In this document: one piece after another, positions 1-64,000 of the stretch | Numbering within the stretch: the first letter of the stretch is position 1 | How the letters are laid out: the number at the start of each line of letters is the position of its first letter | Assembly (NCBI GenBank): GCA_001784285.1 | Contig: MFQC01000009.1 | Span: 8,828-72,827 of the forward strand | Reading direction: 5' to 3' | DNA: 64,000 nucleotides | Source: Candidatus Magasanikbacteria bacterium RIFCSPHIGHO2_02_FULL_48_18 | Lineage (GTDB): Bacteria > Patescibacteriota > Patescibacteriia > Magasanikbacterales > UBA922 | Notes under the pieces: model-generated | What the model saw: only the letters and a program-made list of their open reading frames with translations | What the model was told of the DNA's origin: nothing | The model's database searches: none | Position numbers and translations under genes: made by a program

Positions 1-3000
1 TCCTATAAATCCAAGATATTTTCTTTCTATGCCCTTCATTGCGGCGTCAAATACTTGCTCAGGACTGGTGATATTCTCACCTCTGTCATCTTTCAACACT
101 TTTCCACCCTTCAAAAAAGCGCCTTTCAAAACAACCTGCCCGGCAAAAAGTTCTTGAACCGATGAAGCGGTTTGCCAATCTTTTTTTCCTTTGTTTGGAT
201 CTTCAATTCGAATAATCTTGCCATCCTTATCGGCAAATCCGTCTTTTTTTATTTTTTTAATTTTTCCTTGCCCCTCAAGGACTTGCTGGCCAGCGGACAA
301 CTGAGTAATCGCGTTCCCTTCCGCATCACGCAAAATAATGCCCTGTTCATCATAGTACGAACCCTTTTTTACCGCAGTCATCGCCCCGTATTTATTGTTC
401 AAAAATTCCTCTTGTGTTACCACGGATCCATCTGCATTTTCAATGAGGTGCTCTTTATGTTCAATACCATGAACATTGTTCTCCAATAGCTCGTCGACAC
501 TTGCGGCCTCCCTTTCGCCTCCCTTTCCATCGGGAACCATAAGCACTTTGCCATCCTCACCAACAAATCGCTGTTCTGAATTGAGAACACGCTCGAGCAT
601 CTTAAATTCTCCTTCCGGTCCAAAGGCTCTTTTTGTGGCTTCAAATTCATCCCGTTCTGCCGGGGAAAGACCATTTCTGTATTCTTCATCGGTTTCGTAT
701 CGTTCAATAGCCTGTCCCATGGAGTTAATGGCATCATCAAGATTTGCATTTTCCGCGAGATTACTCAACATGCCATACATGTGTTTTTGCACATCCATGG
801 AAACTCCTTCTTTCCCCTGCATACGCGCCTGCTCTCTATGAAACGCAAGCCGCATCAATGCCGCGCCGCCAAACTCGGCGCGTCCGGCTTCGTCAACGCG
901 GTTTAATGATTCGGCAATACGCTTTGCAGACGCCACAAACGACTGCGCGTAGGTGGCTTTCCCTTGCGCAGGCGCTTCAATAAAGGTGCCTTCCACTTCG
1001 GACTGCGTTTCTCCTTTAACAATGGCCATATTTTCTTCGTGCTCTTCCGCAAATTTTGCCTGTTGAATGGCGCGCGCAAAAACAGACGCGGCGTCATTGC
1101 CTTGAAGAAGCCAGAGATCCAAGTTGCCTTTATCTTTCATTTTTCTAAATTTGTCGAGCGACGACTCAAACACTTTTTCGAGATGCGCATTTTTCATGCC
1201 CTTGACGATGTCCTCGCCGATTTTCGCGCCTATCTCGGCTTCGCCAAGCTGTTCGGCGAGCTTTTTGCCGAGTGGCCCCATCCACACAGCCTCGGTGGCC
1301 TTGCTTTGCGCTTCTTTCAGTTTTTCTTCGGCCACGCGATTGGTTTCATGTTGCACAATATACTGGGCCGCGTTTCGAGAAGCCCTGCTATACACGCCCT
1401 CATCGCGTTTTGGCACCCAAGTGCGTTTGGATCCTTTCCACCGTTCCGGATGATTGATCCCGCTGATAGTGTCCCCGACCGCTTTAACATTTGCGGGGTT
1501 ACTGCGGAATTCTTCAAGACGAGAGTCGCTGTCAATCACCACTTCTTTGCCTCTCTCGTCCTTAATTGTTTTCTTTTGTTTTCTGCGTTTAAATTCTGCT
1601 TTTCCGGCTTCATCCATTCCTTGATACCCATGGTACTCATCGCCATGTTTTTTCTGCATCCACGCGTCAAATTGTTTATTTTGTTGTGCCACAATTTCCG
1701 GGTCCGCCAAAAATTCATCCTCTACCTTTACCTCTTGGTCCGCCCCTATCTGAGTGAATTTCATCCATCCTGACCTCGACTTATCACTGGAAAGAGCGGC
1801 ATACTCCTTATATTCATTAGGATGCTCAACCTCCAGCCATTGTCCAAATTGTTTTAGTTGCTCTGCCGAGACTTCCGGATCCTTCGCAAATTCTTCGTCT
1901 AAGGAACCAAGATCTTTTTGCACCTCAACGGACTTAGTTACTTTTTTCTTTTGTTTGTCAGTGATAAGTTTTGTTTTCCCGGGTTCGTCCGCGGCAGTGT
2001 AGTTCACGTACGCACCCGCATTTTCTTTTTGAAGCCATCGTTCAAATTGTTGTGTTTGTTCAGGGGCAACCATAGAATCTTTTCGAAATTCTTCCAGATG
2101 TTGTTTTTTAAATTCCCATTGTTGGAGCGTATTCATTTCCTTATACCCGTTGTATTGCACCGGATCTTTTGCTTTTATCCAATTTCGAAACTTTTTATCC
2201 TCATCTTCCACAAATTCCGGCGTGTGACGAAACTCGTCAATAAACGAAGGGGCATCTTCTTCCACTTCTTTTTGCTGTTTTACCGTCGTGGTTCGTTTCT
2301 TTTCGCGAAACGCTTTTTTCCCCTCGTCATCCAGCGCGGCATAGCCTTGGTACTCGTCCGCGTGCTCTTTTTCCATCCACCCCTCAAACTCATGATCTTC
2401 CGCGGCGACCACCAATTGGCGCCCTTCTTTGAGAAGGCGTTCTCTGTTTCGATGTTCACGCGACTTTTTGTTTTCCGGACTGCGCATCTGAATCGCGGCC
2501 ATCTCCTGATATTCCGCAAAATTTCTCCGAGCGGTCATGGCATCAAGCCCAACTATACCCACATACTTTTTCTGTTTGATTTTATTCCCATCTTTATCAA
2601 CTTTATCTCTCATTTCATACGCTGTCGTGCCATCCGCGTTCTTTTTTTCCACTCTTTCTTGTTCATATTTAAAGTCGCCTTTTTCATCGTCCCATTCATA
2701 GTCAACCTGGCCCAATCTTTTTAGAATTGGTATTTGGCCAAACACCTTATTAACCAGAGCCGTACCGGCCAAAGACAGAGGGGGTTCATTTTTACTCATG
2801 TCTTTGGCGCGACTGTCTTTTTGCTGTTTTTTTACCGCCTCGACACGATCATCGAGTTTATCCTGATATTCTTCATTATACCCCCCAATAAGAGGGATAT
2901 GACGAATATACTTATTTTGCCGTCGAAACTCATCCAAACGTTTCCCGGCGCGAATCCAACTTCGGCCGCCAATAAAAGGCGCGTTCATAAGGCTCTTCTT

Positions 3001-4125
3001 GCCTTTTTCCAATCCTTTCCCCACCAACCACCGTCCGGCCGCGTACCCGCTCGCGATGGTTGCCACTTTCTTTCCAAAATCAAGGACTCCCCCGACAAAA
3101 CTGCCCCCGACAGCGCCAACTTTTTGGACCGCCGTGAGCCCGACAAACAAAAATGCGATAGCAATAAAAAAATTTGCCATGTTTTCCCACGTGGTCACTT
3201 CGCTTGAGGACACTTTGAGCGTGCCCCCGGGAACGCCTGCCTGCTGAAGCACTTTTTGCGCGTCCGAGCCGTCAATATTGAGTCCCAAATCCGACATGGC
3301 AACGTCGCCCGTTCCAAGCGTGGCAAACGCAAGCCAGAGAAAGAATACCGCGACCGGCGCCACAATCACTTCTTTACCAAACATGGACCACCATTCTTTT
3401 GCGTACTGTTTGGTTTGCGGAATAACGTTCATGATATACGCCATTGGCGACAAAATAATCAACACCCACAATACAATGACCCGGAGTATCATCACAAACA
3501 AATACGCGCCAACAACCGCAAGTCCCATGAGCGCAAAAACAAAGGCCATAACCGCGCCGCCAAAGAGTTTAATGTCAATGCCTCCGGTCATAATATCTTC
3601 ACCGACCACATTGAGAATCGAGTTCATGCGGAGCATTTCAATAAGGTTGCCCCCGGCCGTGTTTTGGATGGCCGTCACAAAGGTCATGGTAAAGATATGC
3701 GCGGCGTCAATAATAAGGCCGGCAATGAGTTTGCTGAAATTGACAAGAAGCGCCGCCAAGATAAAATGCGCAAGCGTTTTTTTCCATTCGTATTGTTCAA
3801 TACCAAGGACCGTGCCAAACGCGATAACAAGCAATACCACCACAAAAAACATATTGGCAACGTCGCGCACCATAAACCAGCCGATGACGACGGTCGGTGT
3901 GTCAACATAGCCATTATATTTTGCGAGTTCGACAAAAAATTTGAAGAAAAACATGGTCAAGCTCATGAGCACAGTGGCAAGCTCAATCAAAATCCACGAC
4001 GCAAAGTGCAAGAGCGCGTCAAAAACGCCGGTTGCGACATCACCCAGCAAATCAAAAATCGCGTTTGCCGGTGTGGCGGTGAAAACCAGCCCGGAGACAA
4101 CAAAAAATAAGAAGATCGGCGTCAT
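1..4125 (-). CDS. Large polytopic membrane protein with a C-terminal charged-repeat tail, possibly TrbL/VirB6-like. The 3' end lies beyond the window start, so more than 1375 aa are encoded here.
   Basis: I translated this by hand. The minus-strand frame is open and stop-free from 4197 down to position 1. The six-frame track omits it, presumably because there is no stop in the window. The start is ATG 4125..4123, giving MTPIFLFFVVSGLVF.... The first roughly 330 aa contain at least eight strongly hydrophobic segments. They are followed by a K/E/D-rich soluble region with recurring motifs (EYQGY, EYHGYQ, EYKEY, WMxKxHxDEY). There is no Shine-Dalgarno site, as with most genes in this window. Confidence 0.8.
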   Translation of the reverse strand, partial: MTPIFLFFVVSGLVFTATPANAIFDLLGDVATGVFDALLHFASWILIELATVLMSLTMFFFKFFVELAKYNGYVDTPTVVIGWFMVRDVANMFFVVVLLVIAFGTVLGIEQYEWKKTLAHFILAALLVNFSKLIAGLIIDAAHIFTMTFVTAIQNTAGGNLIEMLRMNSILNVVGEDIMTGGIDIKLFGGAVMAFVFALMGLAVVGAYLFVMILRVIVLWVLIILSPMAYIMNVIPQTKQYAKEWWSMFGKEVIVAPVAVFFLWLAFATLGTGDVAMSDLGLNIDGSDAQKVLQQAGVPGGTLKVSSSEVTTWENMANFFIAIAFLFVGLTAVQKVGAVGGSFVGGVLDFGKKVATIASGYAAGRWLVGKGLEKGKKSLMNAPFIGGRSWIRAGKRLDEFRRQNKYIRHIPLIGGYNEEYQDKLDDRVEAVKKQQKDSRAKDMSKNEPPLSLAGTALVNKVFGQIPILKRLGQVDYEWDDEKGDFKYEQERVEKKNADGTTAYEMRDKVDKDGNKIKQKKYVGIVGLDAMTARRNFAEYQEMAAIQMRSPENKKSREHRNRERLLKEGRQLVVAAEDHEFEGWMEKEHADEYQGYAALDDEGKKAFREKKRTTTVKQQKEVEEDAPSFIDEFRHTPEFVEDEDKKFRNWIKAKDPVQYNGYKEMNTLQQWEFKKQHLEEFRKDSMVAPEQTQQFERWLQKENAGAYVNYTAADEPGKTKLITDKQKKKVTKSVEVQKDLGSLDEEFAKDPEVSAEQLKQFGQWLEVEHPNEYKEYAALSSDKSRSGWMKFTQIGADQEVKVEDEFLADPEIVAQQNKQFDAWMQKKHGDEYHGYQGMDEAGKAEFKRRKQKKTIKDERGKEVVIDSDSRLEEFRSNPANVKAVGDTISGINHPERWKGSKRTWVPKRDEGVYSRASRNAAQYIVQHETNRVAEEKLKEAQSKATEAVWMGPLGKKLAEQLGEAEIGAKIGEDIVKGMKNAHLEKVFESSLDKFRKMKDKGNLDLWLLQGNDAASVFARAIQQAKFAEEHEENMAIVKGETQSEVEGTFIEAPAQGKATYAQSFVASAKRIAESLNRVDEAGRAEFGGAALMRLAFHREQARMQGKEGVSMDVQKHMYGMLSNLAENANLDDAINSMGQAIERYETDEEYRNGLSPAERDEFEATKRAFGPEGEFKMLERVLNSEQRFVGEDGKVLMVPDGKGGEREAASVDELLENNVHGIEHKEHLIENADGSVVTQEEFLNNKYGAMTAVKKGSYYDEQGIILRDAEGNAITQLSAGQQVLEGQGKIKKIKKDGFADKDGKIIRIEDPNKGKKDWQTASSVQELFAGQVVLKGAFLKGGKVLKDDRGENITSPEQVFDAAMKGIERKYLGFIG

Positions 4126-4293
4126 CCATTTTTTTGCTCGGAAGAGCGACGTTATTTTTTTTCCAACATGCTTCACAGCCAAGAAATCATGGAGTGATCA
4201 ATTGTGAAGAAGTATAGCATAAAAAAGAAAAAAAATGGAGAAAAAATCGTTATTTTGGGGATAGTATTTCATAAACACGTTATCCACTTTTTA

Positions 4294-4325
4294 TCCTTGA
4301 CAAACCTTTGTCACCTTGACAAAAC
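4294..4325. promoter_or_regulatory. Candidate operator: inverted repeat TGACAAA-cc-TTTGTCA plus a third CTTGACAAA half-site.
   Basis: The sequence CCTTGACAAACCTTTGTCACCTTGACAAAACGG lies between the small-RNA locus and the start of the membrane-protein gene. Confidence 0.3.
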
Positions 4326-4399
4326 GGCTTTTTTGTGCTTTAATAGAATTGGAGAATTGTGTTTATTTTTTCGCTTGAAAAAAGCAAAAAGCTCTTTAA

Positions 4400-4519
4400 A
4401 AAAACAAAAAGGCTTGCACACACAAGCCTCCTTCGGTGGTGGACCGTGGGGGAATTGAACCCCAAGAGTGAGGATGGTAAGCCTACTCGTGCACCTGCAC
4501 ACACGGCCCATAGTCCACC
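4400..4519 (-). ncRNA. Small RNA 1, about 120 nt: a tRNA-like or Y-RNA-like element, unclassified.
   Basis: A sigma70 promoter lies upstream on the minus strand: TTGTTG, a 17-nt spacer, TATACT, then 7 T residues to the G start. The transcript begins GGUGGACUA and carries a T-loop-like GGGGUUCAAUUCCCCC hairpin. ACGGUCCACCA near the 3' end pairs perfectly over 7 bp with the 5' GGUGGAC. It ends in an intrinsic terminator, GGCUUGUGUGUGCAAGCC followed by UUUUUGUUUUUUU. No anticodon arm can be folded, so it is not called a tRNA. Confidence 0.5.
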
Positions 4520-4525
4520 AAAAAA

Positions 4526-4554
4526 AGTATACCATAAAAGAAAATCCTCAACAA
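4526..4554 (-). promoter_or_regulatory. Sigma70-type promoter for small RNA 1.
   Basis: On the minus strand, -35 TTGTTG sits at 4549-4554 in plus coordinates. A 17-nt spacer separates it from -10 TATACT at 4526-4531. The presumed start site is 7 nt downstream. Confidence 0.5.
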
Positions 4555-4709
4555 AGAATTTATGTTGAGGACTTTCTCCGGGATTCACCCGACCGAATAT
4601 GCAGTTTTATACGAAGTAGGTTTACCATCCTAAAACAAGGATACCCCATTTTAAAAACCCTGTCAAGTGGAAAAATGATAGATCACTCCATCCAAACAAA
4701 CCAATTGAG

Positions 4710-4738
4710 ATAGAGTAATCCATCGTTCTTTCACAAAA
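4710..4738. repeat. 29-bp direct repeat ATAGAGTAATCCATCGTTCTTTCACAAAA, first copy. The second copy is at 5017-5045. It marks the unit boundary of the tandem duplication.
   Basis: Exact string match between 4710-4738 and 5017-5045. Confidence 0.85.
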
Positions 4739-4860
4739 ACAAAAAGGCTTGCACACACAAGCCTCCTTCGGTGGTGGACCGTGGGGGAATTGAACCCGTT
4801 CCACTGTGTGTCAAGTACAGCATGCTCACCAGATACACTACTGGCCCTTACTAGTCCACC
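4735..4860 (-). ncRNA. Small RNA 2, a diverged tandem paralogue of small RNA 1, about 126 nt.
   Basis: It shares the 5' GGUGGACUA and 64 nt of 3' end with small RNA 1 (T-loop-like hairpin, ACGGUCCACCA, terminator). Repeat A at 4400-4463 equals repeat A at 4735-4798. The middle body is unrelated. An extended -10 (TGTTAATAT) lies upstream at 4867-4875. Confidence 0.45.
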
Positions 4861-5308
4861 AAATTTATATTAACATAAAAATCTCCCCGGAGGAAGATCT
4901 TTACGTTGACACACAGTTTCAACCAGTAGAAATCTAGTTGCTGTACAAAAATACAATATCACATATCTGGAAACTTTGTCAAGCGAAAGCCCGATGGTTT
5001 ACCCGATTAAAATACAATAGAGTAATCCATCGTTCTTTCACAAAATGACAATTCTCTCCATAATGGACGAGAACTGTCTTACAAATACAGCGCGTGTGAG
5101 GCGGAAATTGCTCTGCTTCCGGAAATACCCGGGAGAGAGCCATGAAAGCCTAATAATATTGCGAACTCCTAAAAGCAACACGGCGCCTGCCGAATGGAGC
5201 GGTTGGATGTGTCATCCTGATCAGAATGACATACCCAACTGCTCCACGGACAAGGCGAAACCGTGGGACCACAATGCCGCATCCAGGCGGCGAGACAGGA
5301 GGTGCCAC

Positions 5309-6043
5309 ATGGCACGTTTCATCGCCCTCGCCGCCACCCTGGCGGCGTGCTTCTTCCTCGCGTGCGAGGAGGAAGGGACTGGTCCCACCGACGGGACCAC
5401 TGCGACGACAACGGGCTCCGCCGCAGGCGAGCCCACCACCCCCAGCAACGACGGCAACGACTGCACCGACAACAACCCGTGCACCGAGGAGACGTGCGAC
5501 GGCGACGTTTGCACGACCCATACTGAGTCGTGCAACGACAACGGATGCACCGAGGAATGGTGCAACCAATGGGGGTGCTCCAGTTGCACCAACTGGAGCA
5601 GTGGCGCCTCGGGGTGCACAGGCACCCCGGGCGGCCCTACTGCCCCCATTGTCGACCCCGACCCCCCTGGCGACGACCCCGTCCCCCCGCCGGAGGTCGA
5701 CTGCTCGGCCTGGACAACTCTCCTTTCCGGCACGTTCTACGAGCCGGAGCTGATCGGGGAGTTCGAAGTCCCTGGTTTTATTCAGTACCTCGAACCGGAC
5801 TTCGAGGGGATCGTCGGCGCGGGCTACGGCCTGTGCCGGTCGTCTGTTGATGACGCAATCGGCGTCGTCGACAACGTGTGGGGTGTGCTCGATGGAGCAG
5901 GAAAGAACATCGCCTGTGGACCGTTCCCGGGCGATAGTGTGCTCCACTTCGAGCCGATCGACAGCGACTGCATCAAAATCGGAGGGACTGCCCTTACAAA
6001 CTGGAGCATCCCCAACGATTTTTTGATTGCATGCCGACTGTGA
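5309..6043 (+). CDS. GC-rich lipoprotein that is Cys-, Asp- and Thr-rich, with CxxxNPCTxExC-type repeats.
   Basis: AGGAGG lies 6 nt upstream of ATG 5309. The signal peptide with lipobox reads MARFIALAATLAAC. The repeats read CTDNNPCTEETCDGDVCTTHTESCNDNGCTEEWC. Local GC is roughly 65% against roughly 48% in the flanks. The longer track ORF from 5045 is probably an N-terminal over-extension. Confidence 0.7.
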   Translation: MARFIALAATLAACFFLACEEEGTGPTDGTTATTTGSAAGEPTTPSNDGNDCTDNNPCTEETCDGDVCTTHTESCNDNGCTEEWCNQWGCSSCTNWSSGASGCTGTPGGPTAPIVDPDPPGDDPVPPPEVDCSAWTTLLSGTFYEPELIGEFEVPGFIQYLEPDFEGIVGAGYGLCRSSVDDAIGVVDNVWGVLDGAGKNIACGPFPGDSVLHFEPIDSDCIKIGGTALTNWSIPNDFLIACRL

Positions 6044-6113
6044 AACCCAAGAGCGCCAGGTCCCGCCTCACACGCCTGCGCTCGCTGTATATAGAAACAC
6101 TTCTGTTCTGTAT

Positions 6114-6141
6114 AGAGCGTACCAAAAAATCCCCGTTCGGG
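6114..6141. terminator. Bidirectional intrinsic terminator.
   Basis: The sequence is AAAAAATCCCCGTTCGGGGGATTTTTT, a stem flanked by an A-run and a T-run. Confidence 0.7.
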
Positions 6142-6326
6142 GGATTTTTTGTTTGTCTTCGTTGAAGAAAAGGAATCCCTGCCTGCCGGTAGGCAGGGCA
6201 GGCAGGCTTCTGCGCCCAGGGCGCATCAGGATGACAACATCAAACCCAGAAAACTTAACCTCCGCCCAAGGCAGCCCGCCCGCCTTTGGCGGGGATCAGC
6301 CTTTGGCTGAAACTCAGTCAACTATT

Positions 6327-9300
6327 TTACTTCTGCTCCGGCACCACAATAATAACACCATGATAATAGGTCCATCGTTCTTTGTTATAATTATCCTCAC
6401 ACTCTTTATTTCCTCCGGCATTAAAATCATTATACAACCCCTCCTCACTCGGAATCATATCCTTATTCTTCCCGCCCGGAATCCATGCCGGGCCGCCGGT
6501 CGCGGAACTCTTTGACGCGTTGCACCAACCCCAGTTGTCAAGGACCTGTACCCGCGGGCGGTACGCGCACACTTTGGACGGTTCATAGCCAACCAAATCC
6601 ACGACGCCTTTTTTCTGCCACTCGGTGAGCGCGGAAAAATCCACATTCGCGCTTCCTGAAGAACATTCATACGTATACTCGGCCTTAAACGGCTTGTCGA
6701 CGCACGCGCGGTCGCTGTTGCCAAAGCGCGGTTTATTGTATGAATCAGTGTATGTTTGTTGGTACGATGGAAGATCTTTTTCCTTATAACACAAGAGGTC
6801 GTCAAATCCGAGAGCATGCGGACAATCGTCTTCTTTGTCGTACGCTTTGCAGGTCATAAGGTCGGGAAGCTGTTCTGAGCCGCCGCCCCAACACACCCCA
6901 ATATCGCCTTCGGAGAATTCGCAGAACGGTTTGTAGTTTTCGTAATACCCATGCGTTTTTTCGTTCGTAATATAACCGGTTGCCGAATCGTCCCAATCAA
7001 TCATAATGCGCCGGATGGGCATATGATTATCGTCGGCCGCGACAAAAAATTCGGCTGTGGCTTTGAACGTTTTTTGGGCTATATGCATGGTCGGTTCCGG
7101 CGCGTTGTTTGGCGCTTCGTCCGGATCATTATTGGGATCACGATCATAATTATACTTTGTGCCATTTTTTCCTGTAACAGTAAAATTGTGTTTGTCACCC
7201 GCAGTACATGGTCCATGTTCTCCATAACAACGGTATGGATTGAGCGAATAGACAACAGGCGGGCGATTATTGGTTGGTTTGTTATACTCTGATCCTTCAT
7301 CCCATGCCGTTTTACTCTCAAACTCATCCGGCTTCTCGCCCGTTTTGCGCATTTTTATAGAAAATGTTTTTGCAAACAATTGAGCGAGCCGACTCTTGCC
7401 AATATAATCCGGATCATAACTAGCATAATATGACCCAATGCCAAATTCCATATCACCGGGAATCGTTAAACCATCGCCCAAACTACTGCATCGGAAATCA
7501 TTGGTACCACTCCAATCCGGGATTGTTTGCCACATGTAATCCCATAAATAATCTGAACCACTTGGACCAATATTATCATCCGCCACGGGTTCGGCATTCA
7601 GTTCATTCGTACCCGCATAGATATTTTTTCCAAACAATTTTCCGCATGCGTATGGAACGCCCTGGTTATCATTAAAAGTATATTTGCGTAAGATACTATC
7701 GGTTTCCAAATCATCTTCAATTAAATCGAGAGACCCATATGGTGGATTTTCTGTTTCAAACCATTTTACCTCATCACTGAAAAATTTTGGTTCGCCTACA
7801 TCCCAGTGGGGTGATGGCGGATAAATTTGAGATGCCTGCCACACACGATTGGTCCACGCCTTATTCGTCGGTTGATCCGTATCAATCTTGGTGTCATCGT
7901 AGACGCTCGCAAATTCAGTACATCGGGGGTTGAGCTCAACCAGAACAGAGAGAAGCGCATGTCTTCCTACAGCATGATTTTTAACATCGTCATCATCATT
8001 TTTATATCTCTCGCTATATTTATACCACAAATTACCCCCGTCATAAGAGAGTTTTCCATCTCCATTATTGAATCGAATCATCCACACATTGTATGGCGCT
8101 TTCGCTTGTGTTTCTATAGGCACATTATACAAACTTTCTTCAATTATACTACGATATATTGTGTTTCCATCATCTTCTCCACTTTGGAAAATAGCGATAC
8201 CATAGACATGCTTTCCGTCATTAGAATCCCCTGTATACGCATCTTTGTTTATTCCAAAAAATTGCACAGCCTGAAATTTCTTTGTTTTGCCGAGAGCAAA
8301 TTCTTTCACACTAAAAGCATACGTTTCATCTTTTGGCGCATCCTCATGAAGAGGAGACTGGGGATTGTCTATTTTCATTGCTTGGAGATTTTCAAAATCT
8401 ATTTCAAGCCCTGGATAAAAATGAGGTAAATTGAGTTCATTATAAGCACCCGGATCTCCTGCCAACATCATCGGGCCCATATGAAATTTCTTGACATCTT
8501 GTTCATACAGATCCCCCTGCATTCGATAATCCTTGCCAAAGGTACCAATAATATACTTGGCAATAGGAGTCTTTCCTTTTCCATCTTCATCCCAAGCCTT
8601 TGTCTCTTCTACGTCGGTATATATATAACCGGAAGCATCCGTGACCGGAATTTTTTCGCTCAGCATGGACCACCAGCCCGGGCTGTCAATCCATAATACT
8701 TCCGTATTGGGACTTCCTTTCCCATCGTTAATGCCATGCCAACCATACAATTTCATAAACGTATATATTTTTTTCTGGTACGCTAAAGACTGCAATTTCA
8801 AATCGCTTCCGAGCTCGCCGGTAGTCGCCCCCTTTGGAATATTCATGGGTGGGAGATCGGCGATATTATCATATTGCGTACCGCCATCTGACCACCATGT
8901 AACCCAAAGAGGAGGCGCATTCAAAAGTGAAGTCCAGCGCTCATCGCCAGTATCCCCCGCAAGATCGTCTATTTCTGGACCCAAAATATCTTCCAATTCA
9001 ATATATACCGGAGCATCGCTATCATCATAGGTAAGAGAATTAGAATGAAAAATTTTATAATACATATCCTTTGAATAAGTTAACCCAGAGCTAGGATAAG
9101 CATAATTTATTGCTTTCAACATTTCGACACCACTCAACACCATACTTTGGTTATAGGCCGGCGCGGCGGCGGCGACCGTGCAATACACCTGGCCCTTGCC
9201 ATTATTGGAATCCAATGCCACATCATAGCCGGTTGTCGGATCGTTGTTATAAATATCAACACCGGTCACATTGACGTCCAACGGCAACCATGTTTGACAT

Positions 9301-12300
9301 GCATAGAGGCCGGTGCCACCTCCCAATGGGCGGCTGAGATCGCGCTCCAGACAAAAACCGCTTGTTCCCACGTGCATGGATTTGTTGGTATAAGGCGATT
9401 CTTTGCAAATCAATCCGTCGCCGCACTGACCGTCGTCGGTTTGGCATGGCTTGCCTATATTTCCCGCGTCTTCCACTTCGCCCGACCCCGAAAGGCCCGA
9501 ATCCGCCGGCAATTGACACGTTCTCGGACCGTGGCTTGCTTGCCCGAGCGGCCAATACCCAACATTGCCATCCGCATATTCGTTAACGAGATAACTGCAC
9601 GAACAGTCGCCCTTTTGGCAGATATTCGCTTTGTCGTATCCTTCTATTTTTTGCGTATATAATTTGAAAAACGAAGGCGACGGCGTGTTTCCTTCCACGT
9701 CTTTTTGTAGATCTTTTGCAAAATTGACCGGAAACGGACTGTCTTCTTCCGGATAGACTTTACAGCTTGCCGGGATAAGATCATCCTTGGTAAATTCATC
9801 CTTTTCACCCAAGCCCGAAATTGGGTAGACGCATTCGCCGCTGTAACACTTTCCTTTGCTGTCCTCGCCGCATAAGGCTCCATCATTTTTCGGCACTACA
9901 TTGCCAGAGACTGTTTTAAAACAAGAACTTTGATCCGGATTGGACGACGAATCGGCATAAAATTTGTACGCGAGGTAGCTGGTTTTCCCGGTCGTGCCGC
10001 TGTCAATGCCAATATAGGTAAAATCATTGATTTGGTATCGGTTAAAAAGCGAGTAGCCCGTATACTCCGGATCGCCATACCACGTCGTGTCGCGGGCAAT
10101 GTATTTTTCTTCAGTCAAAAACTTGGACTCATGCGGGTAATCGCTCTGTTCCACCCAATCCACGCAATCTTTGCCATCTCGTTCGGTGCATGCCCGATAA
10201 TCTTCGCACACGTCAAGCGTCAGTCCCGTTTCTTGCTGTTGTTTTGTCTGCGACGACCGGCAGGCCAGCCACTCGGCGCATACGCGATCGCGATTCACTT
10301 TCAAAATGATATTGCTGTCCCCGCCGGACACGCTACTTGCTTGTTTTGGCGAGACCAAATTGTCATTATTTTTTTCGCTGTCCGTATACGTCGCCTGGGC
10401 AAGATACGGACGGGTTGACTCGTCCACCTTATTCAACAACACGCACCCTTCTTTTAAGCTCACCTTGCCGCCGCATTCGTCAATACGATTGGTAATAGTA
10501 CTGTTGAAAATAACGGGATATGGGGTGCCGTTCGGATATTTGGCCGTTTTGTCAACCGGATCAACCAACTCGGTACAGCCATTAAATTGTTCCGGGCACT
10601 GCCCCACCAATCCATCATATTGAAATGCGCCATTGGAATAAATACCAAACGATGTGTCGGCAAGAATATACCCCGGATAACACGGAATTTTATTTTTATT
10701 TTGGCACATGCCGGAAGCGCATTCTTGATCGGCAGTACACAATGATCCGTTGGTACATTCGCCCACATCTTTCTTTACCCACCCGGAACGGGTAATACCG
10801 GTCTTGTCGACAAAAGACTCCTGATAGACGCATTGCGCGTTGCCATTTTTGAGCGGATCTTTAAAGAAAGACACCGTGTTTCCGGAATTGAACTGGCCGC
10901 ATCCGAGCAAATCCTCGCGGCACAGCACGCCTTCCGGACCAAGATATTTGTCCGGATTGTTTTTGATGTACTCTTTCTCAAAAGAATATGATCCCGCCGC
11001 AGTAAACCCGTCCGGGACCGCCTGTTCGCGCAATGCGATTTTTTCACATCCCAAAAATGCCTGATCGCACACGGTATTTTTGGTTTTGGTAAGGAAAATG
11101 GGGTCGTTTTCGGGCGTATCCGCGCCAATCAGCACGCTCGAATCATCCACAAACAAAATATCCGGCGAGGTATTGGTGCTGTTTTGTTGCACGGCAAGAA
11201 ATGTCACAAACGGCTGCAACTCAAATTTCCCAAAAGAATACGTTGCATCGGGCAATGCTATGGGGCCGGGAATATAACATATTTTTGAACCGGTTGGAGG
11301 CGTGCAGGTATGGTTGGCTCCATTCAAATTAACCGTGCAGGTATTCCCAGACGAGGTATTTTTATAGCACGCAATGTTGTAGACGATCCGGTCTTCCGCG
11401 CCATCCATGGCAATGGTATTTTGGGTGTCATATAGCGCGGTACATCCGACTGCTTCTGGCCGGCAGAGCGACGCAAAACCGGTCGCGTACCACAGCGTAT
11501 TTTGCGTATCCGTGTACATTTGACATCCCAACGCTTCGCCCGGCAACCCGTCGGTCGGGTCGCTGTCGCACGCTATAGGCGCGTTTGCACTCACCAATCC
11601 GCCCTCATACTCTATCGTGCGTTGCCATGAATTTTTGATAAGATGATATTGATCCACGAGACGCGTCAGGCGCACATTGTCCAGAAAATATCCTCCCGGT
11701 GTACCTTCGCGTTTGAATACCAAAGAAACCGGATCGGTTGTGTTGCCGGTAAATTGAACAGGACCGATATGATACAATTGCCAGGACTCCTGGAGCTCGA
11801 TTTTATTTTCCTTGTTCAAGAGAGGATCAAAGGTAAAATACCAGCTCGTCTCTGTCTTGCCATTTTGCGACAAGTTGATGGACAATTGTTGCCCCGCGAC
11901 GCCGCGCGCCCAGAACGAAAGCTCGTACCAATTGGCGGCATCCTCTGCATTGCCGCTTTGGATGGTTCCGGTTGCAATGATCCGTTCCACTTTTTCGGTA
12001 TTGACCAATAACGAATACAGCCCGACTTGGATAGATTCGGCCGCGACGGAAATGCTTCCGGCGGCGATATCGACTTTTTTCCAATCTTTTTTGGCATCGT
12101 TCAGGGCGTTTGCGTCGTCTCCGGACGGTTCAAAAATATCAAGAAATACCTGTTCGACATTGTTTCCCGAATTGCCTACATACAAACGGCACCCGCTGGC
12201 TTCTTTGGGACAAGCATTTGCCTGGCCGGGCGTATTGATGGTGTTATACACGCACGATCCTCCGGAGGCCGGATTATTTTCGTCGGGTTTGTATGCTCCG

Positions 12301-15300
12301 CCGTTCGCGCACACCATACAGCTCGCGGTACTCTCTGCCCACAATCCTTTTCGTTCGGCGCACAATTGTTTGGACGTATCGAGCGACAAAAGATCGTCTT
12401 TGACCAAGGTTACACTGGTTTTGCGCAATGGATGGCACAATTCATCGACCAGCGCGACCTCCGACAATACGCGATAAAACACCTGCCCGCTTTTATCATA
12501 GAGCGCACGACAATCAAGGCTTGCCGCGTCAATACTCCCGGGATTATTCACTAATATGCTATAGGTATCTTCATTGCACACGGCCTGTAAATTTTTGAGC
12601 GCCATATAACTCGTGTCCGCGTACGCGGGGGATCCTTTCGGGTAAGCGGCCGTGAGCGCATTTTTTACCACTGTATCTGTGACTAAATCAAACATCTTCG
12701 TGAGATACGAATTTTTGGTATCGTCGATCTGGAGCAGGCGATGCGTCCGCAAGACATACCCCTTCTGCACCGACCCTTCCCACGAATAAAATATTTTTTC
12801 ATTATCATCGGCCGGTTTTTCACAATAGGTGAGATCCGTGTAATATTCCAAACCTTCGCCGCCTTTTTCCACAGTATCGATATTGGTAAATTCATCACAG
12901 CCTTCATACGCAACCGTACAGGAGAGTCCCTGTTCTTTCATGAGATCTTGCGCGTATGTCGGCACAAAATACAATGGAAATTGCGCCCCCTCAAAATTGG
13001 TCTCCGCTTGCTTGTACGCGTCATACCCGACACAGCTCAGATCGCACTGATTATTTCCAATAAGCGCGGGAACCGCAGGTCCGCCCGCAAGCGGGGTATA
13101 GGCATCGCACCCAACTTCTTCGGCAACGCACGCTCCCGCAAAGTTGCCGCATTCGGGATTGCCGGAAAGAAAATTCAAATCCGCTTTTTTCTTTGGGTAT
13201 TCAATCGCCTCGGTTCCCGCATTGGTATCATAACATCCCAAATAGTCCGGCGCTTTTTTGAGATACAGGGTATTCTCCGGGCTCGTATCTTTCACATACG
13301 CGTTTGCCGCCGCGTCGAATACGCGAGGATAAAAGGCCGAACAGCCCTCATTGTCTCCGGTACACGTTTGCGAAGCGATTTTTGCATTGAAATAAAGTGT
13401 TGGATTTCTCCCCGCTTTTTTATACTCTTTCCATATTCCCGAATCGAGCATGCCCGGATATACCCATGCTTCATTGACCTGTTCCGCCCCATACGCGGAA
13501 CACCCCACGGATTGGGCCGAACACTCCCCGTACTCAAGCGTTCGCGTGAGGTAGGATGACACTGTGTTCGTTCCCGCGTTGACAAATGTTTGACAGGAAG
13601 TAAATGGCAAAGGACACGAATCTCCCGGTATTCTCCAGGTATTTTCTTCCTTTGTGCAGTATCCATAGAGTTGCGGCGCCTCGCACACGCTGTTTGGCCC
13701 TTCTGAAATGCATGTAGAAAAATCAAGACATTCTTCCATGCGCTTTGCGCCATCGCTCGTCAGCAATTGATCGCTATACCCATAGGCCATACAGCGGGTT
13801 TCCGGAACTCGAATCACCCAGTTCGGATCAATAAGATGACAATATGGATATTCCGCGCTCGGCGCTCCGCTTGGGTGGCACTGATCAAATCCTTTGACAA
13901 CCTCTTCAAGCTTCCATGGGTTGTCGGACGGCGACTTGAGCGCGGCAATTTCAAACCCAATGGGAAGAATGCGCGCTTTTCGTATTTTTTGGATATTGGA
14001 ATAACAATAGGCCTCGCGGAAACAATTGCGGTCCCGATTTTGCAATTCTCGTTTGGGAGAAATCAACTCCCAGTCGCCATGCAAAAACGACCCTTTCGTG
14101 TCAGCGAGCGCTTCGCCAATGGTCATGGCCCGGCCGGTCTTTGCCTGCGCGATGGCGTTTGCAAGCCCTTGTTCCATGACACAATTATTGATGCCAACCG
14201 GAGTATTGCCCTCCGGACACGCGGTAAATTGCTGAACGATATTAAAATTTTCTATCTGAACAGGCGTCTTGGTCAATAAAAAGCCAAAGACCTGTTGTGC
14301 AATGCTCTTTTTACTTGCTCCGCTTGGCGATTGGGAATACGGGTTGACCACCGAATCCGGATTTGCCGCGTCTTCTCCTCCTCCGCCTGAGGAAGGAAAC
14401 AATCCTCCGGTCAATAATTGCTCCAACAACTGCGTCGTCAAGGTATTCAAAAATACCGACGCGGCATACGGAAGTATTTGAATGGTTGGCGCGGCGTAAA
14501 TAGCACTAATCTGCCCGGCAGTAATTTCTTTTGATTTCAATCCAGTCAATTCCTTCGATTCTTCTTTGACCAGTTGTGCCGGTGAAATAGTTGTTCCGGA
14601 AATAAGTTCTTTCACTGCCTTAAAGCCGTCTCCTTCCATCCGCTCTTGGAGAGCGCCCAATTCCTGCTGGAAACTTTTCTGCCGCACCTGGCCCAAAGCG
14701 CCGAGCGAAACTCCAAAATCCGTACTGTCCGCGTTGAGAGAGGCGCTAAATGATTCGGCAATAAATTTTTGTCCGTAGGGACCGAATTTTTCTTCAAACG
14801 CTTCCGGGCTATACGCATTTTTGAGATCTTGCCAGGAACAATCCAGCCCTCCACCCATAAATTTTTGACTTAATCCCAACTGCAGACTGATTTGCAACGC
14901 TAAATTTGGCTGACAAATATCTATCCCAAATGCTTTTTCCCCCAACGTCTGGATGGATTGCGCGGCGGCATCAAGCGCCACATTTTCAAAATAGGTGGCC
15001 GCCCCTTCCTGAAAGACCAACGGCTCTTCGCCAGCCGCTTTGGTGGAAAGCCATGTCGCGGCGTCGTACGCCAACTTATTTAAAAAATAGGATACACCTT
15101 CAATGAGGGCGCTTAATCCCCCAGCAAGGAGACTCTGCCACATGTTGAAATCCAATTTTTTTTCCGCTTTTTCGGCCAGCGCTCTGGCTTCATTTCTGGC
15201 TTGAATGGCTTCGCGTTGGGCAGTCGCAGGCGCGTCAGTCCATTGTGCAAAGACCATTGTCGGAAAAAAAGAAAAAAGAAAAAGACAGAGACAAAAAATT

Positions 15301-15362
15301 GGCTTCATTTTTGAAGAAAAAAAATGGAAATAATGTTGTTTTCTTGAAAAGAAAGGAATCAT
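6327..15362 (-). CDS. Giant secreted Cys-rich surface protein, 3011 aa.
   Basis: A single uninterrupted ORF. The N-terminus MIPFFSRKQHYFHFFSSKMKPIFCLCLFLFSFFPTMVFAQ looks like a signal peptide; MKP at 15308 is an alternative start. The ATG overlaps the upstream gene's TGA, giving ATGA at 15359-15362. The protein has many Cys and Gly/Asn/Asp-rich stretches. No confident domain could be assigned by eye. Confidence 0.8.
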   Translation of the reverse strand: MIPFFSRKQHYFHFFSSKMKPIFCLCLFLFSFFPTMVFAQWTDAPATAQREAIQARNEARALAEKAEKKLDFNMWQSLLAGGLSALIEGVSYFLNKLAYDAATWLSTKAAGEEPLVFQEGAATYFENVALDAAAQSIQTLGEKAFGIDICQPNLALQISLQLGLSQKFMGGGLDCSWQDLKNAYSPEAFEEKFGPYGQKFIAESFSASLNADSTDFGVSLGALGQVRQKSFQQELGALQERMEGDGFKAVKELISGTTISPAQLVKEESKELTGLKSKEITAGQISAIYAAPTIQILPYAASVFLNTLTTQLLEQLLTGGLFPSSGGGGEDAANPDSVVNPYSQSPSGASKKSIAQQVFGFLLTKTPVQIENFNIVQQFTACPEGNTPVGINNCVMEQGLANAIAQAKTGRAMTIGEALADTKGSFLHGDWELISPKRELQNRDRNCFREAYCYSNIQKIRKARILPIGFEIAALKSPSDNPWKLEEVVKGFDQCHPSGAPSAEYPYCHLIDPNWVIRVPETRCMAYGYSDQLLTSDGAKRMEECLDFSTCISEGPNSVCEAPQLYGYCTKEENTWRIPGDSCPLPFTSCQTFVNAGTNTVSSYLTRTLEYGECSAQSVGCSAYGAEQVNEAWVYPGMLDSGIWKEYKKAGRNPTLYFNAKIASQTCTGDNEGCSAFYPRVFDAAANAYVKDTSPENTLYLKKAPDYLGCYDTNAGTEAIEYPKKKADLNFLSGNPECGNFAGACVAEEVGCDAYTPLAGGPAVPALIGNNQCDLSCVGYDAYKQAETNFEGAQFPLYFVPTYAQDLMKEQGLSCTVAYEGCDEFTNIDTVEKGGEGLEYYTDLTYCEKPADDNEKIFYSWEGSVQKGYVLRTHRLLQIDDTKNSYLTKMFDLVTDTVVKNALTAAYPKGSPAYADTSYMALKNLQAVCNEDTYSILVNNPGSIDAASLDCRALYDKSGQVFYRVLSEVALVDELCHPLRKTSVTLVKDDLLSLDTSKQLCAERKGLWAESTASCMVCANGGAYKPDENNPASGGSCVYNTINTPGQANACPKEASGCRLYVGNSGNNVEQVFLDIFEPSGDDANALNDAKKDWKKVDIAAGSISVAAESIQVGLYSLLVNTEKVERIIATGTIQSGNAEDAANWYELSFWARGVAGQQLSINLSQNGKTETSWYFTFDPLLNKENKIELQESWQLYHIGPVQFTGNTTDPVSLVFKREGTPGGYFLDNVRLTRLVDQYHLIKNSWQRTIEYEGGLVSANAPIACDSDPTDGLPGEALGCQMYTDTQNTLWYATGFASLCRPEAVGCTALYDTQNTIAMDGAEDRIVYNIACYKNTSSGNTCTVNLNGANHTCTPPTGSKICYIPGPIALPDATYSFGKFELQPFVTFLAVQQNSTNTSPDILFVDDSSVLIGADTPENDPIFLTKTKNTVCDQAFLGCEKIALREQAVPDGFTAAGSYSFEKEYIKNNPDKYLGPEGVLCREDLLGCGQFNSGNTVSFFKDPLKNGNAQCVYQESFVDKTGITRSGWVKKDVGECTNGSLCTADQECASGMCQNKNKIPCYPGYILADTSFGIYSNGAFQYDGLVGQCPEQFNGCTELVDPVDKTAKYPNGTPYPVIFNSTITNRIDECGGKVSLKEGCVLLNKVDESTRPYLAQATYTDSEKNNDNLVSPKQASSVSGGDSNIILKVNRDRVCAEWLACRSSQTKQQQETGLTLDVCEDYRACTERDGKDCVDWVEQSDYPHESKFLTEEKYIARDTTWYGDPEYTGYSLFNRYQINDFTYIGIDSGTTGKTSYLAYKFYADSSSNPDQSSCFKTVSGNVVPKNDGALCGEDSKGKCYSGECVYPISGLGEKDEFTKDDLIPASCKVYPEEDSPFPVNFAKDLQKDVEGNTPSPSFFKLYTQKIEGYDKANICQKGDCSCSYLVNEYADGNVGYWPLGQASHGPRTCQLPADSGLSGSGEVEDAGNIGKPCQTDDGQCGDGLICKESPYTNKSMHVGTSGFCLERDLSRPLGGGTGLYACQTWLPLDVNVTGVDIYNNDPTTGYDVALDSNNGKGQVYCTVAAAAPAYNQSMVLSGVEMLKAINYAYPSSGLTYSKDMYYKIFHSNSLTYDDSDAPVYIELEDILGPEIDDLAGDTGDERWTSLLNAPPLWVTWWSDGGTQYDNIADLPPMNIPKGATTGELGSDLKLQSLAYQKKIYTFMKLYGWHGINDGKGSPNTEVLWIDSPGWWSMLSEKIPVTDASGYIYTDVEETKAWDEDGKGKTPIAKYIIGTFGKDYRMQGDLYEQDVKKFHMGPMMLAGDPGAYNELNLPHFYPGLEIDFENLQAMKIDNPQSPLHEDAPKDETYAFSVKEFALGKTKKFQAVQFFGINKDAYTGDSNDGKHVYGIAIFQSGEDDGNTIYRSIIEESLYNVPIETQAKAPYNVWMIRFNNGDGKLSYDGGNLWYKYSERYKNDDDDVKNHAVGRHALLSVLVELNPRCTEFASVYDDTKIDTDQPTNKAWTNRVWQASQIYPPSPHWDVGEPKFFSDEVKWFETENPPYGSLDLIEDDLETDSILRKYTFNDNQGVPYACGKLFGKNIYAGTNELNAEPVADDNIGPSGSDYLWDYMWQTIPDWSGTNDFRCSSLGDGLTIPGDMEFGIGSYYASYDPDYIGKSRLAQLFAKTFSIKMRKTGEKPDEFESKTAWDEGSEYNKPTNNRPPVVYSLNPYRCYGEHGPCTAGDKHNFTVTGKNGTKYNYDRDPNNDPDEAPNNAPEPTMHIAQKTFKATAEFFVAADDNHMPIRRIMIDWDDSATGYITNEKTHGYYENYKPFCEFSEGDIGVCWGGGSEQLPDLMTCKAYDKEDDCPHALGFDDLLCYKEKDLPSYQQTYTDSYNKPRFGNSDRACVDKPFKAEYTYECSSGSANVDFSALTEWQKKGVVDLVGYEPSKVCAYRPRVQVLDNWGWCNASKSSATGGPAWIPGGKNKDMIPSEEGLYNDFNAGGNKECEDNYNKERWTYYHGVIIVVPEQK

Positions 15363-16060
15363 AGTTCTTCCTCAACACCAAGAGATGACGATGCGGTTTG
15401 ATTCGCCTGAAGTTCGGCGAGTGATTCTTCTGAAAGAATGCCGCTGTTCATAATCTGCTGTACTACCTGAACAAGCGTATTATCATCAATTTGTGACAAT
15501 TCTTCTTCGGTCATCTTGCCGGAAGCAAGCAACAATTCCCGTATTTGTTGAGGGCTATTGAGGAGGACATCAAAATCAATAGTGGATGATGTCTTATTTA
15601 CCACAGAATTGGCATAGTTTAAAATATCAGACACATCATTCGCCTGCTGAAATAATTCGGTACTGATATTTTTTGGTTGCCCCATCTCTTCGGATATGGT
15701 CCGGGTCGAACAACCCTGGCTATCCGGACAGAGCGGATCCGTCCCTGTATTTATTTCTTCTTTGTCCCCCACCCGATCGGAGTCCGTATCCGGCAGATAC
15801 GGACTGGTTTGGTAAAAATACAATTCTTCGTAATCATTGAGCCCGTCTTTGTCCGTATCAATACCCTGGAGCCGCGCGGTTTCGTCCATCACAAAGGCCG
15901 GCTTTGCCGGCGCCGATTTTTTTCGAGAAAGAAACGGACCGTAAATGGTATTCCGCATTTGAAAAAATCCCAACCCTACCGCTAAAATAGCAAAAAGAAG
16001 CAATAAGGCAAAACCGACCTTTTGCTCTTTGGTCAAATGTTGTGACGGGGTGTGTGCCAT
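15359..16060 (-). CDS. Membrane-anchored calcium-binding protein with thrombospondin-type-3 or dockerin-like D-x-D-x-D-G repeats.
   Basis: An N-terminal transmembrane segment reads VGFALLLLFAILAVGLGFF. Two Ca-binding-like repeats follow, DTDKDGLNDYEE and DTDSDRVGDKEE. The protein is translationally coupled to the giant ORF. Confidence 0.6.
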   Translation of the reverse strand: MAHTPSQHLTKEQKVGFALLLLFAILAVGLGFFQMRNTIYGPFLSRKKSAPAKPAFVMDETARLQGIDTDKDGLNDYEELYFYQTSPYLPDTDSDRVGDKEEINTGTDPLCPDSQGCSTRTISEEMGQPKNISTELFQQANDVSDILNYANSVVNKTSSTIDFDVLLNSPQQIRELLLASGKMTEEELSQIDDNTLVQVVQQIMNSGILSEESLAELQANQTASSSLGVEEEL

Positions 16061-16174
16061 ACAGGCATTCGCAATTTGTGCGGAGAGTATAGTATAGTAT
16101 GCCTAGCCTCGAGTATAACAAAAAAAAACAAAACAAACAATCAATAACTGGGGAAATCTTATACATGATCGCCT

Positions 16175-18283
16175 ATGCGCCGACGGTACAGTCCCTGCAT
16201 GCAAAAAAAAATACTCATCCCGTTTCTTTGCATGGCGGCGGTTATGGTTTTTTTGTTCTTTGCCCATCGTTCGAGCAATACACTCCGTGATGTATACCAA
16301 AAAAACGAGTCCGTGGCGGTGCGCGATCGGCATGGGGCGCTTCTCTCTGTACTCCCAAACCCCAAAGGATACTACGCCATCTATGCCACCTCGACGCCGC
16401 AATCATTTGCCGAGATGCTCATCGCAAAAGAAGATCGATTTTTTTATGCGCATCCGGGGATCAACCCGATCAGCACAATTCGAGGAGCCATTCGAGCGCT
16501 CGAAAACCGTCCTCCGACATCAAGCACGTTGGCCCAGCAACTGGTCAAAATTTTGCTTGAAAACGAACAAGAGCGCACTGTGCGAAACAAAATAACCGAA
16601 GCATGGTATGCGATTGCGCTTGAACTTTTTACGACCAAACATGAAATCCTCGAGATGTACGCCAATTCGGCTTATTTTGGAAACCAAATCCAGGGCGTTC
16701 ATTCGGCAAGTCTTTTTTATTTTGGCGCGCGTCCGGAGGCGCTCTCGACCGAGCAAACGCTTTCTCTTCTTGCCGCAATGAATGCGCCGTCGGCAGACCA
16801 CCCGTTTTCGGGAAGCAACGCAAAAAAAACCGAACTCCTCGCCAACCGGCTCAATATATCGTTCTCTCCGGATTCCTTTGCGCCGGTCACAATGACGCAG
16901 ACACCGGGCAATTTTTTTGTATCCCCGGAATTTTTTGAACTTCGAACAGCAGGCGTTTCCTGCGCCGCGTCGTGCCGTGTGTCGATTGACGAGGCATTGT
17001 CAAAAAAAATACGAGCCATTCTGAACCGCGACATTGAACGGCTTGCCGAACAATCCGTGCAAAACGGCGCCGTGGTTGTTTTTTCGTTTCCGAAAAATGA
17101 ACTCCTTGCCATGGTTGGTTCGCTCAATCCGCTTTCCGACCTACAGGCAAGCAAAATCAATATGGCCATCCAGCCCCGCCCGATCGGATCCACCATAAAA
17201 CCATTTTTGTTTCTCAAAGGATTTGAACAGGGTTTGCGACCGTATTCGCTGGTCGACGACCGCGAATATAAATACGCCATTGCCGATACGTTTGCGTTTT
17301 ATCCCAAAAACTACAATTACCAATACCATGGCATCGTATCCCTCCAATATGCCCTCGCAAACAGCCTCAACGTTCCGAGCGTGAAAGTCCTCGAATATAT
17401 CGGCCTTGATTCGTTTTACCACTTTTTGGAAGATGATCTCGGATTTTTACCGCTCCAGCCGCTCAATACCTATCAACTCGGCATCGCGCTTGGCGGCCTG
17501 GAAATGGATCTCTTAACCTTGAGTCATTATTTTACGATATTTTCACAGCACGGGATGCTCAAGCCTTTGGAGATAATGCAGGAAAACCCTGGACAACGGC
17601 TGTCCCCTCCCATGGAAAAAACTTTCCCACAACCAAAACTGATTGCCGACGATGCGTACATCCAATTGGTGAATGCAATCCTCAGTGATCGAAAAACCGG
17701 CATAGACGCGTTTGGCCTCGTCAGTCCATTCAATCTTTTCGCGGATAATTACGCGCTGAAAACCGGCACCTCGCGGGAATATCATGACAGCTGGATTATT
17801 GGATACACCCCAGACTTTTTGGTGGGCGTATGGGTGGGGAACGCGGACAATACGGCCATGGACGCGGTATCCGGCCAAAATGGCGCCGGACGCATTTGGC
17901 ACGACGTCATGGAAGTGTTGTTGAATTCTCCCTACCATCGGCGGACGCCATTTCCCGACGATGCGCTCACATCGCTATTGCTGAATGGAACGGCAACGCA
18001 TGGATTGCCCAAAGAAAGGCCGGAAGGCCATCTCAGTATCCTCCTTGACACGGTCATCATCACGAGTCCGCATCAAAGCGACGTTATCCTCCTTGAACCC
18101 CATACGGCCATTCCCCTTCATGCCAAAACATCCGTGGATTGGTTTGTGAACGATGTCTTTTTATCTTCCGGCCCGGACGCGCTGTTTGAGCCAACATCTG
18201 CGGGAACGTACCGGATACGGGCGATGCCAAAAGACGATAAGGGAAAAGAAGAAACCATCACGCTTTTTATTGAAGAAGGATAA
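16175..18283 (+). CDS. pbpC: Bifunctional class A penicillin-binding protein of the PBP1C type (transglycosylase plus transpeptidase).
   Basis: GT51 motifs are present: EDRFFYAHPGINP and RPPTSSTLAQQLVKIL. Transpeptidase motifs are STIKP (SxxK), SLN and KTGTS. The length is about 700 aa, as in PBP1C. ATG 16199 (MQKKILIPFLCMAAV) is an alternative start. Confidence 0.8.
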   Translation: MRRRYSPCMQKKILIPFLCMAAVMVFLFFAHRSSNTLRDVYQKNESVAVRDRHGALLSVLPNPKGYYAIYATSTPQSFAEMLIAKEDRFFYAHPGINPISTIRGAIRALENRPPTSSTLAQQLVKILLENEQERTVRNKITEAWYAIALELFTTKHEILEMYANSAYFGNQIQGVHSASLFYFGARPEALSTEQTLSLLAAMNAPSADHPFSGSNAKKTELLANRLNISFSPDSFAPVTMTQTPGNFFVSPEFFELRTAGVSCAASCRVSIDEALSKKIRAILNRDIERLAEQSVQNGAVVVFSFPKNELLAMVGSLNPLSDLQASKINMAIQPRPIGSTIKPFLFLKGFEQGLRPYSLVDDREYKYAIADTFAFYPKNYNYQYHGIVSLQYALANSLNVPSVKVLEYIGLDSFYHFLEDDLGFLPLQPLNTYQLGIALGGLEMDLLTLSHYFTIFSQHGMLKPLEIMQENPGQRLSPPMEKTFPQPKLIADDAYIQLVNAILSDRKTGIDAFGLVSPFNLFADNYALKTGTSREYHDSWIIGYTPDFLVGVWVGNADNTAMDAVSGQNGAGRIWHDVMEVLLNSPYHRRTPFPDDALTSLLLNGTATHGLPKERPEGHLSILLDTVIITSPHQSDVILLEPHTAIPLHAKTSVDWFVNDVFLSSGPDALFEPTSAGTYRIRAMPKDDKGKEETITLFIEEG

Positions 18284-18285
18284 AA

Positions 18286-21200
18286 TTATTGTTCTCCCTT
18301 TTCAATGGTAAACAGTCCGCCGTTTGTTCTCCCGAAATGTTCCGGAAAATACATTTCGCTTGCCATAGCCGGAAGATGATGAAAGGTCCCGGGAATGAGC
18401 GCGCGCACCGCGTAATCGATTTTGTAAACGCCGGGCGAGGCGTATTCTTTGAAAAGAAACAAGCGGTCATCATGCGTCTCTTGAAAATCCGGATAAAACC
18501 CGTAGGGGTCGTAATACCCGCCTTTGCCATAATACTCGTCGCTGTATTCGGTTTCTTCTTCCGTCTCGTAGCCGGAAAAAACGCTTTTATCCTCGGTCGC
18601 GAGGTTCATATTGACGAGCTCCATGCCGGCAGGAATCATATCTTCAATCGCAATAAAATTTCGCCCTTCAGGAATAGTGACGGTCAGGTGTCCGCGGAGC
18701 ACATCGCCGACCTTGGCGGAATTCAGCGGACGTTCCAGACGGACATCACTGAGCGCGTAGAGTCCTCGCTCGATCGTGAACCCCTGATCGCGCGGCGGTA
18801 TCTGTTCGATGGGTAAAAAATACTTGAGGGCAACGTCATAATACAATGTATTCTTTCGGGAATTCTTTGCCGATTTTGTGAAAGTAAGAGCGTTATTTTT
18901 GTTGAATGGAATATCGCCGAGCGGAATTGCTGTTTCATACTGGTCAAAAATCGTCTCCGGACCAAACGCGTACGATCCTTTCTCGCGCTCATTCAAAGAA
19001 ACTGCCAGGTCAAAGACCGACTCGGTTTCTCTTTGCCACAACAGATAGTCGGTCAAGGCGTCGGCCACAGTGACCGTATTGTTGGTCGATCCCCAGGCGC
19101 CCTGGTTGTCTCTTCCTGCCAACACCCACCGCAGGAGCTTGTCCAAAATATCGTTGTCCCGTTCGTCTTTTGCCAGGGCTTGAATATAGAGCGCCGTATT
19201 TTTTATCGGGGTTTCATAATAGTGATACAACGCTTGTTTGCCCGACGAAACAAAAGCGCCGCGCGCGTCAATGACGACGCGGTTATCCAGTTGTTTGAAG
19301 ACCGTGTCCTTTATTTTTTTACTGTATCCATCCAACACCACCATTGCGAGCTTTGCCAAGGCGACACTGCTCGCGTCTTCCTTAAGGTATTGATCATCGC
19401 CGACCAGCTGAAGAACTTTTTGTTTCATGGCCGACGATTGTTTTCCGTCATCTCCGGTGACAAAGGCGGCAAGAATAACGGCATCGTAATTTTTTGCATA
19501 CATGTCGCTTTGCAAAACCGTTTGACGCACATAGGCGACCGCCCGCTCCACGCTTGACGTATCAACCGAAAAACCAGCTTTATCCAAACGCTTGAGCACA
19601 TCAAGAATATGGATGGTGAGATAAAAATCGCTCGATCCGGCATAATAGCGAAACCCTCCGTCGCTGTTTTGTTTGGTATAGATGTCGCTCAGCCCTTTCT
19701 GAACGAGCGCATCAAGATCATATTCTGCCCCCTCAAAGAAAATCGGGCCAAGCGATAGTTTGTCGCCCACGTTTTTGAGCTGTTTGGCCCGCGCAAAGGC
19801 GGCAATGGTTTCAAGTTTGCTCGCGATTTGTTCCGAACAGCCGTACGGATAGTCAATCATGGACTGAAACGCGTCGCTCAAAAATACGGCGAGGGTCGCG
19901 CTTGCCTTAACCGTCACGCCGCCTTTGTCCGGAACAACATTGCCGGGAATATACACATATTCTTTGGCAACCGGCTGGGCGGTATAATTGGCGGTCGCAA
20001 CGGTTTCGTGCGTCTGATTCGGCGTGATGGGAATTGTACCCTCAACCGTATCGTCATACGCGTCATTTTTGACCGATGCGACAAAGCGGTGAAGCCCCCG
20101 TTCGCGGCCTTTCGGCGCGACTGCGTCAACGTATATCGTTTTGGTTTCGCCCGCCGAGAGCGTGATTTTTTCCTCGACCGTTTCCGGCAAAGACAGCGAA
20201 TCGCTCTTGAGGGTAAACGTCAGCTTTTGTTTTTTGCCGGACTGGTTGAAAACCTTCGCGCCAATTGAAAAGGCATCGCCCGGAACAACAAACCGAGGCG
20301 CAAGCGGGGTCAACATCACGTCTTTTTTGGAGACAAAGTCGGCGTATCCCGCGCCAACCTTGGTATCCTTGGTGACTCCCACCAATTCCGCCTGCCACTG
20401 CGTGAGATTATCCGGAAGGCGAAACGACGCGCTGGCTTTTCCGTTTGCATCGGTTTCAACAACGGCCTGCCAAAATGCGGTGTCCAAAAATGTTCCGCGT
20501 TTCTTTTTGGCAAGATCCCCTTCGTCGCCGCCTCCGCCCCCGCCTTTTCCGGGGGCGATATTCACCTCATGCAAGATATTTTTAATGTTGCTCGCGGTTG
20601 ATACGGTGAGCGGAAATCCATTATAGAAAAAAACCACCGGATTCTTTTTCGGGTTGCCTTTCAGGGCAAGAACACTCATATCCACGACGGCAACGGACAG
20701 TTCGGCTTGCACCGGTTTGCCTTCGTGGTCGCGCACCTCAAACGACAATGCCACGTCTTCTCCCGGAAGATAATTGGACTTGCCGGGTGTGACGTCAATC
20801 GTCAAATCTTTTTGATCGCGTCCGATAAAAAACTCCTGTTCGCCGAATTTGACATCAGGATCCGGCGAGAGAAGAACAACCGACGCGGAAATGTTCGGAA
20901 TATAGGCCTCGGCTATGGGAAACGTATAGCGATACATGTTGCCGGAAATATCGACGACGTCATAGCGATAGATGTTGCCCCGCTCAATGGCAATCAGCGC
21001 TTTTGCCTTTTCATAAGGAGATTGAATGATGATCTCCGCTTCTTCGCCCACGTCAAGCGTCGTATCGTTCACAATAAGGGAAAGCGACGTATCGTTTGAC
21101 GGGCGCACATCGGCAGGCCCGGTTCCATACACATACACGCGCGACGTTCCCGCGACCTCGTTGCCGCGGCCGTCTTTCCCGGAAACGCGCAGTTCATAGG

Positions 21201-24200
21201 TGCCCTCTTCTTCCAGCGTAACCGACTCTTCCGCATTTCCATCGCGGTCTGTTTGTATCGTTTTCGTGACAACAGGGGTGCGTTTTTCTTCCCAGCGATA
21301 ATAATAGCCGCCGTCCACTTCTTTGCGCTTGTATTCAACCCATTCCAGCCTGTTGACGACAAAATTCATGTCTGACACGCCGCGCGGCTTTCCTCGGGTA
21401 TCAACCGTCTTTACTTTTACGGTAAATGGCTCTTTGGGAGTCAAAAACGATTCGGCCGCGCCGACGCCCGCATACCATTCTCCGGCGTGAAGAATAAAAG
21501 ATGCTTCGGTCGCGATGCTTTGCCCGGTGGCATTTTTGACGGTGATATTCACCACAATAATTTTGCTCTCTTGATCGGTTGCATCCGGAAAAAATTTCTT
21601 GAGATCAAGCGCTTCGCGAATAACGGCTTTTCCGTCCGGCGAAAGCGGAATGGTTTTGCGAAAGAGAAAACTGTCTCCATACGAACACTCCCAAAAACAG
21701 CCATACCACCCGGAGCCAAACGCAGTGACATCATCTTCATACCGATCAAAATAATAATTTTGACTGCTCACGGTGTATGTCACTTCTCCCCCTTCAACCG
21801 GCGGACCAAAATAATACGACGCCCCAACGTCAAGAACCATGGCGTCTCCGGAAATATATTCCTGTTTGTCGGGACGCGCGGTCACCTGGAAGGCCGCCGG
21901 CACATATTCTTCCACGTCAAAATAGGCGCAGTCATATTTAGAACACGCGCGATAAGTCCCGAGGGCCGCATCGACGCCCAAATGGAACGATGTCGCAAAC
22001 GTCCCATACGCGGTGAGAGACGCTTCCTTTGCTTCCACCTCTTCTCCTTCGCTGTCAACAAGAGTAATCGTGACGTTTTGGTCTTGAAATATCTCATAGG
22101 CGCCGTCATACCCAACACGATAAATCCCTTTCAGTTCTACCGTATGGCCGGGCCGATAAATGGGGCGATCCGTATACATAAAAATTCTCCTCGCCTGAAA
22201 TGCGGATTCTCGGTAGCGAAAAGCGGTGTCCGACTCGGCGATAAGCGCGGAATCTTGGCCGGACCGAACAACCGCGCCAACCAGACGGTTGGCCGTCTTC
22301 GTCCGCGCAATGCCTTTCTCATCCGTTGTCGAGGTTTCTTCAAGGACAATTCCAAACGCATCTTTTTGCCCGCTCTCGCGATAGAGAGACACAGACGCGA
22401 GAGAGACCGGTGCGAGCGTATGCATGTTTGTCACCCAATAGATATTTTGGAGCGCGTCCAGTTGTTGCCGATTCAACACGTCCGGAGAATCCGGAGTTTC
22501 AAAACGACTCACTTGTTTTTCCAAAACGGACATGTTGGTCACCGTCAGATAGGTGCGCTCATATACCCGCTCGCGCGTGTCTCCCTGCGTCGTATAGTCC
22601 GGATGAGAAAAGGTAAGGACGTAATGCCCAAGAGGCGACGCCACATATTCCTTCACATCAACATGAAAAAAATTCTTTATCCAATATCGCTTTGGAAGCG
22701 CCACCCGATGCTCCGACCGCCCGACACAATCGGGAATCGCCTGCGGCCCAACGGTCGCGGATGGTTTTTGATTGAGATAAAAAAGCATGCGCTCGGGCAA
22801 GAGCTGACAGATCTCCATGTCAATATATTCCAAATTTTCAACCGCGTATGTGAGCGAAGTCTTGGCGGGAGACGTGACGGTGTATTGTTTCTGATACGAA
22901 TAAAAATTTGTTGTATAGGGCGGCAGAGGACCGGTTTTGAATGTCACTGATCGTTCGGCGGTTTGCCCAAAGTGGTCTTCCACGGAAACTCGCACCGTAT
23001 AATCGGTCTCCGGCATAAGGCCGTATCGCAAGCGTGTGGCAAACAAACCTACCGCGCAAGGAGGATTGCTGTTATTGTTTGGAGTGACTCGATAGGACGA
23101 ACCCCACTCATAAAATTGATACGCGGGCGTAATATGTAACACCTCATCAATATGGGCAAGATCGGGTCGGACGAGCGGAGTCGGCGTGCACAGCGTCAGC
23201 TCAGCAAGCGTGTCTTCCGGGTTGGGGGCCATCGCATCAATCCGAAGCGATTGAAACGACGTGATCGCGTATGGAATATCCTCGGTATTCAATTGAAAAC
23301 CTTCTTGATTGACGATTTTTTTCAAAAGAACATCAATGGTTTGCCCTTTTTGAATTTGCGATGCGTCAAAAGACAAGAACAGGCGAGTGCGGTCTTCTTC
23401 TTTTTCACAGGCGATGTCATCGGAAATTTCTTCACCTGGCTCCAATTCCGCGCATTTTTCTCCATACACAATGTTTTTGAGATGGTTGGCTTCAATACGG
23501 GTTTTCCCCAAATCAATATCCTCATAAAACGCAATTGCCAAACTTCCTTCCGGGTCAAACACATCGGTTTCAACCGACGAAGAACGGTCTGAAACCGCAG
23601 TGAGACTTTCCACAATATCGGACGCTACAACCACTGTCTCGCGCTCCTCTTCCAAAATAATGTTTCCTTCTTGGGGGAATGCCTTATTCACCATAAGCCG
23701 GTAGGACGTGTTGAAATCCCAGAGCTTTTTTCGTCCATGACGATCATATTCCTGATACACACGCAAAACCGACGGGTCAATCGCTTCATGCGATGTTTTT
23801 CCGCCGTCGTCCGGCACTCGCATCGTTCCATACTCAACCACGATATTGACGTCTTTCTGTTCCGTCTCGCTATACACGCGAATTTCCTTTTCTGTTTTGT
23901 CCTTATCAACCGGCTGGTTGAATCGAATAATCATGGGCTGATTATATGTGATTCCGTCGCTCGTGAGCGAAACATACCGAAGAACGCGCGTCTGAAACCG
24001 GTGTTCCAAGGGCGCCACGGACAATCCTTCAATCGAGGCAAAATTCGATCCGATACGGACGAGATACTCTGAAGAACGCACAAGATCATCCGTGGGAATA
24101 AACTGAAGATTCCGCGTGCTGATCCAGCGAAATATCCCTTCGGTTTTTGGAGTAATCTCGACAGGGATATCCGCTGACGCTGTCGCATCAATGGTCGTAA

Positions 24201-24771
24201 TCGGGACCATAGGCCGGTTGAACACAATGGTAATGGCGGCATCTTCATTCGTTTCGGAATCTGCCGCCGGAAATATGGCGGACACCGCCGGATTTTCATC
24301 AACAAAAAATTCATGCCGCATCGTGCTTGAGCTTGAGACAAGCGCCAATTCCACCGCGTAATATTTTCCAACGTCCAAATCTTTTTTGGGTTTGTAGAGA
24401 ACGGTCTCTTGGTCGGAGGATTCGAGCCATTCCCCTTTTATGTCAGGATAAAAAGTAATGTTTTCTTGCGCACTCGCAGGCTCCACGCCTTCCGGAAGAT
24501 GAATGGGAATAGGCGCGCTTTTTGACACCGTATCGCTCGTCAACGCATATGCCGTGCCATAGGAACGCCCAATAGGCCCCCGTTTATACTCCTGCCACAA
24601 GGCGTACCCGCCAAATATGAGGATGACAACAATCAAAAAAATACCCGCGCCAACAAATGGCGCCGGCAGAGAACGGCGAGGGGTTTCCAAAGCATCCTTT
24701 CCGACATTTGGACGAATATAATCCCGAAAACGACGAACAAGAGAAAGAAGCGACATAAAAAATATACACAA
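18286..24771 (-). CDS. Alpha-2-macroglobulin family protein, 2161 aa, N-terminally membrane-anchored.
   Basis: A thioester-like GCSEQ motif is present (MIDYPYGCSEQIASKLETIAAF). The protein is large, multidomain and beta-rich. It has an N-terminal transmembrane segment, GIFLIVVILIFGGYALW. It is adjacent to and convergent with pbpC, with the stop codons 2 nt apart. Confidence 0.75.
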   Translation of the reverse strand: MCIFFMSLLSLVRRFRDYIRPNVGKDALETPRRSLPAPFVGAGIFLIVVILIFGGYALWQEYKRGPIGRSYGTAYALTSDTVSKSAPIPIHLPEGVEPASAQENITFYPDIKGEWLESSDQETVLYKPKKDLDVGKYYAVELALVSSSSTMRHEFFVDENPAVSAIFPAADSETNEDAAITIVFNRPMVPITTIDATASADIPVEITPKTEGIFRWISTRNLQFIPTDDLVRSSEYLVRIGSNFASIEGLSVAPLEHRFQTRVLRYVSLTSDGITYNQPMIIRFNQPVDKDKTEKEIRVYSETEQKDVNIVVEYGTMRVPDDGGKTSHEAIDPSVLRVYQEYDRHGRKKLWDFNTSYRLMVNKAFPQEGNIILEEERETVVVASDIVESLTAVSDRSSSVETDVFDPEGSLAIAFYEDIDLGKTRIEANHLKNIVYGEKCAELEPGEEISDDIACEKEEDRTRLFLSFDASQIQKGQTIDVLLKKIVNQEGFQLNTEDIPYAITSFQSLRIDAMAPNPEDTLAELTLCTPTPLVRPDLAHIDEVLHITPAYQFYEWGSSYRVTPNNNSNPPCAVGLFATRLRYGLMPETDYTVRVSVEDHFGQTAERSVTFKTGPLPPYTTNFYSYQKQYTVTSPAKTSLTYAVENLEYIDMEICQLLPERMLFYLNQKPSATVGPQAIPDCVGRSEHRVALPKRYWIKNFFHVDVKEYVASPLGHYVLTFSHPDYTTQGDTRERVYERTYLTVTNMSVLEKQVSRFETPDSPDVLNRQQLDALQNIYWVTNMHTLAPVSLASVSLYRESGQKDAFGIVLEETSTTDEKGIARTKTANRLVGAVVRSGQDSALIAESDTAFRYRESAFQARRIFMYTDRPIYRPGHTVELKGIYRVGYDGAYEIFQDQNVTITLVDSEGEEVEAKEASLTAYGTFATSFHLGVDAALGTYRACSKYDCAYFDVEEYVPAAFQVTARPDKQEYISGDAMVLDVGASYYFGPPVEGGEVTYTVSSQNYYFDRYEDDVTAFGSGWYGCFWECSYGDSFLFRKTIPLSPDGKAVIREALDLKKFFPDATDQESKIIVVNITVKNATGQSIATEASFILHAGEWYAGVGAAESFLTPKEPFTVKVKTVDTRGKPRGVSDMNFVVNRLEWVEYKRKEVDGGYYYRWEEKRTPVVTKTIQTDRDGNAEESVTLEEEGTYELRVSGKDGRGNEVAGTSRVYVYGTGPADVRPSNDTSLSLIVNDTTLDVGEEAEIIIQSPYEKAKALIAIERGNIYRYDVVDISGNMYRYTFPIAEAYIPNISASVVLLSPDPDVKFGEQEFFIGRDQKDLTIDVTPGKSNYLPGEDVALSFEVRDHEGKPVQAELSVAVVDMSVLALKGNPKKNPVVFFYNGFPLTVSTASNIKNILHEVNIAPGKGGGGGGDEGDLAKKKRGTFLDTAFWQAVVETDANGKASASFRLPDNLTQWQAELVGVTKDTKVGAGYADFVSKKDVMLTPLAPRFVVPGDAFSIGAKVFNQSGKKQKLTFTLKSDSLSLPETVEEKITLSAGETKTIYVDAVAPKGRERGLHRFVASVKNDAYDDTVEGTIPITPNQTHETVATANYTAQPVAKEYVYIPGNVVPDKGGVTVKASATLAVFLSDAFQSMIDYPYGCSEQIASKLETIAAFARAKQLKNVGDKLSLGPIFFEGAEYDLDALVQKGLSDIYTKQNSDGGFRYYAGSSDFYLTIHILDVLKRLDKAGFSVDTSSVERAVAYVRQTVLQSDMYAKNYDAVILAAFVTGDDGKQSSAMKQKVLQLVGDDQYLKEDASSVALAKLAMVVLDGYSKKIKDTVFKQLDNRVVIDARGAFVSSGKQALYHYYETPIKNTALYIQALAKDERDNDILDKLLRWVLAGRDNQGAWGSTNNTVTVADALTDYLLWQRETESVFDLAVSLNEREKGSYAFGPETIFDQYETAIPLGDIPFNKNNALTFTKSAKNSRKNTLYYDVALKYFLPIEQIPPRDQGFTIERGLYALSDVRLERPLNSAKVGDVLRGHLTVTIPEGRNFIAIEDMIPAGMELVNMNLATEDKSVFSGYETEEETEYSDEYYGKGGYYDPYGFYPDFQETHDDRLFLFKEYASPGVYKIDYAVRALIPGTFHHLPAMASEMYFPEHFGRTNGGLFTIEKGEQ

Positions 24772-24789
24772 GAACTTTTATGTATCGTC

Positions 24790-25641
24790 TCACAACCCAA
24801 TTTTCCTGTCAATCAAGGCATTTGCCAACTGCACCCACTGTTCTGCCGAGAGCGCTTCGGCGCGAATTTTTTCATCGCGAGAGACCTGCCGAAAAATCTC
24901 CTGAATACGCGACGGCGGGACGTTGAACTCTTTTGCAATTTGCGGTATTGCCTGTTTTCGCTTATGGGCAAAACCGGCCCGGACCAAACGGAAAAAGAAA
25001 TCATCAAACGCGTGAGAGCGGCTTTTTTCTTGAATATCACCAATGGCGACAACTGCAGAATCAACCTTTGGCACCGGCCAAAATAATTCTTTTGGCACAT
25101 ATCCTGCAATGCGCGGACGGCCAACATATTGAACCGACACGGCCAGCAAACTCATATCCCCCGGCTTCGCGCATATGCGATCCGCAACTTCTTTTTGCAC
25201 CATGACCACAATAGTTCTCGGACGTTTTTCGAGCGTTAAAATCATCCGAAGTATGTTGCTGGTGATATGATACGGGAGATTGGCCGCCACAACATATCCT
25301 GCCGGCAATGTGTCCGCCATTTTCGGAAGCTGATACAACGCATTTCCCCAATGGATGGTTATGTTTTTTTGTTGCGCCGCCTGCTCGTCCCAAAACGGGC
25401 GTATCTTTTTCTCAATTTCAAACGCGATCACGCATTTCACGCGCGCGGCAAGCGGGAGAGTGAGGACGCCGAATCCCGGCCCAATTTCGACAACGGTGTC
25501 ACTCGGTTGAAGATTGGCCGCGTCAATCATTGTTTGAATAACATGATGAGACAATAGATAATGCTGTCCGTAGTGTTTGCTTGGAGCAAGATGATATTTC
25601 TCGCATAGTTCTTTTAGGTGAGAAACAGACATATGATTCAT
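24790..25641 (-). CDS. rsmA: 16S rRNA (adenine1518/1519-N6)-dimethyltransferase.
   Basis: Motifs VVEIGPGFGVLT and NLPYHITS are present. The likely start, MNHMSV, overlaps the upstream stop as ATGA at 25638-25641. The track ORF extends to 25707. Confidence 0.85.
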   Translation of the reverse strand: MNHMSVSHLKELCEKYHLAPSKHYGQHYLLSHHVIQTMIDAANLQPSDTVVEIGPGFGVLTLPLAARVKCVIAFEIEKKIRPFWDEQAAQQKNITIHWGNALYQLPKMADTLPAGYVVAANLPYHITSNILRMILTLEKRPRTIVVMVQKEVADRICAKPGDMSLLAVSVQYVGRPRIAGYVPKELFWPVPKVDSAVVAIGDIQEKSRSHAFDDFFFRLVRAGFAHKRKQAIPQIAKEFNVPPSRIQEIFRQVSRDEKIRAEALSAEQWVQLANALIDRKIGL

Positions 25642-26792
25642 AATGAAACCTCCTCCAGTTTCAATCCCGCGTCCGTATACCGATTCGCCGCATTCCACAA
25701 AAGCCACCCCGCGTCGGTAGCGGTTTCCACAGCATCAATTTGGGCGCGGATATTCTCGGCGCCATAGATTGCGCCAAGATGAAACGCCTGAATCCATGGA
25801 CGAATCTTTGCCCGCTTACCGGCGACATATGGCATCCCCTGTTCCATGCCATGCGCGATCACTTCTCCCGGAAACGCCGCGGGATTATCGAGCCCGAGAT
25901 GCCCGGCCGGATAATGAGAGGGATACATCATGGGAGAAATATAATCAACCGAGTCAACCGCGTCTTCCAATCTCTGCCCGATATTCATGCCGTCATGGCG
26001 CTCCATGACAAACCCAAACATATCAACCGAAATCCATGCCGGTTCTTCCGCCATCTCTTGGCCTAAAAAAAAGAAAAAATCACCCATTACATCATACGAA
26101 GGACGCGTCTCATCATGATACACTGCGGTACTGATATCGCCATCGGATGGAAAGCGAACATAGTCAAAATTAATTTCGTCAAAGCCCAAGGAAACCGCCT
26201 CTTTTGCGATTGCTATATTATAGTTCCACACGTCGGTCACGCTCGGGTCAACCCACGCCAAACCTTTATGATCGCGCCAGACCCCTCCGCCGATTTGCTG
26301 GACCGCCCATTCCGGTTTTTTTTCAGCGAGCAATGGATCTTGAAATACGGTCTGTCGAGCAATCACATACATATTATGCTCATGCAAAAGAGAAATGAGC
26401 GCGGGAAGGTCATGAATCCTCTTTTTTTGAGTGCCAAGGGCAGCCACGGCGGGAACCGAACTCTCATATAACACGCTCCCGCTATAATCTTTGATATCAA
26501 TGATGACCGCGTTCAATTCGGTCGCATCAGAGAGCGCAATAATTTCTTTAATTTTTTCTTCACGCGACGCGGAGTACGCCGTGAGATAGACTCCTTTGAC
26601 CGTTTTGGCCGGCGGTTTTTCTCTGTTTTGTTCCATTATTGTTTCATCGACCGAAGACGCCATCGCAAAAGAAGGAAAAGGCAGGGTGCGCGACACCAAA
26701 ACAACGAGCGAAAAAATAACTGCAACAATTGACGAAAAGAAAAAGAGCAGAAGAAAGAAGAGCGCGCGAAAATGGCTGGAGGAGAACATCAT
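25638..26792 (-). CDS. Putative glycoside hydrolase-like TIM-barrel protein (DUF4015-type), membrane-anchored.
   Basis: An N-terminal transmembrane segment is followed by KGVYLTAYSA...LNAVIIDIKDYSG, characteristic of the GH-like or DUF4015 family. A 4-nt overlap with the upstream MFS gene is present. Confidence 0.55.
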   Translation of the reverse strand: MMFSSSHFRALFFLLLFFFSSIVAVIFSLVVLVSRTLPFPSFAMASSVDETIMEQNREKPPAKTVKGVYLTAYSASREEKIKEIIALSDATELNAVIIDIKDYSGSVLYESSVPAVAALGTQKKRIHDLPALISLLHEHNMYVIARQTVFQDPLLAEKKPEWAVQQIGGGVWRDHKGLAWVDPSVTDVWNYNIAIAKEAVSLGFDEINFDYVRFPSDGDISTAVYHDETRPSYDVMGDFFFFLGQEMAEEPAWISVDMFGFVMERHDGMNIGQRLEDAVDSVDYISPMMYPSHYPAGHLGLDNPAAFPGEVIAHGMEQGMPYVAGKRAKIRPWIQAFHLGAIYGAENIRAQIDAVETATDAGWLLWNAANRYTDAGLKLEEVSL

Positions 26793-28027
26793 ATGGTTTT
26801 GAGTTCACGGATCTCGGCGAGATGTTTTAGTGAAAGAAAAACGACCGCGATACACCCAATGGCAAACGAAAAAAGGAAGGTATAGCGCGGATCAAGGACA
26901 ATAATAAACGATGCGCCGATAAGCAACGGAAATTCGAGCACATTATGGAGCAAATTGGAAAGGGATACGGTGGTGGCTCGGTTATAGGAAAAAAAACGCT
27001 TATGAAAAAATTCATCAAATAACGGATACCGGATGCCTTCACATATCGTAAACGCGAGAAACAAGAAAAAAAGCAGGATCGGCTGGGGATACGCAAACAA
27101 GGCGATAAGAAAAAAGAAAAATGCTGTCAAAAACCACGTATTATAGCGGTCAAGAACAACCAGTAAATTTTTTCCTTTTTGAAAACGGGAAATATACCAT
27201 AGATACAAAAAGACCACGCCATGACGTGCCGCCCATCCAGCGCCAATCACCAGAATGGAAATGCCCCTATCGAAAAAAAACTTTTGAAAGAAACTCCAGC
27301 AAATAAACACCGAAAAAAAGACAACTTCTTTATTGAGCATTGTACGAAAAAGGAGCGCGTCATTTCGCAAAAGACGCCATGCGTCAAAAAAGATTCCGGA
27401 TTCGATTTTTTCCACATCCATCGTATGTCTTGGCTCGGTAAGGCGTACGGAGAGCCAAACCGCCATAAGCGTGGCGACGACATCAATGCCAATCAAAAAA
27501 CGAAATTGGAGCGGCGATAAATCTTTTGCAATAAGAACACCAAGAACGGGGGCAACCACTTTAAACATTCTTGCGGCGGCATGAAACTTGCCAAGCGCGT
27601 CCAATGTGGTCACTTCACGGCCGAGTTCGCGTTCCGTATCATAGAGAAGCGCCTGATCGGTCCCTGAAAAACACGCGAAAGAAACGCCATACACTATCAT
27701 CGCGATTGAGAGCTCCGCAAAACCTTCCGCAAAAAAAAGAACCACCCAGTGAAGAACCATAAGGCTCGTTCCAAGCATAATGGTTTTTTTTCGCCCCCAC
27801 CGATCGGCAAGATAACTTGATGGTATTTCAAATACCAGGCTCCCGGCCGCCCAAAAAAGATTCAACAAAAAAATTTCCGACAAGGCAATGCCCCGGCTCA
27901 GATAAAACAGAGAAAGAACGATATTCAGCATCTTGATATTGAGAAGCGCCCGAATCCAAAAAAGCCGGGAAGAGTTTTTTTCAAGATATTGTTTTCGTGC
28001 GTCATCCACCGCCATACCACGCGTCAA
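26789..28027 (-). CDS. MFS transporter.
   Basis: Twelve transmembrane segments are predicted. The MFS signature LADRWGRKKT is present. Confidence 0.75.
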   Translation of the reverse strand: MTRGMAVDDARKQYLEKNSSRLFWIRALLNIKMLNIVLSLFYLSRGIALSEIFLLNLFWAAGSLVFEIPSSYLADRWGRKKTIMLGTSLMVLHWVVLFFAEGFAELSIAMIVYGVSFACFSGTDQALLYDTERELGREVTTLDALGKFHAAARMFKVVAPVLGVLIAKDLSPLQFRFLIGIDVVATLMAVWLSVRLTEPRHTMDVEKIESGIFFDAWRLLRNDALLFRTMLNKEVVFFSVFICWSFFQKFFFDRGISILVIGAGWAARHGVVFLYLWYISRFQKGKNLLVVLDRYNTWFLTAFFFFLIALFAYPQPILLFFLFLAFTICEGIRYPLFDEFFHKRFFSYNRATTVSLSNLLHNVLEFPLLIGASFIIVLDPRYTFLFSFAIGCIAVVFLSLKHLAEIRELKTI

Positions 28028-28635
28028 AAATAATCAAAGTGCACTTCGCCTTGTCGCAATACCTGAATTTTCCCCTCATCAATGCGGACAATCGTGGAGG
28101 GATTGTGGTGCGGCAGTGGTCCGGCGTCAATAATAATATCCGGTTGCTCGGCTTCACGCGAAAACATGGAGATGACCCCCTCAATATCATAGGGACTTTC
28201 AAGCGAAGCGATATTGGCCGAGGTGGAAACAAGCGGCGCCTTGAGTTCTTCCACCACATCCCGCACAAAATCATAGCCGGAAATACGAAACGCAATGGTG
28301 TGGTCACGGCCCACAACGCCCGGCGCGAGCAGGGCGTGTTCTGCCATTGGCACAACAACGGTGAGCGGGCCGGGCCAATACCGGTCAGCGATTTTTTCAA
28401 GGAGCGGAGACCACGGCACATACGCCATGGCCATCTCAACCGAAGAAAAAATAACCAGAACCGGCTTGTCTTTTTGACGTTTTTTGATTTCGAATACCCG
28501 CCCCACTGCCGCCGTGTTTGTGGCGTCGCATCCCAGCCCGTAGCAGGTCTCCGTCGGATACGCAAGCGTTTTGCCCTGTCTCAGGAGTGTCGCCAAGAGA
28601 GGCACAGCAACATTTTTTTCCGCGATAATTTCCAT
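28024..28635 (-). CDS. tsaC: L-threonylcarbamoyladenylate synthase, TsaC/YrdC type.
   Basis: Motifs YPTETCYGLGCDA, WPGPLT and STSAN are present. The start is taken at MEIIAEKN; the track gives 28668, which overlaps prfB. Confidence 0.8.
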   Translation of the reverse strand: MEIIAEKNVAVPLLATLLRQGKTLAYPTETCYGLGCDATNTAAVGRVFEIKKRQKDKPVLVIFSSVEMAMAYVPWSPLLEKIADRYWPGPLTVVVPMAEHALLAPGVVGRDHTIAFRISGYDFVRDVVEELKAPLVSTSANIASLESPYDIEGVISMFSREAEQPDIIIDAGPLPHHNPSTIVRIDEGKIQVLRQGEVHFDYF

Positions 28636-28646
28636 AGACAAAAATT

Positions 28647-29759
28647 TTACGCGCTCTTTTTTTTCCATCGGAGATACGCTTCCACAAAGCCGCTCAAATC
28701 GCCGTCCAATACGGCATCGGGGTCGTTTTCTTCGTAGCGGGTCCGAATGTCTTTCACCATTTTATATGGGTGGAGCACATACGAACGAATTTGATTGCCC
28801 CACTCCGCGCTCTTGTATTCGCCGCGCAACTCTTGGCGTTCTTTTTCTTCTTCCTCTTCTTTTAGGGTCTGCAATTTTGATTGTAAAATCCGCATGGCCG
28901 TTTCTTTGTTCTGCAGTTGAGATCGCTCATTTTGGCACTGCACCGTTATGCCGGTTGGAATATGAACAATGCGAACCGCACTGTACGTGGTATTCACGCT
29001 TTGCCCTCCATGCCCGCCGGACATAAACGTATCAATGCGAAGATCTTTCGAGTCAATCATAACCGATTCTCCATGTTCCAATTCCGGTATCACTTCAATC
29101 AGCGCAAAAGACGTATGCCGCATCTTTTCCGCGTCAAACGGGGAGATGCGGACCAATCGGTGCGTGCCGTGTTCTGACTGGAGGTGCCCATACGCATATC
29201 GGCCCTCCACGCGAAATACGGCCGACTTGATCCCCGCCTCCTGGCCCCGCGACTCATCAAGCGTCGTTGTTTTCCATCCTTGCTTTTCACAGTAGCGAAG
29301 AAGCATCCGGAGAAGCATTTCCGCCCAATCCTGCGCCTCGGTGCCGCCACTGCCGGCATGGATGCTCACAATCGCATTTTTTGTATCATGCTTCCCATCC
29401 AAGAGAAGAAAAAATTCAAGATGTTCAAAATCGGTCTCCAGCCGCTGAATGTCTTTTGCAATATCCTCGATCAAGACCGGATCGCGTTTTCCTTCCTCTT
29501 GAGACGCCAGATCTCGGCAGAGATCCAAAAGACCCACGACCTCTTGCCGCATGGTTTGCCACCGCTCTACTTCTTTCCGGATTTCTTCATGACGCTGGCT
29601 CACGTCTTTCGCCCGATCTGGATTGGCCCAAAACTGCTCGGCTTGCATCTCTCGCTCAAGGTTGTCTTGTTCAATAATTTTGCCATCAATATCCAAAAGA
29701 TTCCACGTGGAGAGCACGCGATCCCGAAGCGCTTCAAGCCGTTTTATTTCATCTTTCAT
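28647..29759 (-). CDS. prfB: Peptide chain release factor 2.
   Basis: The SPF tripeptide and GGQ (SGGHGGQSVN) are present. The ORF is intact from Met, so no +1 frameshift site is needed. Confidence 0.9.
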   Translation of the reverse strand: MKDEIKRLEALRDRVLSTWNLLDIDGKIIEQDNLEREMQAEQFWANPDRAKDVSQRHEEIRKEVERWQTMRQEVVGLLDLCRDLASQEEGKRDPVLIEDIAKDIQRLETDFEHLEFFLLLDGKHDTKNAIVSIHAGSGGTEAQDWAEMLLRMLLRYCEKQGWKTTTLDESRGQEAGIKSAVFRVEGRYAYGHLQSEHGTHRLVRISPFDAEKMRHTSFALIEVIPELEHGESVMIDSKDLRIDTFMSGGHGGQSVNTTYSAVRIVHIPTGITVQCQNERSQLQNKETAMRILQSKLQTLKEEEEEKERQELRGEYKSAEWGNQIRSYVLHPYKMVKDIRTRYEENDPDAVLDGDLSGFVEAYLRWKKKSA

Positions 29760-29790
29760 ACATCATTTTTTCCCTTAGGCTTTTTTATCG

Positions 29791-29835
29791 ACAAAAAAAT
29801 ATACAAAAAGTATCCTTTCCACCAAAGGATACTTT
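29791..29835 (-). terminator. Intrinsic terminator downstream of groEL.
   Basis: A 12-bp perfect stem, AAAGTATCCTTT / AAAGGATACTTT, with loop CCACC, is followed on the minus strand by TTTTGTATATTTTTTT. Confidence 0.7.
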
Positions 29836-29869
29836 TATCCTAACCGATTATGAGAGAAAAAACAACTCT

Positions 29870-31510
<1,641 letters not shown>

Positions 31511-31532
31511 TTAGCTGAGTTATCTGAGTTGT

Positions 31533-31823
31533 TTATTTCAAAAGAGCAAGCACGTCTTCCTGAGAAATAATTTTATATTCTTCGCCGTCCACTTCCACAT
31601 CGTCCCCGCCCCATTTTTTGAAAAGAATCCTGTCTCCTTGAGACACCTCCATAGTTGAACGCTGTCCGCTTTTTAACATTTTTCCAGGACCAACCGCGAC
31701 AACCATGCCTTCGGCCTTTTTGTCCTTTTCCACAGTATCCGGAAGCACAATGCCGGATGCGGTGACTTCCTCCTCTTTGATACGTTTGACCAAAATATGG
31801 TCATTCAGTGGCTGTATATTCAT
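31533..31823 (-). CDS. groS: Co-chaperonin GroES.
   Basis: MNIQPLNDHILVKR is the canonical GroES N-terminus. The track ORF is extended by 18 codons. Confidence 0.9.
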   Translation of the reverse strand: MNIQPLNDHILVKRIKEEEVTASGIVLPDTVEKDKKAEGMVVAVGPGKMLKSGQRSTMEVSQGDRILFKKWGGDDVEVDGEEYKIISQEDVLALLK

Positions 31824-31897
31824 ATAATAGAATATAAATAAATTGAACGTTATGAATAAAATTGAGGACTCCCCCATGGTACAGGCGGGGAATCAAG

Positions 31898-31924
31898 GTT
31901 ATCACTCTATATATTTGAGTGATA
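31898..31924. promoter_or_regulatory. CIRCE-like HrcA operator.
   Basis: TTATCACTC-N9-GAGTGATAA matches the consensus TTAGCACTC-N9-GAGTGCTAA, with a symmetric G to T change. It lies 75 nt upstream of the groES ATG. Confidence 0.8.
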
Positions 31925-31934
31925 ATCCTGGTCC

Positions 31935-31962
31935 CATTGTACCGAAAAAAAAATACCTGTCA
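31935..31962 (-). promoter_or_regulatory. Sigma70 promoter for groES-groEL.
   Basis: On the minus strand, TTGACA, a 16-nt spacer and TACAAT sit immediately upstream of the CIRCE. Confidence 0.65.
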
Positions 31963-32313
31963 AGCCGTGACAGCGTACACGTTTTCCACATCCCCGTCAA
32001 TGGCGGGGATGAAAAAAGCCCAGGAGTGACAACGAGCTCAAGATGCCGTCTATATATGAACCCATGATGCCTGTCAGTAACATGAATTCGATAGCGAGCA
32101 TTTGTGCCTGTTGTCAATTCTAGGCTTTTTTGAGAGTACCCTCAGTATCTCATGAGGAAACGAAAAAGTCAATCACAAAAAATACCTTTCCTTTAGCAAA
32201 AAAATGGTCAAAAATTCCTTTCTGTGGATGTTGTGTGCAAAACCTCTGCATAACTTTTTTCCTTTTTATATTCCTGCTATACTATAAGGGATTTTTATCC
32301 CGCACCGTTGCAT

Positions 32314-33228
32314 ATGAGCGGACAACTCGTCCATCATTATATACAGCAGAGACTTAAAAACGTATTTTTAAACGGTATCGCCATTACCGTGCTTTTTTTC
32401 TTTTTTCTCTATCTTCTTGCCCTTACGACTACCGCGGATACATTTTTTGCTCAAATGATTCTCCTCGGAATGGCATTTATCCTCACCATCGGCTACCTTT
32501 CCCTTATTCCCGATACAGAAAAAGAACACCATTTCCCACTTCTTCTCTTTTTTCTTCTCAATCTTCTCACGACCGCGCTCGTGTGGGCGACCGGCATTTT
32601 ACAAAGCCCGTTTATTATTCTCTACGTCGTTCTCATTATTATTACCTCTCAGCTCTATAGCTATGGATACGGCCTCGCGCAGACCTGTTTGGCGCTCGTG
32701 GGATTTGTTGGAATCTACACCGCGGCCATCCAACACCTTATTCCCTATATCACTCTCCTCCCAAAATCAACCATCGCAATCCTCTACCAGCCAACGATTG
32801 TTATTTTTGTGTATGGATCGCTCTATGGCCTGCTCTTCTTTTTTACTGTATTTTCCTCATCAAGCGCGCGTACTGTTTTGTTTCGTCCCAAAAGACATGG
32901 CGATCTCGACACGACCTACCAGGAAAAAATCATTCAGGACATGCCGGTTGGCGTTTTGATTGTGGACCACGATCTTACCATTATTGGGAACAACCCTGCC
33001 GCGTCTTTTAATTTTCCTTTCCGCGGAACCCCGGCCATGTTAACGGATTATCTGTCACTCAGTAAAATCAATCCCGCCCAAGAGCTAAAGCATCTGGCGA
33101 AAAACACGAAAGAAAAAAATCTCACCTGGAAAGTGGATACTGGCGAGGTGCTCGCGGTCACGGTTTCGGTTCGAAGAATTCCTGGAGCAAAAAAGGACGA
33201 CGATACATTTATTCTTTTTATTCAATAG
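32314..33228 (+). CDS. Integral membrane protein with a C-terminal cytoplasmic sensor-like domain.
   Basis: Five to six hydrophobic helices are followed by about 110 aa of soluble sequence (MPVGVLIVDHDLTIIGNNPAA..., PAS-like). The ATG at 32314 follows TATACT. Confidence 0.5.
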   Translation: MSGQLVHHYIQQRLKNVFLNGIAITVLFFFFLYLLALTTTADTFFAQMILLGMAFILTIGYLSLIPDTEKEHHFPLLLFFLLNLLTTALVWATGILQSPFIILYVVLIIITSQLYSYGYGLAQTCLALVGFVGIYTAAIQHLIPYITLLPKSTIAILYQPTIVIFVYGSLYGLLFFFTVFSSSSARTVLFRPKRHGDLDTTYQEKIIQDMPVGVLIVDHDLTIIGNNPAASFNFPFRGTPAMLTDYLSLSKINPAQELKHLAKNTKEKNLTWKVDTGEVLAVTVSVRRIPGAKKDDDTFILFIQ

Positions 33229-33670
33229 GAGCAAGTTGCCACGATTTTTGCCATTCTCGGCAATGGATCGCGACGCTGCCAGGTATATTTTCTCCCGGGT
33301 AGGGCGAACCATCCTCATCAAAAAACCACACCGTACGATTTTCATCGGTGTTGTTCAAAATTGCAATGATTTCTCCGGTATAAAGCGTACGGCGTGATCT
33401 CAGACGCTCAAACATCCCAAAAGGCCCATATTCCTCAGGAAAATCGTTGAGATCCGACATATATCTGGCATCTAATGCAACACGGCATTCGCTCAGCGGG
33501 GAGCCAGCATTTTGTATTTCCAAACTCCAGGAACGTCTGTCTGCCAGGCCTTCCAAAAAAACAGAGAAGCGAATATGCACCGGATCTTCTTCATAGAATA
33601 CTTCCGTCAAATCCTTAGACTGGCGCCCTCTACAAATATAACCTCCTTGGAGCGACCAATGCAAACACAC
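33218..33670 (-). CDS. Hypothetical protein.
   Basis: An ORF of 150 aa with no recognisable motif. It overlaps the end of the convergent gene by about 10 nt. Confidence 0.35.
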   Translation of the reverse strand: MCLHWSLQGGYICRGRQSKDLTEVFYEEDPVHIRFSVFLEGLADRRSWSLEIQNAGSPLSECRVALDARYMSDLNDFPEEYGPFGMFERLRSRRTLYTGEIIAILNNTDENRTVWFFDEDGSPYPGENIPGSVAIHCREWQKSWQLAPIE

Positions 33671-33684
33671 CGGCCGCTCTATCT

Positions 33685-34179
33685 TTATTCTTCTTTCAGG
33701 GTCGCGAGGTCGTCGTCGTTATACTCGAGGTCGGAAATCCCGAGGTACTCGGGATCGTACGGTTCCGAACCGTAGTAGAGCGCTTCGATATCGCCGATAT
33801 CGACAGTCGGTTCATCATCTCTCAGCTCGAAGGCGTAGTCCTTCTGGAACATGCCGTTTCCGGACGAACGACTGACGAGCAAGAGATAAGAGCCGGCGCC
33901 GGGAACGGAGAGAACAAAGCGTCCAACCGCGTCCGTGTTGGCCGTGGAGATAGCCGCGCTCATGTCGGCCCGATCGAGAACCATGACCTCGGCATCCGGT
34001 AGCGCCACGGTGTCGAAAGACACCATGCCGGTGAGCTCGGTCCCCAAAGCCGCGAGAGAGGCCTGAGAGGAGGCGTACTGGTCTTCGAAATCGGTGTCGC
34101 AACCGGCGGCGAAGAACCCGAACGCCAAGAGAGAAAAGAACCACGTGACAATCCGCTTCATGCGGGACGTGATGTACAT
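33685..34179 (-). CDS. GC-rich lipoprotein with a carboxypeptidase-regulatory-like (transthyretin-fold) domain.
   Basis: AGGAGG lies 7 nt upstream of the ATG, giving MYITSRMKRIVTWFFSLLAFGFFAAGC (lipobox AAGC). The stretch AEVMVLDRADMSAAISTANTDAVGRFVLSVPGAGSYLL is CarboxypepD_reg-like. GC is about 60% with G/C third positions. Confidence 0.65.
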   Translation of the reverse strand: MYITSRMKRIVTWFFSLLAFGFFAAGCDTDFEDQYASSQASLAALGTELTGMVSFDTVALPDAEVMVLDRADMSAAISTANTDAVGRFVLSVPGAGSYLLLVSRSSGNGMFQKDYAFELRDDEPTVDIGDIEALYYGSEPYDPEYLGISDLEYNDDDLATLKEE

Positions 34180-34279
34180 GATGTCACCTCCTTTGTTGTG
34201 GGACATGCACACCAACCAGAACACTAGAACCAAGCATAACACTTTTTGGGTGTATCAAAAAGGTGCGCTGTGGATAACA

Positions 34280-34693
34280 TTATCGCCCGCCATATTCTTT
34301 TTTTTCATCAAGTGGCAAAACCAATAATACACACAATGTCCTGCCTTGAGACGATACATAGACACTCACCTGTTCAAACTGAATGGGCGTGCGGTCAATA
34401 TCAATAGTATGTTGCATACAATAATGCCGCGCCGTCCGAAAAATTCGTTTCCGTTTCTCCGCTCCTGTCGCCCATTCGGCTGTCCCTTTTTCTTTTGCAT
34501 GTTGCCGCGTTTTTACTTCGATAAAACAGAGCGTCCCTCCAAAATGGGGTTTGGCATGGCGGGCAATAATATCAATTTCTCCCGAACGAATGCGGTAATT
34601 CCGTTCTATAATGTGATACCCTTTCTGCAATAAAAAAAGAACGGCCTGTTCTTCTCCCCAATCGCCAAATCGGCGTTTTTTTGTCTGCGGCAT
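34280..34693 (-). CDS. yraN: YraN family (UPF0102) endonuclease.
   Basis: GEIDIIA and FIEVKTR motifs are present. The protein is 137 aa. Confidence 0.7.
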   Translation of the reverse strand: MPQTKKRRFGDWGEEQAVLFLLQKGYHIIERNYRIRSGEIDIIARHAKPHFGGTLCFIEVKTRQHAKEKGTAEWATGAEKRKRIFRTARHYCMQHTIDIDRTPIQFEQVSVYVSSQGRTLCVLLVLPLDEKKEYGGR

Positions 34694-34726
34694 ACCCTCC
34701 TTCTCAAAAATTATTTTCCATTTTCA

Positions 34727-35278
34727 TCACTGCTGTTGAAATAAAATAATCCCATGATGATACGGGCCGCTATCAAACTGTTCTTGAATCACCAAACCGT
34801 GCCGTTTTGCCCACTGGCCAACTGTTGCAAAATCAACCACCTGTTGCAATGACGGGCCAAATCCCGGCCCTGGTTTTTTCCAATCAACAATCACAATGCG
34901 GGCTTTGTCCCGCAAAAGACGCACTGCTTCGTCAAGCGGAGCAAACATATTGGACATCGTCCATACTATATTCACCAAAAAAACAACATCCAACGAATGT
35001 TCCGGAATGGAAACCGATCCTTTTTTTTCAATATCGGCCCATAACGTATGAATATTGTGCAGATGATGGGTCGCGGCTGTCTTTTGGATATCAAGGATCA
35101 CATCTTGCAAAATATCCACCGCATAGATAATCCCATCGTCCCCAATAATTTTGGAAAGAGGAAAAACAATATGTCCGGTTCTGCCGCAACCAAAATCCGC
35201 CGCATGCATTCCGGGATGAAGATGTATTTTTTCAAAAATGAGATGCGGATCGACGAGCCGATCGCCACTGTGGTACAT
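34727..35278 (-). CDS. Class I SAM-dependent methyltransferase.
   Basis: Motif I, DFGCGRTG, is present. The protein is 183 aa. Confidence 0.6.
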   Translation of the reverse strand: MYHSGDRLVDPHLIFEKIHLHPGMHAADFGCGRTGHIVFPLSKIIGDDGIIYAVDILQDVILDIQKTAATHHLHNIHTLWADIEKKGSVSIPEHSLDVVFLVNIVWTMSNMFAPLDEAVRLLRDKARIVIVDWKKPGPGFGPSLQQVVDFATVGQWAKRHGLVIQEQFDSGPYHHGIILFQQQ

Positions 35279-35286
35279 AGAATGCG

Positions 35287-35526
35287 TTATTGGAGACGTC
35301 CAAAAAGCGGAGCAAAAATGCTCAAAATAACACTGCCAAGAATTCCGGAAACGCCGAGAAGCGCAAGAAGAATAATGGCGATACCAACAAATTTATATAA
35401 TGAGCGAGTGGGAATGCCATGCTGTTCGGCCCACGAACTTGATCCAAAATTTTCAAAAAACCACTCGGTTTTCATAATAAGCAAGCTCCCCGCCGCAATG
35501 GCAATGAGCGCGATAATGTATTTCAT
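35287..35526 (-). CDS. Small membrane protein with two transmembrane segments.
   Basis: Two hydrophobic helices are present in a 79-aa protein. Confidence 0.45.
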   Translation of the reverse strand: MKYIIALIAIAAGSLLIMKTEWFFENFGSSSWAEQHGIPTRSLYKFVGIAIILLALLGVSGILGSVILSIFAPLFGRLQ

Positions 35527-35538
35527 ATACCAAAAATA

Positions 35539-35892
35539 TTACCGTTTATAATCATCTTCAAGCCGGACAATGTCATCTTCTCCAAAATACGTTCCCCGCT
35601 GTACTTCAATAAAAATAAGATCTTCTTTCCCTCGATTGCCAATGCGGTGCTTTGTCTCAAAATCAACTTTGATGGTATCCCCCGGGACAACGACTTGCTC
35701 TTTGTCATTCAAAATCACAAACCCTTCTCCCTGGATAATCACCCAATGTTCCGTCCGTTTGGCATGATATTGATAACTCAGCCGATGCCCTGGCCAAACG
35801 ACGATCTGTTTTACTTTGTGGGTTGGCGTATCGAGGAGCACAAGGAAGCCTCCCCACGGCCGCTCTTCGGTAAATGAATAATAGTCTGTCAT
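35539..35892 (-). CDS. Cupin domain protein (mannose-6-phosphate isomerase type II C-terminal-like).
   Basis: The sequence WGGFLVL...KQIVVWPGHRLSYQYHAKRTEHWVIIQGEG has a cupin_2 pattern. A 4-nt overlap with pgi is present. Confidence 0.65.
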   Translation of the reverse strand: MTDYYSFTEERPWGGFLVLLDTPTHKVKQIVVWPGHRLSYQYHAKRTEHWVIIQGEGFVILNDKEQVVVPGDTIKVDFETKHRIGNRGKEDLIFIEVQRGTYFGEDDIVRLEDDYKR

Positions 35893-37199
35893 AATTCCTT
35901 ATTTTTTTTAAACAACAAATCCTTCGTTAATTTTTTTCCCAACTCCACTCCCGGCTGGCTATAGGCATCCACATCAAAAAACTCGCCAAGAAATGCCACC
36001 GACCCTTCAAATAAAAACAAAAGCTGTCCGAGATGGAACGGATCAATGCGGTCAATCGTGATGGTCAAATTTGGCCGATCATGGCGCGTCAGCGCCATGG
36101 ACGTTCCTTTTTGCTCCGCATCCAACAATGCGTTGAACGACGCACCCCTCAAATACTGCAACGCCGGTTCTTTGGAAAAACGGCATGGAATGGGAACGGT
36201 TTTTGCCAAAGAACGAACCGAAAGAAACATGACTAATTTATCGTTGGGGCCTTCCATATAAAGCTGTATTTGCGAATGCTGATCGGTCGTTCCGAGCGCC
36301 GATACGGGCGTCAACCCCGCATGGACAACGTTGCTGGACCGGTCTTTCTCTTTCCCAATGCTCTCAGCCAACAGCTGGCTATACCACTCGGAGAAACGCG
36401 CCAATTTTTGCGCGTATGGCATCATGACGACTATATTTTTTCCTTTGTGAAAAAGAAGATATTGCGCCGCCGCCAGCTGAAACGGATAATTTTTTTCAAA
36501 TGACAAAGAGAAAAAACGATCGCGCATGTCTCGCGCGCCGGCAAGAATTTTTTGAATGTCAATGCCAAGGAGAGCCGCCGGAACAAGCCCGACCGAACTC
36601 AACACAGAAAATCGCCCACCAACATCCGCGTGATCAATGGCCGGCAATTCCGTCTGTTTCGCAATCTGTCGCAACAATCCTTTCTGTGGATCGGTAATGA
36701 ACAAAACATGTTCGCGAATATCCAATTTTTTCTTTTGTAAAAGATTCGTAACATAAAAAAATTGGGATACGACTTCCGGCGTCTCCCCGGATTTCGATAT
36801 GACCAAAAATAACGTCTTTTTGAAATCAATAATTTCTTGTATTTCCAATATCAACACCGGATCTATATTATCCAAAACATACAACCGCGGTATTTTTTGT
36901 TGAACACGTTCATGAGAAAAAAGATGCCCCAGGCTCTCCGCAAGACACCGCGCGCCAAGCGCAGACCCGCCAATACCACAAATCACAATCGCGTCATAGC
37001 ATCCGCGATTTTTTTTTGCAAAATCCAATATGTCCTTGATGCTTTTCGCATCATCAAGCATTTCATGAAAATGCTGTCCTCGGCCATGAAACTGTTTAAG
37101 AAAAGGCTTGAGGAATTTTTTTGTCTTAGCCAGTTCTTTTTTTTGAAGCCCATGCGATGGTTCGACGCGGAACAAATTGGAAAAATCAATCGAAAGCAT
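35889..37199 (-). CDS. pgi: Glucose-6-phosphate isomerase.
   Basis: The PGI-like motif DHADVGGRFSVLSSVGL is present. The protein is 436 aa. Confidence 0.75.
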   Translation of the reverse strand: MLSIDFSNLFRVEPSHGLQKKELAKTKKFLKPFLKQFHGRGQHFHEMLDDAKSIKDILDFAKKNRGCYDAIVICGIGGSALGARCLAESLGHLFSHERVQQKIPRLYVLDNIDPVLILEIQEIIDFKKTLFLVISKSGETPEVVSQFFYVTNLLQKKKLDIREHVLFITDPQKGLLRQIAKQTELPAIDHADVGGRFSVLSSVGLVPAALLGIDIQKILAGARDMRDRFFSLSFEKNYPFQLAAAQYLLFHKGKNIVVMMPYAQKLARFSEWYSQLLAESIGKEKDRSSNVVHAGLTPVSALGTTDQHSQIQLYMEGPNDKLVMFLSVRSLAKTVPIPCRFSKEPALQYLRGASFNALLDAEQKGTSMALTRHDRPNLTITIDRIDPFHLGQLLFLFEGSVAFLGEFFDVDAYSQPGVELGKKLTKDLLFKKNKEL

Positions 37200-37200
37200 A

Positions 37201-37455
37201 TTACGCGTTCAATTTTTCCATAAGTTTGCCTTGTGCCTGAAGTTCGGCAAGGTCGTCAAATCCGCCAATAAATTCTTCTCCAATAAAAATCATGGGGACC
37301 GTTTGCCACTTGTAGGTTTCCACAAGCCGATTTCTCAATGTTTGATCCGCTCCAACATCAATTTCTTCGTATGACACACCTAGCGCTTGGAACAGTTTTT
37401 TTGCCCGCATGCAATAGGGACAAGACATGGTGGTATAAATTTTGACCGGCTTCAT
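37201..37455 (-). CDS. grxC: Glutaredoxin.
   Basis: The CPYC active site is present. The protein is 84 aa and begins MKPVKIYTTMSCPYCMRAKKLF. Confidence 0.85.
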   Translation of the reverse strand: MKPVKIYTTMSCPYCMRAKKLFQALGVSYEEIDVGADQTLRNRLVETYKWQTVPMIFIGEEFIGGFDDLAELQAQGKLMEKLNA

Positions 37456-37540
37456 ATCAAAAAGTTAAAAGTATCCTTCCTCCTGTATCATATCAAAAAA
37501 AAACCGTACCGACCAGCTTGTGAGATAAGAAGAAAACACC

Positions 37541-37795
37541 TCATCTCCAATTTTTTTCTTTCTGCAAAAGTTCTCCCTTACTTTTTCCCAAAAGATTGTT
37601 ATACCCGCCCAATGATCCATCAGACCGAATAACACGATGACATGGAATAGTTTTATCCGTATTCCGCTTCACAATGTGACCCACCGCGCGAGCGGCATTT
37701 TCATTTCCCGCTTTTTTCGCCACTTCTTTATAGGTCATGGTCTTGCCTTTTGGAATGGCGCGGACAACAGAAAGAACTCGGTCGGTAAATGTCAT
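37541..37795 (-). CDS. MGMT-family (Ogt C-terminal domain) methylated-DNA--protein-cysteine methyltransferase-like protein.
   Basis: The PCHRV active-site motif is present. The protein is 84 aa and covers the DNA-binding domain only. Confidence 0.75.
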   Translation of the reverse strand: MTFTDRVLSVVRAIPKGKTMTYKEVAKKAGNENAARAVGHIVKRNTDKTIPCHRVIRSDGSLGGYNNLLGKSKGELLQKEKNWR

Positions 37796-37868
37796 ATCTT
37801 ATGCTTTTATTTCCGGGCAATAGTCAAACATGAATTGAAACCACGTCTTGTAACTCTCGGCCAATGGT

Positions 37869-38129
37869 TTATTTGTACAATTCACTATGCGTGCCAATCG
37901 CAAAGAATCGGAGATCACCATTTTTTTCTTCTAGAAAAATCGTCCGCCAATCTCCTGTGACATTAATACTCACCTTACCCTCAAACGGACCATGGAGAGG
38001 ATGATAATGAAGAGATGGATGAGATCGATTCTCCAAAAATAATTTAAGACGTTCATCAAAACTCTCGTGAATATACTTAGGTGCTTTTTGATATTGTTTT
38101 AAAAATCTCTTTGCGTAAAAGATTGTCAT
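37869..38129 (-). CDS. Type II toxin, YafQ/RelE family.
   Basis: HPLHGPFEGKVSINVTGDWRTIFLEE...LRFFAIGTHSELYK aligns by eye to YafQ. A 4-nt overlap with the upstream antitoxin gene is present. Confidence 0.7.
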   Translation of the reverse strand: MTIFYAKRFLKQYQKAPKYIHESFDERLKLFLENRSHPSLHYHPLHGPFEGKVSINVTGDWRTIFLEEKNGDLRFFAIGTHSELYK

Positions 38130-38425
38130 ATTTTGATCTTCCCGTCGCTTACATCTTTTAAGAATGCCAGCGCCTCCTTAGGATCATCGAATGAATAATA
38201 ATCACCATTTTTATAATCTTCTTCCGATTCTTTCAGAGCTTTCCGTAAGTATGCGCTTGGCTTTTCTTCTCGTGCATCAAAAAAAATCTGTTTTGTGCGA
38301 ACAAGATCCTTGAGATAGGCATTCACAATACCGCTCAAACTCAACCCCAACTCATCCGCGGTTTTCATTGCGGCGTCTTTTAAGGAGGATTCAATTTTTA
38401 TGGTGATAACAGCTTGTTTTTTCAT
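38126..38425 (-). CDS. Type II antitoxin, DinJ/RelB family.
   Basis: The protein is 99 aa with a ribbon-helix-helix-like N-terminus. It sits upstream of and overlaps the toxin. Confidence 0.6.
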   Translation of the reverse strand: MKKQAVITIKIESSLKDAAMKTADELGLSLSGIVNAYLKDLVRTKQIFFDAREEKPSAYLRKALKESEEDYKNGDYYSFDDPKEALAFLKDVSDGKIKI

Positions 38426-38445
38426 AAAATACGATTTTACTGTAA

Positions 38446-38483
38446 ACTATACAAAGTATAGTCTTTTGCAAGTCCTTTGTCAA
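38446..38483 (-). promoter_or_regulatory. Promoter of the toxin-antitoxin operon with a palindromic operator overlapping the -10.
   Basis: On the minus strand, TTGACA, a 17-nt spacer and TATACT are present. The perfect palindrome ACTATAC-AAA-GTATAGT at 38446-38462 overlaps the -10. Confidence 0.55.
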
Positions 38484-38496
38484 TTCCTCCAAATTG

Positions 38497-38531
38497 AAAA
38501 ACCCTGTATATCTTTAGAACACAGGGTTTTT
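38497..38531 (-). terminator. Intrinsic terminator, bidirectional in form.
   Basis: AAAAACCCTGT...ACAGGGTTTTT lies downstream of the 703-aa gene. Confidence 0.6.
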
Positions 38532-38558
38532 GTATTTATAACTGATTGTGTATACCTC

Positions 38559-40670
38559 TTAAGAGGCCTGAGCGACCCACAGAAGATCATCAATCTCTTC
38601 ACTCAAGAGAACGTCGCCATAGTCAACCGCCACTCTGGAAACTCCTTTTGTAGAGCTGAATCCAACAAAGGTGGTCACGGCATCCGTGATATTGGTTTTG
38701 GTCACTCTTCCAACCACTGCCCCGCTGTTATCATAGGCGGTAACGGTCGCAGTAACTTTTACGCCATACGCCGTGCCGTTGCCAAGGTACATCCCTGCGG
38801 CCTGAACAGGCTTTTGAAAGGTAATAATAAGCGGATCGTTGGCGCTGGTATTTGGATATGTCGCGTCGTTGGCAATGGAATATTCTCCGGACGCGGTCGC
38901 TTCATAACTTCTGTTATAGGGCGTAATATAGATGGCCTTCCCTTTTTGGGAAGAAAAGCCAACGCCCTTGGCGTCCCAATATTTTTTGGTAAGATCCGCG
39001 CCAAAGGTCATGTCTTCAAAATCAATTTTCGAAGGATTGCGCGCCAATAATGATTGAACAGAAATCTCTGTCAGCGTATTGGCATCACTCTCGTCATCCA
39101 CGACGAGTGGTTCCTCATCCGATGTGTCGTAAGAAAAATAGACATAATCTGACCATGGTCCTTTTGACCCGTCTTTTCCAACCGCGCGGACATGCACTTT
39201 ATAGTCATTGTCTCCGGTCAATGGCCCGGCGACAAAACTGGGATAGCTTGATACGTAGACAATTGGCTTTCCATACCAAGAATATGTTCCGTTTTCTTTG
39301 AGGCCCCATTTGAGGCCCCAATAGATTTCAATATCATAATAATCGATATTGGAAACCGATGTCCATGCCAATTCGGCCCTTCGCGGATAATTGGTCAACA
39401 CCGTATTTTGTGATGGTTTTGTAATGGTTGGCGTTCCAAGCGTCTGCGTCTCGACGGGAGCGGCATCCAAGGAAACACTAAACCCAGCCGCGTTGTTTGA
39501 TTCGTTGTGTTCTTCCATAAGGTCTGCCGGGTCAACCGCAATGCTGTAGGCCTGCGCGAGAGAGGTTCGGAAATAGAATGAACCGGCGAGTGACTTGCCC
39601 GCGTCCAGACCAGAGCGGGTGAGCAATCTGCGGCTTCCTTTTCCTTTTTCATTTTTCACCGTAAAGTAAATGCGTCCATCCGCGTCCGCCTCTCCCTTAT
39701 TTTTGACGGAAAAACTTACTTTGAACCGCTGGTACTTGGTGCCCCCGCTGGTATACGAGACTGCGCCTTTTTCAAGAGACACGCTTTCCACAACAAGATC
39801 CGGAAGTTCATCCGAGCCGGGTAATTCCGGGCTTTCTTCATCTTCAAAAATGGTATCCTCTGCATCATTCGTATTCGTAGTATCATTGGATTGGCTGTTG
39901 TCACCTGTTGTTGGCGGCTCCCACTTCACGTTATACATAGTGGAAGAAACACAAGCATACGTGTACTTTTTCATTCCAAGGTTATAACTATCAACATCTT
40001 TCACCCCATCAAGAAGATTGTACACTTGACCAAATTTTGTCACTTTGATTCCCCCCGGGATATTACGGCAATACTCGACCGGAACCGGATTCCACCCGCT
40101 TTCGGGCAAAACACTTTGCGATGGCGTCGCGCTGGTCGCTGAAGAAATGGTAATGGACGCCCCGGTCTTTTCCAAATTCACATCGCCTAAAATAGAACCC
40201 CAGTATCCGCCAGGGATGACCGTTACTTTGATATCATTTTCTTTTGCAATGCCACATCGTGTCTGTCCTGAGGCTGATTGTGCCACGTTAGCAAAAACGC
40301 GAAAATTGGCAGTTCGTCCTTCTGTAAATTGTTTATCGACCGCAAAGAAGATGCGTTCGGTATTATCCGTTAACTTTTGCCAGCTGGTTTGTCTATCAAG
40401 CAAAAGCGAATTCATGTATAAAGTTGCTTCGGTAAAATTATTCCACCCTTCGCACGTTACAGCAATTTGCTGAAGATTGGAATTAAGACTTGCCGTCAAT
40501 TGAAATGCGCTCACTAAGACATCCGGGTCTCCTGGACGAACGGTTTTGGCGTCGAGCGCGACGTGTCCAATCGTCATGGTTGAACCTCCGGCCTGAGCGG
40601 GGTTTGCAATGCCGACCATCGTACCCACGACAAAAACGAAGGTCAAGAATGAAAGAAATACTCTTTTCAT
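38559..40670 (-). CDS. Secreted protein with CARDB-like and FN3-like domains.
   Basis: A signal peptide, MKRVFLSFLTFVFVVGTMVGIANPAQA, is present. A CARDB-like stretch reads LPDLVVESVSLEKG...FSVKNKGEADA. The protein is 703 aa. Confidence 0.55.
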   Translation of the reverse strand: MKRVFLSFLTFVFVVGTMVGIANPAQAGGSTMTIGHVALDAKTVRPGDPDVLVSAFQLTASLNSNLQQIAVTCEGWNNFTEATLYMNSLLLDRQTSWQKLTDNTERIFFAVDKQFTEGRTANFRVFANVAQSASGQTRCGIAKENDIKVTVIPGGYWGSILGDVNLEKTGASITISSATSATPSQSVLPESGWNPVPVEYCRNIPGGIKVTKFGQVYNLLDGVKDVDSYNLGMKKYTYACVSSTMYNVKWEPPTTGDNSQSNDTTNTNDAEDTIFEDEESPELPGSDELPDLVVESVSLEKGAVSYTSGGTKYQRFKVSFSVKNKGEADADGRIYFTVKNEKGKGSRRLLTRSGLDAGKSLAGSFYFRTSLAQAYSIAVDPADLMEEHNESNNAAGFSVSLDAAPVETQTLGTPTITKPSQNTVLTNYPRRAELAWTSVSNIDYYDIEIYWGLKWGLKENGTYSWYGKPIVYVSSYPSFVAGPLTGDNDYKVHVRAVGKDGSKGPWSDYVYFSYDTSDEEPLVVDDESDANTLTEISVQSLLARNPSKIDFEDMTFGADLTKKYWDAKGVGFSSQKGKAIYITPYNRSYEATASGEYSIANDATYPNTSANDPLIITFQKPVQAAGMYLGNGTAYGVKVTATVTAYDNSGAVVGRVTKTNITDAVTTFVGFSSTKGVSRVAVDYGDVLLSEEIDDLLWVAQAS

Positions 40671-40830
40671 ATAGATTATCCGATTATTCCTTTAAAAAAG
40701 GAGGAAATAAAATGAATGATGTTTATTCCCTTTCTTAAGGGGAAGCTACTATTAAGAGACGGGCGGTCGGTACGTTTCTTACTCATGACACTAACATATA
40801 GTATTTCTTGCCTCAACAGAGCAAAAATTG

Positions 40831-42537
40831 TCAATTCAAAATAACCGAGACTTCATTGCCAGTGTTTTTCTCCTTGAAAAGGAGATCTTTGGAACGCTCG
40901 ACACCGCAAGTGGGCAAAAGACCTGTGGCGCCAACATCAACCACGAGATGAATGTTACCGCTCTTTCCCTTTTCAAAATAAAATGATGGCGCAACACGCA
41001 AAAAAGAAGCTCCTAAACCGGCATCGTGCGTCACATTCCCTGAAACGACTGCCTCATCATGCGCAATTTGGAAAGCGGAAACTGCTCTCGCGGGCCGGCA
41101 TACGACCATCATGGTTTCCAAGGTCACATCACCTTCTGGCACAATGTCAAACGATGTAATCGTATATTGTTTTTCTCCCCTTCTTTCGGACATATCACGA
41201 TGTGTTTGGCGCACCACAACAGAGATATACTCCTGTGACTGCGGTTGCCATAACTCATTGCTTTGCGTGGGCAGGAGAGCATCACTTTCAAAAGTGGACA
41301 CTGGAGGAATGACCGTCTTTTCCGGAAGAATACCCACAGGAGACGACGTGACAAACTCCGCCCTATTATTGGAAGGATCATTGTCCGAGACTGATTCCGT
41401 TCGCTTCGTATCAATTTCAAAACGCACCTCTCGCCTTTCACCGGAGGAAACCGAAAATGATTGCATAAATTCCTGCGTGTATCCGTTTGGCGTGACAAAT
41501 ACAGAATAAGCGCCTTCTGCAACATCGGAAAAAAACATTCCATACAGCCCATTAAATCCTTTGTGGGCCACCAGCCGCTCTCCATTTTCCAAACGGATGT
41601 TGCTACCAGAAATTTCGTTGCCTTCGGTATCGACAACATGAATCCACACGCTGGCGTATACTTTTGGCTCCAGCGTCGCAAAACTCTCGAGACTCTGAAG
41701 AGAAGGAGAGGGTTCTGAGGGAATGGTCGTATCAGCGGCCGCCGTTGGGGCAGACAATATCTCTGGCTCGTTTGGCTCCAGGAACGCCACATCACTTGTT
41801 GTCGTGATAGCAACAGGAAAGGGAACGGACAATTGATACTGCGCGGCGCGCGCTCGCTGTTGTGTTTTCTCAACCGTATCAAAAACGGTTTGGATGTTGT
41901 TTGCGGTGTCTCTTGTATTTTTTTGATCTGCGGACGACACAACACTGCGATATGACTCAAGTGAAAAATCAAGATTGTCTGCGATTGCGACAATCGTTGC
42001 GGTGTCGCCTGCCTCTTCAAAAGAGGCAAGGGCTTGATTGACTTTTTCGCTGTGCTTTTGAATATATTTTTCAAGCTGTACGACAACCGCCGGATCGACC
42101 GCTCCCTGGGACGCCACCAGCGTTTGAATTTCGGTCAATCGCCGACGAACGCGTTCGACTTCCCATTGGGCTTTTTGTTTTTGGGATATTAACATACGGG
42201 AGCGAATTTCCTCGGTGACATTGACTTTGACCGGATAGAGCACATCGCCGGGAAGAGCATGCTCGGCGGCAGACGCCGTACCCGCAAAAAGAGACACAAT
42301 CAAAACACCCACCAATGCCCCATATGCAAAACGTTTCTGAAATACGACGTGCCAAAAAACAAAACCGCTCGGCTTTGTATTGTGCCCGGGCGCATCGCTT
42401 GCGGCTGGCTCATGCGCTTCTTCAAGAGGATGCATTTTCATAAACGAAAAAATTGCTTCGTCCATGGAAGCGCGTTCGTCTTGCGTCAACAGAATAGTTT
42501 CTCGAAATTGTTTTATTTTTTTTATGTTTTCCTCCAT
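40831..42537 (-). CDS. Putative anti-sigma factor, single-pass, with a C-terminal transthyretin or carboxypeptidase-regulatory-like domain.
   Basis: It lies immediately downstream of the ECF sigma gene with a 3-nt gap. A cytoplasmic N-terminus is followed by a transmembrane segment, LVGVLIVSLFAGTASA, and then a large extracytoplasmic region. Confidence 0.55.
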   Translation of the reverse strand: MEENIKKIKQFRETILLTQDERASMDEAIFSFMKMHPLEEAHEPAASDAPGHNTKPSGFVFWHVVFQKRFAYGALVGVLIVSLFAGTASAAEHALPGDVLYPVKVNVTEEIRSRMLISQKQKAQWEVERVRRRLTEIQTLVASQGAVDPAVVVQLEKYIQKHSEKVNQALASFEEAGDTATIVAIADNLDFSLESYRSVVSSADQKNTRDTANNIQTVFDTVEKTQQRARAAQYQLSVPFPVAITTTSDVAFLEPNEPEILSAPTAAADTTIPSEPSPSLQSLESFATLEPKVYASVWIHVVDTEGNEISGSNIRLENGERLVAHKGFNGLYGMFFSDVAEGAYSVFVTPNGYTQEFMQSFSVSSGERREVRFEIDTKRTESVSDNDPSNNRAEFVTSSPVGILPEKTVIPPVSTFESDALLPTQSNELWQPQSQEYISVVVRQTHRDMSERRGEKQYTITSFDIVPEGDVTLETMMVVCRPARAVSAFQIAHDEAVVSGNVTHDAGLGASFLRVAPSFYFEKGKSGNIHLVVDVGATGLLPTCGVERSKDLLFKEKNTGNEVSVILN

Positions 42538-42540
42538 ATA

Positions 42541-43038
42541 TTATGTGGTTATATTTTTTTGTACTTGTTTTATGCCACGATGGATCCGGACAGATACTAC
42601 ATTTTCCGACAACCCCATGATCGTTCCTATTTCTTTTGGCGAAAGTCCATCCATATACCGAAGAAACAAAATTTCACGATATTTTTCACCCAGCTGTTCC
42701 ATTTCGTGGATCACGGCATGAATATCGAGGGCATCCTGCTTGCTGAGTTCTTTGGATACGACGTCAAATCCTGATTCCATCATTTCATCAAGTGATTGTT
42801 CCTTTTTCTTTCGAGAATGATCAACCACAATATGGTAGGCTACTCGGTACAGGAAGGCTTTGATATGGGTGATGTCTTTGCCATCAACCATGTATTTCCA
42901 GACCTTCATAAATGCCTCTTGCGTGAGTTCCCGTGCCAATTCTCTATCGTAAACCCGAAAAAAGAAATAACGCAATATTTCCTCTGCATAGGCACGGTAT
43001 GCTTCCACATACTGATTTTCTCTTTCCTGGTTTGTCAT
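42541..43038 (-). CDS. RNA polymerase ECF-type sigma-70 factor.
   Basis: Region 2 (FMKVWKYM) and region 4 (LSPKEIGTIMGLSENVVSVRIHRG) are recognisable. The protein is 165 aa. Confidence 0.8.
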   Translation of the reverse strand: MTNQERENQYVEAYRAYAEEILRYFFFRVYDRELARELTQEAFMKVWKYMVDGKDITHIKAFLYRVAYHIVVDHSRKKKEQSLDEMMESGFDVVSKELSKQDALDIHAVIHEMEQLGEKYREILFLRYMDGLSPKEIGTIMGLSENVVSVRIHRGIKQVQKNITT

Positions 43039-43236
43039 AGTATGAGACTATCTTTTGACGAAAATCTTACAGATGGCCCTAAAACCATACCCTGGTTATA
43101 ATGATACGCGAGAAGTGAACATAAAAAATATAGCCTAAAAAAAACGAAAAAACAACCCTCACGGATGGCCATCTCGATATTTACTGTATTCGCAGACAAT
43201 GGAGACAATTCAGGCAAGCCTTGTGGAAAACTGGTA

Positions 43237-43266
43237 TTGTCAAAAAAAAACGATGCGCTATATACT
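43237..43266 (+). promoter_or_regulatory. Sigma70 promoter for the small Cys-rich peptide gene.
   Basis: TTGTCA is followed by a 16-18 nt spacer and TATATACT. Confidence 0.5.
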
Positions 43267-43316
43267 ATGTCTGTTGGATATTTCTTTCCACAAAATCATT
43301 CTTATCCATTTTCTTT

Positions 43317-43421
43317 ATGGCAGAATGTGTCACATGCGGCATGGAGGTCGAAGACGGCCAAACATGCCCAAAATGCGGCAGCTGTTACGACTGCGGCTGT
43401 GAATGCGACGGAGAGGTATAA
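43317..43421 (+). CDS. Small Cys-rich peptide of 34 aa, zinc-ribbon-like.
   Basis: The peptide is MAECVTCGMEVEDGQTCPKCGSCYDCGCECDGEV, with 8 Cys arranged as CxxC...CPxCGxC...CxCxC. It has its own promoter and is immediately followed by a terminator. The longer TTG-initiated track ORF from 43221 overlaps the promoter. Confidence 0.45.
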   Translation: MAECVTCGMEVEDGQTCPKCGSCYDCGCECDGEV

Positions 43422-43450
43422 AAGAAAAACGAGGACTTCCCTCGTTTTTT
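43422..43450. terminator. Bidirectional intrinsic terminator for the peptide gene and the convergent giant gene.
   Basis: AAAACGAGG-ACTTC-CCTCGTTTTTT has A and T runs on both sides. Confidence 0.7.
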
Positions 43451-43478
43451 GATTGGAATGAAAAAGTATTGTCTATTG

Positions 43479-46400
43479 TTATGCCCCCCTTCCAAAAAAA
43501 GAACGGAAGAATTCAAAAATTTTTGTCCAAAAATCAAAGGATTTTCGTTCCAAACTCACCGGAGCATGAATAATCGTGGATTCATCCAATATCATAATAC
43601 CCCCGTGATATGGCGCATATCCTGATTTTTCCGCGGCAATATAATATCGGCCGGCAGGAACATGGAACGAATACTCCCCTTTTTCATTGGTAAGAGTCGG
43701 ATTTTCTTGTCCATAGAGTTCTCCGGGCCAGAGAGCATACGCGCCATCCTCTTGCCATTGAAACAATTCCACGCGCGCATGAAACAGCGCTCTCCCCTTT
43801 TGGTCTGTGATCGTGCCGTTGGATATGCTTTGAACTTTTTTGGATACCTTCGTGCGCCCGCCATCTGTTTCGTTGATGGTCATGACCAATGTATATTCCC
43901 CTACCGCTCCTTCCGGAATATCCACGGTGGTTCTGTAGATATTGCCTTCCGAGACAGATGCAAAGGTGTAGGCCTTCAGCCAGCCATTTTGCGCGCTCTC
44001 TTCGTTTTGAACAATTTGCGCGGCATGAACCGACGCCCCAAAAAATCCGGCAAGCGCATGGAAGAGACGCTCACGAGCCGACAGGGATTCTTGTGTCTCT
44101 GCTGATTTTGGATACAGACGGGCGGTAATGCTATGGACCGGTTCTGACGGACGGATAAGAATATCAAAAGAATCGCCGCTTGCTACATCAATCGAGGAAA
44201 TTTGCTGTTTATAAAAACCAGGAGTTTGTTTTGACACGATCACCAAAAATGATTCCCGCGTTTGCACTTCTTTCAAAATATCCTGGACTTCTTTGGCAGT
44301 TACTTCTGAAACCACAAGATTTGGAGATGTTGAGGTGAATGATTGCGTATCTTGTGTATTGGGGAGAACAACACCCTCTCCTTCTTCCCCAACCGGCTGG
44401 TTGATTGGTTGTGTTGGTGTCATTTTTGCCGGCGGCGCATACACAAAAAACCATGGGGAGGGTGTGGATGTTCTCCCGAGACTGTCGGTTTGTGTCACGG
44501 ATATTGGATATGTCCCGGCCGGAATTTGATCAAGAATGGTCAATGAAAAAATTCCTTCAGGATCCACCGTAACCGAATATATCGTCTCGAGGATGGAGAC
44601 GGCAATCGTTGCTCCGGGGAAACCAGTCCCTTCGACCACGAACGGAAGTTTTGTAATGGTGGCGCCATTCTTCGGGGCAATAATAACAGGCGGCGCGAGC
44701 GGCCCCGTTTTTTCAAGAACGACCTGCGCGCTTTTCACAGCTGAAACAACGCCGCTCACGGTTCGCACTTTCGCATAGACGACATATATCCCTTCCATGT
44801 CAGGAAGATCAAAACCAATATCCTCACCGGTGTACGATTGCCAGCCGATACCTTGAAATCCAGAACTGAGAGAAAATGCAACTTCTACCGCATCGGGTGA
44901 AACCCCCTCAAGACGAAGCGTAATATGCGAATTGGTGGTTTGCGTTTTTGCGGCGCCATCGATAAGAAGTCCATCAAAGGCAATGGCCGATGGCAATGCC
45001 AACGGTCCAACAGGGAGAGAGGCGCCGGAAGTACTTCCGGAATCTGACGATACCGCAGTCTGGGAATAGACGCCAAAAAATGTCGTATGCACAGTATGAA
45101 CAATCAGATCATTTCCAGAATCAACCGAACACTCCCCGCTTCCTCCAACTCCGACATTTGTGGGATTGTTTTCGTCATCACAGACAACAGTAATGGGCGT
45201 GAGCGTGCCGCCAGACGATGCGGTATATCCGGCCACATAGCCGGCCTGTCCCGGGAAAGTTATTTTGACCGGATTTGTGAGCGAACACGTGGTATTGGGC
45301 GCGCCCACCTGCACCACTTTCTTGGCACTCATAGTGTAGCCGCTGACTGCTGGCAAGGCCACTATTGAGGCGTCAACCAATGTGGGAATTTGAAATTTGG
45401 TCCACGAAGAATCGGCACACGAAATAATAGTCCCCGACGGGATATTCATGTCAACATTATTTTCTTCGGTCGTTGAATTTTTATTGATGCTGATGGCCTG
45501 GCTTGTCGTGACAAACCCGGATTCCTTGACCCGCTTCATATTCAAATAAACCGGGGCGTTGTCGGCGACAGAAGACGCTATGGTGACACTTTGCAACAAT
45601 CCCGTTGTTTTGTTTGGAAGACTGCCGCCCAAAACAATTTCCGCCTGTGCCGCGTCTGTCACCGTCACTGCGTTATTTATGCGTGCGTCAAAAAATACCT
45701 GCGTGCTTTCCACAGCGGAATAATCACAGACTTGAGAAGACAACGCTGTCTCAACTGCATTTCCATTGCGCGCTTTTATTTGAAAACAATATTCTTCGTT
45801 CGGGTCAACGCCGGAAATGCCGACCGCACTCCAGGTGGAGGTTGCCTGCCACGTTTCACTTGCTCCGGAAAGGACCCCTTCAGCATTGGCCCACAAACCG
45901 GTCGACACCTCATACAGCGCATATTCTGTTGCAGAGGGATTGTTTATTGGAATAATGGAAAATGGCATGGTCGTCGAAGTCACTGAATCGGACGATATCT
46001 GCATGGATGGAACGTTCGCGAGCGTATACGTCGTTCCTGTCGCGGTTGTTGTCTGTATGCCGTCGCCGTTCACTCCATAGACTGTGTAGACGTAGGCGGT
46101 ATTCGGGGACAGATTGGTATTGGCCCACGAAGCGCCGCTCGTCACATCTTGCGTCGCCCGGACGCCATTTGAAAAATGCAAGAGCGATGAACCTGATCCC
46201 ATATTGGGGAACGAACCTTCTGCGGTCGCTGTGATACTGCTTGTGGTGACGGACGAAAAAGACACGCCTGTCGGGGCACCAAGCAATGTATACACGGTTG
46301 CCTCTGTCATGGCGGTTTCCGAATCGTCTTGATTTTTTGCTTTTACTTGAATCGTATAGGCCGTATTGGCGCTCAACCCGCTCTGTGTCCAGCTTGTTTC

Positions 46401-49115
46401 GGTGATCCACCCAGAATTATTGGCAGTATTATTTTTGTCCTGGGCAAAAAAGGCGCTCTGAGCATCGTTGTTCCAGCTCCACGCAATGCTCTCCGTGGTC
46501 GGGCCGCTTTGGGTCACGCCCGCGGGAGCGGTCGCCTCAGTAAAGGCGCTCGCTTGAGAAGAGGCAATGCCCCAGCCATTGGCATTATATGGCCGAACAT
46601 ACACGGTATATTGAGTATTGGGTTCAAGAGAACTATAGGTATACTGATTCTCGGTCGTGGTTGCAATAACCGAATCATCCATTGCGGCATATACCACATA
46701 GGAATCGGCTCCAAGGACAGCATCCCATGCCCACACAATGCCTGATGAATCCGTGGCAGAGGCCGTAAGGCCTGTTACCTGCGCAAGCGGCGTCGTTATT
46801 TGATTGGACATGACGACTTCTGAGGTATTGAGCGTCCCATCGGTATTATATGGAGAAAAACGATATTGATAGCACGTATTTGCGGCAAGATCGGAGGACA
46901 CTTGATAGGGAGAGGAAGGGTTGACCGAGGCGTTGTCATAGATCGTCGTATCAAAACCATTGCATCCGCTATCTTGTTCAAATTTTCCCCCGCTATGCGC
47001 GCCATCCACCCACGAAAGCTCAATTTGAATTGTGGATGACGTGGTATTGTTTTGCGCGGTGAGCGTGGCGGGGGGTGCACCCAAGGTAAAAAGACACGAA
47101 GCAGAGACGAGCGCTGTTTCCGTGTCATTGCCGTTTTTTGCTTTTGACGAAAAACAATACTGTGTATTGGGTGTGAGGCCGGCCACCGACGTTCCGCCCC
47201 ATGTGCTTGATGTGTTCCATACGGCAGTATTTGAGGAAAGGGTAAAATCGGCTGCAACGTATTGCGCCGTGCTACTTTCATACAGCGCGTAATTGGTGGC
47301 TTCAGGGTTGGCGCCGAGCTGACTTGTGGATGTGCTGAAAACAGATACGGTCATTGCGGTCGAACTCGCAGTCGCGACGCTCACCAAGCTCGGTGACATG
47401 GCCAGCGTATAGAGAGCGGCGGCGGTTGTGGTCGCCGTGGGAATCGCAGACTGATTTCTTGCAACGTATTCAAACGTGTACTCCGTATTTGGATAAAGAG
47501 AAATGAGAACAGGATTCCCAAGAATACTCAATTGATACCACGTCGGAGAAGAAGCATTGACAAGGTTGTCCCGGCTCAAATATTTGTCAAAAGTCGTTTC
47601 GTGAAAGGTAATGCCTGTCGTTGAAGGATTGCCGTTTGCGTCAACCGTTGCCTGAAGTCCTGGAACGACTTCGCCAAGATAGGTGGTTGTGACTGCGGCC
47701 ATCGTAAGAGGCCCAAGCGCATTGGCGAGTGTCGTTGTAGCATATGCCGTCGATGTGGCCGCTCCATCGCCGTTTACGGCATCCACTTTAAAGTAATACA
47801 CGGTATTGACAGAAAGGCCGGTAACATCTTTTGATTCGATGTCCGCATTTTCTGTAGACACGAGCGTATATGTTTGGTCGTCCAATGACCGCCAAACACG
47901 AAAATTATCTTCATTATCTGAATTATCGTTCCATGTAAGCGTCATGGCGGTTGGTGTGAGAGCGGTTCCACTCAACCCCGTTGGCTCTGCGGGAATATTG
48001 GCGCTCAAAGCGGCAAAAGATCCATTTCTTCCACTGTTTGCGCCCGCGCCCCCATTGACATCATACGAAGACCCTGTATCGGTGTAACTATCGGTATATT
48101 GCAATACCACGCATCCGCCGCCGCCGCCGCCGCCATGCGTATCGCCGCTTCCGCCGGTTGCAGTAATGGCACTTGAAAATGTAATGGTTGGAGCGCTTAT
48201 ACTAACACCCCCTCCCGCGCCTCCCCCGGCATCCCAAGAATCAGTACCGGCCTGTCCGCCGTTTCCGCCATCAGCCGAAATTGTTCCGGCGATGGTCGCA
48301 GTATTGCTTATACTGAAAACAACCAACCCGCCCCCAGCCCCGCCGGTCGTCGTGTTTCCCCCGCCGCCGCCGGATCCTAACGTTGATGGATTTGTTTCAT
48401 CGCAATATCCTGTGCCCCCGCTCGCACCGGAAAATGACGCCCCGCCCAATCCTTCGTGAGCACCGCCGCCGCCATTATCGGATGGTGCGCGGCTCACATC
48501 ATTGCGGCCGGGTCCGGACCCGTTTCCAACAGATTGACTGGCTCCGCCAGAAAATCCCTTTCCATCAACATTAATTGAACCGCCGGAATTGATTGCGAGG
48601 GTTACGGCCGAGAAAGAAACTGTATACGATGTTCCGGAAATGTTTGCCGTATGCGTTAACAGACCACCGCTTTGAATTGTTAATGTTCCGGAAATGGTTT
48701 GTTGTGTTGCGTTATCTTGCTGAAGAGTTCCATTGGCCGAAATAGTAATTGAACCCCCTGTTCCGATATCTTGCGTCAAAACGAGTGTCGCCGTATTGGT
48801 TCCCCCAATGGTGAGCGTAGAAAAATTGATGAACTTCCCTTCTGTCACGCACCCGGATGTGGTCACGGTGACATTGGCATCTATGGCCACAGCACTTGTA
48901 CTTGCCGGTTCGGTGTCTGATGACCAATTCAAGTCAGTACACCAGTCATCATCCGCGCCGCCGCCATCCCAGGTTGGTGTTGCGTTATTCCCCCCGCGTG
49001 CCAATACCAAAGAACTAAAAAAGGTGCCCTGTGTGGCACCAATCACAAAAATAATAAACCCAAAAAAGACACTCCCCATCAATGTAGCAAAAAAATTGAT
49101 CCTCCATCTTTGCAT
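43479..49115 (-). CDS. Giant surface protein of about 1878-1901 aa, with a Gly-rich beta-helix-like region, multiple fibronectin-type-III repeats and a C-terminal carboxypeptidase-regulatory-like domain.
   Basis: An N-terminal transmembrane or signal segment (MQRWRINFFATLMGSVFFGFIIFVIGAT) is present. Long GGxGG tracts occur. FN3-like repeats include LTWNDNSDNEDNFRVWRS...YYFKVDAVNGDG. The C-terminus contains GEYSFHVPAGRYYIAAEKSGY. The track start at 49184 overlaps the upstream gene. Confidence 0.75.
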   Translation of the reverse strand: MQRWRINFFATLMGSVFFGFIIFVIGATQGTFFSSLVLARGGNNATPTWDGGGADDDWCTDLNWSSDTEPASTSAVAIDANVTVTTSGCVTEGKFINFSTLTIGGTNTATLVLTQDIGTGGSITISANGTLQQDNATQQTISGTLTIQSGGLLTHTANISGTSYTVSFSAVTLAINSGGSINVDGKGFSGGASQSVGNGSGPGRNDVSRAPSDNGGGGAHEGLGGASFSGASGGTGYCDETNPSTLGSGGGGGNTTTGGAGGGLVVFSISNTATIAGTISADGGNGGQAGTDSWDAGGGAGGGVSISAPTITFSSAITATGGSGDTHGGGGGGGCVVLQYTDSYTDTGSSYDVNGGAGANSGRNGSFAALSANIPAEPTGLSGTALTPTAMTLTWNDNSDNEDNFRVWRSLDDQTYTLVSTENADIESKDVTGLSVNTVYYFKVDAVNGDGAATSTAYATTTLANALGPLTMAAVTTTYLGEVVPGLQATVDANGNPSTTGITFHETTFDKYLSRDNLVNASSPTWYQLSILGNPVLISLYPNTEYTFEYVARNQSAIPTATTTAAALYTLAMSPSLVSVATASSTAMTVSVFSTSTSQLGANPEATNYALYESSTAQYVAADFTLSSNTAVWNTSSTWGGTSVAGLTPNTQYCFSSKAKNGNDTETALVSASCLFTLGAPPATLTAQNNTTSSTIQIELSWVDGAHSGGKFEQDSGCNGFDTTIYDNASVNPSSPYQVSSDLAANTCYQYRFSPYNTDGTLNTSEVVMSNQITTPLAQVTGLTASATDSSGIVWAWDAVLGADSYVVYAAMDDSVIATTTENQYTYSSLEPNTQYTVYVRPYNANGWGIASSQASAFTEATAPAGVTQSGPTTESIAWSWNNDAQSAFFAQDKNNTANNSGWITETSWTQSGLSANTAYTIQVKAKNQDDSETAMTEATVYTLLGAPTGVSFSSVTTSSITATAEGSFPNMGSGSSLLHFSNGVRATQDVTSGASWANTNLSPNTAYVYTVYGVNGDGIQTTTATGTTYTLANVPSMQISSDSVTSTTMPFSIIPINNPSATEYALYEVSTGLWANAEGVLSGASETWQATSTWSAVGISGVDPNEEYCFQIKARNGNAVETALSSQVCDYSAVESTQVFFDARINNAVTVTDAAQAEIVLGGSLPNKTTGLLQSVTIASSVADNAPVYLNMKRVKESGFVTTSQAISINKNSTTEENNVDMNIPSGTIISCADSSWTKFQIPTLVDASIVALPAVSGYTMSAKKVVQVGAPNTTCSLTNPVKITFPGQAGYVAGYTASSGGTLTPITVVCDDENNPTNVGVGGSGECSVDSGNDLIVHTVHTTFFGVYSQTAVSSDSGSTSGASLPVGPLALPSAIAFDGLLIDGAAKTQTTNSHITLRLEGVSPDAVEVAFSLSSGFQGIGWQSYTGEDIGFDLPDMEGIYVVYAKVRTVSGVVSAVKSAQVVLEKTGPLAPPVIIAPKNGATITKLPFVVEGTGFPGATIAVSILETIYSVTVDPEGIFSLTILDQIPAGTYPISVTQTDSLGRTSTPSPWFFVYAPPAKMTPTQPINQPVGEEGEGVVLPNTQDTQSFTSTSPNLVVSEVTAKEVQDILKEVQTRESFLVIVSKQTPGFYKQQISSIDVASGDSFDILIRPSEPVHSITARLYPKSAETQESLSARERLFHALAGFFGASVHAAQIVQNEESAQNGWLKAYTFASVSEGNIYRTTVDIPEGAVGEYTLVMTINETDGGRTKVSKKVQSISNGTITDQKGRALFHARVELFQWQEDGAYALWPGELYGQENPTLTNEKGEYSFHVPAGRYYIAAEKSGYAPYHGGIMILDESTIIHAPVSLERKSFDFWTKIFEFFRSFFGRGA

Positions 49116-49143
49116 ACAATACGAAGAAAAAGAATATTCAATA

Positions 49144-50505
49144 CTATAGCATATTTTTTTGCTTTTGTCCAACACAATAAACACATAAAAGCATACTATT
49201 GAGCAGAAGCCCGCTATATTGTGTAAACATATAATGATCCAACGAGAGCACTATGAGATAAGGGATTAATATCCAACCCAAAAAAGAACGCGGCTGATTC
49301 TGGTAATAAAAAGAGAAGAGAAAAAATATCCCTGAAAGGGCCAATAAAGATACCCCCGCAAAACCAAACTCCGCCAAGAGCAAGAGAAAAACGTTGTGGA
49401 CAGGCTGATATTGCCAAATCGGCAAGAGAACACCAATACCCATGAGACTGGACGTGTAATTGCCGCCCCCAACCCCAATCCATGGATGCATTTTGACGAG
49501 GCTCATTGCTTGAGATATTTGGACAATACGGTCGGAAACCGCGTATGATTCATGACGGGAGGAAACAGAAAAACGCGTGCGGAGAATAGGAAAAAATGCA
49601 ACACCAAAAATCAATACGATGAAAACAACACCTGCCAAACCACACAATGACATTCGTGGCGGTGGCCGTTTCGTGTCCGCATTTCTGGAAAAAAGAAAAA
49701 AAGAGAAAAGAAAAGATACCGCCGCCAGCCACGCCGTGCGGCTAAAGGTAAAAAACAATGCCACGCCCTGAAGGAAAAGAAGAGACCAATACGCTTTTCT
49801 ATATTGCTGAGCCCGCTCGCCCAAAGACAAAAGTACCACTGTCATAAGCATGGCCACGACCAAATAGCCACCAAACATATTTGGATGAGAAAACGGACCA
49901 TGCGCCCGAAGCACTCGTCCGAGAGACTCGCTCGCGACAATCGATGTTCCCGCCTGGTCCAGGGCATGAAATGACAGCCCCAAGAGCGTAGAAGAAAACG
50001 TTGACTGCGCCGTAAATTGCCATATTCCTAAAAGCGCAGGGATGCCACTGCCGAGTGCAAACCATCGGGCAATATATGAAAACGAACAAGGACCGGCCCA
50101 CAACACGAAAAAAAATAAGAACGCTTCGACAATACGTATCCCTTGCTGAAACGCCAATGCCGAATCGAGCGCCCGCAATGAAGACATCAGCGCATAGAGC
50201 CAAAAAGAAAAAAACAACGCGACACATATCCGGTCAGGCGTCCAGGAAAATTGAAACCTTCCTTGGATTTTGGATTGCCGGATTTTTTGAACATACCACA
50301 CGCAAAACAGAACAATAATGCCCCACAGGAGAATCTCTGTCGCATACAGCCCTAAAACCCCATATTGGAACTTCATGCCGCCAATAATAGGCTCTCGATA
50401 CATCCAGATTGTTTGCCATGGAAAGAGAAAAAGAAAAAGAGCAATACCGAATTGCATCGCGGAAACCAAAGAAACATGTTTGATGGTGCGCATAAGTGAC
50501 ATCAT
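49144..50505 (-). CDS. O-antigen ligase / Wzy-family polymerase.
   Basis: About ten transmembrane helices are predicted. The Wzy_C-like loop GPFSHPNMFGGYL...FTFSRTAWLA is present. The start is taken at MMSLMRTIKHV; the track gives 50586. Confidence 0.65.
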   Translation of the reverse strand: MMSLMRTIKHVSLVSAMQFGIALFLFLFPWQTIWMYREPIIGGMKFQYGVLGLYATEILLWGIIVLFCVWYVQKIRQSKIQGRFQFSWTPDRICVALFFSFWLYALMSSLRALDSALAFQQGIRIVEAFLFFFVLWAGPCSFSYIARWFALGSGIPALLGIWQFTAQSTFSSTLLGLSFHALDQAGTSIVASESLGRVLRAHGPFSHPNMFGGYLVVAMLMTVVLLSLGERAQQYRKAYWSLLFLQGVALFFTFSRTAWLAAVSFLFSFFLFSRNADTKRPPPRMSLCGLAGVVFIVLIFGVAFFPILRTRFSVSSRHESYAVSDRIVQISQAMSLVKMHPWIGVGGGNYTSSLMGIGVLLPIWQYQPVHNVFLLLLAEFGFAGVSLLALSGIFFLFSFYYQNQPRSFLGWILIPYLIVLSLDHYMFTQYSGLLLNSMLLCVYCVGQKQKNML

Positions 50506-51506
50506 TCCTCTGTTGTATCGTTTTGTTTTTGCAGTTTTGCCATAAAAAATCCTTCTATTTCTTTCGCGGGTTCTACGCGAAAACATTGTTGTATATCCGG
50601 GTGAAGCGATTTTTCTTTCCAGATTGTTGTTACCGGACCGCGCTTCAATCCGTGCCCTGACAATGAAATATCAAGCAAAGATGCGTCTTTTTTATGTCGT
50701 TCCAATAATCTGGAAATTTGGCATTCGTTTTCTTCCGGGGCAAATGTGCACGTGGAATATACCAGGGTGCCACCGGGTTTGAGCGCGCTCCACGCGGCAA
50801 AAAGCAGTTGCCGCTGTTTATATGCCATCTCTTTTATTTTCCGTTCTTTCCAAAAGCCATACGTTTTTGGATCGGCGGCAATAAACCGGGCCTCGGCGCT
50901 ACAAGGAGCATCGAGCAATATCTTATCAAAATAAGCCGGATATTCCTGGCAGAGTTTGGTTCCGTGCTCTAGACGAAGTTCCACGCGCCAACCAGGCGCC
51001 TCACGCAGTACACCGAGATGCTCCAGGTTATGTTTCAATTTAAAAAATCGAGGCTTGTTGTTATCATTTGCAACGAGTTCGCCCTCTTGACGCATCAACG
51101 CGGCAATCTGACTGGTTTTGCTTCCCGGGGCTGCCGTAAGATCAAGAACGCGTTCCCCGGGTTTTGGATCGAGAACGAGCGGAGGGACCATGCTGGCAAG
51201 ACTTTGCACATATATATGTCCGTCCGTGTAGAGCTCGTTCTCAACCAAGTCACGCTTACTCTTATTTTCCAATATCCAGGCATCGGGATACCATGGCACG
51301 GGCCGAAGATGAAAACCCAATCCACGCAATCCATCGGCTACATCTGATCGGGACAAACCTTTTAAAGGATTCCATCGAAACGTAGTCGGTTTTTCTATGA
51401 GTGTTGCGAGAACCCCGCCAACGCGTGAAGCGCCGAACACCGACGAAAGCCTGTTGGAAAATTCGTCCGGAAACGTCCCGGAGCGTTTTTTATTCGACCG
51501 TTTCAT
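50502..51506 (-). CDS. rRNA cytosine-C5 methyltransferase, NOL1/NOP2/Sun family, RsmB/RsmF-like.
   Basis: Motifs LDLTAAPGSKT, DAPCS and PGGTLVYSTCT are present. The M13 start gives an ATGA overlap with the upstream gene. Confidence 0.75.
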   Translation of the reverse strand: MKRSNKKRSGTFPDEFSNRLSSVFGASRVGGVLATLIEKPTTFRWNPLKGLSRSDVADGLRGLGFHLRPVPWYPDAWILENKSKRDLVENELYTDGHIYVQSLASMVPPLVLDPKPGERVLDLTAAPGSKTSQIAALMRQEGELVANDNNKPRFFKLKHNLEHLGVLREAPGWRVELRLEHGTKLCQEYPAYFDKILLDAPCSAEARFIAADPKTYGFWKERKIKEMAYKQRQLLFAAWSALKPGGTLVYSTCTFAPEENECQISRLLERHKKDASLLDISLSGHGLKRGPVTTIWKEKSLHPDIQQCFRVEPAKEIEGFFMAKLQKQNDTTEE

Positions 51507-52462
51507 ACGGCTGTTTCCAATTGCTGGCACCGTTGAATCCACTCTTGTCGATAAAACGCTCTCCGGTCATTTTCATGAAATTTGAGCATGGTGTCATTGA
51601 TAACAACACGAGAATCCGGCTCATATTGCAGACTTCCATAATTGCAGTCCATTTTTTTCTTTTGTATTTTTTTTATATAATTTTCCCACATATTCCCATA
51701 GTTCCCCGAGGAGAGACGCGTGAACATATGCCGCACGACGCGGGCCACACAACAATCATCCGTTCGATATCGAGGAATGAGGGCATAGCGCGTTGGCGCA
51801 TCCGGAAGATGCGCGCGCACCCATTGATTTTTGGATTGGAGAACAGAAAAAAGATTGTATGGATCATACAAAGGAATGAGCTGATGTATCCAATACAAAA
51901 GATACACGTCCGGATCATCAAGCGCCACATCAGACAAATCCAGGTGATCATCAGTCACATAAAAACTCAAACAAATTTTATTGGCAACGTGTTTTTTGGT
52001 GCGGCGGAGTCTTAACAGATGAAGTAATCCGGTAATAAAAAAACGCGTCATCCATAATCTTCCTTTTTGAATAACAATAAAGACGTCAATGTCGCTGTCT
52101 TCCTTTACCGCGGACGACGCGACAGAATTGCATAAAAAAATGGCCTGCAAAAAAGGGACATACCGCAATGCTCGCGCCGCGCGGCGGGCGATCAGTATTT
52201 TTTTTTCAATCCAGCGGACCGCGCGTTCCCGTTCGCCGATATACGCAGGCGTATTGAAAAGCATGCAATATCCTCCAGTCTCATATATCTGTCCATCAGC
52301 AATCATCGCGTCGACGAGAGACAAAAAATAGGCATAGGAAGAAATAGCGTCATCAATACGATCCTGATAGAGCGCGCCATACAATTCCTCCCGAGTAAGG
52401 GGATAGCGAAATACATCAAAATACGCCAGGGTTTTGAGAACAGATTGCTCAAGCGTATGCAT
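51503..52462 (-). CDS. Nucleotidyltransferase-fold protein (Pol-beta superfamily).
   Basis: The sequence NSVASSAVKEDSDIDVFIV matches the G[SG]-x9-13-DxD pattern. It is preceded by a winged-helix-like N-terminus. Confidence 0.5.
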   Translation of the reverse strand: MHTLEQSVLKTLAYFDVFRYPLTREELYGALYQDRIDDAISSYAYFLSLVDAMIADGQIYETGGYCMLFNTPAYIGERERAVRWIEKKILIARRAARALRYVPFLQAIFLCNSVASSAVKEDSDIDVFIVIQKGRLWMTRFFITGLLHLLRLRRTKKHVANKICLSFYVTDDHLDLSDVALDDPDVYLLYWIHQLIPLYDPYNLFSVLQSKNQWVRAHLPDAPTRYALIPRYRTDDCCVARVVRHMFTRLSSGNYGNMWENYIKKIQKKKMDCNYGSLQYEPDSRVVINDTMLKFHENDRRAFYRQEWIQRCQQLETAV

Positions 52463-52480
52463 ATGCGTATAGTGTCCCTT

Positions 52481-52783
52481 TTATTTTTCTGTCCTCATGG
52501 TTAATGGCTCAACACTGGCGCGGATTGGCGGCGGATCTTCCACAGACAGAACAGATTCTTTTGCCACGCTGTCTGTCACAACTATCCGTTTTTCTTCAAA
52601 TCGAACCACCTGATCTCGAGAAATGAGATAGTCTTTGGTATGCAGTAAAGAGCGGACCAGATATTGCGCAATTATCTGTCCTTCCAATTCAAAAACAACA
52701 TCATAGATTTTCCCAAGCTTCTGCCCGGACTCGGTCTCCACGCTTAACTGTTTCAATTGTTTCAAATCAAGACGCATACGCAT
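52481..52783 (-). CDS. PRC-barrel domain protein.
   Basis: The protein is 100 aa. KLGKIYDVVFELEGQIIAQYLV is PRC-barrel-like. Confidence 0.45.
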   Translation of the reverse strand: MRMRLDLKQLKQLSVETESGQKLGKIYDVVFELEGQIIAQYLVRSLLHTKDYLISRDQVVRFEEKRIVVTDSVAKESVLSVEDPPPIRASVEPLTMRTEK

Positions 52784-52809
52784 TTCTCTTATGTTTTTTG
52801 AATAGCCTC

Positions 52810-53559
52810 TTATAGCACGAGCTGTCCCTCAATGGGGCCGCCATCTGATTTCTTTTTTTTGAACAATAGCCACTGCTGAATCGCGGTAAACAAGGTGGAG
52901 AGAAACCAATACAGTGCAAGGCCGGCCGGAAACTGCATCCCGATAATCACGGTAATGACCGGCATAAAATAGAGCATCTGTTTATTCATCATGGCCATCA
53001 AGTTTTCATCTTTTGCCCCTTCGCCGACGCCCTTAGGCGGTTTCTTCGTCGTCATCATGCGTGATTGCCAAAACTGCGCCCCTCCCGCGAGAAGCGCCAA
53101 CACGACACTCCGCTCGCTTAAATCAAAAAATCCGAGTGATACGCTATTGATGGATTCGGGCGGAGAAATAAACGAATAGAGAAAACGAAATGAGGCCGGG
53201 TCAAATCCATCTCTCAATACATAAAACATGGCAAACAATACCGGCATTTGGATAAGAATGGGAAGACACGATCCCAATGGGTTGACCTTATGCTCTTTGT
53301 ACAGTTTCATTGTTTCTTGAGCGATTTTTTGCTGGTCGCCTTTATGTTCTTTTTTGATTGACTCCAATTTTGGCTGGAGCTCGCTTAATGATTTTTGGGC
53401 GCGAATGGATTTTGCGGTCAGCGGATATAATACAATTTTGATGAGCAGTGTCACCACAATAATGACAATGCCAAGATCGGGAATAACGTGATAAAATCCG
53501 ACAAAGAGATTGTAAATCGGCTGATAAAAAAGCACTTGAAACGGCATCCACATACGCAA
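52810..53559 (-). CDS. yidC: Membrane protein insertase YidC, short form.
   Basis: YPLTAKSIRAQKSLSELQPKLESIKKEHKGDQQKIAQETMKLYKEHKVNPLGSCLPILIQMPVLFAMFYVL is the YidC/Oxa1 core. Confidence 0.8.
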   Translation of the reverse strand: MRMWMPFQVLFYQPIYNLFVGFYHVIPDLGIVIIVVTLLIKIVLYPLTAKSIRAQKSLSELQPKLESIKKEHKGDQQKIAQETMKLYKEHKVNPLGSCLPILIQMPVLFAMFYVLRDGFDPASFRFLYSFISPPESINSVSLGFFDLSERSVVLALLAGGAQFWQSRMMTTKKPPKGVGEGAKDENLMAMMNKQMLYFMPVITVIIGMQFPAGLALYWFLSTLFTAIQQWLLFKKKKSDGGPIEGQLVL

Positions 53560-53580
53560 AGAGTAACAAAGAGTAAAAAA

Positions 53581-54897
53581 CTATTCTTTGGACGCTTCTT
53601 TTTCTGTTTCTTCGGCATCCGAAGACACGCTGTTCTCTCTCGGAGATTCTGGTTCGGACTCGGACATACCATCGTCCTCCGTTTGGTCGGCCGGGTCCTC
53701 GAGTTTTTTTTCCACATCGTTGACGTCGTCCTCGCTACTCACTGCGACGTCTGCATTGCCTTCCTGAAGCACGTTGATTTTCCAGCCCGTTAATTCGGCG
53801 GCAAGACGCACATTTTGTCCGCCGCGGCCAATGGCAAGAGAAAATTGGTCTCCGGCGACATGAACGTTTGCCTCGTTGGTATCGGCCTCAAGCTCAACGG
53901 AACTCACTTTCGCCGGAGAAAGCGCGTGTTTAATGAATTCCAATGTCTTATCGCTCCATTGGATCACATCAATTTTTTCTCCGCCCAATTCGTCAATAAT
54001 GGTGGTAATCCGACTACCGCGCTGGCCAATACATGAACCGATCGGATCAATACTTTCATCGTCCGTCCACACTGCGACCTTGGAACGATTGCCCGGGTCG
54101 CGCGCGATCGCTTTAATCTGAACTTCGCCGTTTCCAATTTCCGGAATTTCTTGGGCAAACACCACTTCGACCATGCGTTTATCGGCGCGAGAAAGAATAA
54201 TCTCCGGGCCTCGCGGACTCATCCCTACCGACACAACATAAAATTTCATTCTCATCCCCGGACGATATTGTTCTCGTTGAATTTGGCCATCATGCAATAC
54301 GATGCCGGTGATCTTCCCGAGATCAACAATCACCGCTCCGCTTCGATCGCGGCGCTGAACTATTCCCTGGATAATTTGGCCTTCCTGCGTCTTAAAATCA
54401 TCAAATACGCTGTTGCGTTCCGCTTCGCGAAGTTTTTGGATAATGACCTGTTTGGCGGTCTGCGCGGCCATTCGTCCAAAATCGCTGGGCAAGGGCTGGT
54501 CAATTTCAAGAATGTCGCCAACGGCCGCTTTCTTGTCAATGCTTTTTGCCTCGGTCACCATGATTTCGGTCTTTGGATTGAAGTGCGGAAACGCGCCGAT
54601 TTCTTCTTCGGTCAATTCCTTGCCGTCTTCTTTGACTTTGTCACGGAGGGCCGCCAATGCTTCCTGAGCCTTTTCCAATACCTCCGCGTCGATATCGGCG
54701 ACGACTTCTTTTACATCCCACACCTTCATGTCTCCTGTCTCCGGATCAAATTGAACTTTGTAATTCCCCTGGCGATTGCCAAAATCTTTTCGATACGCCG
54801 CGGCAAGAGCGCTTTCGAGCGCCTCCATGACCACCTCGTACTCAAGGCCTTTTTCTTCACAAAGGATATTTAATGCTTTGACAATGTCTGAACTCAT
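53581..54897 (-). CDS. nusA: Transcription termination/antitermination factor NusA with an acidic C-terminal tail.
   Basis: The N-terminal domain, S1, and KH1/KH2 (GxxG: IGRGGQNVR) are present. The tail is D/E-rich. The protein is 438 aa. Confidence 0.85.
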   Translation of the reverse strand: MSSDIVKALNILCEEKGLEYEVVMEALESALAAAYRKDFGNRQGNYKVQFDPETGDMKVWDVKEVVADIDAEVLEKAQEALAALRDKVKEDGKELTEEEIGAFPHFNPKTEIMVTEAKSIDKKAAVGDILEIDQPLPSDFGRMAAQTAKQVIIQKLREAERNSVFDDFKTQEGQIIQGIVQRRDRSGAVIVDLGKITGIVLHDGQIQREQYRPGMRMKFYVVSVGMSPRGPEIILSRADKRMVEVVFAQEIPEIGNGEVQIKAIARDPGNRSKVAVWTDDESIDPIGSCIGQRGSRITTIIDELGGEKIDVIQWSDKTLEFIKHALSPAKVSSVELEADTNEANVHVAGDQFSLAIGRGGQNVRLAAELTGWKINVLQEGNADVAVSSEDDVNDVEKKLEDPADQTEDDGMSESEPESPRENSVSSDAEETEKEASKE

Positions 54898-55038
54898 ACG
54901 ATGGCTGATAAAAAAGAAATAATCATGATGGTATAAAAAAAGCAGCTATATAAAAAGCTACTCTTACAAAGAGGATACCCCACATGTTTTTTCGTGTCAA
55001 GAAAAAAAATATATGACAGAAGACGCAGGGGCACACGG

Positions 55039-55413
55039 TTATGCGCGATCACGGAATCTCCCCAGCACAATATCGAGCGCCTGCAAAAGTTTTTGAAATA
55101 ATTCAGGATGCAATTCGGCCTTTTTCGCTACAATAAAACGCCGGTCAATCGGCATGATGCGCGACAACACGCATAGACCATCCTTGCCAAGGCCGGTTTC
55201 ATTCTTTTTCAACACGACTTCGGTGATTCTGGACCGGCCGTGATCTTCTGTAGGTTCTATTCCAACGCATACAATGGTACCGAGCGTTTCATTGAGCGTG
55301 GTATCCTGAAGCGCTACGTACGCACGCTCCTCACGCGGTTCTTCTTCATACAACACCACATCGCCGCGACGAATAGCGCCACAATACATATTGTCCAAAA
55401 AAGAAAAAGACAT
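55039..55413 (-). CDS. Type II toxin, MazF/PemK family.
   Basis: RRGDVVLY...RAYVALQDTTLNETLGTIVCVGI...EVVL...LCVLSRIMPIDRRFIV aligns by eye to MazF. Confidence 0.55.
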   Translation of the reverse strand: MSFSFLDNMYCGAIRRGDVVLYEEEPREERAYVALQDTTLNETLGTIVCVGIEPTEDHGRSRITEVVLKKNETGLGKDGLCVLSRIMPIDRRFIVAKKAELHPELFQKLLQALDIVLGRFRDRA

Positions 55414-55419
55414 AGGTAT

Positions 55420-55608
55420 TTACGTCCGAAGTTTTTTAAGCGCCTGCTCTATTTCCGAGACTTCTTGGTTGTGCTTGTATTCCAAAATACATTTTGCGAT
55501 AAATTCACTCCGCCGTCCGTGCGGAAAGGCCTTTCGCAAATAGGTCGCGACACTTTTTGGGAGTTTGAGCGTCACGCGTTCAACGGGTTCTTTGGATACT
55601 TTTGGCAT
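55420..55608 (-). CDS. Antitoxin, ribbon-helix-helix/CopG-like.
   Basis: A 62-aa protein sits 7 nt upstream of the toxin. A TATAAT-type -10 lies about 10 nt upstream of its ATG. Confidence 0.5.
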   Translation of the reverse strand: MPKVSKEPVERVTLKLPKSVATYLRKAFPHGRRSEFIAKCILEYKHNQEVSEIEQALKKLRT

Positions 55609-55757
55609 ACAAAAAATATTATACTGTTGATTCTTTGTCTGGAATTTTGGGACCTTCCGGACGCATGGTTTTGATTATTTCAACCACAAGCTCGGGATCA
55701 TTCAAGACTGCTCCAAGCAATGGGTCTTTTCCGTCTGCAGGCACTGGGATATCAGCA

Positions 55758-57164
55758 TCAGGCGGCGGCACTGTATGCAACCGGCGTTCTGGGTTCGTCA
55801 TATCTGTTTTCCTCAACTAATGCGATTACCTGTTCTAGGGTCGCATGGCTTAAAAAACGAAAAAAAATATTTTCTGGAAATGGATTCCGTTCCGCTATCT
55901 GGCGCGCCACATCTTGGATGTACCGCACGCAATCAGCCTGTTCGGCAAAATAAAAAATGCCTTTTCTGAAAAAATCCATTAATCGAATACTCAACGCTCT
56001 TTCCTTGCGCAACGCTTTTAAATCAATACTCGCAAGCGGGGCAAGCGTCTCACGCAATCCGCCGATATCTTCTCGAAATACCTGGCATACCGCAGTATCA
56101 ATAGTCGCTTTTGTTTGTGCGAAATCGAGCACTTCGCTGGATTGCACTCCCTGCTCCATGCCCTCTTCTGGAACAAATACCTTTCGTATCAAAGATAAAT
56201 TGCGGATAGAAATCCCAAGAAGGTGAGGAAGTCCTTCATATGCGGCGAGCATGCCAAGCGCCTGATCAATCATAGTTTTTTCAGAGCCTTTGAGCAAGCG
56301 ACGAAGCGAATCAAACCTCTGCGCCACTTTCGTTCTTGCCCGCACAATTTGCGACGGTGTTTTCAGCCGTCGCGGTTCACTCGCTAAATCAGTGACCGAC
56401 GGTCGAGCGATCTCTTCTTTATTGGAAAGATATCTCACGACGTCTTCCAAAATTTCTCTCGTGGCAACCACAAGATAATTGGCAAACATTTCATTTTTCC
56501 CGGCAAGTTCCACCGCGCCTACCCCTTCGATATACGTGACTACCGGCTCTTCCCGCGCAATATTTGGATTCCACAGTTGCATGGACCCGCCGCGACTTTC
56601 GCCAAACACTTCCACCAATTCTTTCCCCTCATGAAAAATTGCCAAGCGCTTTGAATGGCCAAATGGACCAACCCGAAAATCAACTTCCCGTTCCTCCCCA
56701 TTCTCCTCTCTTTTATCCGCTTCTTCTTCGGAAACAAGCTCTTGCACCGCAAGACTATACCCATCTGGGAGCACATCTGAGAGCTGTGCCCTCAACAGTT
56801 CAAATCCTTCATCATCAGTATACACATCAATATCATTGATACCCTTTACTTCCCACGGATCAGATTTCGGCCGCTCCAAAATTTCTCGACGAATATCATG
56901 AAACGCATTTGCGGCGCTGCCCCCAAGGCGATAAGAAGCGCCGGAATCACGAAACACGCCAATCACCAAGCGGAGCGGTTCTATAAAACACTCTGGAATG
57001 TGTACATTCTCTCGCGCCTCTTCCAATTTTTCCGGCTCTCCACTTCCTGTTTGATTTTCATGAGCGCCGCCAACATTGGCAGACGAACATGTGCTTTCCG
57101 AATCGGCCAAAAATCCAGTGTCACACGAGGGGGTGGTGCGGGCTCTTTCAAAGAATATCATCAT
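55758..57164 (-). CDS. Hypothetical protein with a possible nucleotidyltransferase-like N-terminal motif.
   Basis: The sequence RLGGSAANAFHDIRREILERPKSDPWEVKGINDIDVYTDDE contains GS...DxD with a long spacer. The rest is alpha-helical. The protein is 468 aa. Confidence 0.4.
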   Translation of the reverse strand: MMIFFERARTTPSCDTGFLADSESTCSSANVGGAHENQTGSGEPEKLEEARENVHIPECFIEPLRLVIGVFRDSGASYRLGGSAANAFHDIRREILERPKSDPWEVKGINDIDVYTDDEGFELLRAQLSDVLPDGYSLAVQELVSEEEADKREENGEEREVDFRVGPFGHSKRLAIFHEGKELVEVFGESRGGSMQLWNPNIAREEPVVTYIEGVGAVELAGKNEMFANYLVVATREILEDVVRYLSNKEEIARPSVTDLASEPRRLKTPSQIVRARTKVAQRFDSLRRLLKGSEKTMIDQALGMLAAYEGLPHLLGISIRNLSLIRKVFVPEEGMEQGVQSSEVLDFAQTKATIDTAVCQVFREDIGGLRETLAPLASIDLKALRKERALSIRLMDFFRKGIFYFAEQADCVRYIQDVARQIAERNPFPENIFFRFLSHATLEQVIALVEENRYDEPRTPVAYSAAA

Positions 57165-57171
57165 ATTGCTT

Positions 57172-58920
57172 TTACATTTCCTCCACGTGGGTCATTCCAA
57201 GCAAGTATAACCCATGTCGCATCACAATGCCAACTGCGCTCACCAAATGGATGCGAAACGATTTTGTCGCCTTATCCGCAGTCAAAACAGGACACGCATG
57301 ATAAAACGCATTAAAATCTTGGGCAAGCTCCAGTAAATACTTGGCAATTTTGGATGGATCCAAATGGTCGGCCGCTTCTTTGGCCGCTTCTGGAAAAGAC
57401 GCAAGGTCAAGAAGGAGCTTCTTTTCTTGCGCGGTTTCCAATGTGTCGCCATCCAACGCGTCAAAAGGCGCGGACACATTTTCTTTTTGGATCTTCCGTA
57501 TGATGGATTGAATGCGCGCGACAATATATAACAGATACGGCCCGCTATCGCCTGAAATATTCACCGATTCTTCCATGTCAAATGCAATATCGTTCCCAAT
57601 GCCAGTCTTCAAAAATCCATACTTGACAGCAGAGAGCGCCACCGTTTCCAAAACTCCTTCCGCGTCCTTAACCGTGTTTTCTTTCATAATCGCGCGAATA
57701 CGATCCTTGACCGCATCGAGCAATTCTTCTCCAAGAACCACATTGCCGGTTCGAGAACTCATTTTTCCATGCTTCAAATGCACCCATCCGTAGACAAGAT
57801 GATACTCTTTCCCCATGCTTTCCGGCACCACATGCTCGAGCGCTTTGAAAACCACTTGAAAATATCCTGTTTGCTCTTTGCCGACGACATGGATAATCTG
57901 ATCCGGATGATGTTCGGCAAACTGCAACGCCCCAAGCGCCATTTCTTTGGCCTCATATCCAGGGAACCCTTGGCTCGTAATAAAGACGCGGTCATGCAAT
58001 CCATACGTTTCTCCGGGGAAAATAATGGCCCCATCGCTTTCTTTAAAGACACCTTTTTTAAGAAAGGCCCGCACGAGTTCTTCACCGCGCGCAAAAACTT
58101 CGGATTCAAAATAAAGCCGATCAAATCGAGAACCGACCCGTTGATAGATTATATCAAAATATTCAAGGCTCCAGGATCGAGTCGTTTGGTATATGTCGTG
58201 AATTGAAGGATCATTCGCGTATATTTTTTTATTAAGCGCAATAATTTCTTGTTTTGTTTCTTCATTGTCTTCATAGCGCTGTCCTCCCCTTGCGTACGCT
58301 TTTCCGAGGAAGGCCATTCGCTCATGAATATCTTTTTCTTGTACGGCGCGGTATTCATCAATCAATTGCTGTATTCCCCAAAGCGATTTTGCGATATGCA
58401 TGCCCACGTCGCCTTGATAATTTACGCGGACAAGCTCGTGCCCCGCATTTTCCAAAATGCGGATAATGCTCTCACCGGTCACGATATTGCGCAAATGACC
58501 GATATGAAACATTTTATGCGTATTCGGATGCGCAAATTCCACCATAATTTTTTTTCTTTTTTCCTCTCGCACGGCTCCGTATGGCTGTTCGGTTTTGTGC
58601 AAAATAAGCGGGAAAAGGAGACTGGCCATTTCCTTTTGGTTCAGAAAAAAATTCACGAACGGCCCTTCGGCGCGCACATCCCGTATAAGAGATGCCTCCG
58701 TTATGTCAGCGTGTATTTTTGCGGCGAGATGTTTTGCAACAATGGCAGGGCTTTCCCCTCGTGTTTTTGCGTACGAAAAACACGGAAACGCAAAATCGCC
58801 AAGTACGGAATTTGGCGGCGCAGAAAAAACAATATCCGCTGGGAGAATATGTTTTTGTATATGCGCTTCAAGATTTTGTTTTATGGTATTCATCATATTT
58901 TTTCTGTATCTCATCCTCAT
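57172..58920 (-). CDS. argS: Arginine--tRNA ligase.
   Basis: HIGH (FHIGHLRN) is present. The C-terminal DALR-type anticodon-binding region is present. GKMSSRTG acts as a KMSK-like motif. Confidence 0.85.
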   Translation of the reverse strand: MRMRYRKNMMNTIKQNLEAHIQKHILPADIVFSAPPNSVLGDFAFPCFSYAKTRGESPAIVAKHLAAKIHADITEASLIRDVRAEGPFVNFFLNQKEMASLLFPLILHKTEQPYGAVREEKRKKIMVEFAHPNTHKMFHIGHLRNIVTGESIIRILENAGHELVRVNYQGDVGMHIAKSLWGIQQLIDEYRAVQEKDIHERMAFLGKAYARGGQRYEDNEETKQEIIALNKKIYANDPSIHDIYQTTRSWSLEYFDIIYQRVGSRFDRLYFESEVFARGEELVRAFLKKGVFKESDGAIIFPGETYGLHDRVFITSQGFPGYEAKEMALGALQFAEHHPDQIIHVVGKEQTGYFQVVFKALEHVVPESMGKEYHLVYGWVHLKHGKMSSRTGNVVLGEELLDAVKDRIRAIMKENTVKDAEGVLETVALSAVKYGFLKTGIGNDIAFDMEESVNISGDSGPYLLYIVARIQSIIRKIQKENVSAPFDALDGDTLETAQEKKLLLDLASFPEAAKEAADHLDPSKIAKYLLELAQDFNAFYHACPVLTADKATKSFRIHLVSAVGIVMRHGLYLLGMTHVEEM

Positions 58921-58931
58921 ACTCCATCATA

Positions 58932-60113
58932 TTATTGAATACGAATAAAAAAGCGTTTCCCTTTTTGAACGACATCGCCTGCTTTGAGGATGACCTCATA
59001 CGAAGTGATTTTTTCATCGTTTATTTTCACGCCATCGCCGTCAATAGCGCGGCGAGCATCTGTCTTGCTTGACGCAAAACCGGCGTCAATCAGCACGTTC
59101 ACAATATCTTTTCCTGCTCCTGCGATCGTCGGCATATCGGCCGGTGCTTCTTTTTTTGCAAACACGGAGACAAAATACGCCTCGGCTTCGCCTGCCGCCC
59201 CGGGGCTGTAATAAAACCGCACAAGTTCTTTTGCAAGGAATACTTTATAATCTCGCGGATTTGCGCCACTCTGTATGGCCGCCTTATATTCACGCACTGT
59301 GTCCATCGGGACGCGCGTCATATTTTCAAAATATGGAATAATAAGGCTGTCCGGAATAGACATGATTTTACCGAACATGTCGTTTGGCGCGTCAATGATG
59401 TTGACTGTATTCCCCCAACTCGAGCTCATCTTGCGGCCGTCAGTTCCGGCAACGAGGGGATTCGTCATAATGGCTTGCGGTTCTTTTTTGTATTTTTCCT
59501 GCAACACGCGCCCTGCCAAGAGATTAAACCGCTGGTCAGTCCCGCCCACCTCGACATCGGCATCAATCGCAACCGAATCATACCCCTGCATAAGCGGATA
59601 GAGCATTTCGCGCAAAGACACTCGCGTACCCGCGTCAAGCCGCCTGCGAATATTCTCGCGCGCAATAAATTCCGCAACGGAAAATGCGTCCGCCTGATCG
59701 CCGATTTCCGCATACGTCAATTTCCCAAGCCATTCGCTGTTGTAACGCACCTCGCACTTCTCAAGATCAATAATTTTGCCTGCCTGCTTGGCATACTGCC
59801 GCATGTTCTCGGCCACGACATCTTTTGCGAGCATGGGCCGTTCGCTCTCTTTGTCCGATGTATCGCCGATCACGCCGGTAAAATCTCCAATAATGAAGAC
59901 AATTTTGTGGCCGAGTTCTTGAAAATCGCGAAGCTTGAGGAGCGGAATGGAACGGCCAAGGTGCAAATTCGGGCTAGTCGGATCAATGCCGAGCTTGACG
60001 CACAGGGTGTTGCCGCTTGCGAGTTTGTTTTCAAGCGTCTCGCGACCGATGATTTCGTGAACGCCCCGGGTGAGAAGATCTTGGAGTTTTTTTGAATCAG
60101 TAGAAATGGCCAT
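58932..60113 (-). CDS. tyrS: Tyrosine--tRNA ligase.
   Basis: GIDPTSPNLHLGRS is the HIGH-like motif and KMSSSWGN is KMSKS. A C-terminal S4-like domain is present. The protein is 393 aa. Confidence 0.85.
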   Translation of the reverse strand: MAISTDSKKLQDLLTRGVHEIIGRETLENKLASGNTLCVKLGIDPTSPNLHLGRSIPLLKLRDFQELGHKIVFIIGDFTGVIGDTSDKESERPMLAKDVVAENMRQYAKQAGKIIDLEKCEVRYNSEWLGKLTYAEIGDQADAFSVAEFIARENIRRRLDAGTRVSLREMLYPLMQGYDSVAIDADVEVGGTDQRFNLLAGRVLQEKYKKEPQAIMTNPLVAGTDGRKMSSSWGNTVNIIDAPNDMFGKIMSIPDSLIIPYFENMTRVPMDTVREYKAAIQSGANPRDYKVFLAKELVRFYYSPGAAGEAEAYFVSVFAKKEAPADMPTIAGAGKDIVNVLIDAGFASSKTDARRAIDGDGVKINDEKITSYEVILKAGDVVQKGKRFFIRIQ

Positions 60114-60122
60114 AGAAAGGTA

Positions 60123-60716
60123 TTAATCAATACAAGGTTCGGCTTGGATGAAAACATCATCAATGCGATTGATCGTAACATGATAGTACGTCTTCTCATC
60201 TGCTTCTTCAATGGATGAGTTCTTTGCCGTTATTTTTTCCATCTCGACTTCGGCGAGCACTTTAATGGCGGGGGTGGAAAGAAAACACGCCGGGAGCGCC
60301 TCTTGTTGAAAAATTCGATCCCAGCTATCGGAGTCCAGGTATAACGGAAAACCACTCAATGTGACAATATTTTTTTGATCGTCTAAGACTGCTTCGCCAA
60401 ATCCACCGGTCCAACCAACCGATACAAAAAAAACTGCTTGCTGAGGATCGAATATTTCTATAATCTGGAAAGGCATCATTTTGACTTCGACATTTTGGTT
60501 CGTGAAGGCTTCACCGCCATTGCCATTGTTTATGGAAACTATTTTTTCATCTACTGTTGATGTAACTCCGGATATGGAGAATTCGCTTTTTGTACTTTTT
60601 GGGACATTATTTATCCCCAGCCCATTTTCTTTTACCGGGTTATCGGCCAGACAACCAACACCCACAAGGAGGAGCGCTAAAAACATGCATATAAATAATC
60701 GAAGCCGGCGTATCAT
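60123..60716 (-). CDS. Hypothetical lipoprotein.
   Basis: MIRRLRLFICMFLALLLVGVGC has a lipobox. The gene lies 15 nt downstream of valS. Confidence 0.5.
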   Translation of the reverse strand: MIRRLRLFICMFLALLLVGVGCLADNPVKENGLGINNVPKSTKSEFSISGVTSTVDEKIVSINNGNGGEAFTNQNVEVKMMPFQIIEIFDPQQAVFFVSVGWTGGFGEAVLDDQKNIVTLSGFPLYLDSDSWDRIFQQEALPACFLSTPAIKVLAEVEMEKITAKNSSIEEADEKTYYHVTINRIDDVFIQAEPCID

Positions 60717-60746
60717 AAAAAATCCAAGCATACAATATGTACAATA

Positions 60747-63572
60747 CTAAAAATGGCTAAAGGGAGCACGTTGTTGCTCGAGTGCGGACAATTTTGCTGT
60801 TGCCTCTTCATATTTCGCGCGTTCCGTCGCAACCACCGATGCTGGCGCCTGAGCCACAAACTGTTTGTTTGCCAATTTTTTTTCAAGCGAAGAAACATAG
60901 GCTGTCAGATTCTGTATTTCTTTCTCCAGCCGTTCTCTTTCCTTTGCCACATCAATCACATCACTCAATTCCACAAATACCGTCACCCCTTCTCCAGGAA
61001 CAAATGTCGCGCTCTGTTTTGGTTGATCGGGTGTTCCCGTTATGGTGAGCGACGAAACCTTCGCCAAATTTTTAATAATAGATGCATATTGATCAATCAA
61101 TACCTGATATTTTTCTGTTTGGATAATGATACTAAATTCTTTTTTTGGTTCAATACCATACTCATTGCGAATCGTCCGAATGCCGGTTACAATTGATTGA
61201 AGAAGAGAAAACTCACTGAGCACTTCCGAAGCGGGCTTGTCTGTCCGTAACCCCGCATGGAGGACGGAGGAAGGCCACGGTTGCACCATCAACAAAATTC
61301 CTGAATTTCTCATCCTCTGCTGATATATGGCCTCTGTCACAAATGGCATAAATGGATGCCAGAGTTTGAGTAAAATCTCTAAGATATACATAAGTATGCC
61401 AGATTTGAAGGACTTATCTGCTGGCGAAGCGGATTCGATTTTAGAAATTTCGAGATACCAATCTGCCAATTCGCTCCAGGTAAAATCACGCAACTTTTCT
61501 CCAGCTGCGGAAAAACGAAAATTTTCCAGGTCGTCTGTCACTTCAATAATAATTTGATTGAGACGCATCAGAATCCATTGGTCAGCAAGAGTATACTCCT
61601 GTGATGTATGATCTGTCTCAAGTGTGAGGCCATCTGGGTCGAACTGTGTCAAAATAAACCGCGAAATATTCCAAATCTTATTCACCAAATTCCGTGCGCC
61701 TTCCACTTTCTCATCATAAAATCTGGCATCATTCCCAGGTGAAATTCCAGAGATTAAACTAAATCGCAGAGCATCGGTTCCAAACTCCTCAATGACATCA
61801 AGTGGATCAACGGAATTGCCAGCAGACTTAGAAAATTTCTTTCCCATTTCATCGCGCAACATGCCGTGGATATAGACATCACGAAATGGTATGCCATCAA
61901 TGACGTACGTGGAAAACAAAATCATGCGTGACATCCATAAAAACAATATCTCGTATCCCATCTGCATCCAGCCGGTTGGATGAAATGTTTTAAAGTCGCC
62001 GCCCTCAGGCCAGCCTAATGTTGAAAACGTCCACATCCCGCTTGAAAACCAGGTATCGAGTGTATCTGGATCACGTTCCCACTTCTCTTCATCCTTTGGC
62101 GGCTCTATTCCCACATACACCTCTTCACCCTTATACCACACCGGAATCTGATGCCCCCACCAAATTTGACGCGAAATACACCAATCATACAAATTATCCA
62201 CCCAACGAAGATAGCCTTTCTCAAACCGATCTGGAGTAATACGCACTGTTTTATTTTTGTCTCCATTGTGTCCAGTGGTCACTGCCTCTCGCATCAATTG
62301 CTTGAGCGTTTTCCCGCGCCCAGGAATTTCTTTGTCGACATTCACAAACCATTGTTTTGACACCATTGGTTCAACCACAGTGTTTGACCGATAACAGATC
62401 GGCAGGCGATGCACGTATTTCGTGTCTTCACCGACAATCAACCCCATTTCTTTCATAATTTCAACGGCTTTTCTTCGCGCGTCAACAATTGTCATGCCGA
62501 TACAAGGCCCGGCAACATCAGTCATCTTTCCATCAAAATCAATTTTTTGAATAAATGTCTCATTCAATCCTCGGCGTTTGGCCAAATCATAATCATCGGC
62601 TGAATGACAGGAAGAAATCGTCATAGCGCCAGCGCCTTTTTCCATGTCGATCACTTCGTCGGCAATTACATAAAATTTTCTTTTGGCGGCATACGTATCA
62701 TACTCAAAGGCTCGCCCTTCCAACTCTTTTCCGGTAAAAGTCTCTGTAACTTGAAAATTACTCTGCGATTCAAGGTGATTGGTGATGACTTGAAATTGTT
62801 CCTTCTTGTCAAAAAGATTTTTAGAAACAATAAGATGATCCTCTTGCCCCTCTTTGTTTGTAAACCGAAGCCGCAGATACTCCCCATCTCCATGAACAAC
62901 AAGCGGAGAATCGGCACACTTGGTTTCCGGACGGACCGTACCGATCACAAATTCGCCGCAACGAATATAATAAAACGGTTCTTGCCGCTCTTCCCAAAGC
63001 AACTCATCATCCGAAAGCACAGAATGCGCGCCAATCGACCAATTCACCATGCGTGTGCCACGATAAATAAGACCGTCATTATACATGCGCACAAACACGC
63101 CATTGACTGCTCGATTACGTGGCTCATCAAATGTATAAGCAAGCCGTGACCAATCGGCACTCGTCCCCATTTTTTTAATTTGAGAAAGAATCGTTGATTT
63201 TGATTGTTCAGAAAATTCTCGAATGCGTCGCAGCAGTTCTTCCCGCCCCAATTCTTGCCGAGGATTTTTAATGCCTTGTTCAACAAGTAACCGTTCCACT
63301 TTTGCCTGCGTTGCTACTGCCGCGTGATCGGTTCCAGGCAACAGTAGCACTTTCTTCCCGCGCATACGCTGAAACCGCGCCATACTATCCATGAGCGAAT
63401 TTTCCAAGGCATGGCCAAGATGAAGAACACCCGTGACATTGGGTGGGGGCATCATGATGGCATAGGGCTCGCCCGAAAGATTGTCCGGATTAAAAAAACC
63501 GCTCTCTTCCCAACGTTTGTAGATTTCGTCCTCGTAGTGCTTTGGTTCGTATGCTTTTGGCAATTCTTTCAT
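60747..63572 (-). CDS. valS: Valine--tRNA ligase.
   Basis: PPPNVTGVLHLGHA (HIGH) and KMSKSAGN are present. A C-terminal coiled coil is present. The protein is 941 aa. Confidence 0.9.
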   Translation of the reverse strand: MKELPKAYEPKHYEDEIYKRWEESGFFNPDNLSGEPYAIMMPPPNVTGVLHLGHALENSLMDSMARFQRMRGKKVLLLPGTDHAAVATQAKVERLLVEQGIKNPRQELGREELLRRIREFSEQSKSTILSQIKKMGTSADWSRLAYTFDEPRNRAVNGVFVRMYNDGLIYRGTRMVNWSIGAHSVLSDDELLWEERQEPFYYIRCGEFVIGTVRPETKCADSPLVVHGDGEYLRLRFTNKEGQEDHLIVSKNLFDKKEQFQVITNHLESQSNFQVTETFTGKELEGRAFEYDTYAAKRKFYVIADEVIDMEKGAGAMTISSCHSADDYDLAKRRGLNETFIQKIDFDGKMTDVAGPCIGMTIVDARRKAVEIMKEMGLIVGEDTKYVHRLPICYRSNTVVEPMVSKQWFVNVDKEIPGRGKTLKQLMREAVTTGHNGDKNKTVRITPDRFEKGYLRWVDNLYDWCISRQIWWGHQIPVWYKGEEVYVGIEPPKDEEKWERDPDTLDTWFSSGMWTFSTLGWPEGGDFKTFHPTGWMQMGYEILFLWMSRMILFSTYVIDGIPFRDVYIHGMLRDEMGKKFSKSAGNSVDPLDVIEEFGTDALRFSLISGISPGNDARFYDEKVEGARNLVNKIWNISRFILTQFDPDGLTLETDHTSQEYTLADQWILMRLNQIIIEVTDDLENFRFSAAGEKLRDFTWSELADWYLEISKIESASPADKSFKSGILMYILEILLKLWHPFMPFVTEAIYQQRMRNSGILLMVQPWPSSVLHAGLRTDKPASEVLSEFSLLQSIVTGIRTIRNEYGIEPKKEFSIIIQTEKYQVLIDQYASIIKNLAKVSSLTITGTPDQPKQSATFVPGEGVTVFVELSDVIDVAKERERLEKEIQNLTAYVSSLEKKLANKQFVAQAPASVVATERAKYEEATAKLSALEQQRAPFSHF

Positions 63573-63581
63573 AAAAACAAT

Positions 63582-63860
63582 CTAGCATTTTTGCGTATAT
63601 TTTTTTATCCAATGGGATCTGATAACCGGAAGCGTCATCGTGGAAAAAAGCCAGCCCAATGCCGGCACCAATGCTTTGAGAAGGGGATACGTGTCATGAA
63701 TACTCCAAAGCCAGAGAGCCGCGACGCTATAGGTAAGAAAAAAAATAACGATCCGACGGGTAAAACTTATTTCCCATGCTTTATCCGCTTCGACTCGCCG
63801 GTTTCGCGCTTCAATATCTGCAATGCGATCTCCAAGGGGTTGCGCGATGTCTCTTTCCAT
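63582..63860 (-). CDS. Small membrane protein, hypothetical.
   Basis: The protein is 92 aa with two hydrophobic helices. Confidence 0.4.
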   Translation of the reverse strand: MERDIAQPLGDRIADIEARNRRVEADKAWEISFTRRIVIFFLTYSVAALWLWSIHDTYPLLKALVPALGWLFSTMTLPVIRSHWIKKYTQKC

Positions 63861-63925
63861 AGTAAATAGTAAAAGGAGTCATAATGTACTCTGATTTTAC
63901 GTATATTCAAGAAAAAAATCAAGGA

Positions 63926-63990
63926 GGCCGTTGACATGTTGAGGAATGGCTGGTATACTGACTCATCCTCCAAAATGGAGGAGTTTTTCT
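63926..63990 (+). CDS. Possible start of a plus-strand gene. The window ends after 21 codons.
   Basis: AAGGAGG lies 8 nt upstream of ATG 63926, giving MLRNGWYTDSSSKMEEFFCGP.... The frame is open to the window end. A 16-aa upstream ORF with its own SD ends 1 nt before this ATG. A TTGACA-17-TATACT match overlaps the ATG, which is an alternative reading of the same bases. Confidence 0.3.
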
Positions 63991-64000
63991 GTGGCCCTCA

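What the first reader, a model, noticed from the sequence alone, without database searches (positions are those of the whole stretch)
1..4125. Unannotated CDS of more than 1375 aa: polytopic membrane domain fused to a long K/E-rich repeat tail, possibly VirB6/TrbL-like.
The six-frame track shows only short or implausible plus-strand ORFs here. Hand translation of the minus strand gives a continuous frame from 4125 to beyond position 1. It has eight or more transmembrane-like helices in the first roughly 330 aa. The rest is a highly charged region with imperfect repeats (…WMEKEHADEYQGY…, …WMQKKHGDEYHGYQ…, …WLEVEHPNEYKEY…). Multi-transmembrane N-terminal domains with large hydrophilic C-terminal extensions are typical of VirB6/TrbL conjugation and type IV secretion channel components, which are common in small episymbiotic bacterial genomes. 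It could equally be a novel envelope protein. The missed gene also shows that the ORF track is incomplete at the window edges.
Basis: partly seen in the sequence, partly recalled or inferred. Interest (0 to 1): 0.55.

Follow-up and report, generated by a model that had tools for sequence, protein, structure and literature searches.

The report
Extended VirB6-like type IV secretion subunit
The open frame is real and is the first 1375 residues of an 1813-residue membrane protein of a Candidatus Magasanikbacteria bacterium: the VirB6-like channel subunit of the chromosomal type IV secretion system already described in Patescibacteria, carrying a long tail found only in its own clade and of unknown function.

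Summary
Observation confirmed. Window 4125->1 (minus strand) is an unbroken 1375-codon frame. It has a signal peptide, about 7 further hydrophobic helices in the first 340 aa, then a charged tail with five tandem repeats.

The window is GenBank MFQL01000003.1 (Candidatus Magasanikbacteria). There the gene is 1813 aa and is annotated 'hypothetical protein'. It looked unannotated only because the ORF list omits frames that run off the window edge.

- 8 of 32 close homologue N-domains (~50% identical) match Pfam TrbL.
- An AlphaFold model's only confident PDB matches are TrwI/VirB6 of plasmid R388.
- Immediately downstream, just outside the window, lie PrgI/VirB3-like, TrsD/TraC-like and VirB4-like ATPase genes. 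The same order occurs in distant homologue loci.

The window's own sequence does not reach Pfam's threshold. A profile comparison with proteobacterial VirB6 is not significant.

The locus fits the chromosomal, relaxase-less Patescibacteria T4SS published in 2025, and the architecture fits 'extended VirB6'. What is new is modest. The tail holds two conserved, confidently modelled domains (C1, C2) with no PDB match. C1 occurs in only 121 of 1.84 billion representative proteins. The tail is probably cytoplasmic; this is inferred. Interest is moderate to low.

The parts
1..4125 (-). First 1375 codons of an 1813-aa CDS: extended VirB6-like T4SS membrane subunit (GenBank OGH79156.1, 'hypothetical protein'). 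The remaining 438 codons lie left of the window. The start may be TTG 4182 or GTG 4176.
   Evidence: start codon
4060..4125 (-). Signal-peptide-like hydrophobic helix, aa 1-22, ending PANA|IF (A-x-A type site)
   Evidence: homologues have the same h-region and A-x-A after a basic n-region
3106..4059 (-). Polytopic VirB6/TrbL-like domain, aa 23-340, about 7 hydrophobic helices. About 50% identical across more than 100 homologues. Family-invariant residues include P227 (window 3445-3447) and W246 (W245-W246 at window 3388-3393).
2866..3105 (-). Basic, glycine-rich juxtamembrane segment, aa 341-420 (net charge +9), conserved in the family. Taken as the cytoplasmic side of the last transmembrane helix.
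2392..2865 (-). Charged K/R/E/D-rich linker, aa 421-578, poorly conserved
1456..2391 (-). Five tandem imperfect repeats of 48-73 aa, aa 579-890 (F-x-x-W-[MLI]...Y-x-x-Y ... EEF-x-x-x-P). Units at window 2194-2391, 2050-2193, 1852-2049, 1675-1851 and 1456-1674.
   Evidence: z up to 21 against shuffles; only 8 of 120 homologues match this region
709..1338 (-). Conserved tail domain C1, aa 930-1139, all-alpha, with an invariant DD at aa 1130-1131
1..708 (-). Start of the variable G/K/D/E-rich region (aa 1140-1375 of 1140-1522). The conserved domain C2 (aa 1523-1743) and the C-terminus lie outside the window.
6327..15362 (-). Syntenic upstream neighbour: 3011-aa secreted, Cys-rich (3.2%) giant protein with a signal peptide and no Pfam match. 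It is 38-43% identical over most of its length to the giants that precede the VirB6-like gene in homologue loci, so it probably belongs to the same locus.

Best explanation
The frame encodes the VirB6-like polytopic membrane subunit of the chromosomal type IV secretion system (T4SS) of a Candidatus Magasanikbacteria bacterium (Patescibacteria/CPR). The T4SS is related to those of monoderm (Gram-positive) bacteria. The protein is of the 'extended VirB6' type.

**Shown**
- A signal peptide plus about 7 hydrophobic helices form a conserved N-terminal domain.
- Close relatives of that domain match Pfam TrbL, and its model resembles R388 TrwI/VirB6.
- The gene heads a conserved block: VirB6-like, two unknown proteins, PrgI/VirB3-like, TrsD-like, then a VirB4-like ATPase.

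**Inferred**
- The N-domain oligomerises in the cytoplasmic membrane with VirB3 and VirB4 to form the translocation channel, as VirB6 does in studied systems.
- The roughly 1470-aa tail starts on the cytoplasmic face. The evidence is the strongly basic segment after the last helix, plus homology with the A. tumefaciens VirB6 topology, in which the conserved Trp loop is cytoplasmic and is followed by two helices and a cytoplasmic C-terminus.
- The tail consists of a species-specific charged spacer with five repeats, followed by two folded domains (C1 all-alpha, C2 alpha/beta) restricted to this clade.
- The folded domains most likely act as a cytoplasmic docking or regulatory platform for the ATPase or for substrates.

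The system is probably not conjugative, since no relaxase or coupling protein was found nearby. It more likely serves interaction with, or uptake from, a host cell. Its cargo is unknown.
For: - **Open frame and full length:**
- **Family:** 672 hits; those that carry a source name are nearly all Candidatus Magasanikbacteria. Lengths are about 860-2160 aa, and the N-terminal ~400 aa are about 50% identical.
- **TrbL:** 8 of 32 homologue N-domains match; P0005 scores 27.9 and P0059 27.4 bits against a cut-off of 25.9. 27 of 120 homologues have precomputed TrbL or TrbL_3 hits.
- **Fold:** the AlphaFold N-domain model has pLDDT 75. Foldseek's top five PDB hits are all TrwI/VirB6, with probability 0.96-1.00 and E 5e-3 to 5e-2.
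- **Synteny, own contig:** PrgI (E 1.2e-8), a TrsD/TraC-like protein and a VirB4-like ATPase follow within 4 kb.
- **Synteny, homologues:** loci L001, L003 and L004 have the same order, with comF-like genes next.
- **Topology:** the family-average net charge is +6.9 after the last helix and -3.3 in the preceding variable loop.
- **Signature residues:** the P227...W245/246 loop aligns with the P181...W199 region of TrwI. The Trp loop is described as cytoplasmic in A. tumefaciens VirB6 (PMC7648143).
- **Tail domains:** C1 is found in 79 and C2 in 75 of the 120 homologues, always in the same order. They are modelled at pLDDT above 90.
- **Literature:** Patescibacteria T4SS with VirB4, TrsD, PrgI and VirB6, mostly without a relaxase, and with comF nearby in ABY1 loci (PMC12102498). 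Extended VirB6 is a recognised subtype (PMC12857230).
Against: - The window protein itself has no Pfam or NCBIfam hit.
- A sequence profile of the family finds no VirB6 chain in the PDB.
- hhalign against five R388/IncN-type VirB6 proteins gives only E 0.03 over 51 columns.
- Foldseek TM-scores to TrwI are low, 0.28-0.50.
- The cytoplasmic location of the tail is inferred only. Experimental work on other extended VirB6 proteins places the C-terminal extension outside the cytoplasm: Anaplasma VirB6-3 and VirB6-4, and F-plasmid TraG (PMC7648143).
- The docking role is speculation. The tail has no match to any solved structure or profile.
Confidence: 0.85

Rival explanations
1. Same VirB6-like subunit, but the long tail is extracytoplasmic. 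In this reading it is a surface-exposed stalk, adhesin or released fragment that reaches the host cell, as proposed for Rickettsiales extended VirB6 proteins and for the F-plasmid TraG C-terminal domain.
For: - Extended VirB6-3 and VirB6-4 C-terminal repeat regions of Anaplasma were trypsin-accessible on intact cells, and the C-domain of F TraG acts outside the cytoplasm (PMC7648143).
- The charged spacer gives compositional matches to TolA-like K/E/A-rich helical regions that span an envelope.
- The repeats vary between species, as surface-exposed regions often do.
- The number of transmembrane helices is uncertain, because two hydrophobic helices are 40-45 residues long.
Against: - The 60-80 residues right after the last hydrophobic helix are strongly basic: +9 in this protein and +6.9 on family average. 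The loop before that helix is acidic and variable.
- This fits the positive-inside rule for a cytoplasmic C-terminus.
- It also fits the A. tumefaciens VirB6 order: cytoplasmic Trp loop, two helices, cytoplasmic end.
- No adhesin-type domain (Ig, FN3 and the like) is present in the tail, whereas the neighbouring secreted giant proteins are Cys-rich or carry such domains.
Confidence: 0.2
2. A conjugative-transfer (mating-pair formation) protein of an integrated mobile element, moving DNA between cells as classical TrbL/VirB6 proteins do.
For: The family name and the neighbouring VirB3- and VirB4-like genes are those of conjugation machines. Patescibacteria VirB4 is phylogenetically close to monoderm conjugation systems (PMC12102498).
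Against: - Among the genes that carry Pfam hits, none is a relaxase, coupling protein, integrase or other mobile-element gene. This holds for the own-contig stretch examined and for the homologue loci (about 10 kb each side of the homologous gene). Several neighbours have no Pfam hit at all.
- The flanks are housekeeping genes: ksgA, prfA-like, groEL, aminoacyl-tRNA synthetases, nusA and yidC.
- The locus is syntenic across species that share only about 45-50% identity, which points to vertical inheritance.
- The published survey finds no relaxase in most Patescibacteria T4SS clusters (PMC12102498).
Confidence: 0.07
3. A novel envelope protein unrelated to VirB6. Its polytopic domain only superficially resembles VirB6, and its place next to T4SS genes is coincidental.
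For: The window protein has no significant direct sequence match to any VirB6 profile or structure. Foldseek TM-scores are low.
Against: - Homologues about 50% identical over the whole domain pass Pfam's TrbL threshold.
- VirB6 is the only high-probability fold match in the PDB.
- The gene order with PrgI, TrsD-like and VirB4 is conserved in three independent distant loci as well as in the window's own contig.
Confidence: 0.05

Closest known systems
VirB6 homologues of the chromosomal Patescibacteria T4SS (Quinonero-Coronel et al. 2025, PMC12102498; essential in Southlakia epibionticum, Wang et al. 2023 as cited there)
   Same: - Chromosomal locus in a CPR bacterium.
- VirB6-like gene close to PrgI/VirB3, TrsD and VirB4 genes.
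- No relaxase or coupling protein detected in the stretches examined.
- comF-like gene near the cluster in the homologue loci, as reported for class ABY1.
- ksgA in the vicinity (window 24790-25707).
   Different: - That survey detected VirB6 in only 480 cases and does not describe C-terminal extensions.
- The window protein itself escapes Pfam TrbL.
- It carries a roughly 1470-aa tail with two clade-restricted domains.
- A conserved 3000-aa secreted protein lies directly upstream.
'Extended VirB6' proteins (Alvarez-Martinez and Christie 2009, as summarised in PMC12857230): Rickettsiales VirB6-1 to VirB6-4, F-plasmid and SXT TraG
   Same: Five or more hydrophobic helices of the TrbL/VirB6 type, followed by a large hydrophilic C-proximal region. 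In Anaplasma VirB6-3 and VirB6-4 this region also contains tandem repeats that vary between strains (PMC7648143).
   Different: - No sequence similarity in the extensions.
- Those systems are in diderm proteobacteria.
- Their extensions are reported or proposed to be extracytoplasmic, whereas here the charge distribution argues for a cytoplasmic tail.
- The tail here contains two folded, conserved domains rather than repeats alone.
TrwI/VirB6 of plasmid R388 (PDB 7o3v, 8rt9, 8rtd)
   Same: Best and only confident structural match of the N-domain model. The P...W signature region aligns.
   Different: - TrwI is 342 aa and has no tail.
- Sequence similarity is not significant (E 0.03-0.1).
- TM-scores are only 0.28-0.50.
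- TrwI sits under a VirB5 pentamer in a diderm machine, and no VirB5 was seen here.
VirB6-like proteins of monoderm conjugation systems (PrgH of pCF10; TcpH of pCW3)
   Same: Monoderm-type T4SS context with PrgI-like VirB3 and VirB4. From my own knowledge, not tested here: TcpH combines a VirB6-like multi-helix region with a C-terminal cytoplasmic domain.
   Different: No detectable sequence relation was tested or found here. In the published survey most Patescibacteria VirB6 proteins matched the MPF-T VirB6 profile rather than PrgH (PMC12102498).

Membership tests
VirB6/TrbL (Pfam PF04610) | Polytopic inner-membrane protein with at least 5 hydrophobic helices | tested here: met
   Signal peptide plus about 7 hydrophobic helices in aa 1-340
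VirB6/TrbL (Pfam PF04610) | The protein itself scores above the family profile's threshold | tested here: not met
   No TrbL hit for the whole protein or for aa 1-420, even at E up to 10. HMMER's filters may hide weak hits.
VirB6/TrbL (Pfam PF04610) | Unambiguous homologues score above the profile's threshold (transitive homology) | tested here: met
   8 of 32 N-domains (44-58% identical to the window protein) hit TrbL at E of 0.01 or better. P0005 scores 27.9 and P0059 27.4 bits against a cut-off of 25.9. 27 of 120 have precomputed TrbL or TrbL_3 hits.
VirB6/TrbL (Pfam PF04610) | Conserved Trp in the central loop after a conserved Pro-containing helix | tested here: inconclusive
   P227 and W246 are invariant in the family. 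P227 and W245 align with P181 and W199 of TrwI, but the hhalign match is not significant (E 0.1 and 0.03).
VirB6/TrbL (Pfam PF04610) | Fold similarity to a solved VirB6 | tested here: met
VirB6/TrbL (Pfam PF04610) | Encoded with VirB4 and VirB3 homologues | tested here: met
   In the window's own contig, PrgI (E 1.2e-8), a TrsD/TraC-like protein and a VirB4-like ATPase follow within 4 kb. The same order is found in L001, L003 and L004.
Extended VirB6 subtype | Large hydrophilic central or C-proximal domain added to the VirB6 helices | tested here: met
   About 1470 hydrophilic residues follow aa 340. Definition taken from PMC12857230.
Patescibacteria-type chromosomal T4SS (PMC12102498) | Chromosomal cluster with VirB4, TrsD, PrgI/VirB3 and VirB6, and no relaxase nearby | tested here: met
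   Housekeeping flanks. No relaxase or T4CP family among the Pfam hits of called genes in the loci examined; several neighbours have no Pfam hit.
Patescibacteria-type chromosomal T4SS (PMC12102498) | VirB4 falls in the Patescibacteria clade of the VirB4 tree | not tested
   No phylogeny was made. Only 198 aa of the VirB4-like gene were available as DNA.
Conjugative T4SS (mating-pair formation plus relaxase and coupling protein) | Relaxase and VirD4/TcpA-type coupling protein associated with the locus | tested here: not met
   None found in the 64-kb window, in the 5.8 kb to its left, or within about 10 kb each side of the homologous genes. The rest of the genome was not searched.

The most novel reading that the evidence does not exclude
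The clade-restricted C1-C2 module at the end of the tail could be a built-in cytoplasmic substrate receptor or regulator. It would take over the role of the coupling protein missing from this relaxase-less T4SS. Alternatively, it could be a cargo domain that is cleaved off and delivered to the host. Either way, it would be a new way of wiring a VirB6 channel to its substrates, carried by two domains with no relative among solved structures.
Probability: 0.15. Interest if true: 0.65.

Novelty: new variant of a known kind. Interest (0 to 1): 0.35.

Why it matters
The T4SS of Patescibacteria is essential for epibiotic growth in the one species tested, and reviews call its role 'completely unknown' (PMC11665869, PMC12857230). 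The same reviews state that nobody knows what the added domains of extended VirB6 proteins do.

This locus offers a concrete case in the ABY1/Magasanikbacteria lineage:
- a VirB6 that standard profiles miss;
- a long tail whose two folded domains are confidently modelled, yet match nothing solved;
- those domains exist in only about 120 protein clusters worldwide.

It also shows that VirB6 is probably under-counted in CPR surveys that rely on single-sequence profile hits. The finding itself, however, is a member of a published system, and the gene is already in GenBank as a hypothetical protein. Its value is in annotation and hypothesis-building, not discovery of a new kind of system.

Tried and rejected
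- **Extending the contig by DNA pattern.** Exact search of the window's first 80 bases in genome contigs and metagenome contigs found nothing. Looking up window proteins by exact sequence solved it instead.
- **Family sequence profiles against the PDB.** No VirB6 chain appeared for the N-domain. The full-length profile gave only compositional K/E-rich hits such as TolA and Pescadillo, which I reject as low-complexity matches. Nothing appeared for C1.
- **hhalign of the family against R388 TrwI.** Tested alone and with four IncN or Burkholderia VirB6 proteins; E 0.1 and 0.03, not significant.
- **Predicting the tail of the window's own protein.** I modelled the tail of homologue P0002 instead (42-50% identical to the window protein over shared parts).
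- **Foldseek of the tail model against the PDB.** Best E 0.25, so no match.
- **Weak hits dismissed.** PapD_C, DUF4880 and QatD on the tail are below thresholds and lie in charged sequence.
- **Pseudogene or assembly error.** Rejected, because the same protein and DNA occur in independent assemblies.
- **P0001 (1159 aa, 99% identical).** This is a truncated read-derived variant, not evidence for a shorter gene.

Full report

Yes. Translating window 1-4125 on the minus strand gives 1375 codons without a stop. Looking up the neighbouring 3011-aa protein by exact sequence identified the window as GenBank MFQL01000003.1 (assembly GCA_001783045.1, 77,323 bp), with window position 1 at record position 8829. 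A second look-up reached 5.8 kb beyond the left edge.

The gene continues for another 438 codons, 1813 aa in all. The exact protein is on record on 10 contigs from NCBI, JGI, ENA and Logan, named 'hypothetical protein [Candidatus Magasanikbacteria bacterium]'. Its DNA is identical in two assemblies. It is therefore neither a sequencing artefact nor truly unannotated. The plus-strand ORFs in the region (nearly all TTG-started) are antisense shadows.

Other points of the observation:
- **Helices.** Hydropathy and an AlphaFold model give a signal-peptide-like helix (aa 1-22, PANA|IF) and about seven further hydrophobic helices up to aa 340.
- **Repeats.** Pairwise scores reach 21 standard deviations above shuffles.
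- **Start codon.** Homologues carry about 28 extra basic N-terminal residues. An in-frame TTG (4182) or GTG (4176) would supply such an n-region, so the annotated ATG at 4125 may be slightly too short (inference).

**2. What is it?**

*Sequence family.* A search of 5.8 billion proteins gave 672 hits. Those that carry a source name are nearly all Candidatus Magasanikbacteria, and lengths run from about 860 to 2160 aa. Only the first ~400 residues are well conserved, at about 50% identity.

*Match to TrbL/VirB6.*
- The window protein itself hits no Pfam or NCBIfam model.
- 8 of 32 homologue N-domains hit Pfam TrbL/VirB6 (PF04610), two of them above the gathering score.
- 27 of the 120 listed homologues carry precomputed TrbL or TrbL_3 hits.
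- An AlphaFold2 model of aa 1-400 (pLDDT 75) has the TrwI/VirB6 chains of the R388 T4SS as its five best Foldseek matches in the PDB. Probabilities are 0.96-1.00 and E 5e-3 to 5e-2. Apart from further TrwI chains, nothing else exceeds probability 0.5. TM-scores are modest, 0.28-0.50.
- Direct profile comparison with R388/IncN-type VirB6 is not significant (E 0.03). It does align the family-invariant P227 and W245 (next to the invariant W246) with the Pro...Trp signature of TrwI.
- A family profile finds no PDB chain by sequence.

*Gene context, which settles the matter.* In the window's own contig the genes that follow are:
1. a 428-aa protein with no Pfam hit;
2. a 439-aa protein with no Pfam hit;
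3. PrgI/VirB3-like, 152 aa (PF12666, E 1.2e-8);
4. a TrsD/TraC-like protein, 230 aa;
5. a VirB4-like ATPase, 609 aa (DUF87, AAA_10, P-loop_TraG).

Homologue loci that share only 45-50% identity keep the same order. They add a comF-like gene after the ATPase and a giant protein of more than 3000 aa before the VirB6-like gene. The window's 3011-aa upstream protein (6327-15362) is 38-43% identical to those giants over most of its length. It has a signal peptide and 3.2% Cys.

The rest of the window is housekeeping: ksgA, a release factor, groEL, pgi, nusA, yidC, several aminoacyl-tRNA synthetases, and a PBP1-type enzyme next to an alpha-2-macroglobulin. None of the genes that carry Pfam hits is a relaxase, coupling protein or integrase.

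**3. The tail**

BLAST and iterated HMMs over the 120 homologues divide it as follows:

| Segment | Residues | Character |
|---|---|---|
| Juxtamembrane | 341-420 | Basic, net +9; family mean +6.9 |
| Linker and repeats | 421-890 | Poorly conserved K/E-rich linker, including the five repeats; matched in only 8 of 120 homologues |
| C1 | 930-1139 | Conserved domain, found in 79 of 120 homologues |
| Variable region | 1140-1522 | G/K/D/E-rich |
| C2 | 1523-1743 | Conserved domain, found in 75 of 120 homologues; outside the window |

C1 and C2 always occur in the same order.

An exhaustive HMMER search with a C1 profile found only 121 proteins among 1.84 billion cluster representatives. Nearly all are 1000-2100 aa long with C1 at about residues 600-1400. 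C1 is therefore confined to this clade of extended VirB6-like proteins.

The window's own tail could not be submitted for modelling because part of it lies outside the window. I modelled the tail of homologue P0002 instead (42-50% identical to the window protein over shared parts). The model has pLDDT 78, with C1 (all-alpha) and C2 (alpha/beta) mostly above 90. Foldseek found no PDB match (best E 0.25). Sequence profiles found only compositional hits, or none. The whole protein has no cysteine.

**4. How it most likely works**

*Shown:* the architecture, the family and the synteny.

*Inferred from established T4SS knowledge:* the N-domain assembles in the cytoplasmic membrane with VirB3 and VirB4 as the translocon.

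*Inferred topology:*
- N-terminus outside after signal-peptide cleavage, then seven spans.
- The P...W loop (aa 236-249) faces the cytoplasm.
- The acidic, variable loop (aa 272-314) faces outside.
- The basic segment after the last helix faces the cytoplasm.

This agrees with the positive-inside rule. It also agrees with the A. tumefaciens VirB6 arrangement, in which the Trp loop is cytoplasmic (PMC7648143). The roughly 1470-aa tail is therefore probably cytoplasmic. I put this at about 0.7-0.75, given that the protein is VirB6-like. Its folded C1 and C2 domains would be held on a flexible charged spacer, plausibly docking the ATPase, the two unknown neighbours, or substrates. That last step is speculation.

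The main rival is an extracytoplasmic tail, as reported for Anaplasma VirB6-3 and VirB6-4 and for F TraG (PMC7648143).

A conjugative role is unlikely:
- no relaxase or coupling protein was seen nearby;
- the flanks are housekeeping genes;
- synteny is conserved across species.

**5. Comparison with what is known**

The locus matches the chromosomal, mostly relaxase-less T4SS of Patescibacteria described by Quinonero-Coronel et al. 2025 (PMC12102498). That description includes VirB4, TrsD, PrgI/VirB3 and VirB6, with comF commonly nearby in class ABY1 and ksgA often in the vicinity. The system's genes, virB6 included, are essential in Southlakia epibionticum, and its role is unknown (PMC11665869, PMC12857230).

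The architecture is the recognised 'extended VirB6' subtype, whose extra domains have no known function (PMC12857230). That survey detected VirB6 in only 480 cases and does not discuss C-terminal extensions. The window protein itself escapes Pfam, so such genes are probably under-counted.

**6. Verdict**

The object is a variant of a known kind: a Patescibacteria T4SS VirB6 with a tail restricted to its own clade and structurally unmatched. It is useful for annotation and as a lead on what extended VirB6 tails do, but it is not a new kind of system. Interest 0.35.

Noticed in passing
window 4395-4960 (minus strand): Two tandem tRNA-like genes. Each has its own TTGACA-type promoter-like site, and both share an identical 5' GGTGGAC and an identical 3' stretch of about 70 nt (T-arm, CCA end and terminator hairpin), but their middles differ. 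ARAGORN calls copy A tRNA-Ser(tga) at 4772-4847. Rfam scores both below threshold (tRNA 21.8 bits against 29; tRNA-Sec 23.9 against 47), and no tRNA reaches gathering score anywhere in the 64 kb.
   Followed up: partly
window about 4394-4728; L008 versus L009: The 335-bp unit carrying tRNA-like copy B is absent from a second assembly of the same species (GCA_003485625.1), although the adjacent VirB6-like gene is 100% identical. This looks like an insertion or deletion by recombination between the ~70-nt identical 3' ends.
   Followed up: partly
window 5045-6043 (+): A 332-aa ORF, called as a gene in GenBank, with a lipoprotein-like N-terminus and a Cys-, Thr-, Gly- and Pro-rich sequence. It has no Pfam hit. 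It lies in a locally GC-richer stretch (0.50 against about 0.47), on the opposite strand between the giant gene and the VirB6-like gene. Homologue loci have a small opposite-strand ORF (143-152 aa) at this position instead.
   Followed up: no
window 6327-15362 (-): A 3011-aa secreted, Cys-rich protein with no Pfam domain is conserved directly upstream of the VirB6-like gene in distant loci (38-43% identity over most of its length). It may be a surface or adhesin component linked to the T4SS.
   Followed up: partly
L008:1833-4449 (just left of the window): Two conserved proteins lie between the VirB6-like and PrgI-like genes. They are 428 aa and 439 aa, have no Pfam hit and no hydrophobic segment; the 439-aa one is largely P/S/A-rich. 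Counterparts of 427-507 aa and 375-419 aa occupy the same positions in homologue loci.
   Followed up: no
window 16175-24771: A bifunctional PBP1-type transglycosylase/transpeptidase with a PBP-C-terminal domain (702 aa, + strand) lies back-to-back with a 2161-aa bacterial alpha-2-macroglobulin. This pairing is known from diderm bacteria and is seen here in a CPR genome.
   Followed up: no
window 4204-4458 (+): An 84-aa GTG-started ORF is a called gene in the public records. It overlaps the terminator and 3' part of tRNA-like copy B on the other strand and is probably spurious.
   Followed up: no
window 38559-49184 (-): A run of large surface-type proteins: 1901 aa with FN3 and Big_13 domains, 703 aa with CARDB, and 568 aa with DUF5667 and CarboxypepD_reg. 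They sit next to an ECF sigma factor (42541-43038) and an O-antigen-ligase-like protein (49144-50586).
   Followed up: no

Follow-up and report, generated by a model that had tools for sequence, protein, structure and literature searches.

Among the described RNAs closest to those encoded at this locus are the allo-tRNAs, which have 8/4 or 9/3 acceptor branches (Mukai et al. 2017, PMC5389517). Allo-tRNAs of the 8/4 type with G3:U70 inserted alanine in E. coli, and the group has been proposed to comprise suppressors or regulatory RNAs, sometimes encoded in irregular tandem arrays; irregular and allo-tRNAs have also been reported near toxin-antitoxin loci, and some of them are lethal in E. coli (PMC5389517). 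The RNAs described here resemble allo-tRNAs in their 12-bp 8/4 acceptor branch, longer anticodon stem and small D loop, but allo-tRNAs are mostly of the serine type and carry a long variable arm in place of the 1-2-nt variable region found here. The present RNAs further differ in that 0-1 nt link the acceptor stem to the D stem and none link the D stem to the anticodon-like stem, and in that the D stem has 3-4 bp, the anticodon stem 7-8 bp and the loop 8 nt. The sources of allo-tRNAs are other phyla (Acidobacteria, Clostridia, Proteobacteria), and we know of no antisense leader described for them.

With tRNA-Ala and the AlaRS minihelix the RNAs of this locus have G1:C72, G2:C71, G3:U70, A73 and CCA in common, and the 7 bp of their acceptor match those of canonical metagenomic tRNA-Ala genes exactly; they differ from tRNA-Ala in having no NGC anticodon, an 8/4 rather than a 7/5 branch, a compact core and an 8-nt loop, and the Rfam tRNA model (RF00005) nowhere reaches its threshold of 29 bits in the window, by which we mean the whole 64-kb stretch of DNA analysed. 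The best Rfam match is tRNA-Sec (RF01852), at 23.9 bits (for unit 1) and 22.2 bits against a gathering score of 47, which shares the long acceptor stem, 4-bp T stem, 4-nt D loop and long anticodon stem; the loops here are CUUACCAU and CUUGACA, a UCA anticodon and a long variable arm are both lacking, and the acceptor branch has 12 bp (8/4), not 13 bp. The tRNA-like domain of tmRNA has the same alanine identity (G3:U70, ACCA), and the tmRNA 5' end is resembled by the D-region motif GACCAGGUU and a UCGAC motif, but the RNA here is a closed 73-nt cloverleaf without pseudoknots or a tag reading frame, the Rfam tmRNA model matches only 13 nt of the T arm of unit 2 (10.6 bits), and ARAGORN finds no tmRNA in the window. 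Bacterial Y RNAs of the YrlA type are likewise small, with a T-arm mimic and sometimes with tandem paralogues. Their own 5' and 3' ends form a Ro-binding stem, and their tRNA-like module has no CCA acceptor end; here the Ro-binding stem is absent and the ends form an acceptor stem with A-CCA.

The tRNA-Other of Bacillus cereus and other pseudo-tRNAs (PMC3399842) also represent chromosomal tRNA-like RNA thought to be regulatory and outside decoding, but differ in architecture and identity, and no cognate antisense RNA is known for tRNA-Other. Antisense control pairs such as ColE1 RNA I/RNA II and type I toxin-antitoxin systems resemble this locus in using a structured RNA that offers a YUNR-type loop (CUUA and CUUG here) to a partner with full complementarity and in a cognate specificity that differs between paralogues. 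In contrast to such pairs, both RNAs here are encoded side by side on the same strand and do not overlap on opposite ones, one of the two is a tRNA mimic with a CCA end, and no toxin ORF or replication primer is evident; what was observed is RNA pairing together with 22-23-codon ORFs that are neither hydrophobic nor conserved between the units and lack a Shine-Dalgarno sequence. Our literature search found no description of the tRNA-like family or of the cassette, nor any earlier case in which a tRNA mimic is accompanied by its own antisense RNA from the same strand, in two orthogonal copies.

Layout of the locus

The minus strand carries two head-to-tail units of 310-335 bp each (Table 1), a tandem arrangement already recognized in the original prediction and borne out by repeat and sequence checks. 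The shared 3' block had been put at 64 bp; sequence comparison confirms the block but gives an exact match over 63 nt (4400-4462 equals 4735-4797), which stops there since 4463 differs from 4798, and with its extension the block spans 68 nt at 97% identity. This T-arm and acceptor block is far above chance, as shuffles expect 0. The 29-nt repeat at the unit boundaries is exact, as had been claimed, and has no third copy anywhere in the window; the predicted 9-nt 5' block GGTGGACTA is kept in the leaders of both units (4519..4511 and 4860..4852), and ACGGTCCACCA was found in both as well. Beside the identical 63-nt and 29-nt blocks, the middles of the units are about 45% identical. The locus adjoins a VirB6/TrbL-type type IV secretion gene downstream, and no other targets for the loop, arm and leader sequences were found in the window.

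Table 1. Predicted features of the two units, in the order in which each is read on the minus strand.
Feature	Position	Strand	Description	Basis
Unit-boundary repeat, copy 1	4710-4738	-	29 nt	Exact match to copy 2
P1, unit 1	4638..4666	-	Putative TTGACA-17-TATCCT; predicted start near 4631	Scan, 10/12
Leader/putative antisense RNA, unit 1	4535..4631	-	~95 nt	Inverted repeat, shuffles, cofold
T1, unit 1	4539..4577	-	Hairpin AGAAAGUCCUCAACA/UGUUGAGGAUUUUCU, 9-nt loop, then UUUUAU	Inverted repeat, fold
P2, unit 1	4526..4534	-	Putative extended -10 TGgTATACT, 6 nt upstream of GGUGGAC	Consensus
Proximal 5' leader, unit 1	4510..4519	-	GGUGGACUAU	Sequence; folds of 83-nt and 120-nt forms
tRNA-like RNA, unit 1	4437..4509	-	Predicted mature form G4509..A4437	MFE fold, model R1
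T2, unit 1	4396..4433	-	Putative terminator, 12-bp hairpin AAGGAGGCUUGU/GCAAGCCUUUUU and U-run	Sequence identical to unit 2 copy
Unit-boundary repeat, copy 2	5017-5045	-	29 nt	Exact match to copy 1
P1, unit 2	4953..4982	-	Putative TTGACA-16-GATATT or TTGACA-18-TATTGT, TG upstream; predicted start near 4946	
Leader/putative antisense RNA, unit 2	4870..4946	-	~75 nt	Inverted repeat, shuffles, cofold
P2, unit 2	4867..4875	-	Putative extended -10 TGTTAATAT, 6 nt upstream of GGUGGAC	Consensus
Proximal 5' leader, unit 2	4848..4860	-	GGUGGACUAGUAA, complementary to 3' end	Sequence, fold
tRNA-like RNA, unit 2	4772..4847	-		R1, fold, ARAGORN
T2, unit 2	4731..4768	-	Putative terminator	Hairpin 4768..4741

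The tRNA-like RNAs and their relatives

The original prediction had found neither a D arm nor an anticodon arm and had regarded the middles of the units as unrelated. Both statements are contradicted by unit 1, the MFE structure of which is a four-arm non-canonical cloverleaf (-32.1 kcal/mol, z -2.9) matched at 56.1 bits (E 5e-11) by R1, the covariance model of a covarying tRNA-like family. The acceptor stem has 8 bp (GGGCCGUG/CACGGUCC, with G3:U70; 9 bp counting U-1:A73) and is followed by a 1-nt linker, a compact D arm (stem GUGC/GCAC, loop AGGU), a 7-bp anticodon-like stem with one bulged C and the 8-nt loop CUUACCAU, a 2-nt variable region, a 4-bp T stem (GGGG/CCCC) with the loop UUCAAUU, and A73 with an encoded CCA. 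All helices of the R1-family architecture are present, and the RNA departs from the canonical 7/5 split, 2-nt linker (positions 8 and 9), 5-bp anticodon stem and 7-nt loop. The acceptor (8 bp) and T (4 bp) stems stack to 12 bp, as in a normal tRNA, and the D arm and anticodon-like stem to 11 bp; the loop has only the CU...CAU frame in common with the family loop N-U-Y-GAC/GAG-A-N. ARAGORN makes no call for unit 1. The perfect complementarity of GGUGGAC and GUCCACC, proposed as a terminal stem, exists in both units but does not form the end of the mature RNA: it is a helix between the 5' leader and the 3' end that competes with the 8-bp acceptor stem.

Unit 2 is a degenerate, decayed or diverged paralogue of unit 1. 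A T-hairpin GGGGTTCAATTCCCCC had been assigned to each RNA and is found in unit 1; in unit 2 it is replaced by CGGGTTCAATTCCCCC, and because of this the T stem has only 3 bp. A 4-nt bulge interrupts the acceptor GGGCC(AGUA)GUG/CACGGUCC, the D stem is weak, and the loop (A)CUUGACA(C), which fits the family loop N-U-Y-GAC-A-N, caps a stem of 5-6 bp; the A-CCA end is identical to that of unit 1. The family architecture is found only in part (R1, 25.4 bits) and the MFE is no better than that of shuffles (z -0.12), and given this poor fold unit 2 may be a pseudogene. ARAGORN labels it a 76-nt tRNA-Ser(tga), an assignment that we reject: the variable region has 5 nt and forms no long arm, and a 7/5 reading mismatches two of the seven acceptor pairs and two of the five T pairs. 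No Rfam match from the tRNA clan to unit 2 exceeds 10.6 bits (a 13-nt partial tmRNA).

The acceptor end of unit 1, GGGCCGU/ACGGUCC-A-CCA, bears G3:U70 and A73, the alanine identity set, from which charging with alanine by AlaRS is predicted whatever its "anticodon". GGGCC.../...GGUCC-A-CCA, with G3:U70, A73 and the 3' CCA, is present in both units, and GGGCCGU/ACGGUCC-ACCA also occurs in canonical metagenomic tRNA-Ala genes with GGC, CGC and UGC anticodons, as called by ARAGORN. A metagenome scan with the shared 3' block returned mainly ordinary tRNA-Ala genes, which revealed the alanine identity, and a single architectural relative, on the unassigned metagenome contig L025.

The same 8/4 architecture occurs in 11 elements, the one on L025 and 10 in Candidatus Peribacteria MAGs. 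In them the 8/4 branch goes with a linker no longer than 1 nt before a D stem of 3-4 bp bearing the loop AGGU(N), a 7-8-bp anticodon-like stem and a 1-2-nt variable region. In their alignment 97% of cells are paired (about 50% in slid controls), and double changes are found in all eight anticodon-stem pairs and two of the three D-stem pairs, a level reached by 0 of 500 shuffles; G3:U70 and the whole acceptor/T region were preset by the search patterns, and the invariance of the family there is not independent. R1 scores are 79-97 bits for the family, 56 for unit 1, 30-45 for ordinary tRNA-Ala and 25 for unit 2; judged by sequence and model score, unit 1 is a member of the family found here in Peribacteria. 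The 8-nt loop is conserved as N-U-Y-GAC-A-N while the stems drift, one member (L045) has a canonical 7-nt loop, CU-GAG-AA, and ARAGORN reads four-base anticodons in two members. Three same-loop paralogue groups are spread across the small Peribacteria genomes, and two of them co-occur in each of two MAGs. The Peribacteria members stand alone within housekeeping operons and have no antisense partner, and the element, absent from the orthologous junctions of more distant Peribacteria, is therefore a lineage-specific insertion. No Rfam family reached threshold, tRNA-Sec being best at 22-24 bits.

Members with other acceptor stems were not found in about 100 kb. The viral collection yielded one variant element (L060), which ends 40 nt ahead of a tmRNA gene, and a relaxed pattern without the acceptor constraint gave chance matches in coding DNA only. 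No tRNA-like units were found beside homologues of the VirB6/TrbL-like gene that lies downstream, their contigs starting at the gene or having different neighbours, and the flanking lipoprotein has no homologue besides itself. All ten contigs read for the flanking gene seem to represent one and the same locus; one of them, L058, was compared base by base and is identical over 4001-5400. No close relative of this genome and no relatives of the cassette were found.

Promoters, terminators and antisense leaders

All promoters and terminators described here are consensus matches only. The predicted promoter elements, TTGTTG-17-TATACT (4554..4526) and the extended -10 TGTTAATAT (4875..4867), are both present and constitute P2, the -35 of unit 1 (TTGTTG, 4554..4549) being weak. 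Upstream of each P2 lies a stronger putative promoter, P1, which had been missed and which matches 10 of 12 consensus positions in the promoter scan. The intrinsic terminators of the prediction were recovered as the T2 hairpins at 4433..4406 and 4768..4741. T1 of unit 1 has 15-nt arms with one mismatch (17 pairs in the MFE fold) and overlaps the -35 region of P2; T1 of unit 2 is a hairpin at 4907..4872 followed by a U-run. The proximal leader of unit 1, which RNase P is predicted to remove, can pair with the 3' end GUCCACC(A) or, in another register, with CCACC just past A73. The TATG-N-TATACT motif of the unit 1 P2 recurs at 4207-4229, before the downstream gene.

Three other interpretations of the leader region were rejected. 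GGUGGAC resembles the T-box GGUGGNAC, but sits past the terminator and pairs in cis; the inverted repeats do not suit an invertible promoter, their sequences being unrelated between the two units; and the 22-23-codon leader ORFs have no common frame, hydrophobicity or Shine-Dalgarno sequence that would mark a conserved small ORF.

In each unit the leader is antisense to the tRNA-like body, a feature overlooked in the original prediction. The first 17 nt of the unit 1 leader, AGGAUGGUAAACCUACU (4631..4615), complement the anticodon-like arm (4487..4471) at 16 of 17 positions, and imperfect complementarity continues until some 39 nt of the tRNA-like RNA are covered, reaching about 4593 on the leader side. 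In unit 2, the pairing between leader nucleotides 1-26 (4946..4921) and the 5' half of the tRNA-like RNA falls into three blocks, and ACUGUGUGUCAA (4917..4906) is an exact 12-nt complement of the loop and 3' stem strand (4814..4803). None of 2000 dinucleotide shuffles reaches the complementarity of either unit. Alignment scores are 34.5 and 28.5 for the cognate leader-body pairs against 12.5 and 14.0 for the cross pairs, and the duplex z-scores are -4.9 (unit 1) and -2.2 (unit 2); cofolding gives a ddG of -19.0 kcal/mol for the cognate and -1.8 for the non-cognate pair of unit 1, and of -8.8 and 0.0 kcal/mol, respectively, for unit 2. Folds of the read-through transcripts have z-scores of -8.5 (232 nt, unit 1) and -4.9 (unit 2). 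The antisense segment begins at the predicted P1 start in both units, and the units are unalignable across the leader stretch, yet the pairing stays cognate-specific.

This evidence comes from two paralogues in one genome, not from a phylogeny. An exact inverted-repeat search and duplex z-scores detected no antisense leader in the 11 related loci; the antisense leader is not a family feature, being found only in this genome and absent from the Peribacteria members. In inverted repeats complementarity can also persist through DNA-level quasipalindrome correction without any RNA function.

A model for the locus and its alternatives

We propose that the two units encode alanine-chargeable tRNA mimics, each with a cognate antisense RNA, a reading drawn from sequence to which we give roughly an even chance of being right. 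Each unit would be a two-transcript RNA cassette on the minus strand. P2, with its extended -10, would start an RNA at GGUGGAC, from which removal of a 10-13-nt leader, presumably by RNase P, and of the terminator trailer would leave a 73-76-nt RNA ending in A-CCA. P1, a near-consensus sigma-70 promoter about 150 nt upstream, would yield a 75-95-nt RNA that ends at hairpin T1 and whose 5' end would be antisense to the D and anticodon-like arms of its own tRNA-like RNA. Pairing of leader and body, be it in trans or, on read-through transcripts, in cis, would open up the cloverleaf, and this unfolding would set the level of folded, chargeable RNA or, possibly, expose the duplex to RNase III; the two units would form two orthogonal RNA pairs. 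The 8-nt loop, the non-bacterial "anticodon" (ACC/UACC in unit 1) and the presence of several same-loop paralogues in each Peribacteria genome suggest that the RNA is no routine decoder, and a regulatory or non-ribosomal alanine-donor role appears likelier than routine decoding. A bolder version of this model, which we regard as speculative and unlikely to hold in full, is that the RNAs belong to an undescribed CPR class of alanine-charged, non-decoding 8/4 tRNA mimics, arranged here in self-contained orthogonal RNA-RNA switches whose strongly transcribed antisense partners would unfold their own mimics and thereby gate a use of Ala-tRNA outside the ribosome, for which cell-envelope aminoacylation, ribosome rescue or tailing, or toxin-like mistranslation are candidates.

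The RNAs could instead be working translational tRNAs of alanine identity that read GUY (GAC), CUY (GAG), GGU (ACC) or four-base codons, which would amount to deliberate Val/Leu/Gly-to-Ala recoding or to suppression of +1 frameshifts. With 12 bp in the acceptor/T branch and 11 bp in the D/anticodon stack the RNAs keep tRNA dimensions, and since this stacked-helix arithmetic preserves the L shape a real decoding role is equally allowed; a U occupies the U33 position of the loop and an A position 37, the 7-nt loop of L045 is canonical, and the four-base anticodons read by ARAGORN in two members point the same way, as do the alanine insertion in E. coli by 8/4 G3:U70 allo-tRNAs (PMC5389517) and the triplet decoding of a yeast mitochondrial tRNA-Thr with an 8-nt loop (PMC7609411). 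We nevertheless think routine decoding unlikely: same-loop paralogue groups, two per MAG in two MAGs, are odd for one isoacceptor, A34 (ACC) in unit 1 is abnormal as a bacterial anticodon, the loop motif is conserved while the stems drift, constitutive Val-to-Ala mistranslation would be costly, and a housekeeping decoder would not be expected to have an antisense partner that unfolds it. Alternatively, the units could be functionless, decaying duplicates of a tRNA-Ala-derived gene and the complementarity a quasipalindrome kept by DNA-level template switching or gene conversion, which would agree with the bulged acceptor, 3-bp T stem and shuffle-like fold of unit 2, with identical blocks beside diverged middles that resemble recent gene conversion, and with a cassette for which no relatives were found. 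Decay seems rather unlikely all the same, as unit 1, itself intact, fits a covarying family, each unit keeps two promoters, two terminators and cognate pairing despite unalignable sequence, and the antisense segment starts exactly at the predicted P1 start in both. An RNA-RNA addiction or toxin-antitoxin-like module, in which a harmful, mis-charging mimic is neutralised by the antisense RNA or a leader ORF (22-23 codons) is repressed at its start codon by the tRNA-like RNA, is in our view improbable. It would account for two orthogonal cognate pairs in tandem, for a CAU in the unit 1 loop whose pairing partner is an AUG 3 nt away from the predicted start and for the neighbouring VirB6/TrbL-type gene, and irregular and allo-tRNAs, some lethal in E. 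coli, have been reported near toxin-antitoxin loci (PMC5389517), but the putative peptides are not hydrophobic and have no conserved frame or Shine-Dalgarno sequence, and the Peribacteria members stand alone in housekeeping operons with no antisense partner.

Known classes fit the locus poorly. The original prediction was right in describing paralogous, separately terminated small-RNA genes with tRNA features that are not ordinary tRNAs, and its fallback, a novel sRNA family, is near the truth. Its preferred assignment to bacterial Y RNAs (YrlA type) acting with a Ro/Rsr protein relied on small, tandem, paralogous RNAs with a T-loop mimic, and it is now exceedingly unlikely: the RNA ends form an acceptor stem with A-CCA instead of a Ro-binding helix, the RNA has an anticodon-like arm, which covaries among the relatives, no Y-RNA family is among the 17 Rfam matches at E<=10 (none in the window passes its gathering threshold), and a Pfam scan of the 26 large ORFs of the window found no TROVE/vWA (Ro/Rsr) protein, in agreement with the earlier remark that no rsr/Ro gene is visible there. 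Ordinary tRNA genes, or duplicated att sites of an integrated element, the latter raised as an alternative in the prediction, are very improbable. The tRNA caller supports the former only through its forced tRNA-Ser(tga) for unit 2, which conflicts with the missing long variable arm, the mismatched acceptor and T stems, an acceptor identity of Ala and not Ser, and tRNA-clan matches of at most 10.6 bits; unit 1 stays uncalled. The shared block covers the 3' portion of a tRNA-like gene, where integrases usually act, but its copies lie 335 bp apart with only the RNA cassette between them, neither the 1.1-kb gap nor its two flanking genes encode an integrase, and a phage BLAST found no similarity.

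ARAGORN and Rfam miss or mislabel tRNA-like genes of this kind, and CPR tRNA and tRNA-like gene sets are therefore incomplete. The covarying 8/4 alanine-signature family with its conserved, enlarged loop would be either an unrecognised adaptor for non-ribosomal alanine transfer or regulation, or a case of natural alanine mis-incorporation or four-base decoding in minimal-genome organisms. The cassette, if real, would be a compact, programmable on/off switch for a chargeable RNA.

Two tRNA-like units in an intergenic gap

The tRNA-like units sit within a 1.1-kb gap separating two divergent genes: a VirB6/TrbL-type type IV secretion gene, whose product is most closely related to proteins of Candidatus Magasanikbacteria and other Patescibacteria, and a cysteine-rich lipoprotein gene whose product has its sole database match in Candidatus Magasanikbacteria bacterium RIFCSPLOWO2_12_FULL (GCA_001783105.1). 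The remaining window is ordinary chromosome, encoding a penicillin-binding protein, alpha-2-macroglobulin, KsgA, GroEL, NusA, YidC, a class-I peptide release factor (PCRF/RF-1 domains), ArgRS, TyrRS and ValRS.

Features of the locus and other large ORFs of the window
Feature	Position	Strand	Remarks
VirB6/TrbL-type type IV secretion gene	start near 4125-4197, runs off window start	minus	large; N-terminal membrane domain
Palindrome TTGTCA-AGG-TGACAA and repeated TTTGTCAAGG	4200-4345	minus	between unit 1 terminator and VirB6/TrbL-like gene
Third extended -10 copy, TATG-N-TATACT	4207-4229		ahead of VirB6/TrbL-like gene; promoter type common to unit 1
Shared 3' block	4400-4462 and 4735-4797		63 nt, exact
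Unit 1, tRNA-like RNA	4509..4437	minus	
P2 (proximal promoter), unit 1	6 nt before GGUGGAC		extended -10 TG-N-TATACT; from the original prediction
Inverted repeat, unit 1	4471-4487 with 4615-4631		17 nt, 94%
T1 (hairpin ending leader), unit 1	4577..4539	minus	long hairpin and U-run
P1 (distal promoter), unit 1	4666..4638	minus	TTGACA-17-TATCCT; near-consensus; predicted start near 4631
Spacer repeat	4710-4738 and 5017-5045		29 nt, exact
Unit 2, tRNA-like RNA	4847..4772	minus	
P2, unit 2	6 nt before GGUGGAC		extended -10 TG-T-TAATAT; from the original prediction
Inverted repeat, unit 2	4803-4814 with 4906-4917		12 nt, 100%
T1, unit 2	4907..4872	minus	long hairpin and U-run
P1, unit 2	4982..4953	minus	TTGACA-16/18 with TG; near-consensus; predicted start near 4946
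Cysteine-rich lipoprotein	~5309-6043	plus	
3011-aa ORF	6327-15362	minus	no Pfam match
2161-aa ORF	18286-24771	minus	alpha-2-macroglobulin; adjoins penicillin-binding protein (transglycosylase, transpeptidase and PBP C-terminal domains)
1901-aa ORF	43479-49184	minus	surface protein rich in fibronectin-III

Folded alone, unit 1 (4510..4437) gives a clean four-arm cloverleaf (-32.1 kcal/mol, z -2.9) that includes the D and anticodon arms which the original prediction could not find. Its acceptor stem GGGCCGUG/CACGGUCC has 8 bp, or 9 counting U-1:A73, and is followed by one linker nucleotide, a D stem GUGC/GCAC with loop AGGU, an anticodon-like stem of 7 bp and one bulged C with the 8-nt loop CUUACCAU, two variable nucleotides, a T stem GGGG/CCCC with loop UUCAAUU, and A-CCA. 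The complementarity of GGUGGAC and GUCCACC is real, but it had been mistaken for a closing stem: it pairs a 10-13-nt 5' leader with the 3' end and competes with the acceptor stem, and in the 120-nt fold this pairing slips register to CCACC just beyond A73, stacking on the acceptor stem. Against R1, the covariance model of the 11-member family described below, unit 2 has the same 8-bp acceptor stem broken by a 4-nt bulge (AGUA), a weak D stem and a loop CUUGACA(C), and its fold energy has no advantage over shuffles. The hairpin GGGGTTCAATTCCCCC claimed for both units is present in unit 1; unit 2 has CGGG instead, leaving a 3-bp T stem.

The primary-sequence observations behind the original prediction largely stand. 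GGTGGACTA, GTCCACC, ACGGTCCACCA, TTGTTG-17-TATACT and TGTTAATAT all lie where they had been placed, both intrinsic terminator hairpins were detected, and the 29-nt spacer repeat occurs nowhere else in the window. The shared 3' block is a non-random repeat one base shorter than claimed, the 64th base differing, and reaches 68 nt at 97% identity. The middles, thought unrelated, are homologous: full alignment relates the units over their whole length, with near-identical ends and an interior about 45% identical. The interpretation as YrlA-type Y RNAs was wrong and fails specific tests, as do the ordinary-tRNA and attachment-site readings; we class the locus among the non-canonical tRNAs and tRNA-like RNAs.

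A single gene, a 76-nt tRNA-Ser(tga) corresponding to unit 2, was called by ARAGORN in the whole window, but a serine identity is not credible for an RNA with mismatched stems, no long variable arm and the wrong acceptor identity. Rfam at gathering thresholds gave no match in the window; at E<=10 the sole tRNA-clan match to unit 1, and the nearest Rfam model, is tRNA-Sec, at 23.9 bits far under its gathering score of 47.

The stretch that separates the VirB6/TrbL-like gene from the unit 1 terminator looks like an operator/promoter of the secretion gene. For many homologues of this gene the annotation is a partial one. The single long contig inspected at that end (L001) begins 6 nt before the gene, and another contig (L003) has only ~560 nt upstream of it, with a copy whose frame is disrupted. 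Assembly breaks may tend to fall immediately ahead of the gene, perhaps at unit-like repeats.

Antisense leaders specific to each unit

On the minus strand, each upstream segment is complementary to its own unit's anticodon-like arm, a feature absent from the original prediction; the repeat finder reports it as an inverted repeat in each unit, and in neither unit was the complementarity reached in 2000 dinucleotide shuffles. The predicted P1 starts place the antisense segment at the extreme 5' end of the transcript, and the long hairpins with U-runs suggest that the P1 transcripts probably terminate after 75-95 nt. The imperfect complementarity of unit 1 spans ~39 nt of the tRNA-like RNA (acceptor 5' strand, D arm and anticodon arm); in unit 2, the pairing of leader nucleotides 1-26 with the 5' half of the tRNA-like RNA falls into three blocks, and a second leader segment pairs with the loop and 3' stem strand.

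This pairing is cognate-specific. Alignment scores are 34.5 and 28.5 for the cognate leader/body pairs and 12.5 and 14.0 for the cross pairs, and the cofold gain relative to the separately folded RNAs is -19.0 and -8.8 kcal/mol for cognate and -1.8 and 0.0 kcal/mol for cross pairs. Transcripts reading through from P1 as far as the final terminator adopt rod-like folds (z -8.5 and -4.9). The extended -10 elements, together with the third motif copy, make independent transcription of the tRNA-like RNAs from P2 plausible. No other targets of the antisense sequences were found within the window, and no antisense-leader signal was seen in the related loci (0/11); the cassette of tRNA mimic plus antisense leader is so far known from one genome.

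Alanine identity and a family in Peribacteria

A metagenome scan for the T-arm and acceptor block returned 37 loci, nearly all of them canonical tRNA-Ala genes (GGC, CGC and UGC anticodons) whose ends, GGGCCGU/ACGGUCC-ACCA, are those of unit 1. This acceptor stem bears G3:U70 and A73; since these suffice for alanylation by AlaRS, whatever the anticodon, we infer that the unit RNAs could be charged with alanine. One match, L025, has the unit 1 architecture. A tRNA-Sec-like gene at L034 1387-1463 (ARAGORN SeC, UCA anticodon; 9-bp acceptor and 6-bp anticodon stems) shares the G3:U70 acceptor stem and is a possible alanine-inserting opal suppressor. Two further loci (L028 3591-3729 and L031 6063-6201) each hold two tandem truncated tRNA-like hairpins ending ...GTCCACCA, 5 nt apart, at 20-24 bits with R1.

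The pattern GGGCCGTG-N40-68-CCCCACGGTCCACC found 17 loci in a genome-collection scan. Seven of these are chance matches within GC-rich coding DNA, and ten are genuine elements. Each of the ten comes from a Candidatus Peribacteria MAG, and two of these MAGs have at least two elements apiece. The family has an 8-bp acceptor stem, zero linker, a 3-bp D stem with loop AGGUN, an 8-bp anticodon-like stem with an 8-nt loop (consensus N-U-Y-GAC-A-N), one variable nucleotide, a 4-bp T stem and A-CCA; GAG replaces GAC in two orthologous loci, one with the canonical 7-nt loop CU-GAG-AA. Stacking of 12 acceptor and T pairs and of 11 D and anticodon-like pairs would give approximately normal tRNA dimensions. 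In the 11-member alignment 97% of cells are paired, and two-sided changes affect 8/8 anticodon-stem and 2/3 D-stem pairs; none of 500 column shuffles matched the observed covariation, and pairing fell to ~50% in a slid-partner control. The acceptor and T stems are invariant but imposed by the search pattern, and so uninformative on conservation. With R1, built from this alignment and giving rough E-values, family members score 79-97 bits, unit 1 56, ordinary tRNA-Ala 30-45 and unit 2 25.

Common to the Peribacteria elements are the motif GGTGTACG(T/A)TCGTAC on the upstream side, CCGAG/CTCGG pairing of leader with trailer, and a terminator. Their contexts are housekeeping, some lying between adk and map; others are flanked by genes for a membrane protein and a glycosyltransferase inside a polysaccharide operon, and absence of the element from the same junction in more distant homologues marks it as a lineage-specific insertion. 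Two orthologous Peribacteraceae loci (L044 4270-4400; L045 1590-1470, minus strand) share the hairpin arms GGCGTTCCA/TGGAACGCC around an inverted loop, TAGGGGTG versus CACCCCTA; ~100 nt upstream of each element, a terminator-like hairpin is followed by a direct partial copy of the element's D/anticodon 5' part.

Among described RNAs, allo-tRNAs come closest: their split is 8/4 or 9/3, and some carry G3:U70. Their variable arm is long, and they occur in other phyla. The tRNA-like domain of tmRNA has alanine identity and short D-region motifs in common with these RNAs. A variant element on an IMG/VR contig (L060 547-1019) has the same acceptor, D and T arms, with GUACGUAC, an echo of the Peribacteria upstream motif, in place of the anticodon-like stem; a standard tmRNA (Rfam 83.6 bits) follows 40 nt downstream of it, with a 5' end GGGCCUGACCAGGUUUCGAC that resembles the family's GGGCCGUGACCAGGUU...UCGAC. 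A pseudo-tRNA outside translation has a precedent in Bacillus cereus tRNA-Other (PMC3399842). The literature searched describes neither this family nor the pairing of a tRNA mimic with an antisense transcript from the same strand.

Interpretation of the locus

Our reading, of middling confidence, is that the locus encodes two unusual tRNA mimics of alanine type and that each has an antisense RNA of its own. What the analysis shows directly are the sequence, folds, repeats, family covariation and cognate complementarity. That the RNAs are working decoding tRNAs is unlikely, even though their tRNA dimensions fit, allo-tRNAs with G3:U70 insert alanine in E. coli (PMC5389517) and an 8-nt loop does not stop a mitochondrial tRNA from reading triplets (PMC7609411). 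We lean against routine decoding because the loop has 8 nt, the "anticodon" of unit 1 would have A34, Peribacteria genomes carry several same-loop paralogues with drifting stems, and an unfolding antisense partner is unexpected for a housekeeping decoder.

The decay of unit 2 and the gene-conversion-like identical blocks beside diverged interiors would suit a relic or pseudogene, a reading made rather improbable by the intact unit 1 and by the promoters, terminators and specific pairing that both units retain. We give still less credence to a toxin-antitoxin-like module: there are two orthogonal pairs, and the unit 1 loop has a CAU whose pairing partner is an AUG located 3 nt from the predicted start, but the small ORFs are neither hydrophobic nor conserved and have no ribosome-binding site.

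For the alanine-type mimics we propose that RNase P would trim the short leader at G+1, that the encoded CCA would be exposed, and that AlaRS would charge the RNA via G3:U70/A73. Acting in trans, or in cis within read-through RNAs, the P1 transcript would unfold the cloverleaf by pairing with its D and anticodon-like arms; such leader pairing may cap the amount of folded RNA available for charging or make a substrate for RNase III.

Follow-up and report, generated by a model that had tools for sequence, protein, structure and literature searches.

Large Cys-rich extracellular proteins that vary between strains have been described in CPR bacteria (Peribacteria) of the Rifle aquifer and proposed to serve in attachment, and Lgt was reported in multiple copies in CPR bacteria of the same aquifer (PMC4736985). 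In a Gracilibacterium, the gene of a hypervariable PTD-repeat surface protein shows codon usage shifted toward C-ending codons (GAC) and a repeat number that varies in the population (PMC6851277). Here we analyse a 64,000-nt stretch (the window) of the genome of an uncultured groundwater bacterium of Candidatus Magasanikbacteria, which encodes a 3011-aa giant protein of the same kind, environment and superphylum as those of Rifle, next to a small, GC-rich lipoprotein gene. The parts of the Rifle report drawn on here mention neither a small lipoprotein partner nor its compositional signature. The Gracilibacterium gene is likewise a CPR gene for a surface protein rich in Pro, Thr and Asp, a location predicted for the window protein. 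It differs in its transmembrane anchor in place of a lipobox, its long 9-nt repeats and its lack of pairing with a giant gene, and the available part of its description refers neither to a Shine-Dalgarno (SD) sequence nor to a whole-gene GC island. These loose parallels were the only ones to a GC-rich, SD-bearing lipoprotein gene that we found in the literature.

Bacterial lipoproteins in general carry a Sec signal peptide with a lipobox, the target of Lgt and LspA (PROSITE PS51257 type). The window protein likewise opens with a few residues of basic character (MAR), then has a run of hydrophobic residues that ends in [LF]-[AL]-A-C, and passes into an acidic linker of low complexity, as in typical surface-tethered lipoproteins of single-membrane bacteria. 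No family-level homology to described lipoproteins was found, and it differs from them in a composition and SD use that are atypical for its own genome. Neither Lgt nor LspA was found among the subset of window ORFs scanned against Pfam.

A GC-rich coding gene with a canonical Shine-Dalgarno sequence

The features of the locus are listed in Table 1. A first-pass annotation, made from the sequence alone, had described an abrupt GC island with G/C third codon positions and a long, spurious antisense ORF, and both descriptions hold. In 400-nt windows, GC content reaches 0.63-0.66 across 5201-6000; immediately upstream it is 0.38-0.44, and downstream 0.47-0.51. The GC3 of the gene lies well outside the range of the native ORFs in the window (0.39-0.56, n = 31). 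Its coding sequence is 4.2 standard deviations above the mean GC (0.474) of all 735-nt windows; the highest value of the whole window (0.650) falls in the island, and elsewhere the values do not exceed 0.563. By codon position, the sense frame has GC values of 0.57/0.56/0.78, the third-position GC excess continues through successive thirds of the ORF (0.85, 0.78, 0.70), third-position C reaches 0.53, and by codon usage (RSCU) the gene is the most distant of all from the native genes. The antisense ORF has its GC peak at position 1 and is therefore read as a shadow of the sense frame and not as a gene. The non-coding flanks of the gene are also GC-elevated (0.53-0.55, against 0.34-0.44 in other intergenic DNA). 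Since the 16-kb context of the gene recurs, identical or 99.97% identical, in independent assemblies, it is not an assembly artefact, and every sampled strain carries it.

Table 1 Features of the lipoprotein locus and related features of the window.
Feature	Position	Strand	Details
29-bp direct repeat, second copy	5017-5045	+	Contains 13-mer TCCATCGTTCTTT; first copy at 4710-4738, 100% identical
Sigma-70-like promoter candidate	5037-5064	+	TTCACA-16 nt-CATAAT, 10/12 matches; consensus scan only
Putative structured 5' leader	5066-5308	+	GC 0.53-0.56; MFE -114 kcal/mol, z = -8.1
Antisense ORF, shadow of the GC3-rich sense frame	5150-5947	-	265 aa; GC by position 0.76/0.58/0.57
Shine-Dalgarno sequence	5297-5304	+	AGGAGGTG; AGGAGG core ends 6 nt before ATG
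Lipoprotein precursor CDS	5309-6043	+	244 aa, stop codon included; GC 0.637, GC3 0.78
Predicted signal peptide with lipobox	5309-5365	+	MARFIALAATLAACFFLAC; PROSITE-like rule
Thr/Gly/Pro/Asp-rich low-complexity linker	5366-5461	+	aa 20-51; AF2 pLDDT below 50
Cys-rich module	5462-5617	+	10 Cys in aa 52-103; two 22-aa units
Pro/Asp-rich linker	5618-5698	+	aa 104-130
C-terminal domain	5699-6040	+	~114 aa, 5 Cys; no family match, no confident model
Intrinsic terminator	6123-6151	+	12-bp stem, A-run before and T-run after
GC-rich structured spacer	6152-6326		Several short hairpins; terminator to stop codon of giant gene
Convergent giant Cys-rich gene	6327-15362	-	3011 aa, 3.2% Cys; GC3 0.49 (native)
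Second GC3-rich lipoprotein gene	33685-34179	-	GC3 0.74-0.75; SD AAGGAGGTGA; lipobox FAAGC

The canonical SD and the scarcity of such sequences among neighbouring genes, both noted in the first-pass annotation, were likewise borne out. AGGAGG stands at 5297-5302, complementarity to the anti-SD continues over the full eight nucleotides given in Table 1, and matches of at least 5 nt precede just 5 of the 33 window ORFs, the longest of them (8 and 10 nt) belonging to the two GC3-rich lipoprotein genes. The promoter candidate comes from a consensus scan alone, which is no proof of function, and would yield a leader of ~240 nt. This leader is predicted to form a long hairpin (5195-5247) and a small one that covers the start codon. 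Public annotation treats it as coding, giving 326- and 332-aa versions of the protein; its GC by codon position is 0.46/0.51/0.61, a third-position rise weaker than that in the CDS. Downstream, the terminator is usable in both directions, with its A-run on the 5' side and T-run on the 3' side, and the stretch 6044-6330 as a whole is structured (folding z = -5.6; GC 0.55 for 6044-6326). The GC-rich hairpin in this 3' spacer was considered as a dispersed repeat and rejected as such, since it occurs once in the window.

The second copy of the 29-bp repeat directly adjoins the GC-rich region on its left side, as had been annotated. The 13-mer within it occurs at 4719, 5026 and 6371 only, and the last two positions form a direct repeat that brackets the region; it was seen post hoc, and its local alignment score of 26 compares with a shuffle maximum of 25. 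The repeat and upstream region were also considered as a decayed copy of the 3' end of the giant gene, and this was rejected: the 13-mer is all they have in common, and tblastn returned noise. tRNA-like genes lie directly upstream, and the copy number of the tRNA unit varies among strains. No integrase or transposase ORF was found in 4100-6330, and a search for an attC-like conserved element gave none. Because the window also carries PBP1A, alpha-2-macroglobulin, GroEL, RF, PGI, NusA and ArgRS, the locus is read as native chromosome.

Architecture of the lipoprotein and homology searches

The N-terminus, which is followed by EEEG, matched a PROSITE-like regular expression for a lipobox of the type [LVI..][ASTVI..][GAS]-C, placed within about the first 35 residues after an uncharged stretch, and offers two candidate lipidated cysteines. 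The LAAC lipobox (Cys14) of the first-pass annotation is present, and FLAC (Cys19) is the better fit: it suits the usual length rule better and matches the ...AC-D/E... pattern of the counterparts described below. The tandem Cys repeat was found as annotated. Its two units, CTDNNPCTEETC... and CNDNGCTEEWC..., have a 66-nt period, and the DNA of 5469-5500 and 5535-5566 is 75% identical. One population variant (P0008) lacks exactly one unit, aa 63-84, an in-frame loss of 22 aa or 66 nt. A single-sequence AF2 model of the whole lipoprotein had a pLDDT of 42 and was not taken into a fold search.

Homology searches mark the protein as an ORFan. Among 5.8 billion clusters, a word-indexed search returned near-identical copies only, and phmmer, run in full over 1.84 billion representatives, found no homologue beyond the protein's own population. 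As these database-wide searches, spanning ~15 billion proteins, returned only near-identical self copies, no donor was found. Searches of viral contigs and of plasmids turned up no copy. Sequence searches of Pfam, NCBIfam and the PDB gave nothing significant: the whole protein had no Pfam hit at an E-value of 1 or below, and no NCBIfam model, including that of the Myxococcus-type cysteine-rich repeat, matched at that level.

The Cys repeats had been likened to those of secreted proteins from high-GC predatory or social bacteria, and this comparison is unsupported. Dicty_CTDC (Pfam PF00526) and the Myxococcus cysteine-rich repeat do have a 22-24 aa period and C-x-D-x-N-x-C-T-x-E/D-x-C spacing in common with the window protein, and the repeat region, when searched alone, aligns to the first half of the Dicty_CTDC profile. 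However, the match (14.2 bits, E = 0.039, profile positions 1-14 of 24) falls short of the Pfam gathering cut-off of 27 bits, and the window protein has two degenerate units only. An origin of the repeat in the giant or in other window proteins was rejected too, as there was no significant similarity and no motif in common.

Positional counterparts and a second gene with the same codon shift

The conserved neighbour here is the giant gene. Using its conserved C-terminus (DNWGWCNA...YY.G.I.V.P), which is 23-34% identical to those of other species, we gathered 18 loci, of which the 10 with enough downstream sequence are informative; the protein search found no intermediate relatives (50-90% identical). 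A small convergent ORF follows the giant gene in 9 of the 10 informative loci, and the remaining one (L008) has no such small lipoprotein gene at the site. In these nine loci, GC3 is 0.56-0.79 in the counterpart ORFs against 0.26-0.48 in their giant genes; third-position C is 0.38-0.55 against 0.12-0.26. All seven full-length counterparts have a lipobox, and a GGAGG-like SD, weak in L015, lies 4-9 nt ahead of the start. The first-pass annotation had itself proposed that orthologues of the same GC in all relatives would speak against recent acquisition, and the nine loci go a long way toward this. With a comparably unusual lipoprotein gene in this place even in distant relatives, the odd composition is probably a trait that genes of this class maintain.

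One clade (L005-L010) allows the history to be followed further. Its lipoproteins from L005, L006, L007, L009 and L010 are mutually homologous (E-values from 1e-12 to 4e-4), with identities of 27-40%, and the giant C-termini are 36-46% identical, so low that synonymous sites must be saturated; the lipoprotein genes still have a GC3 at least 0.3 above that of their neighbours. The homology of these lipoproteins therefore implies that the anomaly persisted there through deep divergence, and identities no higher than those of the giant C-termini suggest descent together with the giant gene. The GC rise in relatives ends at the borders of the CDS (in L005, 0.59 in the CDS, 0.39 in the spacer and 0.385 upstream; L010 is similar), unlike the window with its GC-elevated flanks. 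L004 carries a 1.8-kb duplication comprising the 3' end of the giant gene and the lipoprotein gene.

Between the window lipoprotein and its counterparts, neither blastp nor a local profile search detected homology, and hhalign against the counterpart profile aligned the lipobox segment alone, with a probability of 3%. At least five mutually unalignable types of lipoprotein sequence occupy the position after the giant gene. Given the 23-34% identity of the giant C-terminus, a lipoprotein diverging at least equally fast would escape detection, as observed. The L005-type counterpart gave a confident AF2 model, a beta-rich domain of eight strands (pLDDT about 88). Its top PDB matches are all calycin-like barrels (FABPs, lipocalins, tick lipocalin-type complement inhibitors and Bdellovibrio Bd0675); they are weak (E >=0.04, TM <=0.48) and concern the counterparts only, with no link to the C-terminal domain of the window protein.

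The second GC3-rich lipoprotein gene lies 28 kb away, and its SD is longer than that of the first. Both window genes have a common codon shift (rho 0.68, p = 4e-9) and rank top of the 33 ORFs for the shift to C-ending codons (+0.57 and +0.54). Across 12 lipoprotein genes, codon-usage shifts correlate with rho 0.16-0.85 (0.41-0.69 for the window gene against the others), and the shift points to C-ending codons, with a smaller rise of G-ending ones. A mutational bias linked to the replication or transcription strand is rejected because the second gene, on the opposite strand, has the same third-position C excess, and a regional bias such as biased gene conversion is disfavoured because the GC rise of the relatives stops at CDS borders. 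We also considered the translationally optimal codons of highly expressed genes. The C-ending shift of GroEL is +0.06 and its correlation with the lipoprotein shifts is rho 0.08-0.09; as the codon shift does not follow GroEL, ordinary optimal-codon selection is unsupported, in what is a weak test with GroEL as the sole highly expressed reference gene in the window, where no ribosomal protein or EF-Tu was identified.

Origin of the compositional signature

On balance we consider it probable, though far from certain, that the gene encodes a native, fast-evolving surface lipoprotein that is paired with the giant Cys-rich protein and whose composition is kept by selection. It would be a monocistronic gene of the Candidatus Magasanikbacteria (CPR) chromosome, transcribed from its own promoter-like site through the structured leader of ~240 nt, translated by SD-dependent initiation at ATG 5309, and terminated transcriptionally at 6123-6151. 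The strong SD may plausibly offset a GC-rich, structured start region where other genes initiate without one. After export, the product would receive its lipid on the lipobox Cys, with Cys19 the likeliest, to give a membrane-anchored, disulfide-rich lipoprotein, probably located at the surface, with its two-unit, Cys-knot-like module and 114-aa C-terminal domain displayed on flexible Pro/Thr/Asp linkers. We infer that it may function there jointly with the giant protein, as an anchor, a receptor or an attachment partner, for instance. It would be the local member of a positional pair seen in related CPR lineages, in which a small lipoprotein gene is convergent with a giant Cys-rich gene. High GC, mainly through C-ending codons, together with a strong SD would then be a maintained signature of the class and not the scar of a recent transfer. 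Several observations run counter to this reading: the GC-elevated flanks of the gene, which would suit an inserted block; the 13-nt repeat around the region and the tRNA-like genes beside it; a codon shift that does not follow GroEL; the absence of such a gene in L008; and a third lipoprotein candidate of the window (60123-60731), which has native composition and no SD.

Because homology of the window protein to its counterparts was not detected, transfer or replacement at the site keeps some probability. One such history is recurrent non-orthologous replacement, with the position after the giant gene as a hot spot into which GC-rich, SD-bearing lipoprotein cassettes are swapped time and again from a shared mobile pool, such as one of phages of CPR bacteria or of further CPR lineages. 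The window gene would be one of these cassettes, perhaps a fairly recent one. We judge this unlikely. Several observations fit it: the lipoprotein types at the position are unrelated in sequence and yet have one codon dialect in common, unlike that of every host genome; in the window the flanks are GC-elevated and the 13-nt repeat brackets the region; and the area is recombinogenic, with tRNA units varying in number, a Cys-repeat unit lost in one variant and the duplication in L004. It fits less well with the homologous genes of L005-L010, whose identities do not exceed those of the giant C-termini, and with a GC rise that in relatives ends exactly at the CDS ends. Neither an integrase, a transposase nor an attC-like element accompanies the window gene, copies are absent from the viral contigs and plasmids searched, and no second host for any cassette type appeared in 5.8 billion clusters.

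Slightly less likely again, in our view, is a single, fairly recent transfer of a ~1.3-kb block (~5046-6370) from an unsampled, high-GC, SD-using donor beside the tRNA-like genes. The region does resemble tRNA-adjacent HGT islets in its atypical GC and codons (GC 64%, with elevated flanks as well), nearby tRNA-like genes, short direct repeat and ORFan; the repeat at 5026 and 6371 beside these genes would fit an insertion, and a strong SD in an SD-poor genome and the weak Dicty_CTDC-like similarity are in keeping with a foreign source. It differs from such islets in that it has no integrase or other mobility genes and no donor homologue in ~15 billion proteins, and is not patchy among the sampled strains, all of which carry the gene. 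Distant relatives have this anomaly too, at the corresponding site and without amelioration, which argues for maintenance over recent arrival, and dialect and SD recur in the second window gene. Both C-ending and G-ending codons should rise strongly if the donor genome were GC-rich, whereas the excess seen here is mainly in C-ending ones. The descriptive parts of the first-pass annotation are all right, whereas its conclusion, that the gene was likely acquired recently from predatory or social bacteria of high GC, is unsupported: no donor was found, the similarity to known Cys-repeat families is sub-threshold, no mobility gene lies in or beside the island, the anomaly recurs in relatives, and the window holds a second such gene. 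A sharp GC and codon island with its own SD is not in itself evidence of recent transfer.

Very improbable is a non-coding reading, with the ORF as the incidental product of a GC-rich element, such as a structured RNA or a repeat, that happens to contain few stops. In its favour, several long ORFs exist in the alternative frames and on the opposite strand, strong structure is predicted for leader and spacer, the protein has no homologue and its AF2 model is of low confidence. Against it, the third-position GC excess is frame-specific through the ORF, the gene begins with an ATG behind a textbook SD and encodes a signal peptide with a lipobox, a terminator follows the stop codon, the natural 66-nt deletion stays in frame, the region has no Rfam match at gathering score, and the counterparts have the same protein architecture, one family of them with the confident beta-rich model.

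A broader proposal can be made, which we put forward tentatively and would not yet call probable: Magasanikbacteria-like CPR, whose genomes otherwise favour AT-ending codons and start translation independently of an SD, may hold by selection a separate expression dialect, C-ending codons plus a strong SD, for a class of fast-evolving surface lipoproteins, one member of which is the conserved partner of the giant protein. Were the signature selected, it would amount to a second, SD-dependent expression mode with C-ending codons in SD-poor, reduced genomes, reserved for rapidly evolving surface lipoproteins, and would point to a functional pairing of a small lipoprotein with the giant Cys-rich proteins thought to mediate episymbiont attachment. 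Such a dialect would indicate that host-interaction proteins are controlled in a way of their own, at translation or at the level of mRNA. Its genes would also mimic foreign DNA, so that composition-based HGT detectors would systematically misclassify them. The combination of lipobox, SD and third-position C excess could provide a handle for candidate host-interaction genes in CPR where homology searches fail.

Composition and anatomy of the lipoprotein gene

The target gene lies on the plus strand, convergent with a giant gene (6327-15362, minus strand) that encodes a 3011-aa Cys-rich protein. GC content is 0.63–0.66 across 5201-6000 against 0.38–0.44 upstream, and the window maximum (0.650) falls within this island, the next highest value elsewhere being 0.563. 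The coding sequence has a GC content of 63.7%, 4.2 standard deviations over the window mean, distributed by codon position as 0.57/0.56/0.78. Third-position GC (GC3) runs 0.85, 0.78, 0.70 over the first, middle and last third of the gene; the 31 native ORFs of the window have a GC3 of 0.39–0.56. The long antisense ORF is a shadow of the sense frame, since its GC peaks at codon position 1. A Shine–Dalgarno (SD) match of at least 5 nt precedes only 5 of 33 window ORFs. The first-pass annotation, which described a GC-rich island with G/C third positions, a spurious antisense frame and a canonical SD in an SD-poor window, was thus accurate in all that it described. Public annotations place the start 82–88 codons further upstream (326-aa and 332-aa versions); we favour ATG 5309, which is preceded by the SD, gives an N-terminal signal peptide and agrees with an ENA call of 244 aa. 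The start codon itself falls within a small hairpin of the MFE fold, immediately 3′ of the SD. The long leader hairpin gave no significant match in Rfam, only chance-level miRNA hits. The coding sequence also holds a 16-nt inverted repeat, 94% complementary, with arms 413 nt apart (5570-5585 / 5999-6014); were the arms to recombine, the central part of the gene would be inverted.

Features of the target gene, its product and a second GC-rich lipoprotein gene
Feature	Position	Strand	Remarks
Lipoprotein ORF, 244 codons	5309-6043	+	
SD AGGAGG	5297-5302	+	6 nt before ATG 5309; match extends to AGGAGGTG
Sigma-70-like promoter candidate	5037-5064	+	overlaps end of 29-bp repeat
Putative leader, ~240 nt	upstream of ATG 5309	+	strongly structured, z = -8.1 vs shuffled sequence
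Long, nearly perfect hairpin	5195-5247	+	within putative 5′ leader
Strong intrinsic terminator	6123-6151	+	3′ of target CDS
GC-rich, hairpin-filled spacer	6123-6151 terminator to giant-gene stop codon at 6327		
Antisense ORF, 265 aa	opposite target		
Thr/Gly/Pro/Asp-rich linker	target protein, after lipobox		
Ten Cys	aa 52-103		two 22-aa units; DNA repeat of 66 nt, 75% identical
Pro/Asp linker	target protein, between Cys module and C-terminal domain		
C-terminal domain, 114 aa	target protein		five Cys
Second lipoprotein gene	33685-34179	-	GC3 0.74-0.75, third-position C 0.46, lipobox FAAGC

The protein begins MARFIALAATLAACFFLAC/EEEG and conforms to the sequence definition of a bacterial lipoprotein. 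Two Cys fit a lipobox: LAAC (Cys14), as first annotated, and FLAC (Cys19), which is consistent with the usual length rule and shows the same “AC-acidic” pattern as the positional counterparts, small ORFs convergent with the giant gene in other species. The tandem Cys repeats previously reported are likewise present. By its anatomy, the product is predicted to sit outside the cell, tethered to the membrane, with flexible linkers carrying a small disulfide-rich module and a globular C-terminal domain.

Dicty_CTDC scored below threshold against the isolated repeat region (14.2 bits, E = 0.039; cut-off 27). Pfam and NCBIfam yielded no match to the protein at E ≤ 1, the NCBIfam Cys-repeat models included, matches in a PDB sequence search were noise, and nothing was found in viral contigs and plasmids. 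A word-indexed search of 5.8 billion clusters and a full phmmer scan of 1.84 billion representatives each returned its own cluster alone. AF2 run without an alignment gave a pLDDT of 42. As judged by these searches the protein is an ORFan, for which a donor lineage cannot be named.

The same site in other species

Using the C-terminal 500 aa of the giant protein as query, we retrieved 18 loci of other species from GTDB genomes, assigned to Magasanikbacteria, Falkowbacteria and MAGs labelled “Gammaproteobacteria”; we regard the last as mislabelled, since their giant protein is the one that the named CPR MAGs encode. Identity to the giant C-terminus of the window is only 23–34% among the fetched loci. 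Ten loci could be judged, the giant gene ending with enough sequence downstream (L011 and L014 end too soon). In nine of these a small opposite-strand ORF follows the giant gene; L008 alone has no such gene. GC3 of the nine small ORFs is 0.56–0.79 vs 0.26–0.48 for the giant genes, and third-position C 0.38–0.55 vs 0.12–0.26. All seven full-length counterparts encode a signal peptide and lipobox, then acidic residues and a low-complexity linker, and the counterparts carry a GGAGG-type SD 4–9 nt before the start (weak in L015). No tRNA was found in the fetched loci of other species. For the counterparts of the L005 type, AF2 models an 8-stranded beta domain with confidence (pLDDT about 88), whose best PDB matches are all calycin-type barrels, at weak scores (E ≥ 0.04, TM ≤ 0.48); this likeness cannot be transferred to the target protein.

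Several further features of these loci were observed. Giant proteins from the window and L004-L015 share a conserved C-terminal signature, DNWGWCNA ... [FY]Y.G.I[IV]V[VI]P, at only 23–46% identity, which on sequence grounds is a possible sorting or interaction motif. L004 contains a 1.8-kb tandem duplication (6204-8017 / 8010-9824, 99.9% identical) that spans the last ~790 nt of the giant gene and the lipoprotein gene; situated at a contig end, it could be genuine or a product of the assembly. Directly adjoining the GC-rich lipoprotein gene of L006 (locus GC 44%) is a 447-aa ORF (7777-9120, minus strand; GC3 0.60) with an N-terminus that by eye resembles adenylosuccinate synthetase, and the site may thus hold another gene of outlying composition.

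A persistent anomaly and a shared codon shift

The lipoproteins of L005, L006, L007, L009 and L010 are homologous to one another (E 1e-12 to 4e-4), and that of L004 has a weak link to L010. Giant C-termini within this clade are only 36–46% identical, so synonymous sites are saturated, and the lipoprotein genes still stand ~0.3 above their neighbours in GC3. The GC rise in relatives is limited to the coding sequence (L005 spacer 0.39, CDS 0.59, upstream 0.385; L010 similar). Taken together, these observations point to an equilibrium property in the L005-L010 clade rather than the fading scar of a transfer. The target had been annotated as a likely horizontal acquisition, with orthologues of the same composition in relatives named as the result that would refute a recent one; that result was essentially obtained, at 9/10 loci and across the L005-L010 clade. 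With no donor found and the same anomaly persisting at the same site in diverged relatives, the transfer reading is probably mistaken; at the least, a simpler one exists.

The codon shift of each lipoprotein gene was calculated relative to its own giant gene. These shifts correlate among all 12 lipoprotein genes (window gene against the others, rho 0.41–0.69): C-ending codons rise (mean log shift +0.4 to +1.9), those ending in A or T are depleted, and those ending in G hardly move. A screen for GC3 ≥ 0.62 over ~250 kb of fetched sequence and the window recovered, as the sole other lipobox ORF, the second lipoprotein gene of the window. Its SD, AAGGAGGTGA, is the longest in the window, its shift matches that of the target (rho 0.68, p = 4e-9), and the pair, target first, take the top two places among 33 ORFs for C-ending shift. 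Its product has weak similarity to CarboxypepD_reg and DUF4198 (E about 3e-4, below cut-off). GroEL, the sole reference gene in the window, lacks the shift (rho 0.08 with the lipoprotein shift; C-ending shift +0.06), and ordinary optimal-codon selection is therefore not supported. A replication-strand effect was ruled out, as third-position C is in excess on the coding strand whichever DNA strand carries the gene. One more lipoprotein candidate of the window (60123-60731) is native in composition and lacks an SD, and the class thus does not take in all lipoproteins.

On balance we lean, by a little, towards the target being a native gene that evolves fast and belongs to a maintained class. The protein itself is of an ordinary kind; what is unexpected, and testable, is a compositional island kept across lineages and tied to SD use and a giant-gene partner. 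The conserved convergent pairing with the giant Cys-rich protein (3.2% Cys) suggests that the two may act together at the cell surface; an attachment role has been proposed for proteins of this kind in CPR bacteria from that aquifer (PMC4736985). The target would plausibly need its strong SD, since a GC-rich, structured start would otherwise block initiation by the SD-independent route on which the other genes of the genome rely. A loose parallel is the PTD-repeat surface gene of Gracilibacteria, in which codon use deviates from that of the genome towards C-ending codons (PMC6851277). A non-exhaustive literature search found no account of CPR giant genes paired with a conserved lipoprotein gene that has an SD and abundant C-ending codons.

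Alternative origins and genomic setting

Recurrent replacement at a hot spot beside the giant gene, by cassettes from a shared pool, is an unlikely alternative. Alignment between the target and its positional counterparts fails in every case, and at least five mutually unalignable sequence types occupy the position. Vertical descent predicts this, because giant identity is 23–34% and the lipoproteins diverge at least as fast; cassette replacement predicts it equally. The non-coding flanks of the target have a GC content of 0.53–0.55 vs 0.34–0.44 in other intergenic DNA, tRNA-like genes lie just upstream, and the 13-mer TCCATCGTTCTTT is confined to 4719, 5026 and 6371, twice within 29-bp repeats and once in the final giant-gene codons (KERW), forming a direct repeat that brackets the GC-rich region. 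These features fit an inserted block; the bracketing was noticed post hoc, and its local alignment score is barely above shuffles. No integrase or other mobility gene was found at the locus, and the upstream region contained no further remnants of the giant-gene 3′ end and no similarity beyond the 13-mer.

The tRNA-like genes, on the minus strand, belong to two tandem units of ~335 nt (4395-5045) that share an identical 68-nt stretch comprising the tRNA 3′ end and terminator (4395-4462 / 4730-4797). ARAGORN calls the second unit only, as a 76-nt tRNA-Ser(UGA) without a long variable arm, and Rfam scores fall under gathering (tRNA 21.8 vs 29; tRNA-Sec-like 23.9 vs 47). L003, a near-identical locus from SRR6482681, has just one unit, and copy number therefore differs within the population.

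A single recent transfer we consider improbable. Atypical composition is the one clear mark of a horizontally acquired islet that the target displays; its borders show the 13-mer repeat and the tRNA-like genes, with no mobility gene, and we found neither a donor homologue nor absence from, or amelioration in, relatives.

That the target is not a gene is scarcely credible. Its protein is identical to OGH83372.1, which has near-identical cluster members. The gene is genuine and belongs to this genome: a population variant (P0008) lacks exactly one 22-aa repeat unit with the frame kept, and independent assemblies agree. The window comes from the chromosome of a Candidatus Magasanikbacteria (CPR/Patescibacteria) MAG of the Rifle aquifer series, with housekeeping genes for PBP1A, alpha-2-macroglobulin, GroEL, a release factor, PGI, NusA and ArgRS, and is matched by two independent assemblies, ENA ERZ27254842 (100% over 16 kb) and Logan SRR6482681 (99.97% over 11 kb). 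In L001, a short JGI contig, 277 nt of unrelated high-GC DNA (1-277) are fused into the Cys repeat at window position 5479; we read this join as an assembly chimera at the GC-rich repeat because the rest of the contig is 99.95% identical to the window. An ORF on the minus strand of the 277 nt looks, by eye, like part of a regulator or ATPase.

To the left, a gene for an 1813-aa protein runs off the window. Past it, the near-identical loci L002 and L003 carry genes with PrgI, TraC-like and VirB4/TraG-type ATPase domains, and the giant and lipoprotein genes therefore adjoin a type IV secretion-like cluster.
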